The position numbers and the translations under genes were made by a program. From Rebecca billardiae RCC1528 (taxonomy: Eukaryota; Protista; Haptophyta), in contig OZ251223.1 of NCBI GenBank assembly GCA_965240325.2, positions 930,001 to 994,000 of the forward strand: a stretch of DNA of 64,000 bases, given 5' to 3'. Below are positions 1 to 64,000 of this stretch, piece by piece. How positions within the stretch are numbered: position 1 is the stretch's first letter; each line of letters starts with the position of its first letter. The notes below the pieces were generated by a model. The model was not told the origin of the DNA, did not search any database, and worked only from the letters and a program-made list of their open reading frames with translations.

Positions 1-325
1 ATAACGGCTGTAGTACGCCTCGCGGCAGCCGTGCCCGTGTGACCTGCTGGTGTGCCCCGAACTCCAGCCCACGCGGCCACGCGCGCTGGCGGCTGGGGCT
101 GACGCGCTGGGTCGAAACCGTCGTGCACGGGCCGTGGGGGCCGCCTGGATCAGCCCAGGGGGGGGCAGGGTGAGCAGTGGCGTACAGACTACAGCTCAAC
201 GGTCAGAATGTGAGGACTAATTGTTGAGACCTGTGTAGTTATCTCATGCATGACTACGGCCGGTTCGCGCCCTACGCGGCACTCCTGGTGCTCCGTGCTG
301 TGGGCGATGGCGCCATCGGCGATGC

Positions 326-730
326 TCACCCAGCGACGTAGTACGAGTACTCCTCGATATGGATGCGCTCGGGCGTGATCGTGATCGTCCCCTTGGCGGA
401 CGCCTCCGCGTCAATGTCCTTGTGGCTGTATTCAGAGCTCTTCTCCACGTACCATGTGTTCTCGCCCTTCTTCCCTGCGTGCGCGCTGTTGGTGCTCCAG
501 CGCGGACCGCCGGTGAACTCCGACTCGAACAGAGCCGTGATGATGTCCTTAGCGAGCTGCTCTGCAGACAGATTCCCCGCCAGGTACAGAGCGACCTTCT
601 CGCGCATGCCCGGAAGGCCGAGCAGATCAAACTCCTCGACGTTCTTGGGCGAGCTCTTGTCGTACTTGGAGGTGCGCGTGGTGAGCGGCATCGGTGGCGA
701 TGCAGCCGCATTGGCTGGTGCGTCGCCCAT
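326..730 (-). CDS. Small hypothetical (orphan) protein, ~134 aa
   Basis: ORF from ATG at 730 (MGDAPANAA...) with normal globular composition (K/E/S/T/Y-rich), unlike the Arg/Ala-rich shadow ORFs; GC3-biased codons; no recognisable domain. Confidence 0.55.
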   Translation of the reverse strand: MGDAPANAAASPPMPLTTRTSKYDKSSPKNVEEFDLLGLPGMREKVALYLAGNLSAEQLAKDIITALFESEFTGGPRWSTNSAHAGKKGENTWYVEKSSEYSHKDIDAEASAKGTITITPERIHIEEYSYYVAG

Positions 731-818
731 GCTGCTGCCGCGCACAGCCTAGCCCCGCAGGTCCAGCGACTCCAGCCCCGGCCGCGGACGCTGGCGGCCG
801 ACCGACCGACCAGGCGAC

Positions 819-1913
819 CAAGGGTGGTCAGGGTCGCCGACTCCAGTGGGCAGTGGCGTCCGGCGCCGGCCGCCGGAGCTTCACCTCCGATTTTTTGCAG
901 CGGCGCGGCGCGCGGGGCCGCCGCCGCTGTGGCGGGCCGCTCGGGGCGTGCACGGCGTGGGCTCGTGCGGCCGCTGCCGCGCACGCCGAGCGATCCGGCG
1001 CGGGCTCGCGGCTTGTCGATGGCCTCGCGCGCCGCAGCGCGACGCGCGCCTTGCCTAGCTTCGCCTGTCTCGCGCCTTGGCCGCCGTGCACGCGTGCGCC
1101 GCCAAACCGCAAGCTCGGCATAGCTCTCAGCCGAGCGTGCACGTGCCTTGCGCGACGCGACGCGGGCATTGCCGGCGGGTGATGTAGCCGTAGTGCGAGC
1201 GCGCGTCGTGAAGCCTCGGCGCGGATCGTGAGTGTCTTCAACGTCTCGGTCAGCTGTCGACAACAGCTGACGGCACCAACCACCAATGATGGACACCACG
1301 GTCCTCCGTTGAACGACTCTCAGGGCTATCGCGACGCTGCAACTCGTGAAGACTAGTCGGGCGTTGTTGTCAAGAAGACACACGCCACTATGTCATGCGT
1401 GCGGGCCTTGCGTGACGATGCGACATGGCGATCGCCCCGGCAAGAGAGTCAGTCGTCAAGCTTTCTGCTCAACGCACAGACGGTCCACGCGCGTACGCGG
1501 CATCGTCTCATTGCTCTCGATCCGCGCCGAGGCTTCACGACGCGCGCTCGCACTACGGCTACATCACCCGCCGGCAATGCCCGCGTCGCGTCGCGCAAGG
1601 CACGTGCACGCTCGGCTGAGAGCTATGCCGAGCTTGCGGTTTGGCGGCGCACGCGTGCACGGCGGCCAAGGCGCGAGACAGGCGAAGCTAGGCAAGGCGC
1701 GCGTCGCGCTGCGGCGCGCGAGGCCATCGACAAGCCGCGAGCCCGCGCCGGATCGCTCGGCGTGCGCGGCAGCGGCCGCACGAGCCCACGCCGTGCACGC
1801 CCCGAGCGGCCCGCCACAGCGGCGGCGGCCCCGCGCGCCGCGCCGCTGCAAAAAATCGGAGGTGAAGCTCCGGCGCCGGACGCCACTGGAGTCGGCGACC
1901 CTGACCACCCTTG
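819..1913. repeat. Long inverted repeat: arms 819-1228 and 1518-1913 (~400 bp, near-identical), ~290-bp unique spacer
   Basis: The reverse complement of 819-1228 matches 1518-1913 except for two 7-nt insertions in the left arm; the same peptide appears in opposite-strand ORFs 828..1286(-) and 1346..(+). Confidence 0.95.
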
Positions 1914-1972
1914 CTGACGCGAGGCGACCACGTCAAGTCGTCCACCGACCAGGGTGGGCATTCGGCACAACG

Positions 1973-3463
1973 ATGGCGTCCGCGGCCACCCAGACGGTCG
2001 TGCTCGTGGGGGGCTTCGGCGGCGTCGAGCGCTTCGACTACTGGCAGCTCGACCGACTGCACGCCGCATTCCCGTCGGCGCGCTTCCTGCCGGTGCACCC
2101 CGGGCCCTTCAGCTCGCACCACGACCGGGCGTGCGAGATCTTCTACGCGCTGGTCGGCGGCGCCGTCGACTACGGCGAGGCGCACGCGGCGCAGCACGGG
2201 CACGCGCGCTTCGGCCGCGCGTGCGCCGGCATGCTCGCCGAGTGGGACGCAGCGCACCCGATCGTGCTCGTCGGGCACTCCATGGGCGGCATCACCTGCC
2301 GCGTGCTTCAGCAGTACCTGGCCGAGCAACGGTTTGCGACACACCCCGCCACGGCCGCCGACTGGGTGTGCGCGCTGATCAGCCTGAGCGCGCCGCACAA
2401 CGGTGACCCCGTGGTGATCTCGCTCGGCTCCAGGGTGCCCCCGCCGTGCGTCCCCGCCGTCGACGCCGCGGCCGCGCTCGCGCCGGGCGCGAGCCTCGTT
2501 CGGCTCGGCTCGGTGGGCTGGGCCATCGGTGTGCTTCTCCACGCGCTGTGCGCGCTGGGCGGGGCAGCGTGGCTCGTGCTCGAGCACTGGCCGTTCGCGC
2601 CGCGCGCGGGCGGCACGGCGCGCGCGTGCGCCGCGCTCGCGTCCGCCCTGGCCAACCGCTCGCCCCTCGTGAGCCACAAGGACAACCTCGCGTTCGAGTG
2701 CTCGGAGCGCGCGATGGCGGCGTGGAACGCGCGGCTCAGCACTTTCCCTCGGACGGTCTACGCGTCGTTCGTCGCGGAGCGGCCGCTGGGCTGGGCGCTG
2801 GGCGCGCGCGCGCTCCCCGCGGGCATGCGCGCGGCCCTCGCCGGGCTCGCCGTCGTCGCGCGTGCGCTTGCGTGCGCGCTCAGCCGCGGCGCCGCCGTGC
2901 GGCGGGGCTCAGCACGCGGCGAGCCGCGGAGGGCCGGGGCGGCGGGGCGCACCGTCCAAGCGGCCGCAGCTGGTGGCGAGGACGGCGTGTGCCGCCTCTG
3001 CGCCGACGCGCTCGCCATCGCACCCACGCCCTCCTCGCGCGAGCCCCGTCGCGCCGCCGCGCCGCCGCACGGTGCAGCGCCCGCGCCCCCCAAGCTCTCC
3101 CACGTGCCGAGCGACGGCCTGCTCCGCTGCTCCTCGCAGTCCCACCCGAAGGGTGCGCCGGCGGCGTGGCTCGGCGGGACCGAGCGCGGGGCGCACTTCG
3201 CGAGCGCGGCGGACATGCGCGCGGCGGCGCGCGCGCTGCGCGTGAGCGCGGCGGCAAAGGCCAGCCCGGCAGAAGGCCGCCCGGCCGCATGCGCCCCGGC
3301 CGCGCGGTCACTCGGGCGGGCGGCCGTGCCCCGAGGCGTGTGGCTGGTGAGCAAGCTGTGCGACTGCGACCATGTCGGCGTCTTCCCGTTCGCCAAGCAC
3401 CCAGAGCTGCCGATCGCGTGGTTCGAGCTCATCTTTGCGATGCTGGGCTCGTGCGCAAATTAA
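1973..3463 (+). CDS. Alpha/beta-hydrolase, lipase resembling bacterial family I.5/I.6 and plant homologues
   Basis: GHSMGG nucleophile elbow; GPFSSHHDRACEIFYALVGGAVDYGEAHAAQHGHARFG signature block; SDG and DH motifs near the C-terminus; ATG at 1973; no intron needed. Confidence 0.85.
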   Translation: MASAATQTVVLVGGFGGVERFDYWQLDRLHAAFPSARFLPVHPGPFSSHHDRACEIFYALVGGAVDYGEAHAAQHGHARFGRACAGMLAEWDAAHPIVLVGHSMGGITCRVLQQYLAEQRFATHPATAADWVCALISLSAPHNGDPVVISLGSRVPPPCVPAVDAAAALAPGASLVRLGSVGWAIGVLLHALCALGGAAWLVLEHWPFAPRAGGTARACAALASALANRSPLVSHKDNLAFECSERAMAAWNARLSTFPRTVYASFVAERPLGWALGARALPAGMRAALAGLAVVARALACALSRGAAVRRGSARGEPRRAGAAGRTVQAAAAGGEDGVCRLCADALAIAPTPSSREPRRAAAPPHGAAPAPPKLSHVPSDGLLRCSSQSHPKGAPAAWLGGTERGAHFASAADMRAAARALRVSAAAKASPAEGRPAACAPAARSLGRAAVPRGVWLVSKLCDCDHVGVFPFAKHPELPIAWFELIFAMLGSCAN

Positions 3464-3880
3464 ATAATATATTTATAATTTATTAACGCGCGACGTGCAA
3501 CCGGCGGCAGGCGTCAGTCACGGATAGAGACTGTCACGGTTACCCGGTTTAGGTTACCGAGCAATCAGGCAATAAATAAATCAGCCTGATATTTATCAGC
3601 ATAAGCTGTAGCAGCAGATCGAGCAGCACCGTGACCGGGGACAAACCGACCAGGATCATCATCATCACCGATATCAGTAGCGCTCCTCGCCGTTTACGTC
3701 CCCGCCTGCCCTCGTAAGCAGACGTAAGCTAGACGCGCTAGCAGTACTAGTAGTTAGTCGTCGCCCACGTGTGACTGCTGGGGCCCACGTCACTGCTCCA
3801 TATCGCGGTGTAATAGTATATAGTTTGCGCGCGCCGTCAGACGCCGAGCGGCGGCGGAAATCCGGAATAAGAGAGCCGAT

Positions 3881-4056
3881 GAGAGAGAGAGCAGACGAGA
3901 CTATACAGCAGTATACTGCTAGTAGAGAGAGTCTCAGTCAGAGAGAGTGAGAGAGAGAGAGAGTGAGAGAGAGAGAGGCTAGAGAGTCAGAGAGAGAGAG
4001 AGAGAGAGACTGAGAGAGAGAGAGAGAGGGAGGGAGGGAGAGAGAGAGAGAGAGAG
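3881..4056. repeat. Degenerate (GA)n microsatellite
   Basis: Interrupted GAGAGA runs between convergent 3' ends. Confidence 0.9.
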
Positions 4057-4241
4057 ATCGCGAGACGACAAACTAGAAAGACTGGCTAACTATATACCGC
4101 GCAGCGGTCACTTCACTGGCACATCAGGCTCCGAGCTGCTGCTAGCAGCAGGCCGCACCGCGCGCCCTTGCCATCGTCACACCGCGGCCACACCGTTGGA
4201 GCGCGGCTCTGACCGCGCGCTGTGGGCGTCTTCGTGCCGCG

Positions 4242-6214
4242 TCAGCGCAGTTCCGTCGTCTCGTGTGCGCGCGTCGTCGTGTCGTCGGCCATCAGCCCGG
4301 CGTCATCGCCGTGGGGGACGACCATCGCCTCGCCGTCCTCGAGCAGCAGCATGTGCGCCACCATGTTGTGGAAGCGGTGGAGCGGCTCCTCGAACTTGAA
4401 CGAGTACGTCCCGCCCTCGTATACGCGCGCGTGCAGCCCCTCCGCCAGCGCCTCCACAATCTCCACGTCCTCGCTGTTCACGTTGTGGAAGAAGTCCCAC
4501 GTGGCGTCGAGCCGCGCGCGGAGCTCTGGCCGGTCGAGGACGGTCGGGTGGACGAGCAGGTCGGTGTGCTCGATCGTGCGCCCCGCGGCTGCGGCGGCGG
4601 CGGGGAGGCGGGCACGGTGGGCGCGCGAGCGCGTGAGCGCGCGCGTGCGCGCACACCCAAACGCGCACCCTCGCCCCGCGCGAGCGACCGCGCGCGCGAC
4701 CGCGCGCGCACAGACGGGCTCGAGGCGCACTGTGTACGTCGAATGTGGGTACGCGCTCCAGAAGATGTTGGGGAAGACGCCGTGGTGCTGCGCGCGCGTC
4801 GCGCCGCGCACGACGCCTGGCAGCGTGGGCAGCGCTGATGGGTCGACGGGGGTGCCTCCGTCCGTGAGCGGGTCGGTCACGAAGCCCATGTACATGCCCC
4901 ACCCCTGCTGCCGCTGGTGCTCGCCCACGCCCGACACGGTGCACAGCGCCGGGTGCACGGCCGGGAGGTGGTAGTACTCGAGGAAGTTCTCCATCAGCTG
5001 CTTCCAGTTCGCCGAGACGTCGAAGCGCGCCGAGCGGTACGGCACGAGCTCGTCCATCGGGTGCTCGTCCAGGTCCTCCACGACGCGCCCGAGGTAGCTC
5101 TGCAGCGGGGGCGCGTCGCCCGACAGGTTGACAAAGACCTGCCCGGCCCACGTGTCGACGCGCACGGGGAAGAGCGAGTGCTCTGCCTTCTTGAACGCGG
5201 CGTCCTCCGGGATGTCGAACGCCGCCCGCGTGCGCGCGTCCACCTTCGAGCCGTCCTCCCACATCGGCGTCGCCACCAGCCGGCCGTCGAGCGCGTAGCC
5301 CCAGCGGTGGTACGGACACACGATGGCAGGGTAGCGGCCGGCCGTGCGCACGAGCTTGGAGCCGCGGTGGCGGCACACGTTGTAGTACGCCTTGAGCTCG
5401 CCCTTCTTCGTGCGCGTCACGAAGATGGGCTGCGAGCCGACGCGCGTGGGGAACGTGTCTGCGCCACCGCGCGAGGGGGGGGCGCGCAGGGGTAGGGAGC
5501 GACGGGCGCGCGGCGCGGCGCGTGAGCTGCCGCGAGGCGCCGCTCGCGCGCGCGCGACACGCGCACACCGCCGGGCCTGGCAACCTGCGAGATGTGGCCG
5601 ACGCAGTACCACGCGCGCTCGAAAAGGCGCGTGTTCTCCAGCTGGAACGCCTCCTCCGACGTGTACAGCTCGCGGTGCAGCGTGCTCGCGGACGAGATTG
5701 GCCGCTGCGTCTGCGCAAGGAGCGCGCCGAGCGTGCTCTGGCCGATTGAGGCGTCGGCGGCGCGCCGCGTGGCGGCGTTGTGGGCGATCGTGCTCGCAAA
5801 GGCGTGCTCCAGTGCCGCGTCCAGCTCGTGCCCGCTCGGCAGCTCCGGATCCGCTGCCGGCGCAGTCGCCGCGGTTTGGTACGAGCGCGATTCGGCCGGC
5901 ACTTGCGCCGACGCCGAAGCCGCAGCGTCGGCGCCGGCGCCGTCGGCGAGTGTGGAGAGCGCGCGGGACAACAGAGAGTGCGTGCAGATGGGCGGGAACG
6001 AGACGATACGCCGGATCACTTGCGCCATGCACGCACGCGTGGCCGCCCGGCGCGACGGAGGACACGGGCGCGCTGGTTCGGGCTCCAAACGGGGAGTAGC
6101 GCGCCGGCGCGCGAGATAGTGGACGGCCTGAAGAGGCGCAAGGTTCGGCCTCGCAAAGCCGACGACTTCTTGATCAGGCGGAAGTGCCTGTTTCTGTTTG
6201 GAGGAGTCTGACAT
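4242..6214 (-). CDS. Rieske non-heme iron oxygenase of the choline monooxygenase / glycine-betaine demethylase (GbcA/Stc2/CntA-like) class; introns 5459-5568 and 4589-4711
   Basis: Rieske motif NVCRHRG-x-CPYHRWGY; mononuclear Fe site NWKQLMENFLEYYHLPAVHP...NSEDVEI; splicing the GT-AG introns restores VARPGDTFPTRVG and LEPVSAGRTIEH. The N-terminus (ATG 6214) is uncertain and may contain another intron. Confidence 0.88.
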
Positions 6215-6395
6215 GCCGGTTCGTGGAATGAGATTCTAAGGCCAACAAGTTCGATTCTCTCTTGATTCTCCCCATAGGCACTAATTGAGTAACTGCCTTG
6301 ATCATGAACAAACTACAGAGGTGGCGCTTCGTGAACAGAGCGGCCGGCCGGTCGCTCGACCCCACGCGGGAACGGCGCGACCAAAGCACCGAACC

Positions 6396-9300
6396 ATGGC
6401 CGGGCGGCGCGCGCTCGTGATTGGGGGTGGGATCTCGGGAGTGGCGGTATCGCGCTTCCTGGCGAGGGCTGGGTTGGGCGTCACGCTCCTCGAGAAGGGC
6501 CCGCAGCTCTGTGGCGGCGCGTACGCGCAACGTTCTCCCCGCTCATCCACGCGCGTGCGCGCGTACGCGCGCGCCCCCGCGCGCACCGAGCGCCAGCTGA
6601 TGTGCACCGTGCCCGCCCGCCACGCGCGCTCGTCGCAGGACGTGGCACGCAGCGGGCCTCGTCACGCGCTTCGGCGGCAGCCCGAAGCTCAAGAAGCTCC
6701 ACGTCCGCGCGGTGGACATGATGATGGCCGTGCACGAAGAACACGACGTGGACATGCACATCACCGGCTCGGTGCGCCTCATCGAGAAGGGCGACGCCGA
6801 CCGGCTTGCCGAGGCGAAGCACCACGTGGCGATGGCCTCGCTGTACGACAACCCAGCGTACCCGACCCGGCTGATCAGCGTCGACGAGATCGCCGAGCTC
6901 CACCCACTCGTCAGCACGGAGGGGATCGAGGTGCGTCGGCGCGAGCCCCGGGGCGCGCGCCGAGCCGTTGGCGCGCTCTCGCGGCGCGCAGCGGCGTAGC
7001 GGCGCGCGGCGCTGCCCTGCGCATCCCGCGATTGAGCTCGCTTCGCGCGCGCCGCTCCGCGCGCAGTGCGGGGTGTGGACCCCGTCCGACGGCGACGTCG
7101 ACCCAACCCGGCTGACCAACTGCCTCGCCTCGCTGGCCAAGGCCTCGGGCGCGCAGCTGCGTCTGGGCGTGGGCGTGGAGGGCGTGGTCAAGCGGCCGGA
7201 CGGCGCGTTCGAGGTGCGCACGGACACGGAGGAGGTGCTCGAGGCGGACATTGTGGTACGCCACGCCGCGCCGCGCCGGCCCGCGCGCCGCGCGCCGCGC
7301 GCACTCGCTCTGCTGCTCCGCTCACGCGCGCGCCCTTGGCTGCGCGCGCGTCCGGCGTGCGCGCGCGCTGCGGCCTCGGCCCCGGGCGCCGCACAGATCA
7401 ACTGCGCCGGCCTGTGGACGCGCAAGGTCGCGCGGATGCTCGGCATCGAGGTGCCCGCCGTGGTGATCGAGCACCAGTACGTGATCTCGGAGGCGATCCC
7501 GGCGATCCTCGAGCGGCAGGCAGCCGGGCTTCCGCGGCTGCCCGTGCTGCGCGACCTGCGCGCCTCGTCCTACATCCGGCAGGAGCGCGCGGGCCTGCTG
7601 GTCGGGCCGTACGAGGAGGAGTGCAAGATCACCGAGTGGGGCGACGCGCCGCCCGGCTGGTGGACGATGGACCTCTTCCCGGACGCGCTCGAGCGCATCG
7701 AGGAGAACCTCGTCGGCTGCTGCGAGGCGGTGCCGGCGCTCGGCGAGGTCGGGATCGCGTCGGTGGTGAACGGCCCGACGATCTGGGCGTCGGACGGTCT
7801 CGCGCGGGTCGGGCGCTCGACCGTGCCGGGTCTGTACGACCTGAATGTGCAGACGTACGGCATCGCGCAGTCGCTGCCGCTCGCGCACTGGCTCTCCGCC
7901 CTCATCGTCGACGGCGAGGAGCCGTACGCGCTGCCGGACCTGTGCGCGCTCCGCTTCGGCGGCGCCAGCCCGTGGACGCCAGAGCCGTACGTGCACGCCA
8001 AGGTGGCCGAGACGTACTCGTGCAACAACCGCGTCGCGTACCCGTTCGAGAACCGCTCGGCGGGGCGCGAGCACCTGCCGCGCACGCCGCTGCACGCGCA
8101 GCTCGAGAGCGCCGGCGCCGTCTTCGGCCTGGGCGCGGGCGGGGTGCAGTACCCGCTGTACTTCCGAGGGAGCGCCGGCGGCGGCGCAAGCGCGGGCGCG
8201 CGCGACGGCGCGAGCGGCGGCGGCGGCGGCGCGGCAGCGTCGGAGTGCCGCTCATTCTTCGATCACGCGTGGGCGCCGATCGCCGACGCCGAGGCGCAGC
8301 ACGTGCTCAGCGCCGTCGGCATCGCGCACGCCCCGTTCTCCAAGTTCGTCGTCTCCGGCGCCGGCGCGCGCGCGTGGCTCGACAGGCTCACGACCAACGC
8401 GCTGCCCGCCGTCGGCCGCACGCGGCTGACGTACGCTCTTACGCCGACCGGTCGGATCTGGGCAGAGTTCACGGCGGTCGGGCTCGAGGACGGCGGGTAC
8501 TACCTGATCGGCGCGCGCGACAGCGCGACTCTCGACCATGCGCGGCTCGCCGAGGCCCTCCCGCCCGACGGCTCCGTCTCCGTCATCGACCTGACCTCCG
8601 CGGTCGACGCCCTGCACATCGCCGGCCCGCACGCGCCCGCGCTGCTGAGCAGCCTCACCGCCGGCGAGGCGGAGGCGGTGCCGTTCCTCGGCATGCGCGA
8701 GATGCGCGTCCTCGGCGTGCCGACGCGGCTGCTCCGCGTCTCCTTCTCCGGCTGCCCCGGGTACGAGCTCCACGCCGACGCCGCGCACATCGCCGAGCTG
8801 CACGCCGCGATCGCCGCGCACCCGAGCGCGTTCGAGGCGCGCCTCAAGCCATTTGGCAGCTATGCGCTCAACGCGCTGCGCATCGAGAAAGGGTTCAAGC
8901 TCGGCGCGGACCTCGACTTTGCGCACTACACCGAGGCCGGGATCGGCCCGTTCGTCAAGCCGGGCAAGCCCGGCGGGCCCTTCGTCGGCGAGCTCGCGCC
9001 GGACGCCGCGCCGGTCGCGGCCAAGCGCGCGGCCGTGTTTGCGGTGCGCACCTCGGCCTCGGCCGCGTGGAGCGTGCCGTCGGACGCGCCCGTGCGCGAC
9101 GCGGCGGGCGAGCTCGTCGGGTACACGACCTCGGCGGCGCGCGGCGCGCAGACCGGGGGCACCGTGGCGCTCGGCTTCGTGCTCAGCCCGCCGCACGAGC
9201 CGCTCCCCACGAGCGACGGCTGGGCCGTCGAGGCCTACGGCGAGAGCTGGCCGGTGGAGCTGCTGGCAAAGCCACCGGTCGCGGTGAGCGGCCGCCCAGC

Positions 9301-9397
9301 GCCGAGCGCGCAAGCGCAGGCAGACGCGACCGCGGCGGTCGCGGCGGCGGCCGCAGCGGCCGTGCGGTCCGAGCGCGCCACGCAAGCTGCCGGATAG
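6396..9397 (+). CDS. Dimethylglycine dehydrogenase-like flavoprotein (DAO + FAO_M + GcvT + GcvT_C); introns 6521-6638, 6931-7066, 7256-7396
   Basis: GGGISG FAD motif; spliced GGATWHAAGL covalent-FAD histidine motif; DGDVDP, INCAGLW, EHQYVISE, LPVLRD..SYIRQE, RVSFSGCPGYELH, LRIEKG; GT-AG introns restore the frame. Confidence 0.9.
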
Positions 9398-10142
9398 CGG
9401 CTCCTACGCACACATCACACTCCCGACCGCCCTCCGAGCCCGAGCGGCCACGCACGCGCAGCAGAGCCTGGCTGATGAGCGCGTAGCATGAGCGCCGAGG
9501 CCAGTGGCGCATGCCGGGGGCAGTGGCTCTCATCCGTCACGGCCGTCACCGATCGTGCGCGCCCAGGCTGGCCCTGCGAGCGCGTGCAGAATAAATGGCG
9601 CGCGCCCTAGTCCTGGTAGAGGACTGAGCCTGCAGACCATCGTCCATTGCCATCCTGGCCGCGGCGAAAGCAAGCTACTCTGACAGGGCAGCCTGCGCAC
9701 GGCGGATGCCAGCACGGCGGCAGCCGAGCCGACGCTTGCATCGGTGAGCTCGTTCCGAGGATGGGTCTGAGGGCGACGGTCCTGCATTTCACCAGTTTGT
9801 GGCGAGAAATGGCGGAAAAGCCGAAAAGGCCGAATCTCGCCCTGGCACTGCGGGCGGAATCGCGGATCTTGCCCATCATTCGAGTTCAGGCTCACTTTAG
9901 GGACGTTTGGGGTTGGAAACGCCGGTTTGGCGCACCTTGCGCACGACGATTCCCTCCGGGCTCGGTGTATCTCTCGGCGCGCCCGAAAAGGCGCCCACCC
10001 CGGCGCGCACGGGCCAATCGGCACACGGGTTTCAGGACGGATGGTGCCCCTCCGAGAGCGCTCCGGCCGTGACCACCTGAAGACGGCCAAACAGGCGCAG
10101 GCTGACCGAGCGACCGACGCGGACGGGCTGCGCGCGGAGTCG

Positions 10143-13100
10143 ATGCGCACTTGCGCGCTCGCGCGCACGCCGGCGAGCGCATGGGGGACGTACGCGACGG
10201 CGCGCGCGTGCATCCGGGCCCTCTCATCCCGCGCAGCGGCGCTGCCCTCCTCCGTCGACGTCGCCGTCGTCGGCGGCGGCTCCGTCGGCGCGGCGACTGC
10301 GTACCACTTGGCGCGCAAGGGCCTGAGCGTGGCGCTGCTCGAGGCGCACCAGCTGACGGCGGGGACGACGTGGCACACGGCGGGAATGCTCTGGCGGCTG
10401 CGCCCCTCCTACGTCGAGAACGAGCTCAACGCGCACTCCCGCGCGATGGCCCTCCACTTCGAGGCCGACGAGTCGATCGGGATCAAGTCCTGGCACGAGA
10501 ACGGCGGCCTCTTCATCGCGTGCGCGCGCGAGCGGCTCGCGGAGTACGAGCGGCTGGCTGAGACGGGGCGGTACTACGGGATCGAGTCGCACATCCTCAC
10601 GCCGAGCGAGGTGCGCGAGGTCCACCCGCTCCTCGAGGTCGGCGATGTCGTCGGCGCGCTGCACTCGCCGAGCGACGGCACCATCGACGCGAACGCGCTC
10701 GTGCGCGCGTACGCGCGCGCCGCGCGCAAGCTGGGCGTGACGGTGGCGGAGGGCGTGCGCGTGGCGTCGCTCGAGACGGAGCAGACGACGAGCCCGTTCG
10801 GCGAGCCGGTCACGCGCGTGCTCGGCCTCCGCACCGCGTGCGGGCAGCGCGTGTCCACCGCGCTGGGCGTTGTCAACGCGTGCGGCGCGTGGGCGCCCGC
10901 GCTCGCCGCGATGGCGGGGGCGCAGCTGCCGCTGCTCGCGATGAAGCACGCGTACATCGTGACCGAGTCGATCGAGGGGATGCACGGCGACCTGCCCAAC
11001 GTGCGCGACCACGACCTCAGCGTCTACCTCAAGGCGCGCGCCACCGAATCGCGCCGCGCGCATGCGCGCGCGCCCGCGCGCGCGCCCAGCGCGTCGGATC
11101 CGGCCTCACACCGCACCGCCGCGCGGCCGATCCCCCGCTCCCCGCGCGCGCAGGCGCAGGGCAGCGCGCTCGCGCTGGGCGGGTACGAGCACAACCCCGA
11201 GTTCTGGCACGCCGTCGACCCGGACTTTTCGTTCGGCCTCTTTGACCTCGACTGGGACACGTTCGGTCAGAACCTGGACGGCCACTTCAGGCGCTGCCCG
11301 GCGACGGAGACGGCGGGCGTGGCGTCGACGGTGTGCGGGCCCGAGTCGTTCACGCCGGACCACAAGCCGCTGCTCGGCCCGCACCCCGGCGTGCGCGGCC
11401 TCTTCAACGCGTGCGGCTTCAACTCCGCAGGCATCATGCTCGCCGGCGGCGTCGCGCGCGAGCTCGCGAGCTGGATGGTCGACGGCTCGTCCGAGCTCGA
11501 CCTCTTCGGGTACGACTGCGCGCGCTTCCACCCGGAGTCGGTGGCGGACGCGGGCTGGGTGCGCGCGCGGACGCACGAGGCGTACGCGAAGAACTACGCG
11601 ATCGTCTTCCCGCACGACGAGCCGCTCGCCGGCCGCGGCGCGCGCCGCTCCGCGCTGCACGACGCGCTCCTCGCGCGCGGCTGCGTCTTCCAAGAGCGGC
11701 ACGGCTTCGAGCGGCCGGGCTGGTTCGTGCGCTCGTCGGCGGACGCGGCGGCGGCGAAGGCGAAGGCGGAGGGCGGGGCGGGGCCGGCGGGCTGCCTCGC
11801 GCCCAGGCCGTACGACTACTACGGCGCGTACCCGCCGGGCGACGCGTGGCGGCTGCTGCCGGACGCGGGCGCGGACGTGGGCTGGGCGGCGCACGCCGAG
11901 CACCCGTACTTGGATGCGCTCGCGGCCGAGCTCACCTTTGGCTGGCCGGGCTCGCACGCGCGCGTCGCGGCCGAGTGCGCCGCGGCGCGCACGGGCGTGG
12001 CGATCTTCGACCAGTCGTACTTCGCCAAGCTCGAGGTGCGCGGCGCGGACGCGCACGCCGCGCTGCAGTACGTGTGCGCCGCCGACCTCGACGGCCGCGC
12101 GAGCGGCGCGGTCGTCTACACGCCGCTGTGCAACGCGCAAGGCGGCGTCGAGGCGGACCTGACGGTGACGCGGCTGCCGCCGAGCGCCGCCGCGTCCTCG
12201 GCGGCCTTCTACATCTGCACGGGCGGCGCGACCGCGACCAAGGACCGCGAGTGGATCTCCCGCGCGCTCGAGGGGCGCGGGTACGACGTGAGTCTCACAG
12301 ACGTGTCCGCCGAGCGCGCGCTGCTGTCAGTGCAGGGGCCGCACAGCGCCGCGCTGCTCGAGGCGCTGCTCGACGGCGCGGGGCGCGAGGCGCTGCGCGC
12401 GCTGCCGTTCGCGAGCTGCGCCGAGCTCAGCGTCGCCGGCGTGCCGGACGTGCGCTGCCTCCGGCTCACCTTCGTCGGCGAGCTCGGCTTTGAGCTGCAC
12501 GTGCCGGCGGCGCACGCGGCGCGCGTGCACGCAGCGCTGCACGAGGCTGCGGCGCCGCTGCGCGCAGCGGGCGTCGCGGTCGAGGACGCGGGGTACCACG
12601 CCGTCGACTCGCTCTCGGCGGAGAAGGGCTTCCGGCACTACCACGCCGACCTCTCCGCCGCGGACACGCCGCTCGAGGCCGGCATCGGCTTCACCGTCCT
12701 GCCGAAGCTCAAGAGTCCGGATGCACCGGACTTTGTCGGCCGGGCGGCGCTCGAGCGCGCGCGCGAGGCCGGGCTGCGCCGACGGCTGGTGTGCGTGACG
12801 CTCGACGACCCCGCCGTCGCGCTGCACGGCTCGGGCGCGACGCTGTGGCGCGACGGCGAGTGCGCGGGCGTCGTGCGCCTCTGCGCGTACGGCCACACCA
12901 TCGGCCGCTCGATCGCCTACGGGTACGTGCGCCGCGCCGCCGAGTCGGGAGCCGCGCGGCCGGACGAGTCCGCGTGCGATCGCTCTGGAGAGCGCGTCAC
13001 GCCGGAGTGGCTGCGCGGCGGCACGTGGCAGGTCGGCGACCGCGGCGCACGGCATGCCGCGACGCTGCACCTCAAGGCCCCGTTCGACCCGGACAACGCG

Positions 13101-13247
13101 CGCGTGCGCGGCGAGTACCCGCAGCCGCGCGCCGCCGGCGCGGCCGCGCTGTCGGAGCCGCAGCCGTCTGTGACGGTGGCCGCTGGCGCCGGGCCGTCGC
13201 CAGGGTCGTCCCATCAGCAGCAGCATGCGTCGCAGTCCCAGCAATGA
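10143..13247 (+). CDS. SARDH: Sarcosine dehydrogenase-like mitochondrial flavoprotein; probable GC-AG intron 11034-11153
   Basis: Arg/Ala/Ser-rich transit-like N-terminus; GGGSVG, TAGTTWHTAG, NVRDHDLSVYLK, CGPESFTPDHKPLLG, GFNSAGIMLAGG, YAKNY, FQERHGFERPGWF, FVGELGFELH, LSAEKGFRH and TPLEAG match SARDH-type motifs. Confidence 0.88.
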   Translation: MRTCALARTPASAWGTYATARACIRALSSRAAALPSSVDVAVVGGGSVGAATAYHLARKGLSVALLEAHQLTAGTTWHTAGMLWRLRPSYVENELNAHSRAMALHFEADESIGIKSWHENGGLFIACARERLAEYERLAETGRYYGIESHILTPSEVREVHPLLEVGDVVGALHSPSDGTIDANALVRAYARAARKLGVTVAEGVRVASLETEQTTSPFGEPVTRVLGLRTACGQRVSTALGVVNACGAWAPALAAMAGAQLPLLAMKHAYIVTESIEGMHGDLPNVRDHDLSVYLKARATESRRAHARAPARAPSASDPASHRTAARPIPRSPRAQAQGSALALGGYEHNPEFWHAVDPDFSFGLFDLDWDTFGQNLDGHFRRCPATETAGVASTVCGPESFTPDHKPLLGPHPGVRGLFNACGFNSAGIMLAGGVARELASWMVDGSSELDLFGYDCARFHPESVADAGWVRARTHEAYAKNYAIVFPHDEPLAGRGARRSALHDALLARGCVFQERHGFERPGWFVRSSADAAAAKAKAEGGAGPAGCLAPRPYDYYGAYPPGDAWRLLPDAGADVGWAAHAEHPYLDALAAELTFGWPGSHARVAAECAAARTGVAIFDQSYFAKLEVRGADAHAALQYVCAADLDGRASGAVVYTPLCNAQGGVEADLTVTRLPPSAAASSAAFYICTGGATATKDREWISRALEGRGYDVSLTDVSAERALLSVQGPHSAALLEALLDGAGREALRALPFASCAELSVAGVPDVRCLRLTFVGELGFELHVPAAHAARVHAALHEAAAPLRAAGVAVEDAGYHAVDSLSAEKGFRHYHADLSAADTPLEAGIGFTVLPKLKSPDAPDFVGRAALERAREAGLRRRLVCVTLDDPAVALHGSGATLWRDGECAGVVRLCAYGHTIGRSIAYGYVRRAAESGAARPDESACDRSGERVTPEWLRGGTWQVGDRGARHAATLHLKAPFDPDNARVRGEYPQPRAAGAAALSEPQPSVTVAAGAGPSPGSSHQQQHASQSQQ

Positions 13248-13969
13248 TAGAAGTATGTTGACGGCATTGGAATCAGCAGGCGGCAGGATGACCTGATCCG
13301 TCACTAGACACTAGCCAGTCTAACTGCTGCGTCTGCAGTGCTAGCTGCCCGTTTCATCAGTTGAAGTTCGGCTACTCTGTTCTCAGTTATTCTGACTGTT
13401 GTCTGTTCTGACGAGTTCAACGGTTATTTATTATTATATTTATTACGGTTCCGCGGCCGCGCCCCCGCCCGCGGTCGCGGAGCACTGTGTCGCGCGTCAA
13501 TCAATCAGTGCGCGCACGCGTGCCTCGGGCTGCGGGCAACTGCCAAGCTGGCTCTGGCAGCGCATGCTCGCATTGCTCACGATCGAATACGGAATAATTG
13601 GCAGGCGCCAGCGTCGTCTACAGTTTACTAAGTAGATTAAGAGACGCACACAGCTCAGGCAGGCGCGATATTGACGCCCGCCAACTGTTACCGCCCATGA
13701 AGCCGTCGCTGATGGTAGCACCGTCGGAAGATTCGTTCAGCCGTCCGCCTGCGAGGCCTGGATCGGAGGGCTGCGGCCGCCTCGCGGCGCGCCAGCGCCC
13801 GTCGTCCTCGCCCCACCGTCGTCCACAAAACGTCGTCGCTTCTGGACAGTATCTTATTGACAATCAATGACAGCAAGGTCTTGATCACCGTCTGAATATC
13901 AAAGGACAGCGCAGTGCTTGCCAACGGCGGCGGCACGCACCTTCGTCGTCAACCTTGCCGCGCACAACG

Positions 13970-15691
13970 ATGGCGAGCCACGACGCCGGCGTCCGTATGC
14001 TCCGGCGCGTGGCGGGGCGAGGCGACGCACGTGCGACCTTCCTGCTGGCGAGGCGCACCGAATCGGGCGACGGCGTCGCGCGGGACGTCGACGAGGCGCA
14101 TCGCCTCTATGCCATCGCAGCGAATCGCGGGTTTGCGCAAGCGCAGCAACGGTTGGGCGAGATCTGCAAGGCCAAGCAGAATTGGGCCGAGGCTGCGCGC
14201 TGGTATCGGCTGGCGGCCCAGCAGGGCGATTCGGCAGCACAGGCCCAGATGGGCACGCTGTATGCACGAGGCGAGGGCGTGCCGCAGGACTGGGCCGAGG
14301 CGGCGCGCTGGTACCGGCTGGCGGCCGAGCAGGGCAATGCAGCTGCGCAGACCAGCCTGGGCTTGTGCTACGAACGAGGCGAGGGCGTGCCGCAGGATAT
14401 TGCCGAGGCGGCGCGCTTGTACCGGCTGACGGCCGAGCAGGGCTATGCAGCTGCGCAGAACAAGCTGGGCTGGTGCTACGAACGAGGCGAGGGCGTGCCG
14501 CAGGATATGGCAGAGGCGGTGCACTTGTACCGGCTGGCGGCCGAGCAGGGCTACACATCTGCGCAGTACAACCTGGGCTGGTGCTACCAACGAGGCGAGG
14601 GCGTGCCGCAGGACTTGGCAGAGGCGGTGCGCTTGTACCGGCTGGCGGCCGAGCAGGGCCATGCAGCTGCGCAGACCAGCCTGGGCTTGCGCTACAAACG
14701 AGGCGAGGGCGTGCCGCAGGATATGGCCGAGGTGGTACGCTTGTACCGGCTGGCGGCAGAGCAGGGCGATCCAACTGCGCAGTCCAACCTGGGCGTGTGT
14801 TACCAACGAGGCGAGGGCGTACCGCAGGATACGGCCGAGGCGGTGCGCTTGTACCGGCTGGCGGCCGAGCAGGGCGATTCAACTGCGCAGTACAACCTGG
14901 GCTTGCTCCACAATCGAGGCGAGGGCGTGCCGCAGGACACGGCCGAGGCTGCGCGCTTGTACCGGCTGGCGGCCGAGCAGGGCTATGCAGCTGCGCAGTA
15001 CAACCTGGGCCTATGCTACCAGCGAGGCAAGGGCGTGCCGCAGGACTGGGCCGAGGCTGTGCGCTTGTACCGGCTGGCGGCAGAGCAGGGCAATGCAACT
15101 GCGCAGTGCAAGCTGGGCGTGTGCTACCATCTCGGCGAGGGTGTGTCGCAAGATATGGCCGAGGCGGTGCGCCTGTACAGGCTGGCGGTCGAGCAGGGCA
15201 ATGTGGTTGCGCAGTACAACCTGGGCGAGTGCTACGCACACGGCAAGGGTGTGCCACCGGACTGGGCCGAGGCGGTGCGCTGGTACCGGCTGGCTCTCGA
15301 CGGTGGCGACCCAGAAGCCCACTCGGCATTGTCGCGCCTGCTGCTTGCAGGCGGGGCCGTGCAGCGCGACGTGGCGGAGGGAGTGCGGCTGCTGCGCCGC
15401 GGGCACGAGCTTGACGGCTCCGTGGTGGATCCGAGCAAGGTGCTCGGCGACTATGCCGGAGATCGCGAGGTGGTCGCTGCGTGCTGCATGGTCTGCGCCA
15501 AGTCGGGCCGTGGCGTGAAGAAGTGCGAGCGGTGCCTCGTGGCGGTGTTCTGCTGCCGCGAGCACCTGCGGAGCGCGTGGAAAACGCACAAGCCGCACTG
15601 CACGGAGTGGCGCGCCGCGGCGGCGGTGATGACTACGGCTGCCAATCAGCAGACTGAGACGGCAGCCGACGATCGTGGTGACTGCTCATGA
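13970..15691 (+). CDS. SEL1-like repeat protein with C-terminal MYND zinc finger, copy A (10 canonical 36-aa repeats plus caps)
   Basis: Repeated AQxxLGxxYxRGEGVPQDxAEAxRLYRLAAEQG; C-terminal CMVC...CERC...FCCREH...WKTHKPHC; intronless. Confidence 0.93.
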   Translation: MASHDAGVRMLRRVAGRGDARATFLLARRTESGDGVARDVDEAHRLYAIAANRGFAQAQQRLGEICKAKQNWAEAARWYRLAAQQGDSAAQAQMGTLYARGEGVPQDWAEAARWYRLAAEQGNAAAQTSLGLCYERGEGVPQDIAEAARLYRLTAEQGYAAAQNKLGWCYERGEGVPQDMAEAVHLYRLAAEQGYTSAQYNLGWCYQRGEGVPQDLAEAVRLYRLAAEQGHAAAQTSLGLRYKRGEGVPQDMAEVVRLYRLAAEQGDPTAQSNLGVCYQRGEGVPQDTAEAVRLYRLAAEQGDSTAQYNLGLLHNRGEGVPQDTAEAARLYRLAAEQGYAAAQYNLGLCYQRGKGVPQDWAEAVRLYRLAAEQGNATAQCKLGVCYHLGEGVSQDMAEAVRLYRLAVEQGNVVAQYNLGECYAHGKGVPPDWAEAVRWYRLALDGGDPEAHSALSRLLLAGGAVQRDVAEGVRLLRRGHELDGSVVDPSKVLGDYAGDREVVAACCMVCAKSGRGVKKCERCLVAVFCCREHLRSAWKTHKPHCTEWRAAAAVMTTAANQQTETAADDRGDCS

Positions 15692-15709
15692 TGAGCTGCT
15701 ACGTCTGCT

Positions 15710-16292
15710 ACCGTCCCGCCGGAAGCTCAAGAGCCCGGACGCACCGGGCTTCATCGGCCGAGCGGCGCTCGAGCGCGCACCTGAGGCCGGGCTGCGCCGC
15801 CGGCGTGCGCCGCCGACAGCCGTCGTTGAAAGTGTGCTTGACGCTCGACGACCCCGCCGTTGCGCTGCGCGGCCCTCTGGCGCGACGCTGTGGCGCGACG
15901 GCGTGTGCGCGGGCGTCGTGCGCCTCTGCGCGTACGGCCACACCATCGGCCGCTCGATCGCCTACGGGTACGTGCGCCGCGCCGCCAAGTCGGGAGCCGC
16001 GCGGCCGGACGAGTCCGCGTGCGATCGCTCTGGAGAGCGCGTCATGCCGGAGTGGCTGCGCAGCGGCACGTGGCAGGTCGGCGACCGCGGCGCGCGGCAT
16101 GCCGCGACGCTGCACCTCAAGGCCCCGTTCGACCCGGACAACGCGCGCGTGCGCGGCGAGTACCCGCAGCCGCGCGCCGCCGGCGCGGCCGCGCTGTCGG
16201 AGCCGCAGCCGTCTGTGACGGTGGCCGCTGGCGCCGGGCCGTCGCCAGGGTCGTCCCATCAGCAGCAGCATGCGTCGCAGTCCCAGCAATGA
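15710..16292 (+). pseudogene. Duplicated 3' fragment of the SARDH-like gene
   Basis: Matches 12693-13247; frameshifted and diverged in the first ~170 bp, near-identical afterwards; no 5' part of the gene. Confidence 0.88.
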
Positions 16293-17004
16293 TAGAAGTA
16301 TGTTGACGGCATTGGAATAAGCAGGCGGCAGGATGACCTGATCCGTCACTGGACACTAGCAGTCACTGCTGACGTCTGCTGCTGCCCGTTTCAGTTATTA
16401 ATTCGTCTCTTAAGTCTGCTTATTCTGAGTTCAACGGCGGTTTATTAATATATTATTCACGGTTCCGCGGCCGCGCCCCCGGCCGCGGTCGCGGAGCACT
16501 TATGTGTCGCGCGTCAATATCAATCAGTGCGCGCACGCGTGCCTCGGGCTGCGGGCAACTGCCAAGCTGGCTCTGGCAGCGCATGCTCGCGCATGCTCAC
16601 GATCGAATACGGAATAATTGGCAGGCGCCAGAGTCGTCTACAGTTTACTAAGTAGATGAAGAGACGCACACAGCTCTGAGCTCAGGCAGGCGCGATATTG
16701 ACGCCCGCCAACTGTCACCGCCCATGAGGCCATGAAGCCGTCGCCGATGGTAGCGCCGTCGGAAGATTCGTTCAGCCGTCCGCCTGCGAGGCCTGGATCG
16801 GAGGGCTGCGGCCGCCTCGCGGCGCGCCAGCGCCCGTCGTCCTCGCCCCACCGTCGTCCACAAAACGTCGTCGCTTCTGGACAGTATCTTATTGACAATC
16901 AATGACAGCAAGGTCTTGATCACCGTCTGAATATCAAAGGACAGCGCAGTGCTTGCCAACGGCGGCGGCACGCACCTTCGTCGTCAACCTTGCCGCGCAC
17001 AACG

Positions 17005-20000
17005 ATGGCGAGCCACGACGCCGGCGTCCGTATGCTCCGGCGCGTGGCGGGGCGAGGCGACGCACGTGCGACCTTCCTGCTGGCGAGGCGCACCGAATCG
17101 GGCGACGGCGTCGCGCGGGACGTCGACGAGGCGCATCGCCTCTATGCCATCGCAGCGAATCGCGGGTTTGCGCAAGCGCAGCAACGGTTGGGCGAGATCT
17201 GCAAGGCCAAGCAGAATTGGGCCGAGGCTGCGCGCTGGTATCGGCTGGCGGCCCAGCAGGGCGATTCGGCAGCACAGGCCCAGATGGGCACGCTGTATGC
17301 ACGAGGCGAGGGCGTGCCGCAGGACTGGGCCGAGGCGGCGCGCTGGTACCGGCTGGCGGCCGAGCAGGGCAATGCAGCTGCGCAGACCAGCCTGGGCTTG
17401 TGCTACGAACGAGGCGAGGGCGTGCCGCAGGATATTGCCGAGGCGGCGCGCTTGTACCGGCTGACGGCCGAGCAGGGCTATGCAGCTGCGCAGAACAAGC
17501 TGGGCTGGTGCTACGAACGAGGCGAGGGCGTGCCGCAGGATATGGCAGGGGCGGTGCACTTGTACCGGCTGGCGGCCGAGCAGGGCTACACATCTGCGCA
17601 GTACAACCTGGGCTGGTGCTACCAACGAGGCGAGGGCGTGCCGCAGGACTTGGCAGAGGCGGTGCGCTTGTACCGGCTGGCGGCCGAGCAGGGCCATGCA
17701 GCTGCGCAGACCAGCCTGGGCTTGCGCTACAAACGAGGCGAGGGCGTGCCGCAGGATATGGCCGAGGCGGTACGCTTGTACCGGCTGGCGGCAGAGCAGG
17801 GCGATCCAACTGCGCAGTCCAACCTGGGCGTGTGTTACCAACGAGGCGAGGGCGTACCGCAGGATACGGCCGAGGCGGTGCGCTTTTACCGGCTGGCGGC
17901 CGAGCAGAGCGACGCAGCTGCGCAGTACAACCTGGGCTTGCTCTACAAACGAGGCGAGGGCGTGCCGCAGGACTGGGCCGAGGCGGCGCGCTTGTACCGG
18001 CTGGCGGCCGAGCAGGGCAATGCAGCTGCGCAGACCAAACTGGGCTGGTGCTACGAACGAGGCGAGGGCGTGCCGCAGGACTTGGCCGAGGCGGCGCGCC
18101 TGTACCGGCTGGCGGCCGAGCAGGGCGATTCAATTGCGCAGACCAACCTGGGCGTCTTCTACAAACGAGGCGAGGGCGTGCCGCAGGATACGGCCGAGGC
18201 TGCGCGCTTGTACCGGCTGGCGGCCGAGCAGGGCTATGCAGCTGCGCAGAACAAGCTGGGCTGGTGCTACGAACGAGGCGAGGGCGTACCGCAGGACTTG
18301 GCCGAGGCGGCGCGCTTGTACCGGCTGGCGGCCGATCAGGGCGATCCAACTGCGCAGACCAACCTGGGCTTGCTCTACAATCGAGGCGAGGGCGTGCCGC
18401 AGGACTTGGCCGAGGCGGTACGCTTGTACCAGCTGGCGGCCGATCAGGGCTACGCCTCTGCGCAGGCCAACCTGGGCTGGTGCTACGCACGGGGCGGGGG
18501 CGTGCCGCAGGATATGGCGGAGGCGGTGCGCTTGTACAGGCTGGCGGCCGAGCAGGGTGATCCAGCTGCGCAGACCAAACTGGGCTTGCTCTACAATCGA
18601 GGCGACGGCGTGCCGCAGGACTTGGCCGAGGCGGTACGCTTGTACCAGCTGGCGGCCGATCAGGGCTACGCCTCTGCGCAGGCCAACCTGGGCTGGTGCT
18701 ACGCACGGGGCGGGGGCGTGCCGCAGGATATGGCAGAGGCTGTGCGCTTGTACCGGCTGGCGGCCGAGCAGGGCTATGCAGCTGCGCAGAACAAGCTGGG
18801 TTGGTGCTATGAACGAGGCGAGGGCGTACCGCAGGACTTGGCCGAGGCGGTGCGCTTGTACCGGCTGGCGGCCGAGCAGGGCGACGCAGCTGCGCAGACC
18901 AACCTGGGCTTGCTCTACAATCGAGGCGAGGGCGTGCCGCAGGATAAGGCCGAGGCTGCGCGTTTGTACCGGCTGGCGGCCGAGCAGGGCTATGCAGCTG
19001 CGCAGAACAACCTGGGCTTGCTCTACAAACGAGGCGAGGGCGTGCCGCAGGATATGGCCGAGGCGGCGCGCTTGTACCGGCTGGCGGCCGAGCAGGGCGA
19101 CGCAGCTGCGCAGAACAACCTGGGCGTCTTCTACAAACGAGGCGAGGGCGTGCCGCAGGATAAGGCCGAGGCTGTGCGCTTGTACCGGCTGGCGGCCGAG
19201 CAGGGCTATGCAGCTGCGCAGAACAACCTGGGCTTGCTCTACCGCGAGGGCGTGCCGCAGGACTGGGCCGAGGCGGCGCGCTTGTACCGGCTGGCAGCCG
19301 AGCAGGGCTATGCAGCTGCGCAGTACAACCTGGGCGTGTGCTACGAACGAGGCGAGGGGGTGCCGCAGGACTGGGCCGAGGCTGTGCGCTTGTACCGGCT
19401 GGCGGCAGAGCAGGGCAATGCAACTGCGCAGTGCAGCCTGGGCGTGTGCTACCATCTAGGCGAGGGCGTGCCGCAAGATATGGCCGAGGCGGTGCGCCTG
19501 TACAGGCTGGCGGTCGAGCAGGGCGATTCAACTGCGCAGTACAACCTGGGCGAGTGCTACGAACACGGCAAGGGTGTGCCGCAGGACTGGGCCGAGGCGG
19601 TGCGCTTGTACCGGCTGGCTCTCGACGGCGGCCAGCCAGATGCCCACTCGGCATTGGCGCGCCTGCTGCTTGCAGGCGGGACCGTGCAGCGCGACGTGGC
19701 GGAGGGAGTGCGGCTGCTGCGCCGCGGGCACGAGCTTGACGGCTCTGTGGTGGATCCGAGCAAGGTGCTCGGCGACTATGCCGGAGATGGCGAGGTGGTC
19801 GCTGCGTGCTGCATGGTGTGCGCCAAGTCGGGCCGTGGCGTGAAGAAGTGCGAGCGGTGCCTCGTGGCGGTGTTCTGCTGCCGCGAGCACCCGCGGAGCG
19901 CGTGGAAAACGCACAAGCCGCACTGCACGGAGTGGCGCGCCGCGGCGGCGGTGATGACTACGGCTGCCAATCAGCAGACTGAGACGGCAGCCGACGATCG

Positions 20001-20016
20001 TGGTGACTGCTCATGA
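17005..20016 (+). CDS. SEL1-like repeat protein with MYND finger, copy B (22 canonical repeats, one with a 2-aa deletion)
   Basis: Same termini as copy A; 430 aa longer (12 x 36 minus 2); open frame throughout. Confidence 0.93.
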   Translation: MASHDAGVRMLRRVAGRGDARATFLLARRTESGDGVARDVDEAHRLYAIAANRGFAQAQQRLGEICKAKQNWAEAARWYRLAAQQGDSAAQAQMGTLYARGEGVPQDWAEAARWYRLAAEQGNAAAQTSLGLCYERGEGVPQDIAEAARLYRLTAEQGYAAAQNKLGWCYERGEGVPQDMAGAVHLYRLAAEQGYTSAQYNLGWCYQRGEGVPQDLAEAVRLYRLAAEQGHAAAQTSLGLRYKRGEGVPQDMAEAVRLYRLAAEQGDPTAQSNLGVCYQRGEGVPQDTAEAVRFYRLAAEQSDAAAQYNLGLLYKRGEGVPQDWAEAARLYRLAAEQGNAAAQTKLGWCYERGEGVPQDLAEAARLYRLAAEQGDSIAQTNLGVFYKRGEGVPQDTAEAARLYRLAAEQGYAAAQNKLGWCYERGEGVPQDLAEAARLYRLAADQGDPTAQTNLGLLYNRGEGVPQDLAEAVRLYQLAADQGYASAQANLGWCYARGGGVPQDMAEAVRLYRLAAEQGDPAAQTKLGLLYNRGDGVPQDLAEAVRLYQLAADQGYASAQANLGWCYARGGGVPQDMAEAVRLYRLAAEQGYAAAQNKLGWCYERGEGVPQDLAEAVRLYRLAAEQGDAAAQTNLGLLYNRGEGVPQDKAEAARLYRLAAEQGYAAAQNNLGLLYKRGEGVPQDMAEAARLYRLAAEQGDAAAQNNLGVFYKRGEGVPQDKAEAVRLYRLAAEQGYAAAQNNLGLLYREGVPQDWAEAARLYRLAAEQGYAAAQYNLGVCYERGEGVPQDWAEAVRLYRLAAEQGNATAQCSLGVCYHLGEGVPQDMAEAVRLYRLAVEQGDSTAQYNLGECYEHGKGVPQDWAEAVRLYRLALDGGQPDAHSALARLLLAGGTVQRDVAEGVRLLRRGHELDGSVVDPSKVLGDYAGDGEVVAACCMVCAKSGRGVKKCERCLVAVFCCREHPRSAWKTHKPHCTEWRAAAAVMTTAANQQTETAADDRGDCS

Positions 20017-20034
20017 TGAGCTGCTACGTCTGCT

Positions 20035-20628
20035 ACCGTCCCGCCGGAAGCTCAAGAGCCCGGACGCACCGGGCTTCATCGGCCGAGCGGCGCTCGAGCG
20101 CGCACCTGAGGCCGGGCTGCGCCGCCGGCGTGCGCCGCCGACAGCCGTCGTTGAAAGTGTGCTTGACGCTCGACGACCCCGCCGTTGCGCTGCGCGGCCC
20201 TCTGGCGCGACGCTGTGGCGCGACGGCGTGTGCGCGGGCGTCGTGCGCCTCTGCGCGTACGGCCACACCATCGGCCGCTCGATCGCCTACGGGTACGTGC
20301 GCCGCGCCGCCGAGTCGGGAGCCGCGCGGCCGGACGAGTCCGCGTGCGATCGCTCTGGAGAGCGCGTCGCGCCGGAGTGGCTGCGCAGCGGCACGTGGCA
20401 GGTCGGCGACCGCGGCGCACGGCATGCCGCGACGCTGCACCTCAAGGCCCCGTTCGACCCGGACAACGTGCGCGTGCGCTGCGAGTACCTGCAGCCGCGC
20501 GCCGCCGGCGCGGCCGCGCTGTCGGAGCCGCAGCCGTCCACTGTGGCCGCTGGCGCCGTGCCGTCGCCAAGGTCGTCCCATCACTCATCAGCATCAGCAG
20601 GCATGCGTAGGCTTCGCAGTCCCAGCAA
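20035..20628 (+). pseudogene. Second duplicated 3' fragment of the SARDH-like gene
   Basis: Matches 15710-16292, with more substitutions and insertions near its 3' end. Confidence 0.85.
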
Positions 20629-20996
20629 TAATATATCGTGGCCCGCGGTGCAGGGCGGAGCGCGTAGCGTGGAGCCCCGCCGGGGGCCCTCACTGCGTTG
20701 TCAAAAAGATCTTTTGATCAAAGAAAAGGGGACGGGGGACGATTTTGAGGGCTGTTGGAGGGTGAATTTTCGCTTTTTCGAGGGGTACACCGTCGTACAT
20801 TGCTGTCTATCCGCAAGAAGCGATTGACGAAATAAGCGCGCCCGCCAATTCGCCGTATGTCGATGGACGGACGTGGGATCAGATACCCGGGGGTGAAACA
20901 AGTGAGTATTCCTATCCCTCTTGTATGCTGAAGTACGAGTTTGCCGAGCGACGTTTGATTGTTTTGGGTCGAATTAACAGCTATGAGGCCAGATCG

Positions 20997-21222
20997 ATTC
21001 TTTTGAATAGTGCTTGTTCAAATACGTTACCCGCCTGTCTCGAAGGATGAACCGCCTCGTCATATCAAAAGAGATTCTTTATTTTAATAGCGCTTGTCCA
21101 ACCAAGTTACCCGCCTGCCTCGATGGATGAACCTCCTGTGTCATAATGAAGGGATTGTTTTGAATGGCGCTTGTTGAACCAAGTTACCCGTCTGTCTCGA
21201 TGGATGAACCTCCTGTGCCATA
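20997..21222. repeat. Three degenerate ~78-80-bp tandem repeats within an AT-richer island
   Basis: Core GCTTGTyvAAxxxGTTACCCGyCTGyCTCGAwGGATGAACC recurs near 21012, 21092 and 21169. Confidence 0.8.
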
Positions 21223-21269
21223 TGGGGGTAATGAAAGAAAAACTTCGGGTTACCCGCCCGCCAGCGTCT

Positions 21270-22620
21270 CGCGACGAGGAGGACGACGTGCCCAGCGGCA
21301 AGCGCGCACATAATATCATCGCCGTCGGCGGGCCCATCTTCGGCCGGCTCGAGCTGATGCACATCACGACGCTCAAGCAGGCGCTGTCCGTACCGACGTT
21401 GGCGCGCCTCCAGCGGATGGTCGACAAAGCACACGTGGGCGAAGGAGGACCACAATCATGGCCGAGTCATCGGAGACGTCGCTGACCTCGCGGCTTCAAA
21501 CCGAACCGCTCAGCCGGTTGCCACCGCGGCCGAGCGGTGCGCGCTCGCCACCGCGGCCGGCGCTGTGCACGGGCGTGCTGAGCCCGGGCCGCGTGAGCTC
21601 GCCCACCTCGCCCGGCGCGCACGCCGACGCCGCCACCGCGGCTCGGCGGCCGGACTAATCTCGGGCGGCGCGTGCGTCCCCCCGGCCGGCGCGCGCCGCC
21701 GTCGCCGCCGCGCAGGCCGTGCACTCGGTGGATGAGGAGACGGCCCTGCTGCGCGCGGAGCGCTGCGCGCCACGCGCTGCTCCTGCTGCGGCGCGCAGCA
21801 GTCCGCTCGTCCGCCCCGCGGGCTCGCCACGGAGCCGACGAGCGCGATGACGACAATCGAATGAGCACGTGCGCGTGGATGGAGGCGCTGGGCGCCGAGC
21901 TGGCGAAGCGCGGCGCCGAGCTCGACGCGCTGCACGACGCGGCGACGGACGCGCTGGGCGCGCGCGGCGCCCTCGTCGCGACGCCCCGCGCAGCAGATCG
22001 AGCAGCCAGCTGTGGAGTAGACGGCCGTCGACTCGAGGGCGCCACCGCGCCGGGTGAGTGAGCACACACGGGCTCCGCGCCTCGGTCGGAGGCTGGCTGG
22101 CCGCCGCCGTGGCTTCGAGGCCGACGCGGCGGAGGAGGCGGCGGGCGAGCACGGTGGCGTGGTAGAGCAGGCGCGCACGCGCGGCGGCAGGCGCGACCCG
22201 CCGCTCGCCTCGTTCCACCCCGAGCTCCGCTCGGTCTCGCCTCTCGGTGCGCGGCTGCGCAGCGCCGTGAGTGAGTGAGCGCAGGCTGGGCGGGTGGGGC
22301 CAGCAGTGGTGCGCGCTCTGACTCTGCCGGCACGAGGCGCGCCGGCTGAGCGACCAGCGGCCCGTCGTCGAGCGCATGGCGCAGCGCGAGCACCTCAAGA
22401 GTTGACTCAAGGCAGGTGCGCCCGCACGCCCGCACGCGCCGGCCCGCGCCGCGCGGCGCCTCTCGGAGTTCTCGCTCGCCCAGTGCGCGCGCCGGCGCCG
22501 CCCCCGGCCGGGCCGCTTCTTCGCGCGGCCCGCGGCGACAGTCCTCATCGGCCCGCCATGTTGACCAGACTGAGACAGCAGCCGACGGAGGGTGCACCGC
22601 GGGCCCCTAACTACGTTGGT
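21270..22620 (+). pseudogene. Decayed coding-like fragments, no intact gene
   Basis: Short stretches with host codon bias (e.g. GRLELMHITTLKQAL; WMEALGAELAKRGAELDALHDAA; QRPVVERMAQREHLKS*) interrupted by stops and frameshifts. Confidence 0.35.
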
Positions 22621-22757
22621 TCTACGGAAGGACCGCGGAACGCGGTCCTATCAATTAATATGGTAGTAGTATTAAATCAGTCAGCTTGAGACCGTCAGGA
22701 TGACTTGACGCGACTCTGACTCAGTCATTGCGCGGGTCGTTGACGTTGGCAACGTGG

Positions 22758-25469
22758 TCACGCGCCGACGACGGGATAGCAGTCGGACGGGCGCAGCTTG
22801 GCGGGCGGCGCGTCGCTCGGCGTGGGCTGCAGCGGCATGCGCCGGTTGTGCGCCGGCCCGACCGCCGTCAGTCTGCGCTCCTGCCCGAACGTGTGCCCGC
22901 CGCGCCCGATCGGCGCGTGCGCGTCCGGCCGCTGCGCGCGCGTGAACGAGTGCGCGCGCGGCACGAAGCCGCTCACCGGGCCTGCCGGCCGCTTGGCGGC
23001 GCGCGGCCCGCGCGCCGGCCGCGCGCCGCCGCCGTCCGCCGCGCCGCCGCGCCTCGGCGCCTTGGCCAGCACGCGGTACAGCACGAGCTGGTCGTGCTTG
23101 GCGCAGCACACGACCAGCGGGTCCGGGTGGTGCCGCCGGCAGCAGAAGCCATCGTGCGCCTCGCCGCAGCACAGGGTCGCGGCGGGCTGCACGGGGCGCG
23201 CGGCGGGCGCGCGCGCCGGCGCGTCGCGAGCGAGGCCGCCAGGCACCGCCGCGGGCGCGGCCAGAGGCCGATGGCCGCCCAGGTGGTGGGAGAGGTGGCC
23301 GGAGGGTGTAGCGCGCGGCGCGCCGCTGCCGAACGCTGGGGCGCGCAGCCGCGGCGACGGCGGCTGCACCAGCGTCGACGCGTCGTCCACGCCGTGCGCG
23401 CGCGCAGAGCCGCCTCCGGCTGCGGCGGCGCCGCCGGGCGGCAGCTGAGCCCCCGCCTCGACAGCGGCTGCGCCCGCGCGCGTGTCGCGCAGCAGCCGCG
23501 CGGCCTGGCGGGGCGGCGCAGCTGCGTGCCGCGCGCCCGCGTGCCTCGGCCCGCCGGCTGGCGCCCCGCTGGCCGCATCGGCCTCAGCGGGCGTGGCGGC
23601 GTTGCGCGCCTCGTCGGCGCCAGCGGCAAGTGCGTCGTGTGCCCCACCCCGCGCGCCGCCGAGCGCGCTCGTCGCCGCCCCCGTCTCCGCCGCCTCCTCA
23701 TCCTCCTCGCCCTCCGCGATCGAAGCCAGGGGCACGCCTGTCACGCGCAGCCCGCGCCTGCGCACGCGCCACGCGGCGGCCGCCGCTCGGCGCGCGGCGG
23801 CCGCCGCAGCCGCCGCCTTTCCCCGCTGCTGCTGCTCGGCAGCCGGGGCCGCGGGCGGAGGCGCGGGCGGAGGCGCGGGCGGAGGCGCGCGCGCGGGCGC
23901 GAGCGCCGCGCCGGCGGCCAGAGGCGCCGGGCGTGCGCCGCCCGCCGCGTCGGCGCCGCGGACGGCGCCCGCGGGCCGCGTGGCGGCATCGGGCCTGGCG
24001 GCATCGGCAGCGGCCGTCAGCGCCGCCTCGCGCGCGGCCCTCGCCGCCTCCTTGGAGCGCGGGCTGGCCTCATCCTCGGCGCGGTCATCGGGTGATGACG
24101 CGTGCGCCGCGGGCGCGGGCAGTGAGTCGTAGTCCTCGAGAGCGGCGGTGAGCCTTGCGAGCGCGGCCGCGGCGCGCGGGGCGTGCGCGGCTGCGGGGAA
24201 CGGCTTGGTGCGTGCGGCCGAGGCCGCGCCCGCGGGCTCGGTGGGCTCGGCGCCGCCCTCGGTGCCCTGAGCCTCCTCCGGCTGCGCCGAATCGACCGCC
24301 GCTCCCGAGCCCGCGCCCTCAAGCGCATACCCGTAAGTATCAAACGCATCAGCGTCGGCACCGGCCGCGCCGCGCTCGGCCGCGCCGCCGCGCGCCGCCT
24401 GCGCCGCCGCAGCGTCGGCGGCGGCACGCACCTCGGCGAGCAGCGCCACGGCGCGCTCGCGCTCGCGCGCGCTCGCGAGCCGCGCGAGCCGCGCCGAGAT
24501 CGCGATCTCGTGCGCACGCAGCTCCTCGAGCAACGCGTCGGGCGGAGGCTCGGCTCCGGGGTCTCCGGGCGCGCGCGCCGCCGGGCGCAGCGGCGCGTCG
24601 CGCGGCGAGAGCGCGTGCGCGGGCTCGCCGCGCGCGCGCGCGGCGATGCGCTCGCGCGCGAGCTTGCGCGCGTGCGCGCCCAGCCTACGCTCCAGGGCCT
24701 GCACCGCGGCGCGCGTGCGCGCGTCGCCGGCCGCGGCCGCGAGCGCGGCTGGCGGCACGCGCCGCGCGCGCTCGGCGTCTTCGGCCATCTTGGCGCGGCC
24801 GCGCGCGCGGACGCGCTCGCGCTCGGCGTCGCGCTGCGCCGTGCGCGCGCCTTCCGCCCCCTCGCCGCCGTCGTGCTGCTCCGCCGCCGCCGCGGCCGCC
24901 AACGAGAGGGCGGCCTGATCGAGCGATGCCACGCGCGCCGCGGCGACGGCCGCGTCGGCAGCGTCGGCGGCCGCGGGCAGGGCGTCCTCCCACGCGCGGC
25001 GCACGGCAAGCCGCTCGCTCTCCAGCCGCGCCGCCTCGGCCGCCGCCTCGGCCTCCGCCTCGCGGCGGTGGCGGGCGCGCGCGGCATGAGCCCTCTCCTC
25101 TCCGGCGAACGAGCGACGAGCCTCGTCGCGCCGGCGGCGGAGCGCCTCAGCCGCGGCGCGCGCGTCCTCGTCGGACGGCGCAGCGTCTGACGTCCACGCA
25201 GACGCGGGCAGCGCGCCGCGCCCCGCCGCGTGGTGCGCCATCGTCCCGGACGCGCTCGCGCGCGGCGTCGTGCCAAACGTGGGCGGCGGAGGCCGCGGCG
25301 CCGCGGCCGCGGGCGAGGCGTGGGGAGCACGGCGCGCGCGCACGCGCTCAGCGGCGAGCTGCCGCGTCGATCGCATCATGGCGGCCGCGTCCCGCGTGCC
25401 CGCCGGGTCGACATCGCCCTCGAAGACCACGTCCACCGGCGGCGCCCACTCGAAGGTGATGCCCGCCAT
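22758..25469 (-). CDS. Hypothetical Ala/Glu/Arg-rich coiled-coil protein with a C-terminal Cys/His cluster
   Basis: Long ORF from ATG 25469 (MAGITFEWAPPVDVVFEGD); helical low-complexity body; LCCGEAHDGFCCRRHHPDPLVVCCAKHD motif; head-to-head with the next gene. Confidence 0.6.
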   Translation of the reverse strand: MAGITFEWAPPVDVVFEGDVDPAGTRDAAAMMRSTRQLAAERVRARRAPHASPAAAAPRPPPPTFGTTPRASASGTMAHHAAGRGALPASAWTSDAAPSDEDARAAAEALRRRRDEARRSFAGEERAHAARARHRREAEAEAAAEAARLESERLAVRRAWEDALPAAADAADAAVAAARVASLDQAALSLAAAAAAEQHDGGEGAEGARTAQRDAERERVRARGRAKMAEDAERARRVPPAALAAAAGDARTRAAVQALERRLGAHARKLARERIAARARGEPAHALSPRDAPLRPAARAPGDPGAEPPPDALLEELRAHEIAISARLARLASARERERAVALLAEVRAAADAAAAQAARGGAAERGAAGADADAFDTYGYALEGAGSGAAVDSAQPEEAQGTEGGAEPTEPAGAASAARTKPFPAAAHAPRAAAALARLTAALEDYDSLPAPAAHASSPDDRAEDEASPRSKEAARAAREAALTAAADAARPDAATRPAGAVRGADAAGGARPAPLAAGAALAPARAPPPAPPPAPPPAAPAAEQQQRGKAAAAAAAARRAAAAAWRVRRRGLRVTGVPLASIAEGEEDEEAAETGAATSALGGARGGAHDALAAGADEARNAATPAEADAASGAPAGGPRHAGARHAAAPPRQAARLLRDTRAGAAAVEAGAQLPPGGAAAAGGGSARAHGVDDASTLVQPPSPRLRAPAFGSGAPRATPSGHLSHHLGGHRPLAAPAAVPGGLARDAPARAPAARPVQPAATLCCGEAHDGFCCRRHHPDPLVVCCAKHDQLVLYRVLAKAPRRGGAADGGGARPARGPRAAKRPAGPVSGFVPRAHSFTRAQRPDAHAPIGRGGHTFGQERRLTAVGPAHNRRMPLQPTPSDAPPAKLRPSDCYPVVGA

Positions 25470-25665
25470 CCGCCTGGCCGTGTTCGAACTTCCCAACTGC
25501 CGATCAAGCGCCGATGACGCCAGCAAAATGATCACATGCAGCGGGGCGGCTCCGGATTCGGCCCGGTCCGAGTCCGGAGGCATTGAAAACTCAAAAATCA
25601 AAAAGCGCTCTGCTGATTTCTTTGCTGCTGCGTGTGCGCGACTGCGCGTGTCGGCGTGCGCAGCG

Positions 25666-27029
25666 ATGCCGGGTGTTCGGCAGACGACGAACGTGGGAAG
25701 TGGGCCGCGCGCGCAGGGGCGCGCAGTGCAGGCGTTCCAGGGGCTGCGGCACAGGACGCTCGTGCCGTACGAGTACATCCTCGTCGCCACCATCGTCCTC
25801 CTCTCCTCCGTGCTTCTGCTGCAGGATCGGGAGACGCGGACGTACCGCGTGCTCGGCCGGCCGGCGTCGGCGGACGCGCTGCGGCGCGTGCTCGGCGCGC
25901 GCGGGTGGACGGAGCTCTCGATCGCGAGCACCAAGGCGCCCACGCTCGTGTGGGCCGACGCGCTCGGCGCGCGACGGCACGAGGCCGACGCGCGGCGCGG
26001 CAAGGCCAGCTTCGCGCTGCCGACGAGCGCACACGAACGGCTCAACTCGATCGCGGAGTTTCCCCGCCTCGAGGACGGCGCGGTGCTGTGCGAGGTGCTG
26101 CGCGTGCAGGGCGTCGCGCCGCTCACGCCCGAGTGCTACGCCCTGCCCGACGACGCGGCCGCGCTCGAGCACGCGCTCGCGCACGCGAGCGCCCGCCGCC
26201 GCCGCTGGTGGCAGCCGCCATGGCTGTGGTCGCCGTGGCGGCAGTTGCGCGGCGGCGGCGGCGGCGGCGCGGCTGCGCGCGAGCGGGCCCCCGCGGCGTG
26301 GGTGCACGTCCGCGGGGCGGACGCGCGCAAGCCGACGCGGCGGCGTGGCGCGGCGGGCGCGACGCCGCTCGACGCGCTCCCCGTGCTCGCCACCGACGCA
26401 CAAGTCTCCGCCCTGGCAACGGAGCTCGGCAGAGCGGCGGAGGCCGAGGCCGCGGGCGCGGGCGCCGACGGCTCGGCCGGCGGCGGCGGCGGCACGGGCG
26501 GCCTCGGCCGAGGCGGCGCGGCGGGCGGGGGCGGCGCGGCCTCCCCTCCGCCGCGCGACCTCGTGCAGCGCCCCGTCCCGACCGCCCTCCTCCTCGGCGG
26601 CTCCGCGCCCGTCACACTCCGCGTGTACATCGTGCTGCCAGCACTGTCGCCGCTGCGCGCGTTCGTGCACGGTGTTTCTGAGCTGCTGCTGCTCGCGCCG
26701 CGCGGCGCGCGGGGCGAGGCGGACGGGGCGCTCGGCCACGCCGAACGCGGCCCGTGCGGCGGCCGCGGCGCCCACCGCCGCGCCAGTGCAGCCGGGATGG
26801 CGTGCGCGGACGAGCAAGGCGGTGCTTTCAGCGCGCCCGCCGCGCGCACTGACGTGCTAGAGCGCGGCGCGGCGCTCGGCGCCGAGGCGACCGCGCTGTC
26901 GCCCGCGGTGCTTGCGCACCTGTGCGGGGCCGGCGCTGCCGTGGAGGCCGCGCACGAGGGCTGCGCCGCGCTCCTCGGCCCGCCATTCGACGGCGCGGCC
27001 GCGCCGTCACGGCGCGGCGGCGGCGGCAG

Positions 27030-27063
<34 letters not shown>

Positions 27064-27222
27064 CGCAGCGCCGCGCCCGCGCCCACAGTCGTGTCTGCGC
27101 TCGAGTCGATCGAGCTGCCGTCGCTCGGGCTTCCGCCGGAGCTGGCGGCGACGCTCACCACGCGCGTGCGGGAGGTGGCGGCGCACGCGGCCGTCGCGTT
27201 CGCGCGCGCGGCGCGCGCCCGC

Positions 27223-27256
<34 letters not shown>

Positions 27257-28218
27257 GCAACTTGCCGACAGGCGAGAGTGTGCAGGCGCAGGCCGCGGCC
27301 AGCGCCGCCGAGGGTGCGAGCCAGCAGCCCCCTCGCGCGCACGGCGCGCGCAGCGGCGTGAGCCGCGGGCGCAGCGGCCGCTTCCAGCTGATCTCGCTCG
27401 ATCTGGCCCTCACGCTCGGCGGCAGCGGCAGCGCCGACGCCGCCGCGGCTCCGACCGGCGGCAGCTGCGCCGGCGCACGGCTGCACAACGCCACGTCAAC
27501 ACGCGCGGAGGTGCGGGTGTGTGCCCCGGAGGCCCGCGGCGCCGCTGCCCTCGTGCTCGGCGGCTCGACCGACCCTGCGCTGCCCTCCGGCTCGGAGGCG
27601 CACGACGCCGCGGCCGAGCTCATCCTCTCCGACCTGCTCAACCTGACAGGCGCCGCGCTCCACCCGTCACAGCGGCGGTTACGCTCCGAGCTGCTGGCTG
27701 ACTATCGGCGCAGCCTGGCGGTGCGCCAACCGCCGCCGCCGCGCGGGCGCGCGCGCGCAGAGTCGGCGGGGCAGGCGGGCGGCGCGTCGTCGCGCGGGCA
27801 GCAGCGCCGGCACGCGCGGCCCGGCGTGCTCGGGAGCAGCAGCAGCAGGCGCGGCGTTCAGCCCGCCCCCCGCGGCAGGCGCGCCGGCGGCAGGGGCGCC
27901 GGCAGCGGCGATGAGAGCGGCGGCAGCGCGCGCGACAGCTCGCACGGCTGCACTTACGCGTGGCGCGCTCGGCGCGCGCACCCGGCCGACGAGAACGCGC
28001 CGCCGCCGCCGCCGAGCGCGTGCATGAGCGAGGCTGACCTTGCCCTCGTCGTGGGCGCAGAGGTGGAGCACGCGTGGCGGCACGCTTGGCAGCGGCTGGA
28101 CGTCGGCGAGGCCGCGCGCGCGCAGCACGCCGCCGCCGGGGCCGAGGCGGCGCCACGCGCGAGAGAGGACGAGCTGCTCGACGAGTTTGCCACTCGATGG
28201 CTCGCGCGCGGGCCCTAG
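25666..28218 (+). CDS. Degenerate tubulin-tyrosine-ligase (TTL/ATP-grasp)-like protein with an N-terminal membrane anchor
   Basis: TM segment YILVATIVLLSSVLLL; TTL-like blocks RLNSIAEFPRL, TPECYALP, LVQRPV..LLLG..VTLRVYIVL...PLRAFVH, FQLISLDLAL and DPAL...ILSDLLNL separated by Gly/Ala/Pro insertions. Confidence 0.55.
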
Positions 28219-28513
28219 CACGGCGAACCTCGATCACGACGCCAGCACCCGAGCGGTAGATATGACGATGATGCTGTCGAACTCGCCGCCACTCCGTCCG
28301 TGATGCGTGACCCGGTGACCGCTGGCACCCGAGCCGCTCTGCCGGTCCTGGACCTGGCCGCGGCCTGGTGCCCAGCACAGGCAGCAGCCCCGAGGCGGGA
28401 CGGCCCGAGGCCCCAACTCCCGAGGCCGAGCCCGGGCGAGCCGCCCGGCCCTGACTGACGACAGTGACGGATTTATTGGCCGGCAATATACGACAGCAGG
28501 AGTAGAATCAGCA

Positions 28514-30163
28514 TCACTGGCAGCTGCGACGGTCAGGCGGGTCAGGGCGCTGGAGCAACGGCTGGGTTCGCTGCGCCGCGTCAGATGCTCCGCCCCCGTC
28601 CAGGGCGGCAGCGCGCTCGTCCACGCTCCACAGCTCGCGCTGGCGCAGCACGGACGCGCCTGGCATGCGCACGCGGTACGCTGCGCCTCCAACGGCCGCG
28701 TCCCGAGCAGCCTCGTCGCCCCAGCGCCCGTCCAACCGCGCGCCGGGCACCAGGTCGGCCACCCCGCCGCCCGGGTCGTCCTGCCCGTCCGCGTGCGCCG
28801 CCCACCGCCAGCGCGCGAGCACGGCGAGGAGCGCGAAGACGGCGAGCACGGTGGTGGCGACTGCGGCGCACGCGACGAAGGCGACGAGCGCGCGCTCGGT
28901 GCTGCGCCTGCGCACCGCCTCGGCGCTGGGCGTCTCGCGCACCGCGCGGAGCGCGAGCAGCGTGTGCGCGGACGGACCCGGCGCGACGGAGGACGAGCGG
29001 CGGTGCGCGGCGTGGCCGCTGCCGGCCTCCGCGCGGTGCGCCGCATCGGCTGCTGCGCCGGCGCTGGCGGCGGAGCCGCCAGGTGGCGCGTTGAGCAGGA
29101 GGCACGAGCCCTCCAGCGCGCGCCGATCCACGATCTCGGTCACGCGCACCACGCTCCCCGTCTCCTGCTCGATCTCGTACACAATCTCGCCGCGCACGTG
29201 CGAGACCGAGCCGTCAAAGCAAACGCCGCTGTCCGCCCAGGAGAGCCAGGCGACGCCGGGCGAGTAGACGGTGCGCGTGGTGAGCGAGGAGGTGCGCTCG
29301 GTGGCGAAGGCGGAGGGGTACGCGAGCACCTCCTCGCGCGAGCCCGCGCACGCCTCCTCGGGCTGCGCGCTCACGCAGAAGCTCACGTTGGGCGCGAGAA
29401 CGGTGCCGTCCGCACGCGGCAGGCCGTTCCTGAGGCAGCGGCGGCGCGCGCCGCGCGGCGGCGGGGCGCGGCGGGTGGCGCACACGCGGGCGGGTCAGAG
29501 TGGCCACGCGCCCACGAGCGCCGGCCGCGTGCGCCCGGCGCCGCGGGGCCTCGCGCGGCGCGGCGGCGCGCACCACAGCTTGTCCATGCCGGCGACCGCG
29601 GCCGCCTCGCGCAAGAACGACGTCTGCGCGCGCTCGATGACCAGCTGCTCCTCGCCGGCGCACAGCGCGGCCATGCGCCAGAAGCGGTCGGCGAAGAAGG
29701 CCTCGTCGCACTCGAGCACGCGCCTCGAGTCCGGGTCCACGCGCAGGTTGACCAGCACGAGGTTGTCTGCGACGACGCCGTTGGCGCACTCGTGGAATGT
29801 CTCGGCGACGTAGGCGACCGAGTTGAAGCCGACGTAGAGCTGGACCGGGGTGATCGTCGTGCGGGTGAAGAGCCTGGCGAGCGTCGAGCCCGGGCCGAGC
29901 AGCCTGCGCGCCGCGTCCAGCCCGAGCGGGCTGCCGTCGATCGGCGCGTGCCACCTGAATCGCTCCGACTTGTTCGCAAGCCACGCCCCCGCGTGCGCGC
30001 CCGAGTCGGAGAGGCTGAGCGCGAGCGCGTCCATGTCGGCTTGGGCGATCGCGACGAGCTCCTTGGACGAGAGATCGTCGGCCGCGGCGGGCGGCGCCCT
30101 CCGCGCCGCGCACGCCCACGCGAGGGTGAGCAGCGCCCCGAGCGAGCGCGGGGAGCGCGCCAT
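28514..30163 (-). CDS. Type I membrane protein: signal peptide, two putative NTF2/SnoaL-like lumenal domains, C-terminal TM helix; intron 29430-29573
   Basis: MARSPRSLGALLTLAWACAA signal; GT-AG splice joins DKLW|NGLPR; TM ALVAFVACAAVATTVLAVFALLAVLA. The fold call is inferred from the helix and beta-strand pattern. Confidence 0.65.
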
Positions 30164-30254
30164 GGGGTCCAGGCTCACGCGTCCGAGCGTGTGGCGAGCG
30201 GGCGGCCGCGGCCGGACCTCGCCTCGCCTCGTCGTTCGCATACCATTCATCGCG

Positions 30255-32066
30255 ATGGCTGCCGTCGCGGGTCGGGGCGCTGTTGTCTCGTGTCTCGGCC
30301 GCGGCTTCGAGGCGACGCCGCGTCTCTTGGGGCCGCGGCGGCGGCTGAGCGGGTTCGACGCGCTCGGCCTGGCGCCGTCGACGGTCGAGGCCGCGCGGCA
30401 GCTCGGCTTTGTCGCGCCGACGCCAGTCCAGGCGGCGGGGATCCCGGCAATCGCGAAAGGCGCGCGCTGCGTGGCGCTCGCGGGAGAGACGGGGGGCGGC
30501 AAGACGCTGGCGTACCTCCTGCCCGTGATCGACCGGCTCAAGCGCGAGGAGGTGACCTTCGGCCCGGCCGTGCGCCGCGCGGGCCACCCGCGCGCGCTCG
30601 TGCTCACGCCGACGCCGGAGCTTGCACGGCAGGTGGGCGCGCAGGCCAAGGCGCTGGGCCACGTGGTGAAGGTCGCGACGTGCGCGCTCTCGCAGGAGCA
30701 GACGCTCAAGGACCAATCCGCTCGGCTCGCCGCGCCCGTCGACATCGCCATCGGCACCCCGGCGCTGCTGCTCCGGCACCGCGCGCGCGGCTCGGTCTCC
30801 TTCCGAGACGTTTCCGCGATCGTTCTGGACGAGGCGGAGGTGCTGCTCACGCGCGGGAGCGGCGGCGCGGGGCGCGGGCCGGCGATGGTGGACCCCGCCG
30901 CATCGGGCGCGGACGCCGGCCTCGACGCGCTCGAGGCCATCCTCCGCGCCGCGCGCGCGCACCGCGAGTGCGCGCCAGCCGCCGCTGCGCTCGCAAAGTC
31001 CGGCCAGGGTGCAAAGTCCGGGCCGGGAAGTCCGGGCGCGCCACCCGGACGGGGCAGTCCGGCGGCGCGCGGCTCGGTGGGCGACCCGGCGGCGCGCGTG
31101 CTCGCGCAGGTCGTGCTCGCCCCCGCCACGCTCACCCCGTCGCTCGAGCGCGCGATCAGCGCGCGGTTCGGCACGGACGCGCACGTCGTGCGCACGCGCG
31201 CGCTGCACACGCTCGCGCCGTCCGCGTCTGTGCGCTGGGTCGAGGTGCCGGCGCACGAGCGGCACGCGCCGGTGCTCCGGCTGCTCGGCGCGGGCGAGGC
31301 GCGGGCGCGGCAGCCACCGCGCACGCTCGTCTTCTGCAACACCGTGCGCTCCGCGCGCGCGCTGCAGCACGCGCTCGCGGAGGCGGGCGTCGTTGCCGCG
31401 TGCCTTCACGGTCAGATGCCGCCGGCGCGCCGCACGGCGGAGCTGGCGAGCTTCGCCGGCGACGGGGCGGAGGGCGGCGTCACGCGCGTGCTCGTCGCCA
31501 CCGACGCCGCCTCGCGCGGGCTGCACCTCCCCGACGTGCGCCACGTGCTCATGGCCGACTTCCCCAAGGACTTTGCCGACTTTCTGCACCGCGCGGGGCG
31601 CACGGCGCGCGCGGGCGCCGACGGCCGAGTCACCATGCTCGTCTCGGAGCGGGAGCGGCGGTTGGCCGAGGCGCTGCGCGCGCGGGTGCAGGCGCGGGAG
31701 CCCGTCGAGCCGGTGTCCGCCGCGCGCCCGGGCACCGCGCGCAGCCTGCGCCTCGGCGCGGAGGCCGCCATCGCGATGGCCGGCGCCGCGGGCCCCAAGC
31801 CCCGGCAGCGCCACCTGGCTCTGGTCGGCGCGCGCCGCACGGCTACGCGATCCTACGACCGCGCGTTGCGCTCCCTCGGCGCGCCGGGCCTGCAGAGCCT
31901 GGGCCGATCCGCCGGCGGCCGCGCGCGTGGGCGCGCGGGCCGCGAGCTGGGCGCGGACAAGCGCTACTGGTACGAGGCGGGCAAGCCTCGCACGCACTTC
32001 CGCCCGTCCAAGCGACTCACGCAGAGCAGCAAGCCCAAGCCCAAGCCCAAGCCCAAGCGCAGGTGA
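30255..32066 (+). CDS. DEAD-box RNA helicase (DEAE variant), probably organellar
   Basis: Q motif GFVAPTPVQ, GETGGGKT, PTPELARQ, IGTP, LDEAE, LVFCNT, LHG, ATDAASRGL, HRAGRTAR; transit-like N-terminus; basic C-terminal tail. Confidence 0.88.
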   Translation: MAAVAGRGAVVSCLGRGFEATPRLLGPRRRLSGFDALGLAPSTVEAARQLGFVAPTPVQAAGIPAIAKGARCVALAGETGGGKTLAYLLPVIDRLKREEVTFGPAVRRAGHPRALVLTPTPELARQVGAQAKALGHVVKVATCALSQEQTLKDQSARLAAPVDIAIGTPALLLRHRARGSVSFRDVSAIVLDEAEVLLTRGSGGAGRGPAMVDPAASGADAGLDALEAILRAARAHRECAPAAAALAKSGQGAKSGPGSPGAPPGRGSPAARGSVGDPAARVLAQVVLAPATLTPSLERAISARFGTDAHVVRTRALHTLAPSASVRWVEVPAHERHAPVLRLLGAGEARARQPPRTLVFCNTVRSARALQHALAEAGVVAACLHGQMPPARRTAELASFAGDGAEGGVTRVLVATDAASRGLHLPDVRHVLMADFPKDFADFLHRAGRTARAGADGRVTMLVSERERRLAEALRARVQAREPVEPVSAARPGTARSLRLGAEAAIAMAGAAGPKPRQRHLALVGARRTATRSYDRALRSLGAPGLQSLGRSAGGRARGRAGRELGADKRYWYEAGKPRTHFRPSKRLTQSSKPKPKPKPKRR

Positions 32067-32491
32067 GCTGCCGCCCGGTTCCGGAGAGGCCCGTTGCAAC
32101 CACTGCATTGCCAGGGGCGTACTGCAGCTTCCCGCATGGGATCCATATGACTACAGTATGGGTAGGCGTCTAGGCGAACGTGCTCTGCCCGTGACGATGA
32201 AGCCAACTACCATAGCTATGCCTCGAGGCATGTCGGTGCGGCCGCCCGCGTCGACTGTCAGATCAGAGACAGGGAAGCCTTTCATACAGTTGACAGTAGC
32301 TACTGTGGGGGTATGGATACAGTACAAGCTGTGCTCCCCCGGCCGCGGGGGGGTACCTGTTCGGGTTGGGCGCGCTCCGCCGTCGTCGCTGGTCGGGCTG
32401 CCCAAGCCGCGCCGAGCCGGACGGCTTGCGACGAACCTCGCCGACCAGCCGACGTCGGCCGCCAAGGACCACCGGCGCGCTCGTCGCGGGG

Positions 32492-35400
32492 ATGGCCGAG
32501 TACTTTGGCACGCAGTACTACCCGGACGACGCGTCGCGCGCCGCGAGCCTCGAGGCCGAGCTCGCCGAGCTGCGCAAGGAGAACCAGCAGCTCGAGACCG
32601 AGGTGCGCTCGGTGCGCGCGTCCGAGCGCGCGTCCGAGGCTGCGCTCTCGCAGGCGTCGCTGGACGACGAGCCGCCCGATCGGGTGGCGGAGCTGCAGCC
32701 GAGGCCCTCGCGCGAGGAGAAGCACGAGCGCGATCGCAGCGTCTGGGCGCTGCACATCCAGGTCAAGCGGCACGAGGAGCAGCTCGAGAAGCACCAGCGC
32801 GCGATCAACGAGCTGACGACGCACATCGCGCGCATCGCGCGAGTCGCTGCGCGCGACGTGGAGGTGCGAGCGCAGCAGCCGGCGCCGCCGAGCCTGGCTG
32901 TTCACGCGGCGGAGCCCGCTGCCGAGCGCCAGCGCGGCTCGCCCGGCTCGCGGCCCTCCGCCGCGTTCGGCTCGGCGGTGAGCGGGCCGGAGAGCCCTCT
33001 GAAGGACAGGCGCGCCACCGAGCCGGAGGCGCGCACCACGTCGGCGGCGGAGATCGAGAGCCCGGCGGCGCCGCCGGAGGAGGTGCCGGCGCCCGAGCCC
33101 AAGCCCGCGCCCAAGCCGTGGGAGGCGCAGCCGCTCGTCGCACTGCCGCTCGCCCCGCCGTCCGCCGCCGTGGCCGCGGCCGCGCTCGCCGCCGCGGCCG
33201 AGCTCTCGTCGCCGCACTCGGCGAGCGGCAGCTTCACCAAGGGGCAGCCGCTCTCGGCGGGCAAGGCGCCGGCGTACGGGCGCGCGCGCTCGGCGTCGCT
33301 CAGCGGCGCGGCGAAGGGCGCGCTCACGCCCACGCCCGCGTTCTACAGGCGCGCCTCCGTCGCGACCCTCGAGGGCGGGCTGCTCTCGGCCGCGACGACG
33401 CTCGGCGACGTGAAGGCCCACGTCTCGCCTCCGCCGGTCGGCGCCGGCCTCGTGCCGACGAGCGTGATGATGCCCGGGCCGCGCGCGACGCCCGGCGCGG
33501 CGCTCTCGTCGTCGCGCTCGGACGTGGGCTGCGCCGACTCCTCGTCCACGGCCGGCGGCGGCTTTGGCGGCCAGGGCGGCACGACGCGGTACGCGGTGCG
33601 CGGCCGCGCGGTCACGGCGTACGCTCCGGCAGAGTGGGGACCGTCCGACGCGGCGCGCGCGGGCGCGGCGCCGGTCGCGCGCGCGGAGCTGGAGCACGTG
33701 TACGGGTACCGCGCGAAGCTGGCCTCGCCGCAGGGCCACCCGTGCACGAACGCGCTCGTCGTGCTCGGCCCGCAGATGATCGCGTACGCCGCGGCGTCGG
33801 TCGTGGTCGTGCTCGAGAGCGAGAGCAACACGCAGGCGTTTTATTGCGAGCACGACGAGGACGTGCTCAGCGTTGCGGCGCACGTGCCCGAGCTCGGCGG
33901 CGCGGAGGCGGAGGCGGGCGGCTCGCGCGTGGTGCTCGCGTCGGGCCAGCTCGGCCGGCACCCGCCCATCCACGTCTGGTCGCTCGAGAGCGGCGAGACC
34001 CTCTCGGCGCTCACGGGCGCGCACCACGAGCGCGGCATTGGGCAGCTCGCCTTCTCGCCCGACGGCGCGCGGCTCGCGTCGATGGGGTTGGACACGCAGC
34101 GCACGATGATCGTGTGGGACTGGCGGCGCAAGGCGCCGCTGGTCTCGGCGAAGGTGCACACCGAGCCGATCCACGCGCTCGCCTTCAGCCCGGCGAGCGC
34201 CGGCGACATCCTCGTCGCGGTGGGCGTGCGCGCGTTCAAAATCTTCGGGCTGAGCGCGCCATCGGCGCAGGGCGCCGAGCGCTCGCTCCGCGCGCCGCCG
34301 CTCGTGCTCACGCGGCGCGGCGGCGTGTTCGGCAAGCTCGGCTCGCTCAAGGACGGGGACAAGGCGACGCTGCTCTCGCTCGCGTTCACCGCGGACGGCC
34401 AGGCCGTCACCGGCACCAAGACAGGCGACGTGCTCATCTGGGCGGGGCAGGAGGTCGTGAGTAAGCTGCGCGGCGCGCACGAGTCGCCTGTCTACTCTGT
34501 GTGTGTGCTGCCGCGAACGGGCTTCATCGTCTCCGCGGACAAGCAGGGGGTGCTGGCGGCGTGGGACGCGACGTTCACGCACACGGGCTCGCGCACGCTG
34601 AGCGACGCCTCCGTCGGCCTCGCGCAGCCCGCCGTGCGCGCCATCTCGCCGCTGCCCACCGCTGACGGCACGCAGTTGCTCGTCGGCTGCACCGACGGCT
34701 CGGTCCGGGAGGTGGACCTCGCGACGGGCGCGGCGCGCGTCTGGCTGCAGGGGCACACGGCGGGCGAGGTGTGCGCGCTCGGCGCGCACCCGACGGACGC
34801 CGGCCGCTTCGCCTCGGCGTCGCGCGACCGCACCGTCCGGCTCTGGTCGGCCGAGCACCGCTGGCCGCTCGCCTGCGTCTCCCTCTCCGAGGAGGCGCGT
34901 GCGCTCGACTGGGCGCCCGATGGCTCCGCGCTCGCACTCGCGCTGGAGGATGGCACTGTGATGGTGCTGGGGGAGGCCTCGCTCGAGGCGCTGCGCTCGG
35001 CGAAGCGGCGCGAGGTGCGCTGCGTGCCCCGACGCGCGGCGCGGCGCGAGGGCGCCGAGCCGGGCGCACCACGCCCGCACCACGCGCGCGCACGCCGTCG
35101 CGCCCCTTGGATGCGGCGCCGCCCCGCACCCAACTAAGAACTAACGCTCCGGGCTGACTTGCTGCCCGCTGCCGCGGCGCCGCACGCCGCGCGCCGCACG
35201 CCGCGCGCCGCAGAGCGCCGCGCGCGACGTGCGCTGGTCTCCGGACGGACGGCACATCGCGGTCGCGCACGCGGACGGGCAGATCGACTTCCTCCTCGCC
35301 GCCGACTTTAGCGTCGTCGGGAGCTGCCGCGGGCACACGGCCGCGGTCGCACACCTCGACTGGGCCGCCGACTCCAGCTGCCTCCAGTCCACCTCAGGTG

Positions 35401-35914
35401 CGCGCGCCGCACGCACCGACCGCGCCGCGCCGGTTGCCCCGCGGGCGTGCGTCCCGTCCGGCGCGGCGTGGTCGCTCACGCCTCGCCTCACACCGCGCGC
35501 GCGCGCGCAGACGGCTTCGAGCTGCTGCACTGGAAAGCGCCGGCCGGCGGCCACCCCACCTCCTCGAGCGCGTGCCGCGACGTCTCGTGGGCATCGTGGA
35601 CTCTGCCGCTCGGCTGGCCGGTGCGAGGCATCTGGCCGCGCGCGAGCGACGGCACCGAGGTCTCGTCGGTGGCGCGCTCGAACGTGCCGTCGAGCGTGGC
35701 GGGGGAGCAGCTGCTCGCGGTGGGCGAGGGGCGGAAGCTCAGGCTACTGCGCTGGCCGTGCGTCGCCGAGTTCGCCGCGGCGGAGGAGGCCGTGCACCAC
35801 ACGGGCTCGATCTCGCAAGTGCGCTTCACCTCGGACGGCGAGCGGCTGCTCACGGCCGGCGGCGCCGACACGTGCATCATGCAATGGCGGCTCGTGCCGG
35901 TCATTGACGAGTGA
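32492..35914 (+). CDS. EML (echinoderm microtubule-associated protein-like) WD40 protein with N-terminal coiled coil; introns 35015-35213 and 35398-35510
   Basis: HELP-type motif ELEHVYGYR; HDEDVLSVA, ASGQ, FSPDG..LASMGLD, HLDWAAD...LQSTSD, WTLPLGWPVRGIWP, TAGGADTCIMQW; GT-AG introns restore the frame. Confidence 0.88.
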
Positions 35915-36420
35915 AGGCTGCGCGCAGCGACGGCGTGGCGACGACGAGCCGTGCCGTACGAGTCACGGCTGTGCCGTGTGCTTGTGCCTTCCGACCGTGA
36001 CCGCCCACTGCGGATGCGGATTGCGGTGATGCCGTTGATGATGATACAGTTTATTTGTTTTAACGTGCGTAAGGCTCACGGTGGCAGGTTGCCGCGCCAT
36101 CCTTCATCGCACGCTCTCCGAAGAGAGACCTGGAAACTGGTTTTGAACCCATGACCTCAGAGTAGTCAGACGCACATGCTGCGCGATGAAAACAACATTC
36201 AGGATCACCGCGAATAAAATCATCCGCGCGATGTTTTCGCCGCGATTACTGGTACTCTACTCACGAATTTGCGCCCGACGGCGCGCCCGGTCTCGCCGCA
36301 CTGCACGACGGAGTGACGGACGCGCACGGAGGAGCGCCTGGGCACCGTGGCAGGTGAGCAATCCTGTGTCGTGGGCGTGGCAGAACTAGGGCGTGGCAGC
36401 ACGACCTTCGCATTCTTCGC

Positions 36421-37203
36421 ATGCTGAGCTTTCGCGCCGTCTTCTGCGCGCAGCGCAGCGCTTTCGCGCCGTCTTCTGCGCGCCGGGCCGATCGCGCGTC
36501 TGTCCGCATCGCGCGAGAAGCCCGGCGCGCTCTGGTTACGTCGAGCCGCATCGAGCTGTCCACGTTCGAGGCTGTGCGCGAGGCGACAGGCTGGCAGCGG
36601 CCAGGCGGCGACCACGGCTGCATTCCAGTGCAGATCCTACCTGGGCTGTGGAACGCGCACTATCATGACGTCGACTCTGCGGAGAAGCTGCGCCGCGTCG
36701 CTCCGGGTGTGCGGCTGGTTGTGAACACGGCCCCTGCGCAGTGCGCCGCACGCACGGGCGACCTGGGCGCCGGCGTCACGGTGTGCACGGTCGATCTGGA
36801 GGACGACCCGGACGCGCGTAAGGCCTTCGACGCGGGAAAGCCCGCGACCTCCTCGTGTGCCCAGCCGGACGTGCCTCTGCACCAGCGATGCGCGGGCAGC
36901 GCGAAGCGCGACTTTGAGCGAGTCCTGGACGCAATCCGGGACGAGCTGCAGCCGGCGGGATCTGGCGGGGAGGTGCTCATCCACTGCCACGCGTCGCTCT
37001 CGCGGTCCATTGCCTTCGTGCTCGCGTACCTCATGCGTGAGGAGGGCATGACGCTCGTTGGAGCGGTGCAGCACACCCGCGCACGATGGCGGGCCACGTG
37101 GCCCAACGACCGCTTCATCTTCCAGCTGCTGGAGTACGAGCGGGAGCTTCGGGCTCCGCCTGCAGTGCGGCAATGGCTACAAGACAACCCGTCTGGCGTC
37201 TAG
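36421..37203 (+). CDS. Dual-specificity protein phosphatase-like protein
   Basis: [12 protein letters not shown] (CX5R) followed by AFVLAYLM and [13 protein letters not shown]; start codon uncertain. Confidence 0.8.
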
Positions 37204-37235
37204 CTCGCGTCTCGTCGGCGGCGTCGTCGGCGTCA

Positions 37236-38057
<822 letters not shown>

Positions 38058-38339
38058 ATATATATACTACGAGTACTAGATGAAGTACATGGTATATAGT
38101 AGTAATAAATGCAATAGCTGCTGCTATGATTACGACTCGCATCATATATATATCAGTGCATGATCAGCATCGATCAGATTCCAGATACGCCGCGGGTTCG
38201 GATGTGACAGTGACCGTGTCCGTGACAGGTCGATGGGACAGTAGTCCCGCGCGAGCCTGGCCATCACACAGACGGCGCGGCATAGTATCGACCGCCGAGG
38301 CCGTGGACGCCGTCACCTGCTCGCGCCCCGACGCGCGCG

Positions 38340-39398
38340 TCAGCTCTCCGACGCAAACCACTCGGGGAACGGCTGCTGCGCCTCGTGGAACCAGCCGGCC
38401 ATCGCCCAGCGCTCGCCGCGCTCGGTGGGCAGCACCTCGTGCGGGAGGGCCACCGAGTCGAAGAGCGCGAGGGTGCCGCCGGCGGGGGAGACGAGGCGCG
38501 GGCTCTGGCGCGGGTGGGGCACGGTGTCGACGCGCGCGAAGCGCCGCGCCTCGTCCGCCGCCATGTGTGCCGTGTACAGCTCGGGCCCCTCGTCCGCGCG
38601 TGCGCTCGTCTCGAAGGGGCGTGAGATGTAGCTGCGGCGTGCGCGCCTGTCAGCGGGGCTGCGCGCGCGCGCGCTCGTGGCGTCGGCGGTGTACAGCGCG
38701 GAGAAGGGCACGTCGAAGCCGCGCGCGCGGACCCAGCAGTCGAGGAAGACCGGCTCCTCCGTGCCGTCGTCGCGTAGCCGCCAGCCCACCTGCAGGTCAC
38801 CGTCGTTGGCGCCGCAGGCCGCGCCCACGGCCGATGGCGCGGCGCGTGCGTAGGCTCGGAGTCCGCCGCCCGCCCCCGCTCCCCCCGGCTGGTCCCAGCC
38901 ATCGTCGGAGAGGTAGACGAGCCACGAGATCGATCGACGCGTCTCCGTCACCCAGCCGCGCACCCCCTTGCTCTCCTCGTGCCGCTCGTCCATGTGCAGT
39001 GGCAGGCGCGCGCCGGGCGCATGCAAAGACAGGTACTGCTCGGCAGCGATCAGCGGGCCCCGGCCGATGGACGCCTCGAGCTGGGTGCGGAGGGCGTCCA
39101 GGTGCGTGGCAAAGGCTGCACGCGCGTCGCGGTCCCCACCGAGCGCCGGCGTCACCTCGCACACGCGCCGATCCGCATCACCAAACGCCTGCTTGCGCTT
39201 GGCGGCGTTGCTCAGGCCTGAGACGCGCATCTGGCCATTCTCTGCGAGCCACCGGCCGTCGGCACGCAGGGCGGCGACGAGGGAGGGCGGGATGAAGTCG
39301 GTGGTAACGTGCACCGTGCCGCGCTCGATCGCCTCGAACCTAGTCGCCGCGGGCGTGGCGACGCCGAGGGCGCTGATCACGTGCCAGGCGATCAGCAT
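38340..39398 (-). CDS. 2-oxoglutarate/Fe(II) dioxygenase (prolyl-hydroxylase-like) with a signal-like N-terminus
   Basis: HxD (LPLHMDE), RRSISWLVYL, GGGLR, FDS..LPHEVLP..GERWAMAGWFH. Confidence 0.85.
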   Translation of the reverse strand: MLIAWHVISALGVATPAATRFEAIERGTVHVTTDFIPPSLVAALRADGRWLAENGQMRVSGLSNAAKRKQAFGDADRRVCEVTPALGGDRDARAAFATHLDALRTQLEASIGRGPLIAAEQYLSLHAPGARLPLHMDERHEESKGVRGWVTETRRSISWLVYLSDDGWDQPGGAGAGGGLRAYARAAPSAVGAACGANDGDLQVGWRLRDDGTEEPVFLDCWVRARGFDVPFSALYTADATSARARSPADRRARRSYISRPFETSARADEGPELYTAHMAADEARRFARVDTVPHPRQSPRLVSPAGGTLALFDSVALPHEVLPTERGERWAMAGWFHEAQQPFPEWFASES

Positions 39399-39510
39399 GG
39401 CGGCCGGCGAAAATTTCGCGCGCGCTCTGAGTTCTCCCGCTGGCAGGGAGCAACGGCCCCGGCCGGCACAGGAGGTGTGAGGAGGGGGCACGACGCGGTC
39501 TTCGAGGCGC

Positions 39511-40301
39511 ATGTCGCTCACGGAGCAGGTGGTCGGGCAGAATGATACGCTCGAGCAGCTTGCCGTCGCGTTCGAGGTGATCCAAGGCGTGAGCACGGTC
39601 GTGATTGCGGTCGTCAGCTTCGTGTGGTCGCGGCACTCGCGCCGCACGCAGCGAGTGGAAGCTATGAGGACCCTCCTGAGGGACGCGTGCAGCGAGGTCC
39701 TGCTCGAGTTCGCGCTGGACTTCTTCGGCAACCGCCGATTCGTCGATAGTGCTGACACGGTGCACGAGCTGTCGGAAGGCGACTTCCAGCAGATTCTGTC
39801 CACGTCCATCCTCTTCCCGCCGACGGGTTGGCACCGCGCGTGCCGATCGCGCGTCATCCTCTTCCTCGAGTCGCTCCGCCCGTGCACGCATGTGCTGGGG
39901 GACGGGAGTGCGGACTTTGCACTGCAGGGGCCCGTGGACCCTATCGTCTCGCGCCTGCGCCTCGCGCTCAAGGCCCTCGCCGACTATTGGTCACCTCAGG
40001 TGCGACCTGATGCGCGCTGGGATGGGCGCCCTCCGCCCTCCGCGCGTGCTGTAGCGGCCGTGCCTCAACGCCGCCATGCGCGTGCCGCGCGCCGGCACAG
40101 GGCCGGCTCCACACACCGTGCACCGACGAGCACCGCAAGTTCCTCCGGGCCGCGCTGGGCGAGGGCCGCGCCGATGAATGGGAGTTGCTCGGACGCACCC
40201 TTGCTCGGCTTGGCCTCGAGCACCGGCTGAGCAACCCGCCACAGCGGGCGTCTTCGCGCACGACCGACAATGACGGCCCGGGCGCGCTGACCGCGACGTG
40301 A
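39511..40301 (+). CDS. Hypothetical protein with N-terminal TM helix; intron 40000-40100
   Basis: ATG 39511; hydrophobic VIQGVSTVVIAVVSFVW; splicing gives a coherent exon 2 (GRLHTPCTDEHRKFLRAALG...TAT*). Confidence 0.6.
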
Positions 40302-40832
40302 ACTGATTGGCTGCGATGGTGCTTGCTGCGGTGCCTGGCACAGGCTGAGAGGCACAAATGCACATTCGTTCACCCGACTGAGTCGCTGCCGCCTCAGGCA
40401 GTGGCCCGCCGTCCGCCCGCCGAAGGCCCGCGGCGCCCAGCTAGCGGCGGGTCACAGGTACACAGTCGGTCGTCGTAACAGTCGCGAGATTCTCTGTACT
40501 GTAAGCTCTAGCAGTCGTTATAGCTGTACCGAGTCGGATGTAAGTTGTCAGTACAACTATGCGCGGTGCATCTCTCCGACTTACGGACTTACTCTGCGTT
40601 TATTAGGCGCCGGCGGCCGGGGCGACTAGCAGTACTGAGTCTGAGTTATACTGCTACTGCTAGTGCTACGGGGGAAGGGGAGGTCATCACACTCATCACT
40701 GATGAGGTTCCTGCTTCTCTTCTAGCTACTGCTACGGGCCGGTGATGGGTCACGGATGATAGCATTGGTGGATCTCAGAGTCACCGCCACCGGCATGTGG
40801 CTTGATGGAACCAGGGTACAGTAGAATAGGAG

Positions 40833-41600
40833 TCACCACGGTCCTACGCCCCTCATCATGATGGCATCGATGCCGCCGTTGCCGAGCACCTTTGGATTGC
40901 CGCGCGTGTACACAGATGACTTGCTGTCCTCAGTCACATGACCGTCAGGTCCGACGGTGCGGTGGTACGAGTACGAGCTCTCAACGTAGTAGTAGCTGCT
41001 CGAAGGCGAGAGGGCGCTCCAAATGAGGCTCGCCAGAAGCGCAGCGGCTAGCAGGGGGACGATGGCACGCACCCGGCGCAGGACAGCCGCCATCGCTCTT
41101 TCGATGGAGGGCATCCAAGACGCGTTATCCCACGCCCGCGCAGCATCAGCGCTTGGCTTGCCGAGCTCGTACACGACTCGAAGATGGCGCGCGTAGCCGT
41201 TGGCCACGTCCACCATGTCAGCAGGCATCTCCACCAGCTCGCCCGTTTGCCGCCGGCCGCACAACATGCCGTCCGTAAGGCGCCAGTCGTCTAGCAGCTC
41301 CGCACTTCGAAGCGAGGAGGATGGGGCTATCTTGGCGTGCCTTGAGCACAGCGCACTTGCGTCTCTGCCCGTCAATTGCGGATGCTGCGCCACTCGGCCC
41401 CAGAGCACGACCCCGTCCACAGTGTTGCGTGCCACCGCGTCCTCGAGCGCCCAGTCCTCCTGCAGGGAGAAGCGCGGCTCGCACATGCGGGCACGCGCGA
41501 GCGGGTGTGGAAATGGCGCGCTCAGCCCACGTGGCCCGCCGAGGCCCGCCCATCCGTGCACTGCCGAGACACAAGTCGCGACGAGTAACGCGGACCCCAT
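40833..41600 (-). CDS. Hypothetical protein with signal/bipartite-like leader, Myb/SANT-like segment and a TM helix
   Basis: MGSALLVATCVSAVHG leader; FSLQEDWALEDAV...WGRVA...LTGRDASALCSR; TM IVPLLAAALLASLIWSAL. Confidence 0.55.
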   Translation of the reverse strand: MGSALLVATCVSAVHGWAGLGGPRGLSAPFPHPLARARMCEPRFSLQEDWALEDAVARNTVDGVVLWGRVAQHPQLTGRDASALCSRHAKIAPSSSLRSAELLDDWRLTDGMLCGRRQTGELVEMPADMVDVANGYARHLRVVYELGKPSADAARAWDNASWMPSIERAMAAVLRRVRAIVPLLAAALLASLIWSALSPSSSYYYVESSYSYHRTVGPDGHVTEDSKSSVYTRGNPKVLGNGGIDAIMMRGVGPW

Positions 41601-41776
41601 CCACGTCCACGAGCGCGCGGCGGCGTCTGGAACCCAACGGAAGACTGGGCCCTGAGAATCCCTCGCCACGCGTGCGGCTGATCAAGATCGCGACAGCGGC
41701 TCCCGCTCAACTTTCCGCCGCCAGATTTGACGAGATTGAGCAACCGTGGCAGGATGACTGATGAGGCACCTCCACG

Positions 41777-43360
41777 ATGGCGGCAGCTCTTGCGATCGCC
41801 GTGGCGCTCCTGCCTCCGCTCCTAGCGAGCGGCACCGCGTCGCCGCCCCCCAAGGTGGAGCACTTTGTCGTCCTGTTCATGGAGAACCGCCCATTCGACC
41901 ACATCTTCGGCTGCGCCACCGCCGAGCTCAAAGGCATCGACGGCCTGACTGGGCGCGAGTTCAATTGGCGGGACCCGAACGACCACTCCAAGGGCCGCGT
42001 GTACGCCACGTGCGGCGACGCGCCGTACGTGTGCGAGCACGACAATGACCACTCGTTTCCAGGCACCACCGTCGACATCTTCGGGCCCAACCGCACCGAC
42101 GGCGCGCACGCCCCGTACCCTCCGCCGACGATGGGCGGATTCGCAAACCGCTCGGGCGAGCAGACGATGCGCGCGTTCAAGCCCGAGCAGCTGCCGATCA
42201 AGCTCGCGCTCGCGCGCGAGTTCGCCGTGTTCGACCGCTTCCACGCGGCCGTGCCGGGCCCGTCCCAGCCCAACCACATGTTCGCGCAGTCCGCCACGGC
42301 GTGCGGCGTGACGGAGACCGGGACCGTGTTCACGGAGTGCGGCGGCCTGCTTCCGCTCTTCCCGCAGCGCACCATCTACGACGCGCTGCTGGAGGCGGGG
42401 CACGAGTTCAACGTGTTCATCAACGGCTCGCTCGACGAGGGCGTCCCCGGCGACGTCTTCCTCTGGGGCCTGCTGCGCCACCTGCCGCCGCGGCTGCACA
42501 CGTTCTCCTCGCCTCGGCATGGGCTGTTTGCGCGCGCGGCCGCGGGGACGCTCCCGGCGCTCTCGTGGGTGCTCCCGCGCGGCGGCGGCGACGCGCCGAA
42601 CGACGACCACCCGTGCCACGACGTCGCGCTCGGCGAGGCGCTGCTCAAGGCCGTGTACGAGGCGCTGCGTGCCGGGCCCAAGTGGGAGTCCACCGCGCTG
42701 CTGGTCGTGTACGACGATGCTGGCGGCTTCTTCGACCACGCGCCGACGCCGATGCGCGCGCCGCCGCCGCGCTCGCCGTGCGACATCGGCCCCGGCTGCC
42801 CGGACGCGTTTAGCTTCGACCGGCTGGGGCTCCGGCTCGCCGCGCTGCTCATCTCGCCGTTCGTGCCGCGCGGGCACGTCATCCACGACCCGCCCGGACC
42901 GCCGGGCACGCCGTTCAGGCCGGCGGCTGACTCCAAGTACGAGCTGTCGTCCATCCCCGCGACTCTCAAGCACCTGTTCGGACTGCCCCGCTTCCTCACC
43001 GAGCGCGACGCGTGGGCGGGCGCGTTCCACGGCGAGCTGGCGCTGGAGCGGCCGAGGCGGGACACGCCGGCGCGGCTGCCCGAGCCGCCGCAGCCAGCCG
43101 CGCCGCACGGCCGCCGACGGCACGGCTGCAGCCCGACCGGCGAGCTCACGCGCCGCCAGCGGCGGCAGATGCAGCTGTACGCGCGGCTGCTGGGAGAGCA
43201 GGCTCCGGGCTGGCTCTCGGGCGCCGGGAGTGACGAGAGCCGCGCTGACGCCGTGCTCGACCGGCACGAGGCTGCGGATAGGTGGCTCGGCTATGCGGCC
43301 CGCCGGCTGCTGACGCGCGTGCGCGACGGAGTTCTGCCCCGCCTGGCGGATGAGCTGTGA
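41777..43360 (+). CDS. Secreted phosphoesterase / non-specific phospholipase C (NPC/AcpA family)
   Basis: Signal peptide; FMENRPFDH, PGPSQPNH, DDHP, YDDAGGFFDH, FDRLGLR, YELSSIPATLK, LTERDAWAG. Confidence 0.9.
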   Translation: MAAALAIAVALLPPLLASGTASPPPKVEHFVVLFMENRPFDHIFGCATAELKGIDGLTGREFNWRDPNDHSKGRVYATCGDAPYVCEHDNDHSFPGTTVDIFGPNRTDGAHAPYPPPTMGGFANRSGEQTMRAFKPEQLPIKLALAREFAVFDRFHAAVPGPSQPNHMFAQSATACGVTETGTVFTECGGLLPLFPQRTIYDALLEAGHEFNVFINGSLDEGVPGDVFLWGLLRHLPPRLHTFSSPRHGLFARAAAGTLPALSWVLPRGGGDAPNDDHPCHDVALGEALLKAVYEALRAGPKWESTALLVVYDDAGGFFDHAPTPMRAPPPRSPCDIGPGCPDAFSFDRLGLRLAALLISPFVPRGHVIHDPPGPPGTPFRPAADSKYELSSIPATLKHLFGLPRFLTERDAWAGAFHGELALERPRRDTPARLPEPPQPAAPHGRRRHGCSPTGELTRRQRRQMQLYARLLGEQAPGWLSGAGSDESRADAVLDRHEAADRWLGYAARRLLTRVRDGVLPRLADEL

Positions 43361-43470
43361 CGCCTCCGAGAATGACGACGACTCAGCTTGAAGCTGGTGA
43401 CCGGACTCTGCCTCCCCCGCCCAGGGATTCTCCTGGGCCGTCGCCGTCTCATCATCTTCGTCGCTCGGCG

Positions 43471-44589
43471 ATGGCCGACCAGGAGCCCACGCCCACCACC
43501 AGGGTCGTCGTGGCATTGGACTGGACGCCCAATGGCAACCATCTCGGCTTCTACGTCGCGAAGGACGCGGGGCTGTACGCAGCTGCGGGACTGGACGTCC
43601 GCCTGCTCAGCCCGCACGACCCCGACTACGGCGGCTCGTACGTGCCCGCTCCGGCGGCGGATGGCGCGACGTCGGGGGGCGCGCCGGCGTACGTGACGCC
43701 ATGCAGCAAGGTGGCGGCCGGGGAGGCGCACTTTGCGATCAACTCGCCAGAGGGCGTGGTCGGCTGGAACACCGCCCCCGACCGGCCGCAGCTCAAGGCC
43801 GTCGCCGCGCTGCTCCACGACTGCAACACGTCAGCGATCGTGACCCTCAGCTCCTCTGGTCGCAGCCGGCCGCGCGAGCTCGACGGCTGCCGCTACGCGT
43901 CGTACGCCGCGCGCTTCGAGGGGAGGATCGTACAGAAGCTCATCCAGAACGACGGCGGCAAGGGCGACTTCGTCGAGGACACGCCGCCCATGCTCGGCAT
44001 CTGGAACACGCTGCTCGAGGGCAAGGCGGAGGCCACCTGGGTGTTCCTGCAGTGGGAGGGGGTCGAGGCGCAGCTCAAGGGCGTCGAGCTCAACGCCTTC
44101 CGGCTGCGCGACCATGGCGTGCCGTACGCGTACGCGCCGTGCCTCTGCGCCGACCCGGCCTGGCTCGCCGCCAACGCCGAGACGGCGCGCCGCTTCCTCG
44201 CCGCAACGGCCGAGGGCTACCGCCGCGCGGCGGCGGAACCGCGGCCCGCCGCCGACACGCTCGTGCGCGTTGCGGCCGTCGAGAACGCCGGCTTCGCGGT
44301 GGACCCTGCGTTGGCGGTCGCGAGCGCCGAGTACCTCGCCGGCGCGTTCCTCGACCCGGCCACCGGCCGCTGGGGCGCGATGGACGAGCGCGTGTGGAGC
44401 GAGTACCTGCAGTGGCTCTGGGACGCGGGGCTGCTCACGACCGGCATGCAGAGCCGCCACCCGGACGGCGGCCGCACGTTCTCGCTCGACGAGCTGCGCG
44501 CGGGCAAGGCGGGGCAGCGGATCCCTCTCGAGACAGTGCCGAAGGTCTTCACCAATGACTACCTCCCGCCCGCCGAGAGCGTGGGCTGA
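43471..44589 (+). CDS. NMT1/THI5-like (ThiY/SsuA fold) protein, probably thiamine-pyrimidine related
   Basis: LDWTPNGNHLGFYVA, RYASYAARFEGRIV, ATWVFLQWEGVEA, FTNDYL; intronless; no signal peptide. Confidence 0.8.
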   Translation: MADQEPTPTTRVVVALDWTPNGNHLGFYVAKDAGLYAAAGLDVRLLSPHDPDYGGSYVPAPAADGATSGGAPAYVTPCSKVAAGEAHFAINSPEGVVGWNTAPDRPQLKAVAALLHDCNTSAIVTLSSSGRSRPRELDGCRYASYAARFEGRIVQKLIQNDGGKGDFVEDTPPMLGIWNTLLEGKAEATWVFLQWEGVEAQLKGVELNAFRLRDHGVPYAYAPCLCADPAWLAANAETARRFLAATAEGYRRAAAEPRPAADTLVRVAAVENAGFAVDPALAVASAEYLAGAFLDPATGRWGAMDERVWSEYLQWLWDAGLLTTGMQSRHPDGGRTFSLDELRAGKAGQRIPLETVPKVFTNDYLPPAESVG

Positions 44590-45148
44590 CGAGACCCTTT
44601 CTGATCCAAGTCCAACCCTGGAAGCTAACTCAATGCTAACTGGACAGATCGACGTACGACATTAATATTTGCTACATACTGTACAGTGCGTTGCGGAACC
44701 GCCGCGCAGGCAGCAATAATACTTCGTCGCCAAACCAAACAGGGCAGAGGGCTGACGCACTACCCGCGGTCGGTGAGTGCTGGAATAAATAGACTTTCAG
44801 ATCATCATCATTGATCAGATGGGCCGTAGTGCCAATATGTACTAATAGTAATACTACAGCAGAATAGACGAGAGAAAGCCTCCGCAGGGACCCCCGGGCC
44901 CGGGATTGCGGAGCCGAGAGAGCTCGTCTGCTCGTCCGTAGCTAGTCAGCTAGACGCGAGACGTCTGTGAGTCAGACGACAGAGACTCTCACTCTGTCTC
45001 ACTCAGCTACGGCCAGCTAGCAGGTCTACTGAGAGACAGTCTTATTCGTCACTCAATCGTCCGACTCATAGTAGTCATATAATCAGTCATCGGACGGACA
45101 TCAGGACTAGCAGCTTAGAGAGACGACTATACTGATGTACTGACGAGT

Positions 45149-45204
45149 GAGACGGACGAGAGAGAGAGCTGAGAGAGCTGACACTGAGCCAGAGAGAGAG
45201 AGAG

Positions 45205-45270
<66 letters not shown>
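45149..45270. repeat. (GA)n microsatellite
   Basis: Pure GA run ~45208-45270 with a degenerate 5' flank. Confidence 0.9.
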
Positions 45271-45274
<4 letters not shown>

Positions 45275-45314
45275 TGCATCGCGGGCCGTCGGCAACATTA
45301 CAGTATCATCAGTC

Positions 45315-46913
45315 TCAGCACTCTTCAACGGACTGGCGGAAGTCAGCATCACGACTCATCATTACTGATGCTGCCGCGGCGCGCCACTCCGTGCAGTGTG
45401 GCTTGTGCATTCTCCACGCGCTGCGCAGGTGCTCGCGGCAGCAGAAGACCGCCACGAGGCACCGCTCGCACTTCTTCACGCCACGGCCCGACTTGGCGCA
45501 CACCATGCAGCACGCAGCGACCACCTCGCGATCTCCGGCAAAGTCGCCGAGCACCTCGCTCGGATCCACCACGGAGCCGTCAAGCTCGTGCCCGCGGCGC
45601 AGCAGCCGCACTCCCTCCGCCACGTCGCGCTGCACGGCCCCGCCTGCAAGCAGCAGGTGCGCCAGTGCCGAGTGGGCCTCTGGCTGGTCGCCGTCGATGG
45701 CCAGCCGGTACCAGCGCACCGCCTCAGCCATATCCTGCGGCACGCCCTCGCCTCGTGCGTAGCACCAGCCCAGCTTGTTCTGCGCAGCTGCGCCGCCCTG
45801 TTCGGCCGCCAGCCGGTACCAGCGCACCGCCTCGGCCCAGTCCTGCGGCACACCCTTGCCGTGTACGTAGCACTCGCCCAGGACGTACTGCGCAGCGGCC
45901 TCGCCCTGCTCGGCCGCCAGCCGGTACCAGCGCACCGCCTCAACCCATTCCTGCGGCACGCCCTCGCCTCGTTCGTAGCACATGCCCAGGTTGTGCTGCG
46001 CACTTGAATCGCCCTGCTCGGCCGCTAGCCGGTACAGGCGCACCGCCTCGGCCCAGCCCTGCGGCATGCCCTCGCCTTGTTCGTAGCACACGCCCAGGCT
46101 GGTCTGCGCAGATGCGTGGCCCTGCTCTGCCGCCAGTCGGTACCAGCGCACCGCCTCTGCCTTATCCTGCGGCACGCCCTCGCCTTGCTGGTAGCACACG
46201 CCCAGGTTGTACTGCGCAGTTGAATCGCCCTGCTCGGCCGCCAGCCGGTACAGGCGTATGGCCTCGGTCCAGTCCTGCGGCACGCCCTCGCCTCGTTTGT
46301 AGAGGACGCCCAGGTCGCACTGCGCATCTGCACCGTCCTGCTCGGCCGCCAGCCGGTACCAACGCACAGCCTCGGCCATATCCTGCGGCACGCCCTCGCC
46401 TTGATGGTAGCACCTGCCCAGGTTGCACTGAGCATGTGCATCACCCTGCTCTGCCGCCAGCCGGTACAAGCGCACAGCCTCGGCCCAGTCCTGCGGCACG
46501 CCCATGCCATGTCTGTAGAGCAAGCCCAGGCGGTTCTGCGCACCTGCATCACCCTGATCGGCCGCCAGCCGGTACCAGCGCACCGCCTCTGCCCAGTCCT
46601 GCGGCACGCCATTGCCTCCTGCGAACAGTGTGCCCATCTGGGCCTGAGCAATCGAATCGCCCTGCTCCGCCGCCAGCCGGTACCAGCGCGCAGCCTCGGC
46701 CCAATTCTGCGTGGCCTTGCAGATCTCGCCCAACCGTTGCTGCGCTTGCGCAAACCCACGATTCGCTGCGATGACATAGAGGCGATGTGCCTCGTCGACG
46801 TCCCGCCTGACACCGTCGCCCGATTCGGTGCGCCTCGCCAGCAGGAAGGTCGCACGTGCGTCGCCTCGCCCCGCCACGCGCCGGAGCATACGGACGCCGG
46901 CATCGCTCGCCAT
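45315..46913 (-). CDS. SEL1-like repeat protein with MYND finger, dispersed copy C (9 canonical repeats)
   Basis: N- and C-terminal caps and MYND finger nearly identical to copies A and B; different repeat variants; different flanks. Confidence 0.93.
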   Translation of the reverse strand: MASDAGVRMLRRVAGRGDARATFLLARRTESGDGVRRDVDEAHRLYVIAANRGFAQAQQRLGEICKATQNWAEAARWYRLAAEQGDSIAQAQMGTLFAGGNGVPQDWAEAVRWYRLAADQGDAGAQNRLGLLYRHGMGVPQDWAEAVRLYRLAAEQGDAHAQCNLGRCYHQGEGVPQDMAEAVRWYRLAAEQDGADAQCDLGVLYKRGEGVPQDWTEAIRLYRLAAEQGDSTAQYNLGVCYQQGEGVPQDKAEAVRWYRLAAEQGHASAQTSLGVCYEQGEGMPQGWAEAVRLYRLAAEQGDSSAQHNLGMCYERGEGVPQEWVEAVRWYRLAAEQGEAAAQYVLGECYVHGKGVPQDWAEAVRWYRLAAEQGGAAAQNKLGWCYARGEGVPQDMAEAVRWYRLAIDGDQPEAHSALAHLLLAGGAVQRDVAEGVRLLRRGHELDGSVVDPSEVLGDFAGDREVVAACCMVCAKSGRGVKKCERCLVAVFCCREHLRSAWRMHKPHCTEWRAAAASVMMSRDADFRQSVEEC

Positions 46914-47038
46914 CCTTGAGTGCTACTACCGTACAGCTGTATACAGTTGACTAAGAATACAATCAGAGACTCCCCTACCCCCATACTTGATTCCTTTGAA
47001 GAGACGCGCACAGCTTAGCACCCTGACCGTCAGGCCGC

Positions 47039-48088
47039 ATGGCGGCGAGCTGGCAAACAGTGGCCGGTGGCCTTGGCGGGCTGGCAGCCCGCTACGGGCC
47101 TGAGCACGGCGTGTCGGCCAAGCGCTCGCGCGATGAAGCCGCGCTCGAAGCCGACGGCGAGTTCACTCTGCCCATCCACCACGTCGTCGAGCAATCAGCC
47201 AACCTGCCTACCGAACGCGCGAGCGTCGATGTGCCGCTCGATGCGAGCTGTCGCGGCTTTGGCCTGCTGCAGCGAATGGGCTGGGTGCAGGGGCGCGGGC
47301 TCGGTCGGCATGGTACGGGGATCGTCGAGCCCGTCCGCCTCGCGCAGCAGGAGGCAACTCTGGGCCTGGGCAAGGCGCGCGAGTACGAGGCCGTCGCAGA
47401 AGACGCAACGGCCGAGCGCCGCGCGACAACGGCGGAGCTCATAGCACGCGAGGCGGACGACGCCGAAGCGCAGCGGAGGCGCGAGGCGAAGGTACATGAG
47501 ACAGATCGGATCCAGTCCGCGCTGCACGCGGCGACGCGCGAGTTCTACTGCGACGTGTGCCACAAGCAGTACAAGCTCGTGACCGAGTTCGATGCGCACT
47601 TATCCAGCTACGACCATCACCACAAGAAGCGTTTTGCAGAGATGCGCGCGGCCGAGGCGCAGCGCAAGCGGCAGGAGCGCGAGGCGAAGGAGGCGAGACG
47701 AGCGCTCAAGGCGGAGCGCGCGCGGGGGGGCGCGGCACCCCCGCCGGCGGGCATGGGGGCCGCACTGCTCCCGCCCACCGCGCCGCCGCCCGGCGCAGGC
47801 GAACAAGCGGCGGAGAGGGCAGCCGGCTGGGTCGCGCCATCAGCGCCGCCATTGCAGCTGTCAGCAGGCCCCAGCGGCGGCGCGCACGCACCGCCGTCCG
47901 TGCTCACGCCGGAGCTGGACTCATCCTCGCCGCACGCGCACGCAGCGGGCGCGGATGCCTGTGCTCCTGCCGAGCAGCAGCCAGCGGCTCTGCCTGCCTC
48001 GACCGCGCCTGTCAAGTTCTCAATGGGAGGCGGCGCCAAGCGGGCTGGCGGGCGTGGCGGGCCGCGCTTGGGGCTCGGCAAGGGCTGA
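47039..48088 (+). CDS. G-patch plus C2H2 zinc-finger protein (GPATCH8/ZNF804-like)
   Basis: GFGLLQRMGWVQGRGLGRHGTGIVEPV...LGLG; FYCDVCHKQYK...FDAHLSSYDHHHKKR. Confidence 0.88.
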   Translation: MAASWQTVAGGLGGLAARYGPEHGVSAKRSRDEAALEADGEFTLPIHHVVEQSANLPTERASVDVPLDASCRGFGLLQRMGWVQGRGLGRHGTGIVEPVRLAQQEATLGLGKAREYEAVAEDATAERRATTAELIAREADDAEAQRRREAKVHETDRIQSALHAATREFYCDVCHKQYKLVTEFDAHLSSYDHHHKKRFAEMRAAEAQRKRQEREAKEARRALKAERARGGAAPPPAGMGAALLPPTAPPPGAGEQAAERAAGWVAPSAPPLQLSAGPSGGAHAPPSVLTPELDSSSPHAHAAGADACAPAEQQPAALPASTAPVKFSMGGGAKRAGGRGGPRLGLGKG

Positions 48089-48384
48089 TCGACGTTTCTC
48101 CTGCCGCTGGTGGTGCTACGCGGCTACGCCTACGTGCTGTGAGTGATAATTGTCTCACGCGCACGCGCTCGGACGATCGACTGATGATGACATGCAATAA
48201 CTGCGCCGTAGTGCAGACTGCAGTGCCGCCAGTCGTGGCGCGCGTTGCGGGTCGTCACTACACTCATCATACAGCCTCGGTCCCACCGACGAGTATTATA
48301 CTTCTCCGTCTTCGAGTATCTAACTACAGTAGTAGCAGCAGCTATAGTGCGTAACTACGCTGCTCGTAGTATATATATATATAT

Positions 48385-50128
48385 GTCTAGCCGTCCTCGT
48401 GAACGCCGACGCCAACTGCTGGCCGAAGGTGGGCACGCCGCCTGGCATGTCGATGCCGAGGCGGCTGCGTGTGTTCCTACTCAGTGGGATTTACGTGTCC
48501 TCATGCCTTGGCGAGCGGCAGCAGATGCGGTGGGCATGCCGCTCGCCGTCGACGAGACGCGGTGCGTGAGTGATCCCGCGCGGACGTCCGCTGACGGAAG
48601 GCTGAGCGCCTGCGGACTCGTCGACTGAACCTCCACCTGACCGCCCGGGAGCAGCACTGCTGGGGACCTAACCTGAAAAACCCAATCGTGTTGGGAGGCA
48701 GGGGGTCACATGAGCCCTAAGTGCAGCGCCGCAAGACCGGGCGGTCGGACGGCGGGTGTTGTGATCCCGCCGCCCGAGCACCAGACCAACGGGCCCTGGG
48801 TGGGCGGGTTGCCGAAAGATGTTGGTCGGTGCACGCGACGCGCCACCCGCGTGCGAGCCGCCGCCGCCGGCGACGCAGGACGAGCTTGGCTGGAGCCATC
48901 TCGCACGCCGCGCCTGGCGAAGCAGGCGGCAGAGGCCGGCGCCGGAAATCGATCTCCTGGGCGGCAGAACAACCCGGACAGACTGTTTGTCCGGGAGCAG
49001 CGCCCTTTGAGGCGATGGTCTGGTAGAGGGCGATGTGGCTGATGAGCGGCGCTGGCGCCCGGCGTTCTTGTCGTCCTCTTAGACAATCAGTTATTGTACC
49101 AATAACCCCACGTCTAGCCGTCCTCGTGAACGCCGACGCCAACTGCTGGCCGAAGGTGGGCACGCCGCCTGGCATGTCGATGCCGAGGCGGCTGCGTGTG
49201 TTCCTACTCAGTGGGATTTACGTGTCCTCATGCCTTGGCGAGCGGCAGCAGATGCGGTGGGCATGCCGCTCGCCGTCGACGAGACGCGGTGCGTGAGTGA
49301 TCCCGTTTCATGGTGTGTTGGGGAGCACCGCGTGGAGGAGAATCCCATTGAGTGATGGGAAGGAAAGGGGGCAAGGCACGTGTGAGTCGCGCACGCACGA
49401 GGGCCGGCCAGCGGGGGCTGGGCAGGTGGGGCAGTGCGAGTGAGACGGAACCCGAATAGGAGAGATAGCAGGCAGCCGGCCCCGAGGCGCGGCGCTGCGG
49501 AAGCAGGAGAAGGCTAGACGGCCTTTGCGGATGCTGTGAATGGCCCGCGGGTGCGCACGGGGCCCGGCGCGCGGTGTGCCGCCAGCGGTCCTTGTGTAGG
49601 AGCCGGCTGGCGTTGGCACCGGGGCGATCCCGAGGCAGGGCGGGAGAGATGGAGCAGCGATCCGCGTGGGGGCGCACCCACGGAGGAGGAGGCATGTGGC
49701 GAAGAGGGAACGGTGCGATCGGGGCGGGTGCGGAAGAGCCACAGGGTGCGCACGCACACAGAGAGAGAAGAGGCGGTGGCCCGAAGCGCGAGGGGGCGCG
49801 ATGCGGAGCGTTGCTTACCGCCGAGTTGCCGAAAGATGTTGGTCGGTGCACGCGACGCGCCACCCGCGTGCGAGCCGCCGCCGCCGGCGACGCAGGACGA
49901 GCTTGGCTGGAGCCATCTCGCACGCCGCGCCTGGCGAAGCAGGCGGCAGAGGCCGGCGCCGGAAATCGATCTCCTGGGCGGCAGAACAACCCGGACAGAC
50001 TGTTTGTCCGGGAGCAGCGCCCTTTGAGGCGATGGTCTGGTAGAGGGCGATGTGGCTGATGAGCGGCGCTGGCGCCCGGCGTTCTTGTCGTCCTCTTAGA
50101 CAATCAGTTATTGTACCAATAACCCCAC
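48385..50128. mobile_element. 1,744-bp non-coding element with split direct repeats A-X-B-A-Y-B, inserted in (TA)n
   Basis: A1 48385-48578 = A2 49112-49305 (194 bp); B1 48808-49111 = B2 49825-50128 (304 bp); unrelated X (229 bp) and Y (519 bp); internal junction CCCCAC|GTCTAG joins the right end to the left end. Confidence 0.8.
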
Positions 50129-50367
50129 ATATATCGATATAGTATGATAGTTCCGCGCGCGACAGGCGGCTTACACTTCAGCTTCTGCGACTGCAGCGCA
50201 GCATCATCAGCTACAGTATATATAGACTATAGAGTGATGGCTGCTATGGCATCGCAGATACGACATGATCGCGATCTGCTGCTGCAACGCTGCGCATCAT
50301 GCGTCACTGCTCATGCTGCATGGTCGTCGACGTCGTACGCGCAGGCGGCGCAGCAAGCGTCGCGCCA

Positions 50368-53300
50368 TCATGCCGCGTCATCAGCGACAAGGATCTCGTC
50401 GTCCTGCGTGTGCCGATGATGAAAGTCGCTCATGCCGTGACCGCGAACATGATGACGAAGGTGGCTGGGGGTGCACTTGCGCTGCACGCGAACAAACGCA
50501 ATGCCGTAGCCCAGCGCTGCGCCAACGACCAGACCGACAACAGCACTGGTGATCATCGCGCCCATGTCGGCGGTCTTGCTCGAGGACGCCTTGAGAGCAG
50601 ACGATTCGAGCGAGGCAACGCACGGGCTTGGCGAGGGCGAGGGCGAGGGCGAGGGTGAGGGCGAGGGCGAGGGCGACGGGCTTGGCGACGGGCTTGGTGA
50701 TGGCGATGGCAACGGGCTGGGTGACGGCCCGGGCGAGCCCGCGCCGAACCCCTCGTTCGCCGCCGCGAGCAGCACGCCGTTCTTGTCGTCGCTCGCCTCC
50801 CACCACATCAGCCCGCCCAGGTTGTGCGCGCGCGCGTAGCTGCCCTTGGCGCGCACGGCTTCGGCGTCGTCGTACGAGATGAAGGTGGAGCCGCCCGAGA
50901 GGTACGGCACGCCCGCGGGGTCGGACCACACGCGCGTGTACGTCCCCGACGCCGCGCTGCCGTGGGGTGGCGGCACAAAGTTCGCCTCGAGGTCCCAGTA
51001 CGAGCGCACTCCGGCCTCCCACGTGCCCGCGGCCGCGCCCGTGCCCTGTCCGTACTCGCTCGGGCTCGGCTCGGTGGTGCTCCACGCGCGCCCGTACGCG
51101 GGCAGGCCGAGCACGAGCTTGGACGAGGGCACGTCGCCAAGCCAGAGCTGCACGCCCCAGTCGATGTTGTACCGCTCGTCGCCGCCCGCCGCCACGTACT
51201 CCGGGTCGTTGTACAGCGGCGCGTTGTGCGCGAGGAGCGGCGCCCAGCTGCCGTGATAGTCGTAAGTCATGAGATAGACAGCGTCGAGCACCTCACCAAG
51301 CTGGGCGCGCGGCGCGGCCCCCGAGACGTTCGGATTCATCCCCATCGCGATCGTGAGCTCCTTGTGCACGCCCGGCCAGCGCGCGTCCATCGCCGCGCGC
51401 AGCTCGGTGAGCAGCGAGAGGTAGTTCACCCAGTCGTCCGGCCGCTCGCCGTTGCCGTCCTCGCCGCAGCACACCGGGTACTCCCTGCGGGAACGAGACG
51501 CGGCGCGCGCCGGGGGAGGACACGCGAGCGTGGTGAGCCGCGCGCGCCCCGCGCACTCGCGCCCGCGCGCACGCCTCGAACATGCCGCGCGCGCACCAGT
51601 CCACGTCGATGCCGTCCATGCCCGTGCGCTCGAGCATGGCGACCGCCGAGCTCACGAGTCCGGCGCGGCCGCTCGGGTCGGCGGCGCATGCAGAGAAGTG
51701 ATCAGATTTGGTCCAGCCGCCGAGCGAGAGCGAGACGTGCAGGTGCGGGTGCTGCCGCTTGAGGATCTGGAAGGCGCCCATGTTGCCGTGCATCGTCCCC
51801 GGCGGGTCGTTCCAGCTCATGCCGAGCTCGGGGTACACGATCTCAAAGTCGGCCCACGCGTCCAGCGTGCTCACGTCGCACGCCGACGTCACGTCGAAGA
51901 AGGCGTACAGGACCTGAGCGCACGCGGAGAGTCGGAGAGAGGGCGGGGCCGTGCGCAGATCGCGTGGCGCGTGCAGTCGTCAGCGGCGGACCCGCGTTGG
52001 GCCGCGCGCGCGGCGGCGTGGCGCGTGCGCGCACGTGCGTGATTGACTCGAACTGCATGTGCCACGGCTTGAAGCCGCGCCCGTAGATGCCCCACTGCGT
52101 GAAGTACTGCACCACGCGCGAGCCGGTGGGAGCCGGGCCGGGCGAGGGCGAAGGGGACGGCGACGGGCTGGGCGAGGGTGAGGGCGAGGGCGATGGCGAG
52201 GGCGAAGGCGATGGCGATGGCGAGGGCGATGGCGAGGGCGAGGGCGAGGGCGAGGGCGAGGGCGAGGGCGAGGGCGAGGGCGAGGGCGAGGGCGAGGGCG
52301 AGGGCGACGGTGATGGCGATGGGCTCGGCAAAGGCGAGGGGGACGGTGACGGCGACGCTGCACCTGCGCAGGTCACGGTAGGCGCCTGTGAAGTGCCCTG
52401 CGCTGAGAAGCCAACGTGGCCCGCTGCCCATCCAGACACGAGGACAACATGGTACTTCTGCCCGCTGCTCTGGGAAAGCTGCAGTAGGATTGACGCGGGG
52501 GCAGGGCGGGGCGGGAGGGGGCGTTTGCGTGTCAGCATGTCACGCGCGTACGTAGGGCGCGGCCGAGGAAGCTCGACGCGAGCTCACCTCTCCGTTCCAA
52601 AAGTTGCTCACCACCACATCTGTGGCCGAGTAGTCGACGACAATCTCGAGGCCGCCCACCCACGGGCTGATGTCGATCCTGCCGCCAAAGCCTCCGGACC
52701 AGCTGCTCGTCTGCACAAAGTTGAAGGCAGGGCAGTCGGGGCTCGGCGAGGGGCTCGGCGAGGGGCTCGGCGAGGGGCTCGGCGACGGGCTTGGCGACGG
52801 GCCCGGCGACGGGCTGGGTGACGGGCTGCTTCCATCGAAATCGTCGTACAGCGAGCGCACGGCCTGGCTCACCTGCGGCGCCGACGCGACGTCGGCCGAG
52901 GCCGCCCAGAAGAAGGTGCCGCCGTGCGCTGGCTCGAGCTCGAGCAGCGTGGACACGGCCGCCGACGCCTCCGCGGCGTCCGAGTTGGAGCCCGTCCCGG
53001 AGCAGTCGGAGATGCACATGCCGACGTGCACCATGGACGCATCTCCACCGAACACGTGGTCGCGCAGCGCGCGCAGGTTGGGAAGTGGGTCCTGCGAGCT
53101 TCCGTCGCCCGTGTTGCGCACGCGGTACGGCCCGTTGTAGTACTGGACGAGCACCTTGTCGATCGCCGGCGGCGTCTGCGAGGCGAGGTCCTGCAGGCAG
53201 CGGAAGTAGGTGTCGCCCTCGTCGACCGTGCCGTCCATGGGCGCGTGCGCGACGAGCTTGTCCGGCATCGCCGCCTTGAGGCCGGTCGAGAGCTCGGCGA

Positions 53301-54987
53301 GGAAGTTGCGCTGCGCGAGCGCCTGCGCCTCGCCGAGCATCACCGGCGTGTGTGGCGTGGGCGTGTCCCACGACCGACCGTCGAGGAAGTACTCGTAGTC
53401 GATGTCGACGCCGTCAAACTCGTATGCTGTGACGCGCAGCGGCCAGGGCCACATGTTTGGCGGGCCGCCGGGGCGGGCGGGGCGCGCGCGCAGATGAGAG
53501 TGAGCGCCGAGCGCACTCTGAGGGCGATCAGGATGAGCGCGCGCGCGCTCGTGCGGGCTCGTGGCGGCCAGGCAGGCGCAGCGCAGCGCGCGGGTTATCC
53601 TCGCGCACCTTGCACGAGCGCTTGCAGCTGCGTGACGAGCGCCGCCTCCTTGCCAAAGCAGTGGTCCCAGCAGTGGTTGCCGCCCTTGGTCAGCGAGGAG
53701 TCAGTCCACAGCCCGCCCATGCCGGCGCCGCCAAAGCTGACGAGCACGCGCTTGCCCTGCGCGCGCCACTGCGCGACGATCGCGGGGTCGGCATTGTTGC
53801 CGCAGATGGGCACGGTCGGCGGGACGGTGCACGTCTCGTCGCACAGATTGCCCGACGCAGCCCACGTGTACGTGACTGCGAACGCGACGACAATGGTCGA
53901 GTACGGGGTCACGTCCGCTGGGCAGGGCAGCCAGTTCTCGACGTACATGCTGAGCTCGTGCGCGCGCTCGACGGGCGGTGGCGTCGGCGGCGCGGGCGGA
54001 GGGGCCGGGGGCGACGGGCTGGGCGGCTGCACCGGCGGCGGCGACGGCGACGGCGGGCTGTGGGGGGCGGGCTCGGCGTCAGAGTCGTACGAGGCCACAG
54101 CCGGGCCAGCCAGGTACTCGACGCCAAACTCGCCGTCGTACGCGCGGCGGTAGCAGTTGCCCATGGTCTCGGGCGTGCACCGGGATGCGTCGCTGGGCAA
54201 GTGGTCGAACGGGGATGAGATGCTTGTCACAGGCGCCACCTTGGACAGGAAGGACTCGTGGCTCTCGGACGTGCCGCTGATGGTCACGTCAGCGCAGGTG
54301 GCAAAGAACTCGAGGTCGGTCACCTGCTGCACGGACGCCCACTCCCAGCGCAGCACGCAGTGGTCGCACGACGGGAGCCAGTCCGGAAGCGTCACGGGCC
54401 ACGAGTTCACCGACGGCGGCGAGAGGCCGTTGAAGCCGGCGTCGTACACGTCCTTGTCCACGCAGCCCGGGAAGGCGGCCAGCTTGATCCAGCGCTCTGG
54501 CTCATCCACGTTCGAATCGTACGAGATGTAGCTGGGCCGCGAGGCGGGGCGGGGGGAGGGGGCACGCAGGGCGTGAGGATGCGTTTGCGTGCGCGCGCCA
54601 GCTCGCGCATCTCGGTCGCCCGGCGCACCCGCGACGCTGCGCGCATGCCGCGCGTGGCACTCACAGGTAGCAATCACCAGGGTGCGGCGCACTCAGCTCC
54701 CACGAGACCGTGATGGTCTCACCCGCGGCGTAGGCTTGGAAAGGCGGTGATGCCGGCCGTGACTCACGGCAACGTAAGGCGTTGTGCGAGTACTGGTGCA
54801 TCGAGATCGACAACGGCCCTGCCAGCTTGTACACGGGCTCGTCGAGGCGGTACGTGGCAGTCGGCGACGTGTGCGCTCCGTCGTCGTACTGCGGCAGCCA
54901 GAGCGGAGGGCGAGGGGTGGGCTGGGACATGTGGCCATGGCCACGCGCAAGCGCAGGAAGCAGTGCGAGGAGGAGCCGGCGAGGCAT
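50368..54987 (-). CDS. Multimodular membrane-anchored chitinolytic enzyme: signal peptide - LPMO - GH18 - (PS)n - CBM2-like - (PS)n - GH18 - (PS)n - TM; introns 54532-54664, 53427-53608, 52479-52587, 51914-52034, 51485-51596
   Basis: Signal [16 protein letters not shown] followed by His1 ([11 protein letters not shown]), [24 protein letters not shown]; GH18 motifs SFGG...FDGVDIDYE and SLGGW...MDGIDVDW|EYP, MTYDYHG, WEAS; [24 protein letters not shown]; five GT-AG introns join the exons in frame. Confidence 0.87.
52135..52356 (-). repeat. Coding hexamer repeat encoding a (Pro-Ser)n linker; similar tracts at ~52738-52826 and ~50622-50740
   Basis: (GGCGAG)n on the + strand translates as SPSPSP on the coding strand. 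Confidence 0.9.
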
Positions 54988-56182
54988 CACACGGCGGTGT
55001 CCGAAGGGCGTGGCAGCCGCGCGAGCGAGCAGAAGACGGTGCCGCGGGCTGGGCGGGTCGTTAGCTCCTTGGGCGCGGTGCGGGCGAGGAAAATGATGCC
55101 GCCGACAAGATGATATCAGGAAGGAAAAGGACACCCCGTCGGACGAATGGCCGTTTGCTGGCTTATTCGTTTGACGAATACAAACACTTGGAAGGAAGGT
55201 TCGTCCAGTCGAGTGCATCGAATTCTGAGACGGTGATGACCGAGCCACGATGAATCCAGCAGCTATCTCAAATAAAAAGAGCAATCCGGCGACGTCACCG
55301 GCGGCGGCGGCGGTCCGGCCAGGGCCAAGCGATTTACAGCTTGCCCATGATGCTTTACTAAGACGGCTGGACTCTGACAAGTGACAGCAGAGTAAGAGCT
55401 CACAGTAGCGGAGCCGCGCTGGCAACCGTGCCGTGCGCGGGCTGGCGTGCCGCACAGGGTTATATCACGGTGTCATATCACTATCAGCCATCACGGGCCC
55501 CCGCGCGCGCGGCCCCGACTCGCCCGCGCGGCCCGGCCCGGGGCGGCCCGGCGGCTGACTGCCTCGAGTCCTCACGCGGATCTGACAAATTTACTACCGT
55601 ATAGCTACACGAGCTGCCTGCGGACCGTAGACTCAGACTGGCGCAGCACGGCCCGCGCCGCTGACAGAGATTGAGAGAATAATCATCTAAATGATGGCGC
55701 AAATGTCAATGCGGCCCGCCGGCCCGGGGCCGGGGCTTCCGGGCCGCAGACGCAGTCGCCCGGACCCGGTCGCCGCCGCCGTGAGCGCGCCCCGTCGCCG
55801 TCGGCGCCGCGGCGCGCCGCGGTCGGCGGGGCGGCCGATCCCGGCCATCCGAGAATATACGAGTACCAGGGGGGCTCCGGCTCGTGAGTTCAGAGTTGCC
55901 ACGAGCACGCGGCTTCGCGTCGCGCGAATTAGGCGCAGGCTCGTCGGATTCCGCGCGGATTTGAAAGAGGCCTGCTGAAGCGTCTGCCGGGCCGCAACGC
56001 AGACGCGCGGCTGCGCCATCGGTCGCCCGATGCGCCTTGGTAGACCTATTGGTGAGGTACAAGTAGCAAGCAGATGACCCACGTCACTGCGGCTACAACC
56101 TGCCGCGCGCGCCGCGGCAGCGCCGAGCGCCCGGCGGCGGCGGCCTGAGCCACGTGCTGATCGCCGGGCGCGCGCGGGGCGG

Positions 56183-58086
56183 CTACACGGTGAGTCGGCT
56201 GAGGAGCGCGTGCGTGACGCCGTGCGTCTGGAAGATGGCCTGCGAGAGGTTCATCCCGTGGTGCAGCTGCGCCTTGGCGAGCCATGGGATGCACCCCTTG
56301 ACCATCTCGATGTCGGGGTCGAGCCGGATCGAGAGGCCCTCGCACACCTTCATCGCGAGCGCGATCGTGATGAAGTTGCCCTCGAGCTTGACCTTGTGCG
56401 TGCACGCCAGGTTGAAGATGCGCGCCGTGTACTCGGCAAAGTTCTGGAAGAAGGGCATCGTCTTGGAGTCGTCGATGATCTGCTGGATGCCGTCGCAGAA
56501 GCCGTCCACGTCGGCGCACAGCTGCTCGCTCGCGTTCTCCACCATCAGCTTGCCCGCCTCCTTGCCGTCCCAGCTGAGGAACGCGTGCATGATGGAGAGC
56601 ATCATCTTGTGCGTGTCCGGCCGCAGCTCCTGCGAGGCGGCGGCGGGGACGGGTCGGCGTCGTCGGCGCGGGCGCGTGGGCGCGCGCGCGCGCGCGCGCT
56701 CCGTCCGTTGGCCGCGCGCGCGCGGGCGCACGCGTGCTCGCGCGCGGTGCGGTGCGCGGTGCGCGGCGCGCTCACCTTGACGATGCCCGCGTCGAGGTAG
56801 ATCATGACGAGGTTGCCGACGGTGCCGCTCACGAGGATGTTGCCCGGGTGCAGGTCGCAGTGCACGAAGTTGTCGATGAAGATCATCTTGGCCATCGAGT
56901 TCATGCCGAGGCGCGAGAGCTCCTTCTTCGACTCGGCGCAGCACGCCTCCGACTCGATGAACTGCGTGATGGGCACGCCGTCCTCGAAGGTCTCGATGAG
57001 CACGTCGCGCGAGGTGTGCTCCATCACGGGCAGCGGGATGTGTATGCCCCTGTCCTCCGAGAAGTTCGCGTGCAGCCGCTGCAGGTTGTGCGCCTCCTGC
57101 CGCAGGTCCAGCTGCCACACCATCTGGAGCGCAAAGTCCTCAACCACATCCGGTAGCGAGAGCCAGCGCAGCGCGGGCACGAGCGCGAGCGCGCGCGCGA
57201 TCGAGCGCATGATGTCGAGGTCGACCGCGACCATGTACTCGACCCCCGGGTGGATCACCTTCACCGCCACCTCCATCGGCCCCGTGAGCACGCCGCTCGC
57301 CGCGAGCGGCCGCTTGGGCGTGAGCGTGCCCTTGTACACCTGCGCGATGCAGCCCGAGCCAATCACCTCCGGCCGCAGCCGCAGCTCGGACTCCCAGCCC
57401 GGGCCGAGCTCGCGCGCGAGGATGCGCTGCGTGTCGCGCCACGGGTGTGGGAACACCGAGTCGTGCAGCCGCTCGAACGTCCGGCAGAACTGCTCGGGGA
57501 ACAGGTCGGAGCGCGAGCTCGCCCACTGCGCGAGCTTGATGTACGTCGGACCGGCGCGGTGCACGGCGCGCAGCGCGTACTCCCAGCAGAGCTCCTCGAT
57601 GAGCGGGATCAGCCGGCCAAGCGTCAGCGCGAGCGGCACGCCGAAAACCAGCGGGAGCGAGAGCAGCATCAAGCTCAGCACGCGCCGGATCATCCGCGTC
57701 AAGCGCGAGAGCATGGGGATGTCGTCGTTGATCACGATGCGCGGCTTGCTCGTGCGCCTGACGACGTGCGCGGAGCGCTCGTGGAGGAATTTGCTGTCGC
57801 ACGCGGCCATGCGCTGGTCCGCCAGCGCTCGCGCGGCGCCCCAGGTGCACGCTGCCGCCACCACCACGCCGCCACACTGCGCGCCCATCCGCGCGGCGGC
57901 CGCAGCCGCTGGCTGCGCCAGGACGTGCTCGTGGCGCAGATGCTGCAGGGCGAAGCTCGCGGAAGCGCGCTGGTGGGTGAGTGCGCTCATTGGGCGCTCG
58001 AGCCTCACCAGCGCGCGCGGCGTCGCGGCCGCAAAGGCCGGGCGCCGCGCCCAGCCGGCTCGTCGCATCATCAGGCCCTGCATCAT
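56183..58086 (-). CDS. ABC1/ADCK (UbiB/AarF) atypical kinase, ADCK2-like, probably mitochondrial; intron 56630-56775
   Basis: GPTYIKLAQWASSRSDLFP, GSGCIAQVY, VAVKVIHP, QLDLRQEA, FVHCDLHPGNIL, YLDAGIV|KEL, VKLEGNF; transit-like N-terminus. Confidence 0.9.
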
Positions 58087-58508
58087 CGCGGGTGATGTCA
58101 CCCAGTTCTCCGGCAGCCGCCCTGCGCGGCCCCTTTTCTTTGCTGATGACAGTTTTCATTTTCAATTGCCGAAAGGAGCACGGCGGCGGAAATCTAAATC
58201 TCAGACTGGGCGACCCACATACGCCTCCCAACGGGCGGTTACAAGGCTTCAAGCTGCAGATCATAGCTCGCTCGCGGCGAGATCGGTTCGTTGGCAACCG
58301 ATCTAGCCTACGTCCGAATATGGAGCTTTCGCTCAGATATCGAATTGCAGCGCGACCCATAGCTATCTTTCTTCGGCGCGACTTTAATCAACGCTCAGTT
58401 GCCGCGAGCTCGCTTACCCGCCCAGGGCCCTTGCTTGCCTCAGCAGGGAGGCGACCTCTTGCCACAGGGCGCTCGCCAACCCCCGGCGCCAAGCAGCGCT
58501 TGGCAGCG

Positions 58509-61500
58509 ATGGGTTGCGCGCCGTCCAAGCCCCAGACAGCGGAGAACCCGCAGAGGGCGACCAACTCTCGTGCGTGCTTCCCCGCGCGCGAACGCTCCGT
58601 GCGCAGCCGGGGCGTTTGTGCACGCGCGGACGCCGGACTGCGTTTGGCTGTTTCGCGCGGGCTGCCGGGCTGGTGGTGCCCGCTCACGCGCCGATCTCGC
58701 CGCGCGCACGCGCAGGCCCGACGCTGGCGAGCGACGAGCAGGAGTATGCGCAGCTCAGTGAGGTGCGCAGCCCCTCACGCCGGCCCGCACGCGCGCGCGC
58801 CATTCGGTGTGGCTCACGCCATCAGCGCCCGCGCGTCGGCCTGGCTCGCGCGCCGCAGAAACTCTTCTCGAACGCCGGGAAGGCGCGCACGCTCAAGGAG
58901 GGGGACGTGATCATCGAGGAGGGCAAGATGACCCTCTCGTTCTTCTTCATCCGCGACGGCGTCGTCTCCCTCGTCAAGAAGTCGGGCGACGGCACGCCGG
59001 ACAAGGAGATTGCGAAGCGCAGCAAGGGCAACATCATCGGAGAGATGTCCTTCCTGACTGGCGAGGCGCCGGGTGTGACGATCATCGCGAAGAGCCCGAC
59101 GGTGAGCGTATGGGAGGTGGAGCACAGCCGCGTCGTCGCGCAGCTCAAGTCCAACCCGCACGACCTCGGCCTGCTCTTCAAGATGGTGCGCGGCGCGCTG
59201 GCAGCCGCCGCAGCATGCGCGCGCGCGCACGCGCAGCGGTCGGCCCTGGCCCGATGTGCCGCCCGCGCGCCGTGCGACGACGCGGTGCTGGCGCGCGGTG
59301 CTGACGCGCGCCCTCGCGGCCGGCTGCGTTGGCGGCGGCGGCGGCGACCCTGCGCGCGCTCGCGCCGCGCAGATGGCCACCTACCTGGGCGACCGCATTT
59401 CCGAGCTCTCCTCGCAGCTGCGATCAGAGGTCGCGTCCGATGACGAGGTGACGTCCAAGAAGCTCGCCGCGCCCACCGACGGCGGCGGCGCGCACAACGT
59501 GGTCAAGTACCGGATGCTGTTCGGCATCAAGGGGGAGGAGCAGCTGATGATGCGCACGACGTGCTCGATGCGCAAGGAGGTGAACGCCGTGAAGGACCCC
59601 AACGTCGCCTTCGGCGAGATGTTCATCTTCGAGCAGCACCTGTGCTTTGACTGGAAGGTGTTTGGCTTCCACCGCCAGCTCTCTGTGCCGTTCACCGAGG
59701 TGCTCGCGGTGCTGATCACGCGCACGAAGCAGGTGGAGGTGCAGTGCAAGGGCATGTCGTACGAGCTCAGCTTCACCGAGCGGCAGGACGAGATCCTGCA
59801 GCTCATGGAGCACTGCCGCAAGAACGTGCGCGCGCGCGAGCTGAACGCGGAGCTCAAGTCGTCACTCTCCGAGGGCGGGCGCGAGTGGCTGCAGGGCGAC
59901 GAGCAGGAGATGCTCGCCGAGCTGCTCGAGGACAAGGCGGCGCTGGGGCTGGGCTTCCCGGTGTCGTCGGACAACAAGGGCGGCGCGCAGGCCCTCGACA
60001 TGACGCTCACCGAGAAGGACTGGGAGCTCTTCCTCTCCGGCTCCAAGCTGCGCAAGTACAAGCGCGACGAGACGGTGATCCGCGAGGGCCAGCCGACCGC
60101 CGCGCTGTACCAGATCATGCAGGGGCGCGTGCGCGTCGAGCTGCAGCTGCCGCAGCAGTCCAAGTCGATCGTGGTGGCGCACCGCAGCGCGGGCGACATG
60201 TTCGGCGAGATCTCGCTGCTCAAGCTCGGCCACGCCACCGCCTCCATCGTCGCCGACGACGAGTCGGTCGTGATGTACATTCTCGAGGGCCAGTACCTCG
60301 ACTCGCTCTTTCGCACCGAGCCGGGCCTTCCATCTCGGTTCTACTGCTTCCTCGCCACGACGCAGGCGAGCCGGCTGAAGGAGCTCTCGGCGTCGGCGGT
60401 GTCGTCGACGAAGCGCGAGGTGCACGCGTCGAACTACGCGCGGCTCACCATCTCGCAGGTCATGGGCAACGCCGCGTACAAGCGCATCTACCGCAAGTAC
60501 CTCGTGCGGCACGAGCAGGAGGCGGGCGACAAGAAGCAGTCGGCCGCGTGGCTGCACGCGTTCGAGCTGCACACGGAGGCGATGGCGGTGAAGGTGGCGC
60601 CCGACGCGGAGCAGCTGGTCAAGCTCGGGAACAAGGCGTACGACAAATTCCTCGCGGCCGACGGCGAGGTGAAGGACGGCGTCGCCGTGCGCAAGGCGCC
60701 GGAGGAGACGCTGGAATTTGTGACGGACGCGCACCGCGCGCGCGCGCGCGCCGCGCTCGACGAGGTCGCGCGCAAGGGCGACGACGCGGGGCCCAAGGCG
60801 CTCAAGGAGGCGCGCGCGGCGTTCGCGGACGTGGAGCTCGCGTCGATGCACGCGCTCGAGGGCCCGCCGTTCGACGCGTTCCTCGGCTCGGAGCACTACG
60901 GCTACGTGCTCGAGCTCAAGGCGAAGGAGGGCCACGTGCCCGGCCTCGCAGACTTCAGGCTCGTGCGCGTGCTCGGCCAGGGCGGGTTCGGGCAGGTGCT
61001 CGAGGTGGTGAAGCGCGACTGCGGCAAGCGGTACGCGATGAAGGTGATGCACAAGGAGATGATGCGCCGCTCGCTCGGCTCCTCGTGGCAGCGCAAGATC
61101 GGCCTCGAGCGCGACCTCCTCGCCTCGCTCGACCACCCCTTCCTCGTCAACCTCAAGTACGCGTTCCAGAACACGGAGTTCCTCGTGCTGGTGATGGACC
61201 TCGTGCGCTCGTCCGACCTGAGCGAGTTCGTGCTCGGCAAGCGGCGGCTAACGCGCGCGCAGGTGAAGTGGGTGATCATGGAGGTGATGGTCGTGATGCG
61301 CTACATCCACAAGCAGGGCGTGCTCTACCGGGACCTCAAGCCCGAGAACCTGCTCGTCGACGCAGACGGCCACATTCGGCTGATTGACATGGGGCTCGCC
61401 GCGCGCATCTCGGAGAAGCACCCAAAGCGCATGTCGCGCGTCGGAACGGACATCTACATGGCGCCCGAGGTGCGGTTCGTGAAGGAGCGCAAGGAGGGGT

Positions 61501-62232
61501 ACGGCGTGCTCGCGGACTGGTACACCGTCGGCGTGCTCATGTACGAGCTCACCACGGGGCACACGCCGTACGTGATCAACGACGACCACGACCCGCCCTA
61601 CCGCGAGCACCCGTTTGGCGACGATCGGATGGATGACTTTGTGCGCCGGCTGTGCGAGAAGGACAAGAAGCGCCGCCTCGGCGCGGGCGCGAGGGGCGTG
61701 AACGAGATCTTCGAGCACCCGTTCTGGGAGGGCATCGACTGGGAGGTCGTGGAGAAGCGCACGATGCCGAGCCCGATGCTCTCCATCGGTGCGCGCTCGG
61801 CGGGCGCGAGTCGGGCGCGCGAGCGCGCGTGCGGCGGCGCCCCGCGAGCGCGCGCGCCCGGCTGACTCGCTGCCGCCGCGATCGCGCGCGATACCCTGCG
61901 CGCGCAGAGCGCATGAAGCTGGGCCGCAAGAAGAAGGAGAAGGAGAACCAGGCGCAGCAGACCGCGAACGACCTCGCCGAGGCTGAGCGAGAGGAGTTCG
62001 ACGACGAGTTCCACCTCAAGGTGAGACAGCAACGAGCCGCCGCGCGCACCGCCGCGCACCGCACCGCGCGCACCGCGCCGCGCGCGCGCCGCTTCGACGT
62101 GGCTCACGCAGCGCGCGCCCCTGCTGCCCGCGTGCGCACTGCTGGCGTGTGCAGTCGTGGGACTTTGTGGCGCCGGCGGCCATCGTAGAGGAGTACCTCG
62201 AGAACATCAACCACACAATCTCGACCATCTGA
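58509..62232 (+). CDS. Lipid-anchored AGC/GRK-like Ser/Thr kinase with two cNMP-binding-like domains, a GRAM/PH-like and an RGS-like domain; introns 58570-58715, 58763-58858, 59186-59372, 61789-61907, 62021-62154
   Basis: MGC N-terminus; GDVIIEEG...IIGEMSFL and VIREG...MFGEISLL; GEMFIFEQHLCF; helical region ending FDAFLGSEHY; LGQGGFG, YAMK, YRDLKPEN, DMGLA, GTDIYMAPE; C-terminal SWDFV. Confidence 0.85.
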
Positions 62233-62669
62233 TGCCGCTGCTGAGCCTGATGATGGACGTCGATCGACAACACCTGCGGCAGCGGGCGGCGCGCCGCCAC
62301 CGGCGCGGCACGTGACGTTAATTGCGTGTACTAACTGTTACACACGATCCGCCGCGGGGGAACCGTCTCCGGTTCAGACTCTGGCGCTGATTGATGCTGC
62401 GCGCGTACTCGTCATCGTCGATTCGTCTGATTATGTTTGCTATTCGGCGGCAGCAGGCCGGCAGCGGCGGCGGGGGCTGCCGTGCCGCGTGCGCGGCGGT
62501 CGGCGGTCGGCGTCACTGGCTTCGTTGCCAACTCGACGGGAGCGCGATCGAAAAAGGAAACGCATTTTGGGGGGCGCCCGCTTTAAAAAAAATATTTGCG
62601 CCAACCGCCGCCCCCCCGGGCCGGACGCGTCGCGCCCCACCCCGTGCCGCGGCGCCCGCCACCGCCGAG

Positions 62670-63551
62670 ATGCCCGTCACATTCGTGCGCATCCCGTGCG
62701 ACAGCTCGGCTCCGCTCGAGGAGCTGACACTCGAGGATCCCGCTGGCGGCAAGAAGGCGGGCGAGGACCTGCTGCGCGCGCACCTCGTGCCCAAGTTCAA
62801 GCAGGGCTCCGTCGACCCAGGCGCCGTCAAGAAGCAGCTCGGTGACTACTCGGCGCAGCTCGACATGTCCATGCTCGAGCAGGGTGCGGTGGAGACCTTC
62901 CCGCTCACGCGGCCGACCGACGTCAATCGGCAGGTAGGCGTCACCCTGTACTTGGACGAATGCGGCGTCCTCAAGAACCTGCCGCGCAACGAGCGCGCGA
63001 CGGCGCTCGCCGAGCAGGCAGGACACACCACCCCGTTCCATGGCGACATCTACGTCTCGCGCGAGCAGCACGGGCCGGACGGGCGGCAACTCGCAGACTT
63101 CACGCTGGCGGACATGTCATCGGACGCGCCGTGGCTCCTCAGTGCCCCGGCGCAGAACTATGAGCACGCCGTCGCGACGAAGAAGCTGCACGACTCGATG
63201 GGCGACGGCTTTCAGCACATCAAGCTGAACGAGGGCATGGACGGCACCGACCTGACCAGCGGCGGTGGCGAGGGGTACACGTGGACGCAGACGTCGGAGG
63301 AAGTCGAGGTGGTCATCCCCGTCGCGGCTGGCGTCAAGGCGCGCGAGGTGCACGTCAAGTACGGCGTCGGCTCCTTGCTCGCGAGAGTTGGCGGCAGCGA
63401 CCCAGTCCTCGACGCTCAGCTCGAAGGGCGCATCCGACCGGACGAGTCCAGCTGGAGCATCAGTGGCGATGGGGACTCGCGGACGCTGCAGATCACGCTC
63501 GAGAAGCAGACACCTGGACCATGGAAGTCGCTGCTCGCCGGGAGCAGCTAG
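62670..63551 (+). CDS. CS/p23 (NudC-like) domain protein
   Basis: YTWTQTSEEVEVVIPV...LEGRIRPDESSWSI...LQITLEK; N-terminal region with LYLDECGVLKNLPRNERAT..FHGD. Confidence 0.8.
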   Translation: MPVTFVRIPCDSSAPLEELTLEDPAGGKKAGEDLLRAHLVPKFKQGSVDPGAVKKQLGDYSAQLDMSMLEQGAVETFPLTRPTDVNRQVGVTLYLDECGVLKNLPRNERATALAEQAGHTTPFHGDIYVSREQHGPDGRQLADFTLADMSSDAPWLLSAPAQNYEHAVATKKLHDSMGDGFQHIKLNEGMDGTDLTSGGGEGYTWTQTSEEVEVVIPVAAGVKAREVHVKYGVGSLLARVGGSDPVLDAQLEGRIRPDESSWSISGDGDSRTLQITLEKQTPGPWKSLLAGSS

Positions 63552-64000
63552 TGACCACAACCGATGGTGATGTACTAGCTATCACTACTTTGGGCTATGG
63601 TACCGCCTACGACTGCTCACGGACTACACGGATCACGACTTCAGACTTGGCTTCCGTGACCTCTGGGGCTCTGAGGCTCTCAGATTCTCATCAGCTCTGG
63701 AACGCAGCGCCGGCACCGCGGTTGCCGGTTGGCTGAGGGCACAGCGTTCGACAGTGATTGACAACGCCGCAGTTAGTGTCCGCCGGACGCGGCCTGCACC
63801 GGGCCTGCGCTTAGCTGATAGCTCAGTCCGATCATCCGCTACTACGACCGTACTTGATGTCATCAGTGAACCTTTGGTGCCCACTCCGAGTCGTGGGACA
63901 CCGCCTGAGTGCCGGCGCCGCAGCTGTCTTTATAGGCGAGTCGTCGTGCTGATGACGGCGACGCGATATTCGTCGATGAATGCTCATTGAGAGTCGCGAT

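What the first reader, a model, noticed from the sequence alone, without database searches (positions are those of the whole stretch)
4242..13247. Three-gene eukaryotic cluster that could encode complete oxidative glycine-betaine demethylation (Rieske demethylase, then DMGDH, then SARDH)
Seen: three adjacent intron-containing genes with nothing between them. A Rieske oxygenase of the quaternary-amine class is head-to-head (181-bp gap) with a DMGDH-like gene, followed on the same strand by a SARDH-like gene. Established: betaine is degraded to dimethylglycine, sarcosine and glycine. Bacteria such as Pseudomonas (GbcAB) use a Rieske monooxygenase for the first step, whereas characterised eukaryotes use the methyltransferase BHMT and use CMO-type Rieske enzymes for betaine synthesis. 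Inference: the enzyme that would be auto-annotated as choline monooxygenase may be a betaine N-demethylase, making this an operon-like catabolic cluster for osmolyte N/C recycling in an alga. Its Fe-site motif (ENFLEYYHLPAVHP) looks more like the bacterial ExYH..H type than plant CMO (DNYLDGGYH). No reductase partner is encoded in the window.
Basis: partly seen in the sequence, partly recalled or inferred. Interest (0 to 1): 0.88.

Follow-up and report, generated by a model that had tools for sequence, protein, structure and literature searches.

The report
Algal Rieske–DMGDH–SARDH methylamine gene cluster
A GC-rich, probably haptophyte, alga keeps three neighbouring genes (a choline-monooxygenase-like Rieske oxygenase, a divergent dimethylglycine dehydrogenase and a sarcosine dehydrogenase) that are also linked or fused in distant protists, which suggests an undescribed eukaryotic route for stripping the methyl groups from glycine betaine, although the Rieske enzyme's substrate is still unproven.

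Summary
Window 4242-13247 holds three intact, intron-containing genes: a group-V Rieske oxygenase (minus strand), head-to-head with a DMGDH-lineage flavoenzyme, followed by a clear SARDH orthologue.

The linkage is not chance. The Rieske/DMGDH-like divergent pair recurs in the chlorarachniophyte Amorphochlora. The two proteins are fused in one ORF in at least two separate lineages, once next to SARDH. Other pairwise linkages occur in labyrinthulid-type contigs and in Hondaea.

- The Rieske protein is not a GbcA/BmoA/Stc2-type demethylase. It scores 106-165 bits on the GbcA model (cut-off 670; Stc2 scores 496).
- It has Phe, not Asn, at the position that separates C-hydroxylating (Va) from N-demethylating (Vb) group-V enzymes.
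- It sits in a 54-member protist clade nested among bacterial "CMO-like" enzymes, which are followed by aldehyde dehydrogenases.

Gene context still favours betaine to dimethylglycine as the Rieske step: it gives a complete three-step pathway, and the fused or paired partners would be consecutive enzymes. I put this at about 0.45. Choline oxidation (about 0.3) and other quaternary-amine chemistry remain open. I found no paper describing this module.

The parts
4242..4588 (-). Rieske oxygenase, exon 3 (stop codon 4244-4242). Carries the Fe ligand D443.
   Evidence: Sequence reading and homologue alignment.
4589..4711 (-). Rieske intron 2: 123 nt, GT-AG, in frame. It is read through in the database protein P0001.
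4712..5458 (-). Rieske exon 2: the [2Fe-2S] Rieske domain (C182, H184, C201, H204) and the first half of the catalytic domain.
   Evidence: Pfam PF00355 and PF00848; ligand columns.
4950..4991 (-). Fe-site motif ENFLEYYHLPAVHP. F312 is at the position of CntA Y203, E314 is the bridging carboxylate, and H317 and H322 are Fe ligands.
   Evidence: Alignment with CntA and Stc2; rule from PMC7948474.
5459..5568 (-). Rieske intron 1: 110 nt, GT-AG, phase 1.
   Evidence: The spliced product restores the conserved stretch GHISQVARPGDTFPTRVG.
5569..6028 (-). Rieske exon 1 with an Arg-rich N-terminal extension of about 115 aa. An alternative in-frame ATG lies at 6214.
   Evidence: Third-position GC favours the ATG at 6028.
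6029..6395 (.). Divergent intergenic and 5'UTR region shared by the Rieske gene and gene 2 (probably a bidirectional promoter).
   Evidence: The same head-to-head pair occurs in Amorphochlora.
6396..6520 (+). Gene 2 (DMGDH-lineage flavoenzyme), exon 1. The FAD-binding GxGxxG motif starts at residue 10, so there is no presequence.
6639..6930 (+). Gene 2 exon 2. It starts with the covalent-FAD motif (A)TWHAAG.
7067..7255 (+). Gene 2 exon 3.
7397..9397 (+). Gene 2 exon 4: the rest of the DAO domain and the GCV_T folate-binding domain, stop codon included.
   Evidence: Pfam; alignment; splice scan.
10143..11033 (+). Gene 3 (SARDH orthologue), exon 1, with a presequence of about 43 aa and the motif TTWHTAG.
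11154..13247 (+). Gene 3 exon 2 (FAO_M, GCV_T and GCV_T_C domains, stop codon included). It follows a 120-nt in-frame GC-AG intron at 11034-11153.

Best explanation
The three genes are one catabolic module that removes the three N-methyl groups of glycine betaine to give glycine.

Proposed steps:
1. The Rieske oxygenase is a member of a protist clade of 'CMO-like' group-V enzymes. It hydroxylates one N-methyl of the quaternary amine, releasing formaldehyde and dimethylglycine. Electrons would come from a general ferredoxin system encoded elsewhere.
2. The DMGDH-lineage flavoenzyme (covalent FAD, folate-binding GcvT domain) converts dimethylglycine to sarcosine.
3. SARDH converts sarcosine to glycine.

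What is shown and what is inferred:
- Shown: gene structures, intact cofactor ligands, family placement of all three proteins, and recurrent linkage and fusion.
- Inferred: the substrate and regiochemistry of the Rieske step, and co-regulation from the shared divergent promoter.
- If correct, N-demethylation arose here independently of the bacterial GbcA/BmoA/Stc2 lineage.
For: Coupling of the Rieske gene and the DMGDH-like gene:
- A head-to-head pair in the window, and again in Amorphochlora amoebiformis. There an unannotated Rieske gene of at least 8 exons lies about 1 kb upstream of the gene-2 homologue on the other strand.
- Single-ORF fusions DMGDH-like::Rieske in P0276 and P0269; P0364, at 1270 aa, has the length of a fusion and its N-terminal part is sister to P0276. 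P0276 and P0269 fall in different subclades of both trees.

Links to SARDH:
- SARDH is adjacent to the P0276 fusion.
- SARDH is adjacent to the gene-2 homologue in L004.
- SARDH is adjacent to the Rieske gene in L005.
- All three genes lie within about 27 kb in Hondaea.

Protein identities:
- Gene 3 is 44-46% identical to animal SARDH over its full length and sits inside the SARDH clade.
- The gene-2 clade groups with an animal DMGDH representative (P0374, 1076 bits to rat and human DMGDH) on one side of a branch with SH-aLRT support of 100.
- The gene-2 clade keeps the invariant TWHAAG motif.

Chemistry and parsimony:
- A quaternary N-methyl cannot be removed by a flavin dehydrogenase. It needs a methyltransferase or an oxygenase. 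A group-V (quaternary-amine) Rieske enzyme is exactly such an oxygenase.
- With betaine as substrate, the cluster encodes a complete three-step pathway, and the fused or paired partners are consecutive enzymes.
Against: - The Rieske protein is not related to known betaine demethylases beyond family level. On the GbcA model the window ORF scores 106 bits and full-length clade members 130-165 bits. Stc2 scores 496 and CntA 154; the cut-off is 670.
- It carries the Va signature (Phe, where N-demethylases have Asn) and lacks the Cys-x-x-Cys pair (PMC7948474, PMC10952381).
- The four bacterial relatives whose neighbourhoods I examined are followed directly by an aldehyde dehydrogenase, and two of them lie near OpuAC or BCCT transporter genes. 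This fits an aldehyde-forming reaction rather than demethylation.
- Characterised or genetically studied relatives act on choline: plant CMO2, and yeast Cmo1 (PMC6157903, PMC5816127).
- Linkage is absent in Saprolegnia, Prymnesium and one further contig, L098.
- No expression data were listed.
- No biochemical data exist for any member of the protist clade that I could find.
Confidence: 0.45

Rival explanations
1. The Rieske enzyme is a true choline monooxygenase (choline to betaine aldehyde hydrate). The cluster would then hold steps 1, 4 and 5 of choline-to-glycine catabolism, with betaine aldehyde dehydrogenase and a betaine methyltransferase (BHMT-type) encoded elsewhere.
For: - Family placement: JGI names for many hits are 'choline monooxygenase', and the nearest named Atlas cluster is the Streptophyta CMO cluster.
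- The aromatic Va signature is shared with CMO.
- Bacterial relatives are operon-coupled to aldehyde dehydrogenases whose best model hit is often BADH, though below cut-off. They sit near OpuAC or BCCT transporters.
- Yeast Cmo1 is needed for growth on choline (PMC5816127).
Against: - Fused or divergently paired partners would be non-consecutive enzymes (steps 1 and 4).
- No aldehyde dehydrogenase lies near any protist copy examined.
- Plant CMO1-type enzymes probably do not use choline (PMC6157903).
- The bridging residue is Glu, not the plant Asp (PMC6157903).
Confidence: 0.3
2. The Rieske enzyme acts on another quaternary or methylated amine. Candidates are C-N cleavage of choline or carnitine-type compounds to trimethylamine plus an aldehyde (as CntA does and as proposed for yeast Cmo1), or demethylation of another betaine such as proline betaine, homoserine betaine or betaine-lipid head groups. 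The DMGDH-like partner would then be specialised for that product.
For: - The Va signature and the similarity to CntA.
- The proposed yeast Cmo1 reaction (PMC5816127).
- The long stem branch of the gene-2 clade (0.79 substitutions per site) suggests a functional shift.
- An invariant His sits at the CntA Y225 pocket position.
- The Hondaea Rieske gene lies next to a CaiB-type CoA-transferase and a 2OG oxygenase.
- The genome has betaine-lipid genes, according to unchecked notes of this scan.
Against: - SARDH, a conserved sarcosine enzyme, is repeatedly linked to both partners.
- Gene 2 stays in the DMGDH lineage with all cofactor motifs.
- No trimethylamine-handling genes were seen nearby.
Confidence: 0.15
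3. The adjacency is a historical accident without a shared pathway. It would reflect shared mitochondrial one-carbon housekeeping genes, or an inherited block, with no functional link for the Rieske gene.
For: Linkage is missing in several relatives. Eukaryotic clusters can persist by descent.
Against: There are fusions in at least two lineages and the same divergent pair in a chlorarachniophyte and a haptophyte-like alga. Every pairwise combination of the three genes is seen as a neighbouring pair somewhere.
Confidence: 0.05

Closest known systems
GbcAB / BmoAB glycine betaine monooxygenase (Pseudomonas, Chromohalobacter)
   Same: A group-V Rieske/mononuclear-iron oxygenase acting on a quaternary amine. 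The proposed reaction (betaine to dimethylglycine plus formaldehyde) and its place ahead of dimethylglycine and sarcosine demethylation are the same.
   Different: - Not an orthologue: 106-165 bits on NF058607 against a cut-off of 670.
- Phe instead of Asn at the Va/Vb position, and no Cys-x-x-Cys pair.
- No GbcB-type reductase gene found in the window.
- Eukaryotic, spliced, and paired or fused with a DMGDH-type flavoenzyme.
Stachydrine demethylase Stc2 (PDB 3VCA) and carnitine monooxygenase CntA (PDB 6Y8J)
   Same: These are the best solved-structure matches (E about 1e-22). The Rieske ligands, 2-His-1-carboxylate site and bridging Glu are the same.
   Different: Only about 30% identity. Homology to Stc2 and CntA is clear mainly over the N-terminal half plus the Fe motif. 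The signature residue matches CntA (aromatic), not Stc2 (Asn). In the tree the protist clade is separate from both.
Plant choline monooxygenase family (CMO2 of Amaranthaceae, a bona fide enzyme; CMO1, substrate unknown) and the 'bacterial/fungal CMO-like' proteins of Carrillo-Campos et al. 2018 (PMC6157903)
   Same: The same broad family by automatic naming and by language-model similarity. There is an aromatic residue two positions before the bridging carboxylate.
   Different: The bridging residue is Glu (Asp in plant CMO, per PMC6157903) and the motif spacing differs. The clade is nested among bacterial CMO-like sequences. No plant sequence could be fetched, so the relationship was not tested by a tree.
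Yeast Cmo1 (Scheffersomyces stipitis)
   Same: A non-plant eukaryotic CMO-like Rieske enzyme used for catabolism of a quaternary amine as nitrogen source (PMC5816127).
   Different: It is thought to split choline into trimethylamine and glycolaldehyde. I know of no DMGDH or SARDH partners for it. It has never been assayed biochemically.
Animal choline/betaine pathway: BHMT, DMGDH, SARDH
   Same: Gene 3 is orthologous to SARDH and gene 2 belongs to the DMGDH lineage. Both have covalent FAD and a folate-binding GcvT domain.
   Different: The first demethylation would be oxygenative rather than a methyl transfer to homocysteine. The DMGDH-like protein has no N-terminal presequence. The genes are clustered or fused.

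Membership tests
GbcA/BmoA glycine betaine monooxygenase (NCBIfam NF058607) | Full-length score at or above the curated cut-off (670 bits) | tested here: not met
   The window ORF scores 105.9 bits, on its N-terminal half only. Clade members P0002, P0020 and the Rieske part of P0276 score 165, 155 and 131. For comparison, Stc2 scores 496 and CntA 154.
Group Vb Rieske N-demethylases (GbcA, BmoA, Stc2) | Asn at the position of CntA Tyr203, two residues before the bridging Glu (PMC7948474) | tested here: not met
   The window has Phe312. Across the 128 aligned sequences the column holds 106 F, 17 Y, 3 A and 2 N, and the two Asn belong to the two Vb reference sequences.
Group Vb / CntA-type | Cys-x-x-Cys pair beside the mononuclear iron (PMC10952381) | tested here: not met
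   The window has Tyr and Leu at these positions. Cys occurs only in CntA, Stc2 and the Cereibacter reference.
GbcAB/BmoAB system | Dedicated reductase gene (GbcB/BmoB/Stc4-type) next to the oxygenase gene | tested here: inconclusive
   None was found by Pfam scans of long ORFs in the window, but spliced genes may have been missed. In a eukaryote a general ferredoxin system could serve instead.
Group V (quaternary-amine) Rieske oxygenases, clade Va | Rieske CxH...CxxH ligands, 2-His-1-Asp iron site, bridging carboxylate, and an aromatic residue at the CntA-203 position | tested here: met
   C182, H184, C201, H204, E314, H317, H322, D443 and F312 are all present. The best solved-structure matches are Stc2 and CntA.
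Plant-type choline monooxygenase subfamily | Asp as the electron-transfer bridging residue and plant-type domain pair cd03541/cd08883 (PMC6157903) | tested here: inconclusive
   The bridging residue is Glu in all 128 aligned sequences, unlike the plant Asp. CDD assignment and a tree with plant sequences could not be run. The nearest named Atlas cluster is Streptophyta CMO.
Any betaine or choline oxygenase | Demonstrated substrate and product | not testable with these tools
   I found no biochemical data for any member of the protist clade.
DMGDH (gene 2) | DAO plus GcvT architecture, histidine for 8-alpha-N3-histidyl FAD in the motif (S/A)TWHAAG, and placement with animal DMGDH | tested here: met
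   - Pfam DAO and GCV_T are found.
- TWHAAG is invariant in 20 clade members.
- Full-length alignment of P0265 to human DMGDH gives 345 bits.
- The clade groups with animal DMGDH representative P0374 at SH-aLRT 100. This is a quick tree with one animal representative.
DMGDH (gene 2) | Mitochondrial matrix location (N-terminal presequence), which gives access to ETF | tested here: not met
   There are 9 residues before GxGxxG in the window protein and 1-30 across the clade. SARDH and DMGDH sequences mostly have 30-80, with a full range of 10-79. This is judged by length only; no targeting predictor was available.
SARDH (gene 3) | DAO, FAO_M, GCV_T and GCV_T_C domains, full-length similarity to animal SARDH, and placement in the SARDH clade | tested here: met
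   All four Pfam domains are present. Identity to vertebrate SARDH is 44-46% at 100% coverage. The protein lies inside the SARDH clade (support 100), next to Prymnesium and Emiliania.

The most novel reading that the evidence does not exclude
The DMGDH-like flavoenzyme is not only the next enzyme in the pathway but also the reductase of the Rieske oxygenase. The two electrons taken from dimethylglycine by its covalent FAD would pass to the Rieske centre and pay for the hydroxylation of the next betaine molecule. The pair, or the fusion protein, would then be a self-sufficient machine that needs neither NAD(P)H nor ETF and converts betaine to sarcosine outside the mitochondrial matrix.

This would explain three things:
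- the fusions;
- the missing presequence of the DMGDH-like clade;
- the absence of a reductase gene.
Probability: 0.12. Interest if true: 0.9.

Novelty: new variant of a known kind. Interest (0 to 1): 0.68.

Why it matters
[quoted passage not shown] Its demethylation is currently credited almost entirely to bacteria. Eukaryotic routes are assumed to be BHMT-based, and no phytoplankton BHMT homologue has been verified (PMC9321204). A eukaryotic oxygenase route would change how betaine turnover by algae and heterotrophic protists is counted in metatranscriptomes, where these genes are now labelled 'choline monooxygenase', a synthesis enzyme.
- **An orphan enzyme family.** The module gives the first concrete, testable functional lead for the widespread CMO-like Rieske family, whose substrate is unknown outside a few plants (PMC6157903).
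- **Enzyme evolution.** If the reading is right, N-demethylation evolved twice within group-V Rieske oxygenases, and the published Va/Vb residue rule would not predict reaction type.
- **Ready-made test objects.** The natural fusion proteins can be expressed directly to test the pathway.

Tried and rejected
- **GbcA orthology: rejected** by model scores and signature residues.
- **Tree with plant CMO, GbcA/BmoA and yeast Cmo1: not possible.** No tool gave me those sequences. The plasmid search yielded Stc2, CntA, a Cereibacter Vb-type enzyme and three Rieske-plus-ALDH enzymes, which I used as references.
- **Metagenome scan with a gene-2 alignment.** It returned almost only bacterial DMGDH-like loci. 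Only 2 of 80 had a Rieske gene nearby, so it said nothing about protist synteny.
- **RNA evidence.** No RNA run was listed. One DNA sample held a small share of the words. I did not use read laying because it could not show expression.
- **Naming the bacterial neighbour ALDHs as BADH.** The best hits stay below the cut-offs, so this is inconclusive.
- **C-terminal CIA-targeting tripeptide as a sign of cytosolic location.** It is absent in all 54 protist sequences.
- **Structure prediction: not run.** The tools return no coordinates, so the substrate pocket could not be inspected, and the fusion proteins exceed the size limit.
- **Earlier notes of this scan on BHMT or a reductase in this genome.** Nothing was found.
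Full report
**What is in the sequence**

The region is about 70% G+C. Long ORFs overlap on all frames, so I built gene models from homologue alignments and splice-site scans.

Rieske gene (minus strand):
- CDS 6028..5569, 5458..4712 and 4588..4242, giving 517 aa.
- Two GT-AG introns. The second (123 nt) is in frame, which is why the database protein derived from this DNA (P0001) reads through it.
- Pfam finds a Rieske domain and the catalytic Ring_hydroxyl_A domain.
- All cofactor ligands are present: C182, H184, C201 and H204 for the cluster; E314 as bridge; H317, H322 and D443 for iron.
Third-position G+C is only 0.65 between 6214 and 6029, against 0.88-0.96 in the exons. The ATG at 6028 is therefore the likelier start, and the two start codons are 367 bp apart.

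Gene 2 (plus strand):
- CDS 6396..6520, 6639..6930, 7067..7255 and 7397..9397, giving 868 aa.

Gene 3 (plus strand):
- CDS 10143..11033 and 11154..13247, giving 994 aa, with one in-frame GC-AG intron.

**What the two flavoenzymes are**

Gene 3 is a sarcosine dehydrogenase orthologue:
- It has all four Pfam domains.
- It is 56-59% identical to protist sequences and 44-46% identical to vertebrate SARDH over the whole length.
- It lies inside the SARDH clade, next to Prymnesium and Emiliania. This also supports the haptophyte guess made elsewhere in this scan.

Gene 2 belongs to a compact eukaryotic clade:
- Members are 40-57% identical to one another. Bacterial 'DMGDH/GcvT family' proteins are only 27-35% identical.
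- A full-length member aligns end to end with human DMGDH at 345 bits.
- In a tree, the clade joins two unnamed sequences and then an animal DMGDH representative (P0374, 1076 bits to rat and human DMGDH). These form one side of a branch with SH-aLRT 100, against bacterial relatives plus SARDH.
- The motif TWHAAG, which carries the histidine for covalent FAD in DMGDH (PMC5082570), is invariant.

So 'DMGDH-like' is right, with three caveats:
- The tree was a quick search, and only one animal sequence was available.
- The clade sits on a long stem (0.79 substitutions per site).
- Its members have only 1-30 residues before the FAD-binding GxGxxG, whereas most SARDH and DMGDH sequences have 30-80. 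A classical matrix presequence is therefore lacking.

**What the Rieske enzyme is, and is not**

Family placement:
- The best solved-structure relatives are stachydrine demethylase Stc2 and carnitine monooxygenase CntA. It is therefore a group-V, quaternary-amine type Rieske oxygenase.
- It is not a GbcA/BmoA orthologue. On the curated GbcA model (cut-off 670 bits), Stc2 scores 496 and a Cereibacter Vb-type enzyme 485. CntA scores 154, protist clade members 131-165, and the window ORF 106.
- Quareshy et al. (PMC7948474) divide group V by one residue. It is Tyr/Phe in enzymes that bind the trimethylammonium group by a cation-pi contact and oxidise a chain carbon (CntA, CMO, OxyBAC; clade Va). 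It is Asn in the N-demethylases (GbcA, BmoA, Stc2; clade Vb).
- The window has Phe312. The column is Phe or Tyr in 123 of 128 aligned sequences and Asn only in my two Vb references.
- The Cys-x-x-Cys pair of CntA and Stc2 is absent.

That difference says nothing about demethylation, and the diagnostic residue points the other way.

Position in the tree:
- The window protein lies in a strongly supported 54-sequence protist clade. The clade includes oomycetes, Hondaea, Prymnesium, Emiliania and both fusion proteins.
- This clade is nested among bacterial 'CMO-like' sequences, well away from Stc2 and CntA.
- JGI names for many members are 'choline monooxygenase'. The nearest named Atlas cluster is the Streptophyta CMO cluster.
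- I could not obtain plant CMO, yeast Cmo1 or authentic GbcA sequences, so their exact relation is untested.

**What is known about that family**

- Carrillo-Campos et al. (PMC6157903) argue that only Amaranthaceae CMO2 is a real choline monooxygenase. They conclude that the substrate of the ubiquitous CMO1 type is unknown, and they define bacterial and fungal 'CMO-like' proteins.
- Yeast Cmo1 is required for growth on choline as nitrogen source. It is thought to split choline into trimethylamine and glycolaldehyde, but it has never been assayed (PMC5816127).
- In the four bacterial relatives whose neighbourhoods I read, the Rieske gene is followed directly by an aldehyde dehydrogenase. These are a Nitriliruptoraceae contig, Acinetobacter baumannii, a Pseudomonas plasmid and a Phaeobacter plasmid. 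Two of them lie near transporter genes (OpuAC in Nitriliruptoraceae, BCCT in Pseudomonas), and reductase genes sit nearby in Pseudomonas and Phaeobacter.
- That context fits an aldehyde-forming reaction.

**Gene context in eukaryotes**

1. Logan contig L002: a single uninterrupted 1308-aa ORF (P0276) joins a gene-2 homologue to a Rieske homologue. It lies head-to-head with SARDH.
2. JGI contig L011: a second fusion of 1374 aa (P0269). A third long representative (P0364, 1270 aa) is sister to P0276.
3. P0269 and P0276 fall in different subclades of both the Rieske tree and the gene-2 tree. This means two fusion events, or an old fusion followed by fissions.
4. Amorphochlora amoebiformis (Rhizaria): an unannotated Rieske gene with at least eight collinear exons (L097 9033 down to 1558, minus strand) lies about 1 kb from the start of the gene-2 homologue on the other strand. 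This is the same divergent pair as in the window.
5. L004: a gene-2 homologue is followed by SARDH in tandem.
6. L005: the Rieske gene lies 3.3 kb from SARDH.
7. Hondaea fermentalgiana: SARDH, the gene-2 homologue and the Rieske gene lie within about 27 kb.

No linkage was seen in Saprolegnia, in Prymnesium (same chromosome only) or in one ENA contig, L098.

**Weighing the readings**

Flavin amine dehydrogenases cannot attack a quaternary nitrogen. Any organism that feeds a DMGDH-type enzyme and SARDH needs a methyltransferase or an oxygenase upstream.

- If the Rieske enzyme takes betaine, the cluster is a complete three-step pathway, and the partners that are fused or share a promoter are consecutive enzymes.
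- If it is a choline monooxygenase, the cluster holds steps 1, 4 and 5 of five. The fusion would join non-consecutive enzymes, and no aldehyde dehydrogenase accompanies any protist copy I examined.

On the other side stand the family placement, the Va signature and the bacterial context. Hydroxylating an N-methyl carbon rather than a chain carbon next to the same nitrogen is a small regiochemical change, so a second origin of demethylation is plausible but unproven.

My estimates:
- betaine (or a closely similar betaine) N-demethylation: 0.45
- choline oxidation: 0.30
- other quaternary-amine chemistry: 0.15
- no shared pathway: 0.05
- the remaining 0.05 is left unassigned

**An unexplained point and the most novel reading**

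- The DMGDH-like clade, including the fusions, has no room for a presequence.
- Stand-alone Rieske proteins carry Arg-rich extensions of 50-130 aa, and SARDH has a presequence.
- If the DMGDH-like enzyme is not in the matrix, ETF cannot take its electrons.
- One possibility is that its FAD reduces the Rieske centre directly, so that dimethylglycine oxidation pays for betaine hydroxylation. Human DMGDH FAD is at -93 mV (PMC5082570). Rieske centres of oxygenases are, from my own knowledge, near -150 mV, so the transfer would be slightly uphill but pulled by oxygen activation.
- This is speculation. I give it about 0.12.

**Novelty**

Eight literature searches found nothing on a eukaryotic Rieske-DMGDH-SARDH cluster or fusion.
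- Ngugi et al. noted only that 'CMO-like' genes of Symbiodiniaceae resemble carnitine oxygenases more than plant CMO (PMC7240134).
- Boysen et al. state that no phytoplankton BHMT homologue is verified, and they count betaine demethylation as bacterial (PMC9321204).

The components are known kinds. The combination, the family recruited and the fusions are new. I file it as a new variant of a known kind.

Noticed in passing
window 15710-16379 and 20035-20594: The last 550-670 bp of the SARDH gene (12693-13336) are duplicated twice, at 92% and 90% identity. Each copy lies just after a copy of the SEL1-repeat/MYND gene. The tandem duplication unit therefore began inside SARDH and left two 3' gene fragments. 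The second fragment still scores as GCV_T_C in Pfam.
   Followed up: partly
L097 1558-9033 (minus strand), Amorphochlora amoebiformis BAAHQB010000027.1: A complete-looking Rieske oxygenase gene of the protist clade, with at least eight exons, is not among the called genes of this record. Only a 75-aa product is listed at L097 7315-7829.
   Followed up: partly
L006 3770-6392; L007 5773-8419; L008 5794-8396; L009 8001-10708: Bacterial relatives of the Rieske enzyme in Acinetobacter baumannii, a Pseudomonas plasmid, a Phaeobacter plasmid and a Nitriliruptoraceae contig are each followed directly by an aldehyde dehydrogenase. A BCCT gene (Pseudomonas) or OpuAC genes (Nitriliruptoraceae) lie nearby, and in Phaeobacter there is an 806-aa DAO-GcvT enzyme. 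This looks like an uncharacterised quaternary-amine pathway.
   Followed up: partly
L001 13224-17260 (Hondaea fermentalgiana): The Hondaea Rieske gene is followed by an 852-aa CaiB-type CoA-transferase (CoA_transf_3) and a 2OG-Fe(II) oxygenase. This gene set is reminiscent of carnitine and butyrobetaine metabolism.
   Followed up: no
L004 1113-2519 and 13371-14753: In this labyrinthulid-type contig, the gene-2/SARDH tandem is flanked by a cytochrome-b5/NAD-binding reductase fusion and a 460-aa Pyr_redox_2 flavoprotein. Both are possible electron-transfer partners.
   Followed up: no
window 4589-4711, 7256-7396, 11034-11153: Three of the six introns are in frame, a multiple of three in length, free of stop codons and as GC-rich as the exons. 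ORF-based gene callers therefore read through them. The database proteins P0001 and P0241 from this DNA carry the intron translations.
   Followed up: yes
window 41777-44589: A phosphoesterase-family (phospholipase C-like) ORF is directly followed by an NMT1/THI5-like ORF on the same strand.
   Followed up: no

What the first reader, a model, noticed from the sequence alone, without database searches (positions are those of the whole stretch)
13970..20016. SEL1-repeat/MYND proteins with hypervariable, combinatorially shuffled 108-bp repeats: a candidate diversifying receptor system
Seen: fixed N-cap, C-cap and MYND finger flank arrays of 10 (copy A), 22 (copy B) and 9 (copy C) repeats that are highly similar at the DNA level. 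The scaffold (GEGVPQD, AEA, YRLAAEQG) is nearly invariant. Variation concentrates in a few first-helix positions: after AQ (TS, NK, YN, SN, TK, TN, AN, NN, CK, CS, CD, HN, YV, NR), after LG (LC, WC, LR, VC, LL, VF, EC, RC, MC), after Y (E, Q, K, N, A, H, V, R), plus the inter-repeat turn and the residue after QD. The same micro-variants recur in different combinations, which implies sub-repeat recombination or conversion. Established: first-helix residues line the concave ligand groove of TPR/SEL1 solenoids, and internally conserved, shuffled repeats generate specificity in fungal NLRs (WD40, TPR, ANK) and brown-algal TPR/LRR genes. SEL1+MYND proteins do occur in algae. Inference: a programmable binding or immune-type receptor family, possibly anti-viral or for non-self recognition, with a per-repeat code.
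Basis: partly seen in the sequence, partly recalled or inferred. Interest (0 to 1): 0.85.

Follow-up and report, generated by a model that had tools for sequence, protein, structure and literature searches.

The report
Fast-varying Sel1-repeat zinc-finger adaptor genes
Three genes of a GC-rich alga encode a spring-shaped coil of near-identical units ending in a constant zinc finger; the units swap pieces with each other and change faster than neutral at the spots lining the coil's binding groove, as candidate immune sensors of fungi and brown seaweeds do, but no target or expression is known.

Summary
Observation confirmed. Three single-ORF genes (A 13970-15691, B 17005-20016, C 46913-45315) carry 10, 22 and 9 Sel1 repeats plus a MYND finger between near-constant caps. 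Twenty of 36 repeat positions are almost frozen. The variable ones coincide with the groove-contact residues of a solved Sel1 protein and of TPRs. At six groove codons chosen beforehand, pN/pS is 2.55; codon models give omega 2.1-2.5. The signal survives recombination- and GC-bias-aware nulls, but only at about p 0.01-0.05. Sub-repeat shuffling is real (PHI p=2e-4; linkage decays within about 12 codons). A and B form a tandem duplication through a repeated sarcosine-dehydrogenase tail; two alleles joined in the assembly cannot be excluded. Limits: the same positions vary in unrelated homogeneous Sel1 arrays (rho 0.72), Sel1+MYND is a common haptophyte architecture, there is no NTPase or effector domain, no TALE-like code, and no reads could be listed. 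Best reading: a diversifying, intracellular peptide-binding adaptor family that works like fungal and brown-algal conserved-repeat sensors but is not an NLR. The scan noted this family many times elsewhere in this genome. New variant of a known kind.

The parts
13970..15691 (+). Copy A: single-ORF Sel1-repeat/MYND gene, 573 aa
13970..14236 (+). Copy A N-cap with two degenerate repeats; identical to that of B
14237..15316 (+). Copy A array of 10 x 108-bp Sel1 units
15485..15601 (+). Copy A MYND finger (aa 506-544); sixth ligand His, conserved Gln replaced by Leu, Trp kept
17005..20016 (+). Copy B: single-ORF Sel1-repeat/MYND gene, 1003 aa
17272..19641 (+). Copy B array of 22 Sel1 units; units 11-12 and 13-14 are a recent two-unit duplication; unit 19 (19216-19317) has an in-frame 6-nt deletion
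19810..19926 (+). Copy B MYND finger (aa 936-974), with Pro at 19891-19893 where A and C have Leu
45315..46913 (-). Copy C: dispersed paralogue, 532 aa, 9 units at 46649-45678, MYND at 45509-45393; upstream DNA unrelated to that of A and B
12693..13250 (+). 3' end of the sarcosine-dehydrogenase-like gene (ORF 9927-13247): left member of the direct repeat that brackets the Sel1 gene
15710..16294 (+). Chimeric copy of the dehydrogenase tail between A and B: matches the downstream copy on its 5' side and the intact gene on its 3' side; switch at about 16063-16143
20035..20633 (+). Downstream degenerate copy of the dehydrogenase tail (right member of the direct repeat)

Best explanation
A family of soluble intracellular adaptors. 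The Sel1 superhelix grips an extended stretch of a target protein in its concave groove: the majority Asn at unit position 4 anchors the backbone, and positions 34, 36, 3, 7, 10 and 11 set specificity over pockets of about three repeats. The constant C-terminal MYND finger links the captured target to one fixed host partner. New specificities arise from point mutations at groove codons that are favoured by selection, then reshuffled by unequal crossing-over and short gene-conversion tracts among the 108-bp units within and between copies; whole genes multiply by segmental duplication. The most likely driver is a moving target from a parasite (virus, bacterium or mobile element). Shown: architecture, shuffling, omega above 1 (moderate strength), duplication junction. 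Inferred from related structures: groove location and peptide binding. Inferred only by analogy: MYND as output and the defence role.
For: Groove mapping: c5321 peptide contacts fall at helix-1 positions 0, 2, 5, 6, 9, 13, which are unit positions 34, 36, 3, 4, 7, 11 here (PMC3851747; helix limits from the model); HOP TPR ligand positions 2, 5, 6, 9, 12, 13 (PMC1261162). Selection: prior-chosen groove codons pN 0.429 vs pS 0.168; cross-validated between C and A/B ratio 2.2-2.3 raw, scaffold 0.36-0.41; MG94 M1a vs M2a p=4e-5, omega 2.26; two-block trees p=0.0013, omega 2.09. Recombination: PHI p=2e-4 to 2e-3, incompatibility 0.47 to 1.15 with distance; haplotype excess 0.47 of free shuffling for near codons vs 0.91 for far ones. 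Groove signatures distinct in 9/9, 18/21 and 8/8 units. No signal or membrane segment. Same evolutionary regime in Podospora NLR repeats (PMC4986451) and Ectocarpus TPR/LRR genes (PMC3341825).
Against: Two of 37 recombining neutral simulations reached 2dL 22-25, against 20-26 observed; 4 of 280 GC-biased null runs reached the pairwise ratio. The same positions vary in unrelated homogeneous Sel1 arrays. No NOD or catalytic effector domain. Scaffold singletons are enriched in amino-acid changes (omega 0.49 vs 0.16, not significant), and B has Pro in the MYND helix and a shortened unit, so some copies may be decaying. No expression data.
Confidence: 0.5

Rival explanations
1. Neutral repeat turnover. 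A recently amplified Sel1 unit is homogenised by conversion and unequal crossing-over, and drifts only at the structurally tolerant groove and N-cap positions. The genes are weakly expressed, loosely constrained members of a birth-and-death family with no changing ligand.
For: Variable positions are the generic tolerant ones of Sel1 arrays (rho 0.72 with 15 unrelated arrays). Four-fold GC is 0.79-0.81 vs 0.92-0.97 in most neighbours, which fits weak expression. Scaffold-damaging singletons occur. Neutral simulations with recombination reach the observed statistics about 1-5% of the time.
Against: Solvent-exposed helix-2 positions are nearly frozen (heterozygosity 0.08) while groove positions reach 0.68, the second-highest contrast beside 26 control arrays; codon 3 has 7 amino acids with no synonymous change; all frames intact, the one indel is in frame; every test points to omega near 2.
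Confidence: 0.25
2. Diversifying selection is real but the target is endogenous: self/non-self or mating recognition between strains, or an expanding set of host proteins or transcription regulators that MYND couples to corepressor or Hsp90 machinery.
For: The fungal precedents include allorecognition genes (PMC4986451). MYND fingers bind PXL-type motifs of corepressors and of the Hsp90 co-chaperone p23 (PMC6916684). No link to viral sequence: no relatives in viral contigs and only 14-33% identity to viral Sel1 folds.
Against: Proteins lack a signal or membrane segment, so cell-contact recognition would need to be intracellular. A dispersed, many-copy family (unchecked notes) fits parasite-driven birth and death better than a single compatibility locus.
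Confidence: 0.15
3. TALE/PPR-like nucleic-acid reader with one base per repeat, or a template-directed (DGR-like) diversifier.
For: Near-identical repeats with few variable residues; Arg is the majority at groove position 11; variable codons often keep their third base.
Against: Groove net charge is +0.56, +0.62 and -0.25 per unit and whole proteins are slightly acidic; six to nine positions vary, not two; adenines at constrained sites are invariant and G-consensus sites are as variable as A-consensus sites (0.51 vs 0.29); no reverse transcriptase among the ORFs scanned.
Confidence: 0.05
4. About the A-B tandem only (compatible with any of the above): A and B are two alleles of one locus that the assembly joined through the repeated dehydrogenase tail, rather than two adjacent genes.
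For: The middle tail copy is a chimera of the intact gene and the downstream copy, as expected from either unequal crossing-over or a haplotype switch; about 1.15 kb of A and B differ at only 2 sites.
Against: A real tandem duplication gives the same chimera. No two B units are identical and frames are intact, so the 22-unit array itself is not an assembler expansion. The intergenic stretch carries 15 substitutions and 24 indels in 719 nt.
Confidence: 0.2

Closest known systems
Fungal NLRs with highly conserved WD40/TPR/ANK repeats (Podospora HNWD family, Pa_2_10340; Dyrka et al. 2014, PMC4986451)
   Same: Internally conserved repeats, repeat-number differences, shuffling within and between genes, positive selection on the concave face.
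   Different: No NACHT/NB-ARC domain and no N-terminal effector; repeat type is Sel1 (36 aa); a MYND finger sits at the C-terminus; no function shown.
Ectocarpus NB-ARC-TPR and ROCO-LRR candidate receptors (Zambounis et al. 2012, PMC3341825)
   Same: Algal multigene families with shuffled repeats and diversifying selection on the concave face; birth and death.
   Different: There each repeat is an exon and an NTPase is present; here the genes are single ORFs, shuffle below the repeat level and have no NTPase.
Sel1+zf-MYND proteins of haptophytes and other marine eukaryotes (ESM Atlas clusters)
   Same: Domain architecture; 24 of 30 nearest clusters carry both families, scores up to 0.96.
   Different: Atlas representatives shown are short (110-334 aa); long homogeneous arrays and their selection regime were not found described in the papers searched. 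No close sequence relative of the caps was found.
Bacterial SLR proteins: E. coli c5321/EsiB (4bwr), H. pylori Hcp/SLR family, Legionella LceB and LpnE
   Same: Same fold (Foldseek E 1e-23 to 1e-11), same 13/7/13/3 repeat geometry, groove peptide binding by an Asn; positive selection on surface residues in H. pylori slr genes (PMC1941758).
   Different: Those are secreted, with divergent repeats and no MYND; selection there is between strains, not between repeats of one gene.

Membership tests
Sel1-like repeat (SLR) proteins | Tandem 36-aa Sel1 repeats above Pfam cut-off | tested here: met
   PF08238, 327-729 bits, 9-22 repeats
Sel1-like repeat (SLR) proteins | Alpha/alpha superhelix with 13/7/13/3 geometry | tested here: met
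   AlphaFold model of C, pLDDT above 90 over the array; best PDB matches 6ok3 and 4bwr
MYND finger proteins | Eight zinc ligands with MYND spacing | tested here: met
   PF01753 above cut-off in all three; sixth ligand is His
MYND finger proteins | Gln and Trp that contact the PXL ligand | tested here: inconclusive
   Trp kept, Gln replaced by Leu (A, C) or Pro (B); finger not modelled confidently
NLR / STAND immune receptors | Central NACHT or NB-ARC NTPase | tested here: not met
   No Pfam hit and no P-loop motif
NLR / STAND immune receptors | N-terminal signalling or effector domain | tested here: not met
   N-terminus is a cap of degenerate Sel1 repeats
High-internal-conservation (HiC) diversifying repeat domains | Over 85% self-identity across 100 aa or more | tested here: inconclusive
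   B 92% (met); A 81% and C 78% (not met)
High-internal-conservation (HiC) diversifying repeat domains | Positive selection on the concave face | tested here: met
   omega 2.1-2.5; robust p about 0.01-0.05; location by mapping to c5321 and HOP, not from my own coordinates
High-internal-conservation (HiC) diversifying repeat domains | Repeat reshuffling within and between genes | tested here: met
   PHI and linkage decay
High-internal-conservation (HiC) diversifying repeat domains | Repeat-number polymorphism among strains | not testable with these tools
   No sequencing run was listed; paralogues differ (10, 22, 9)
Ectocarpus-type exon-shuffled receptors | One repeat per exon | tested here: not met
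   Arrays are contiguous open reading frames
Diversity-generating retroelements | Reverse transcriptase, template repeat, adenine-specific variation | tested here: not met
   No RT among scanned ORFs; no adenine bias; the rest of the genome was not searched
TALE/PPR-type code proteins | One to three code residues per repeat on a basic groove, one base per repeat | tested here: not met
   Six to nine variable positions; groove charge mixed, negative in C; binding itself not tested

The most novel reading that the evidence does not exclude
Haptophytes carry an undescribed, NTPase-free immune receptor repertoire: many Sel1-MYND genes whose groove is re-dealt by frequent mitotic recombination among 108-bp units, giving clone-to-clone differences in resistance to giant viruses or other parasites, with the MYND finger as the common output.
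Probability: 0.15. Interest if true: 0.85.

Novelty: new variant of a known kind. Interest (0 to 1): 0.5.

Why it matters
How bloom-forming algae recognise intracellular parasites is largely unknown. A family with a frozen scaffold, a handful of selected groove residues and a constant adaptor gives concrete, testable candidates: strain amplicon sequencing, infection transcriptomes and pull-downs. It would extend the conserved-repeat diversification strategy of fungi and brown algae to a new repeat type (Sel1) and to proteins with no NTPase switch. The near-invariant natural scaffold is also a ready template for studying SLR groove specificity.

Tried and rejected
Exact look-up of the proteins failed. 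A cap+MYND query found no homologue; searches with repeats included were swamped by generic Sel1 proteins without MYND. No related loci in metagenome or viral contigs; the single DNA-pattern hit L001 is a short Sel1 ORF fragment with a divergent repeat, not a family member as far as can be seen. GY94 omega 4.8 was set aside because MG94 fits about 42 log units better. Star-tree result (2dL 80) was not relied on. DGR-like adenine mutagenesis rejected. Compensatory covariation between packing positions 23 and 8 not found (p=0.28). The bacterial promoter scan is irrelevant to a eukaryote. Five literature searches found no paper on Sel1-MYND evolution; subscription journals are not covered.

Full report
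Setting. The window is 59-81% GC and carries eukaryotic housekeeping genes (WD40/HELP, DEAD helicase, kinases, G-patch). The gene upstream of the finding is a sarcosine-dehydrogenase-like ORF whose best relative is from Prymnesium parvum at 64% identity, so a haptophyte-like alga is the likeliest host; the species was not identified.

Observation. A (13970-15691, +, 573 aa), B (17005-20016, +, 1003 aa) and C (46913-45315, -, 532 aa) are uninterrupted ORFs with 10, 22 and 9 Sel1 repeats and one MYND finger each. The 108-bp units are 79-85% alike. Numbering the A of 'AQ' as 1, twenty positions are almost frozen, and positions 3, 4, 7, 8, 10, 11, 13, 19, 34, 35 and 36 carry most of the variation. 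The caps are nearly constant. Units 1-5 of A and B are the same DNA (0-1 differences), so B1-B5 were dropped from the statistics, as were the first and last units of each array.

Origin of the A-B pair. A block of about 3 kb (3' end of the dehydrogenase gene, spacer, Sel1 gene) is repeated in tandem, and a third copy of the dehydrogenase tail follows B. The middle tail copy matches the downstream copy on its 5' side and the intact gene on its 3' side, switching at about 16063-16143. This is the mark of unequal crossing-over between two direct repeats. A haplotype switch in the assembly would leave the same mark, and no reads were listed, so two alleles remain possible (about 0.2). The 22-unit array is unlikely to be an assembler artefact: no two B units are identical and the only indel is an in-frame 6-nt loss. 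B shares its first six and last three units with A and has a mosaic middle with a recent two-unit duplication (B11-12 and B13-14; 128 nt exact). C is a dispersed copy with unrelated upstream DNA.

Where the variable residues lie. The model of C is a confident Sel1 superhelix with 13-residue helices and 7- and 3-residue loops, closest to Oxalobacter 6ok3 and E. coli c5321. Helix 1 runs from unit position 35 to 11. In c5321, which has the same geometry, helix 1 forms the concave face, and the residues that hold a peptide in the groove (D304, T306/A341, A309/Y272, N310/N345, A313, R317/K280) fall at helix positions 0, 2, 5, 6, 9 and 13 (PMC3851747). These are unit positions 34, 36, 3, 4, 7 and 11 here. 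The HOP TPR contacts 2, 5, 6, 9, 12, 13 (PMC1261162) give 36, 3, 4, 7, 10, 11. The backbone-anchoring Asn of c5321 corresponds to position 4, which is Asn in 18 of 33 inner units. Position 8 is an inter-repeat packing residue in c5321 and position 19 starts helix 2, so not all variable sites are in the groove. This mapping is by numbering; I had no coordinates to compute surfaces.

Selection. Unit-wide pS is 0.167. With variable sites chosen on C and tested on A/B, or the reverse, pN/pS is 2.28 and 2.21 (column bootstrap 1.5-3.7), while the remaining sites give 0.36-0.41. With the six groove codons fixed beforehand from the TPR paper, pN is 0.429 and the ratio 2.55; neutral simulations with recombination reached this in 0 of 280 runs at equal base frequencies and 4 of 280 under an 88% GC bias, which is stronger than the 81% seen at four-fold sites of the units. 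MG94 site models give omega 2.1-2.3 on 25-31% of codons (M1a vs M2a p=4e-5), flagging 3, 4, 7, 10, 34, 35, 36. Separate trees for the two halves of the unit keep p=0.0013 and omega 2.09, but 2 of 37 recombining neutral simulations gave likelihood ratios of 22-25, near the observed 20-26. Positive selection is therefore likely, of moderate size, with an honest p of about 0.01-0.05.

Shuffling. The PHI test rejects a single tree (p=2e-4 to 2e-3), and incompatibility between sites in different codons rises from 0.47 to 1.15 with distance. Codons up to five apart show 0.47 of the haplotype excess of free shuffling, codons 12 or more apart 0.91; codon 36 of one unit is linked to codons 3 and 7 of the next (p=0.002, 0.004), so exchange is by short tracts that ignore the repeat register. 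Ten synonymous sites also show incompatibility (29% of pairs). Nothing points to a programmed mechanism: no adenine bias and no reverse transcriptase among the ORFs scanned.

How special is it? Among 26 unrelated long Sel1 arrays, fifteen have 65% or more internal identity and vary at the same positions (Spearman 0.72); the groove-versus-helix-2 contrast here (0.59) is near the top of their range (median 0.35, maximum 0.60). Many such database proteins are fused to caspase-like, trypsin-like or kinase domains. Sel1+MYND is a common architecture in marine eukaryotes, including haptophytes. So neither the architecture nor the site pattern is unique; what this locus adds is DNA-level evidence of selection and shuffling. 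No paper describing this for Sel1-MYND genes was found.

Mechanism. The proteins have no signal peptide or membrane segment, are slightly acidic, and have groove signatures that differ in 9/9, 18/21 and 8/8 units with mixed charge. This fits peptide binding in pockets of about three repeats, not a base-per-repeat code. MYND fingers are protein adaptors for PXL-type motifs (PMC6916684); here the Trp is kept and the Gln is replaced by Leu, or Pro in B, so the partner may be non-canonical and B's finger may be impaired. My best reading (0.5) is a variable-input, constant-output adaptor shaped by conflict with a parasite. Rivals are neutral turnover of weakly expressed genes (0.25; four-fold GC 0.80 against 0.92-0.97 in most neighbours; scaffold singletons), an endogenous target (0.15), and a nucleic-acid code or template system (0.05).

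Comparison. It works like the conserved-repeat domains of fungal NLRs (PMC4986451) and the Ectocarpus NB-ARC-TPR and ROCO genes (PMC3341825). It is not a member of either: there is no NTPase, no effector domain and no exon-per-repeat layout. Only B meets the 85%-over-100-aa criterion. Earlier notes of this scan report the same family on several pieces of this genome and reached a similar reading; I did not use them as support and could not check their loci.

Verdict. Real, correctly described, and probably under diversifying selection; function unshown. New variant of a known kind; interest 0.5.

Noticed in passing
P0122-P0269 set and hits: Many unrelated database proteins have internally homogeneous Sel1 arrays that vary at the same groove positions; many Sel1 hits are fused to caspase-like (PF00656), trypsin-like (PF13365) or kinase domains. 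This may be a wider, little-described class of diversifying SLR sensors, probably largely bacterial.
   Followed up: partly
window 13300-13460 vs 16345-16470: An AT-rich intergenic stretch differs between the two duplicated blocks by many small indels although the DNA on both sides is nearly identical; could be transposon footprints, older divergence overwritten by conversion, or consensus noise.
   Followed up: partly
window 13970-20016 and 45315-46913: Four-fold-site GC of the Sel1-MYND genes is 0.79-0.81, against 0.97 in the sarcosine dehydrogenase and 0.92-0.95 in several other genes: weak codon bias, or a foreign or young origin.
   Followed up: partly
window 20634-21223: The duplicated dehydrogenase tail ends abruptly at an AT-rich segment that contains a 77-bp tandem repeat (2.9 copies, 20996-21223); possibly the end of an inserted element.
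   Followed up: no
window 6968-13247: Two adjacent dimethylglycine/sarcosine-dehydrogenase-like ORFs on the same strand (already noted by the scan as part of a betaine demethylation cluster).
   Followed up: no
window 819-1232 and 1514-1913: 414-bp inverted repeat at 96% identity.
   Followed up: no
window 48385-50128: Two pairs of near-perfect direct repeats (194 bp at 100%, 307 bp at 99.7%), element-like.
   Followed up: no
window 46913-47039: Copy C lies head to head with a G-patch gene only about 125 bp away, and its stop is followed by an (AG)n microsatellite at 45191-45271.
   Followed up: no

Follow-up and report, generated by a model that had tools for sequence, protein, structure and literature searches.

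Fusions of LPMOs to GH18 chitinases are known, as the earlier note on this DNA had stated: AA15/AA10-GH18 fusions are recorded in CAZy (PMC8615602), and LPMO_10-GH18 fusions have already been catalogued in the diatoms Thalassiosira pseudonana and T. weissflogii (PMC7874618, PMC12028343). The gene described here, found in a 64,000-nt stretch of DNA (the window) from a GC-rich marine protist, resembles the diatom proteins, some of which have predicted TM helices, in that it encodes a single secreted chain with an N-terminal LPMO and GH18 and in that its first GH18 domain (GH18a) belongs to the same subfamily (48–56% identity). However, its LPMO falls in an AA9/AA11-like protist clade, rather than with the LPMO_10 or AA15 domains, and it adds a second GH18 domain of another subfamily (GH18b), a CBM2-like module and a C-terminal anchor. 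ChiW from Paenibacillus sp. FPU-7 (5GZT/5GZU; PMC5132251) is likewise a multi-modular chitinase held at the cell surface, with two GH18 catalytic domains, and gives the best match to GH18b among solved structures, but it is bacterial, lacks an LPMO and has two GH18 domains that resemble each other.

Among solved LPMOs, the fungal AA11 enzymes (AoAA11, 4MAH; AfAA11B, 9EXJ; 7P3U) give the best profile matches and the top structural score, and they share the N-terminal His, a second His that precedes a conserved Cys, and a Glu-x-aromatic-x-x-Cys-Ala motif. In contrast to AA11, the axial residue in this gene is Phe instead of Tyr, the domain starts with HG as in AA10/AA15, and AA15, AA9 and AA16 are nearly equal to AA11 in structural score. 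A similar overall layout is that of P0199/P0221 (1342 aa; L003, GCA_977009605.1), with a signal, an LPMO, a GH18a-type domain, a second GH18, a C-terminal TM helix and a tail. It differs in its LPMO_10-type LPMO, in having Cys-rich binding modules in place of CBM2, in its lack of introns and in its second GH18, which is class III-like, not ChiA1-like (no BLASTP match to exons 5 and 6); its architecture is analogous, not orthologous, to that of the present gene. Our literature search found no paper on haptophyte LPMOs or on AA11 in Emiliania. The gene encodes a known type of chitin-degrading enzyme in an unusual construction and introduces no new principle.

Results

Gene structure and domain order

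The locus is a six-exon gene on the minus strand (54987–50368) with five GT..AG introns and one frame of 1320 codons (Table 1; CDS = 3963 nt, including the stop). The introns are 109–182 nt long, all run GT..CAG and none of the five has a length that is a multiple of 3. At four of the five splice junctions the BLASTP coordinates of homologues are continuous, with exactly one residue left at the split codons, and the junction at intron 3 is residue-exact in the alignment, the two halves of the module split there tiling the two modules of homologue P0085; all five junctions are residue-exact against uninterrupted homologues. The consistent frame and these junctions bear out the proposal, made from the letters alone, of one ORF after splicing of five introns. 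From the N terminus, the chain comprises a signal peptide, the LPMO, a Pro/Ser linker, GH18a, (Pro-Ser)n, the CBM2-like module, (Pro-Ser)n, GH18b, (Pro-Ser)n, a TM helix and a His-rich tail. The long (Pro-Ser)n linkers noted earlier are found between all modules, each inside an exon. Compared with sequence L001, the gene shows four exon differences and three intron differences, numbers too small for a test of selection, and the sole indel within the gene lies in intron 2; sequence L002, compared as a check on intron 2, diverges past SFGGAGMG. A tblastn search for further copies of the gene within the 64-kb window found none.

Table 1 Positions of the gene, its exons and introns and its encoded modules within the window
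Feature	Position	Strand	Remarks
Whole gene	50368..54987	-	six exons, five introns, 1320 codons + stop; consistent frame, junctions collinear with homologues
E1	54987-54665	-	gene model
Intron 1	54664-54532	-	inside LPMO domain
E2	54531-53609	-	gene model
Intron 2	53608-53427	-	inside GH18a
E3	53426-52588	-	gene model
Intron 3	52587-52479	-	inside CBM2-like module
E4	52478-52035	-	gene model
Intron 4	52034-51914	-	inside GH18b
E5	51913-51597	-	gene model
Intron 5	51596-51485	-	inside GH18b
E6	51484-50368	-	gene model
Stop codon	50370-50368	-	end of exon 6
Signal peptide, residues 1-16	54940..54987	-	hydrophobic leaders in homologues stop just before conserved HG; predicted cleavage
LPMO, residues 17 to ~255	54090..54939	-	contains intron 1; His17, His102 (HPGDC), Glu182, Phe184 (EFF)
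Linker 1, Pro/Ser-rich	53967..54089	-	inside exon 2; uninterrupted frame
GH18a, class III/hevamine-like	52840..53966	-	contains intron 2; no insertion domain; QYYNG motif
Linker 2, (Pro-Ser)n	52735..52839	-	inside exon 3
CBM2-like module	52368..52734	-	contains intron 3; Cys...Cys; Trp in WSGGF, FWNGE, SGWAAG
Linker 3, (Ser-Pro)n, ~80 residues	52119..52367	-	inside exon 4; ORF 51843..52538
GH18b, ChiA1/ChiW-like	50749..52118	-	insertion domain; contains introns 4 and 5
Linker 4, (Pro-Ser)n + juxtamembrane stalk	50566..50748	-	sequence
TM helix, ~24 residues	50491..50565	-	RVQRK follows; best 19-mer mean Kyte-Doolittle 2.07
Predicted cytosolic tail, ~40 residues	50371..50490	-	7 His; 37 residues after RVQ

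Signal peptide and LPMO domain

The 16-residue leader directly precedes HGHM, and the predicted cleavage between ALARG and HGHM obeys the −3/−1 rule; the same HG follows the hydrophobic leaders of those homologues that keep their N terminus, in agreement with the earlier prediction of a signal peptide that ends immediately before the His of the LPMO. Both histidines of the putative brace are present and are conserved among the aligned relatives: HPGDC, which contains the second, is kept in all but one (P0002, HAGDC), and the His itself in all. The axial Phe lies in the motif LEFFATC (Glu182-Phe-Phe184). Most members of the clade have Tyr at this position, and AoAA11 aligns EMY; the AA11-type axial Tyr of the Glu-x-Tyr motif is thus absent here and replaced by Phe184. 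A conserved 15-residue C-terminal extension follows the LPMO core.

The two LPMO halves are 70% and 66% identical to P0085, which is backed by MMETSP. Both exon-split halves give weak Pfam AA9/LPMO_10 matches; with PF03443 (AA9), for which the cut-off is 27.8 bits, these pieces of a domain split by intron 1 score 15.2 and 15.3 bits, and homologues in which the LPMO domain is complete reach 33.3–61.6 bits. With PF03067 (LPMO_10), which does not match P0090, the homologues reach 27.7–35 bits (cut-off 23), in every case less than with the AA9 model. Exon 1 alone retrieved nothing useful in the PDB sequence search. A profile of the clade matched AA11 structures at E 1e-7 to 3.5e-7 (120–170 residues aligned, at 18–24% identity), AA9 at E ~1e-6 and the AA15 entry 5MSZ at E 0.008. 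The model of homologue P0007 (not of the window domain) has the immunoglobulin-like LPMO fold, and its alignment with solved LPMOs begins at residue 1; the structural Z scores are 12.4 for AA11, 12.1 for AA15 and 10–11 for AA9/AA16/AA10. The fold evidence for the LPMO, as for GH18a and CBM2, comes from homologues at 42–70% identity to the window domains. These data are consistent with the N-terminal histidine-brace LPMO that had been proposed. The domain falls in an unnamed clade that comes from marine protists and includes many TM-anchored proteins; the clade is about equally distant from AA11, AA15, AA9, AA16 and AA10 and has no clear AA family, as the earlier note had suspected. Other clade members (P0010, P0028 and P0002) carry CBM1-like or other modules, so that chitin is a putative substrate of the LPMO.

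The two GH18 domains

As anticipated, the two GH18 domains are dissimilar and both have an intact DxxDxDxE motif. In the class III-like GH18a it reads FDGVDIDYE (Asp420, Asp423, Asp425 and Glu427), is encoded where exon 3 begins and has its counterpart in all aligned homologues. The halves of this domain tile P0017, P0008, P0059 and P0015 with one residue left for the split codon, and its family profile matches the GH18 chitinase 6K7Z (E 4.6e-23). Pfam PF00704 has no match on the two GH18a exon pieces, the domain being split by intron 2, whereas collinear homologues pass the cut-off (for example P0017, at 62.5 bits). Relatives of GH18a occur in diatoms (P0008, P0031 and P0044 are diatom chitinases), Diplonema and a myxobacterial genome bin, and fusions of an LPMO to a GH18a-type domain recur (P0027, P0119, P0131, P0199 and P0088). 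Class III-like GH18s can act on other GlcNAc polymers too.

GH18b is ChiA1/ChiW-like and has the motifs SLGGW, DGIDVDWE (Asp943, Asp946, Asp948 and Glu950) and MTYDYHGSW; the second of these spans intron 5, and exon 6 opens with the codon for the catalytic Glu. Exons 5 and 6 each exceed the PF00704 cut-off of 29.6 (8e-16, 59 bits and 6.5e-40, 138.2 bits, respectively), and the best solved matches are ChiW (5GZU, E 1.9e-56) and ChiA1 (1ITX, E 3.6e-49). The domain is collinear with P0241, P0243 and P0251.

The CBM2-like module and the membrane anchor

The module between linkers 2 and 3 has a Cys at both ends. Its two halves alone gave no useful PDB sequence match and no Pfam match; as the gathering score of PF00553 (CBM2) was not reached, it is named CBM2-like rather than filed as a CBM2 member. 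The corresponding module of P0085 matches Pfam CBM_2 at E 4.4e-4 (21 bits, below the cut-off of 24), and CBM2 entries head the PDB matches of the family profile (E 0.04–0.4). A model of P0085:305-415 (pLDDT 75.6) shows the CBM2 beta-sandwich fold, and Foldseek ranks 1–17 for this module are all taken by binding domains of CBM2 type (for cellulose, xylan or chitin) or by chitinases that include such a domain (13 at E ≤ 0.001; TM 0.45–0.63). The tiling on P0085 and the modeled fold of this homologue thus point to a Trp-containing CBM2-like module, as had been suggested.

The C-terminal TM helix and His-rich tail of the earlier reading also hold, given the hydrophobic 19-mer and the density of His in the tail (Table 1). 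The helix is followed by basic residues, and a C-terminal anchor of the same kind occurs in homologues P0085, P0086, P0090, P0241 and P0251. The tail contains DDEILV, which may be a sorting motif.

Discussion

From the gene model, the identities of its domains and their catalytic motifs, which are intact, we infer a membrane-anchored chain of LPMO, two GH18 domains and CBM2 with the proposed chitin-degrading mechanism, to which we assign a probability of about 0.78. The protein would be a type I membrane protein with four luminal or extracellular modules on flexible Pro/Ser linkers and with His17 of the LPMO as its mature N terminus. CBM2 would keep the protein attached to crystalline chitin. 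The copper LPMO, as the module most distant from the membrane, would oxidatively nick crystalline chains, GH18a with its open cleft would cut the loosened chains internally and GH18b would work from the new chain ends. The products would be released beside the carrier membrane, at the cell surface or, after endocytic sorting, in a digestive vacuole.

This reading presupposes one gene. Long ORFs are present in all six frames of the window, and the open frames through the linkers could in principle stem from a GC content of 70% and from hexamer repeats that keep the frame, such that two or more genes lie side by side. Division into separate secreted proteins is nevertheless very unlikely, because each intron falls within a domain and each linker within an exon, so that each exon joins two neighbouring modules. 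There is, moreover, no stop downstream of the LPMO, and none of GH18a, the CBM2-like module and GH18b begins with a start codon and a leader of its own (the only Met ahead of GH18a sits in the first strand of that domain, with no leader). GC3 stays at 0.81–0.93 through exons 2–6 (0.77–0.93 across all exons), and fused single-chain relatives are known both as a transcript (the P0085 cluster has an MMETSP member) and as an intronless ORF (P0221). We therefore favor, as read from the sequence, one nuclear gene encoding a single chain of ~1320 residues; internal promoters or alternative splicing may operate at the locus.

The role of the encoded protein admits two further readings. It may remodel a wall, scale or filament polysaccharide of the organism itself, chitin-like or cellulose-like, instead of attacking prey or parasites. 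The relatives of GH18a among diatom chitinases (diatoms make their own chitin; PMC7874618), the binding of cellulose as well as chitin by CBM2 modules, the CBM1-like modules of some clade members and the suitability of a tether for work on the cell's own surface all speak for such a role, but an LPMO combined with two hydrolases of different type resembles equipment for full degradation more than a tool for trimming, and we consider it possible but rather unlikely. More doubtful still is an N-terminal domain that binds copper without cleaving polysaccharide, for example for copper capture as in fungal X325, with the His-rich tail helping to hand over the metal and the GH18 domains as the sole enzymes. 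The clade members P0086 and P0090 comprise nothing but this domain and a TM anchor, 7 of 37 tail residues are His, and GPI-anchored LPMO-like X325 proteins of fungi are mentioned in PMC8615602. Against this stand the fusion of the domain to two chitinases and CBM2, the presence of the two brace histidines together with the Glu-x-aromatic motif seen in active LPMOs, and the nearest solved structures, which are active AA11 and AA15 enzymes; we regard copper capture as improbable and retain the anchored chitin-degrading chain.

Beyond this gene, we tentatively suggest, as a conjecture that could well prove wrong, that the LPMO represents an undescribed, usually TM-tethered family of marine protists, with an HG start, HPGDC, RWEW, Glu/Gln-x-Tyr/Phe-x-x-Cys and a conserved 12-residue extension as its hallmarks, and that the combination of an LPMO, two GH18 domains and an anchor was assembled by protists at least twice, each time from different parts (in this gene and in P0199). 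If the suggestion is true, it would point to oxidative chitin breakdown at the membrane as a trait that is common among marine eukaryotic plankton but has gone unstudied. For enzymology, the chain is a natural test of the effect of proximity on the synergy between LPMO and chitinase, and its LPMO clade has no clear place among the CAZy families. Marine chitin turnover is usually credited to bacteria. A eukaryotic plankton cell with a complete oxidative and hydrolytic chitin-degrading set on its membrane would keep the products for itself, which is relevant to mixotrophy, to defence against parasites with chitin walls and to the marine cycles of carbon and nitrogen.

Gene structure and splice junctions

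The sequence observation in the earlier note is right, and its molecular interpretation is well supported. Sequence reading of 49800-55600, together with the ORF listing, revealed a chain of long minus-strand ORFs ending with GT..AG signals, for which exact exon limits were set by pattern matching. The five introns (133, 182, 109, 121 and 112 nt, numbered from the 5' end) all have GT..CAG limits and, as no length is divisible by three, the removal of each is needed to keep the frame. The summed exons amount to 3963 nt (1320 codons and one stop); GC3 lies between 0.77 and 0.93 in each of the six exons, the window as a whole being 70% GC. The junctions were checked against uninterrupted relatives by BLASTP of the exon translations, which matched consecutive coordinates in the homologues, and multiple alignments agree with BLASTP on the junctions. 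An MMETSP transcript is among the members of the 90% cluster of P0085 (a database protein, as are all P-numbers), and P0221 is an ORF without introns. The preserved frame and the collinear junctions thus argue for one predicted ORF once the five introns are spliced, as had been proposed.

Exons and splice junctions of the predicted gene
Feature	Window position	Strand	Homologue or alignment coordinates	Residues for split codon	Method
E1	54987-54665	minus			pattern matching
E2	54531-53609	minus			pattern matching
E3	53426-52588	minus			pattern matching
E4	52478-52035	minus			pattern matching
E5	51913-51597	minus			pattern matching
E6	51484-50368	minus			pattern matching
Intron 1 (E1/E2)			P0085: E1 end 111, E2 start 113	1 (Leu)	BLASTP
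Intron 2 (E2/E3)			P0017: E2 residue 306 = 255, E2 end 256, E3 start 258	1 (Ala)	BLASTP
Intron 3 (CBM junction)			FWNGE/LSQSSG opposite VWGGQLTSSTG of P0085		alignment A4
Intron 4 (E4/E5)			P0251: E4 end 27, E5 start 28	0	BLASTP
Intron 5 (E5/E6)			P0241: E5 end 113, E6 start 115	1 (Trp)	BLASTP

A Logan contig (L001, run ERR14847148) is 99.89% identical to window 52756-64000 over 11.2 kb and so represents the same species in another assembly or haplotype. Its sole indel within the gene lies in intron 2, and it differs from the window at too few sites to test for selection. Approximately 110-270 bases past the stop codon (50368) lies an AT-rich stretch that contains TA repeats (50100-50260); it may be the 3' UTR/polyadenylation region, or the element at 48385-50128 may have its edge here.

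A single chain or separate genes

Long ORFs are frequent in this GC-rich DNA, so an open linker on its own is little proof that the modules share one chain. However, all of the introns are intra-domain (one each in the LPMO, the class III/hevamine-like GH18a and the CBM2-like module, and two in the ChiA1/ChiW-like GH18b) and all inter-domain linkers fall within exons, and each exon therefore joins two adjacent modules. There is no stop codon in the frame after the LPMO, and the sole Met ahead of GH18a lies in the first beta-strand of that domain, without a leader. On this combined sequence evidence, separate genes for the modules are very unlikely, and the single-chain reading is well supported.

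Identity of the domains

For the LPMO, GH18a and the CBM2-like module, the window exons were analysed singly and the whole-domain evidence comes from homologues. Both LPMO halves match Pfam AA9 and LPMO_10, weakly but collinearly, and exon 2 weakly matches AoAA11 4MAH. An exhaustive search yielded 359 exon 2 relatives, and a word search found a clade of LPMO relatives at 41-59% identity that share the motifs [RNTP]H[PA]GDC, RWEW and [EQ]-x-[YF]-x-x-C and a 12-residue C-terminal extension. Relatives that keep their N-terminus carry HG[HRY][ML]..P.[PA]R straight after a hydrophobic leader; the conserved HG identifies residue 17, the H that opens HGHM, as His1, in keeping with a predicted leader that ends directly before it. 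The second His is His102, and the axial position is Phe184; P0085, P0003, P0005 and P0087 likewise have Phe there, and the other relatives have Tyr.

Relatives with a complete LPMO domain exceed the Pfam cut-off for AA9 (33.3-61.6 bits) and, except for P0090, that for LPMO_10 (27.7-35 bits, below the AA9 scores). Against the PDB, the clade profile matched AA11 at 1e-7 to 3.5e-7, AA9 at ~1e-6, AA15 at 8e-3, and AA16 and AA10 at ~2e-3 to 2e-2. The AlphaFold model of the relative P0007 (pLDDT 78, pTM 0.78) matched LPMOs only, with Z-scores of 12.4 for AA11 (7P3U), 12.1 for AA15 (5MSZ), 10.8 for AA9 and AA16, ~10.3 for AA10 and 10.1 for AA13, in structural alignments that mostly start at residue 1. 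The sequence of the N-terminal domain thus marks it as an LPMO, as does, via its relatives, the predicted fold; no existing AA family stands out in either comparison, bearing out the suspected poor fit. Literature searches found nothing on this clade or on haptophyte LPMOs.

The GH18a exon pieces, scanned separately, gave no Pfam match; they tile 400-aa relatives with PF00704 from the diatoms Stephanodiscus and Thalassiosira, Diplonema papillatum and a Myxococcales genome bin, with which they share motifs of 36 and 13 letters. The GH18a profile has its best match in the GH18 chitinase 6K7Z (4.6e-23), ahead of class III enzymes and further GH18 members. GH18b, judged on its sequence, is a canonical GH18 (Pfam 8e-16 and 6.5e-40) that contains a 17-residue motif, MWWEASDD and an insertion domain; its best matches among solved structures are ChiW (1.9e-56) and ChiA1 (3.6e-49), and relatives at 50-60% identity occur on plankton contigs. 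GH18a has no insertion domain, and the two GH18 domains are indeed dissimilar.

The CBM2-like halves, searched individually, found nothing in Pfam or PDB sequences; they align to both modules of P0085, which scores 21 bits on Pfam CBM_2, under the cut-off of 24. The top PDB matches of the CBM2 profile are two CBM2 modules and the C-terminal binding region of chitinase ChiA74 (E 0.04-0.4). When modelled (pLDDT 75.6), the P0085 module returned CBM2-type binding domains, or chitinases with one, at ranks 1-17, including the chitin-binding domains of Streptomyces Chi18aC and of Pyrococcus and Thermococcus chitinases. This modelled homologue, together with the Trp residues in WSGGF, FWNGE and SGWAAG of the window gene, supports the proposed Trp-containing CBM2-like module.

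Related fusions

LPMO-GH18 fusions are, as the earlier note held, already known. CAZy-based surveys report GH18 or GH9 fused chiefly to LPMOs of AA15 and in a few cases of AA10, and also anchoring by GPI or LPXTG (PMC8615602). In catalogues of diatom chitinases, LPMO_10 is recorded as an auxiliary domain and TM helices are predicted (PMC7874618, PMC12028343); ChiW, a chitinase held at the surface, has two GH18 domains (PMC5132251). Fusions of LPMO_10 with GH18a-type domains recur in P0027, P0119, P0131 (whose cluster has one member from the 'merc' collection) and P0199, and P0088 (1011 aa, from a 908 kb ENA contig) combines LPMO_10, a GH5 cellulase and GH18 in a single chain. P0199/P0221, a 1342-aa intronless ORF (L003:3001-7029, a contig of NCBI assembly GCA_977009605.1), combines LPMO_10 and Cys-rich modules with two GH18 domains, the first GH18a-type and the second class III-like, and has a TM helix at its C-terminus; it follows the same plan of LPMO, two GH18 domains and anchor but from other building parts, and is analogous to the window gene. 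A Cys-rich C-terminal module ending W/YSQCRP, resembling fungal CBM1, occurs in P0010, P0028 and P0251, where it is joined to members of this LPMO clade or to relatives of GH18b; it had no Pfam match in P0010, the sole protein scanned.

Membrane anchor

The predicted C-terminal TM helix spans about 24 residues (best 19-mer Kyte-Doolittle 2.07) and is followed by the basic RVQRK; the 37 residues past RVQ contain 7 His, matching the His-rich tail described earlier. The predicted cytosolic tail (window 50371-50490) ends in a 17-residue stretch and contains DDEILV, which we take to resemble an acidic dileucine endosomal sorting signal. Because exposure of His1 demands an N-terminal LPMO, only a C-terminal anchor is possible as a tether.

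A single C-terminal TM helix is frequent among relatives of each catalytic domain (P0086, P0090, P0105, P0241, P0251), with the LPMO clade, GH18a and GH18b each found in anchored form. P0086 and P0090 consist of the same LPMO clade and an anchor, with nothing else; several GH18b relatives end in a TM helix (P0241, P0251), and P0245 is a tandem GH18b. Judging from these sequences, these protist families seem as a rule to be tethered to the membrane.
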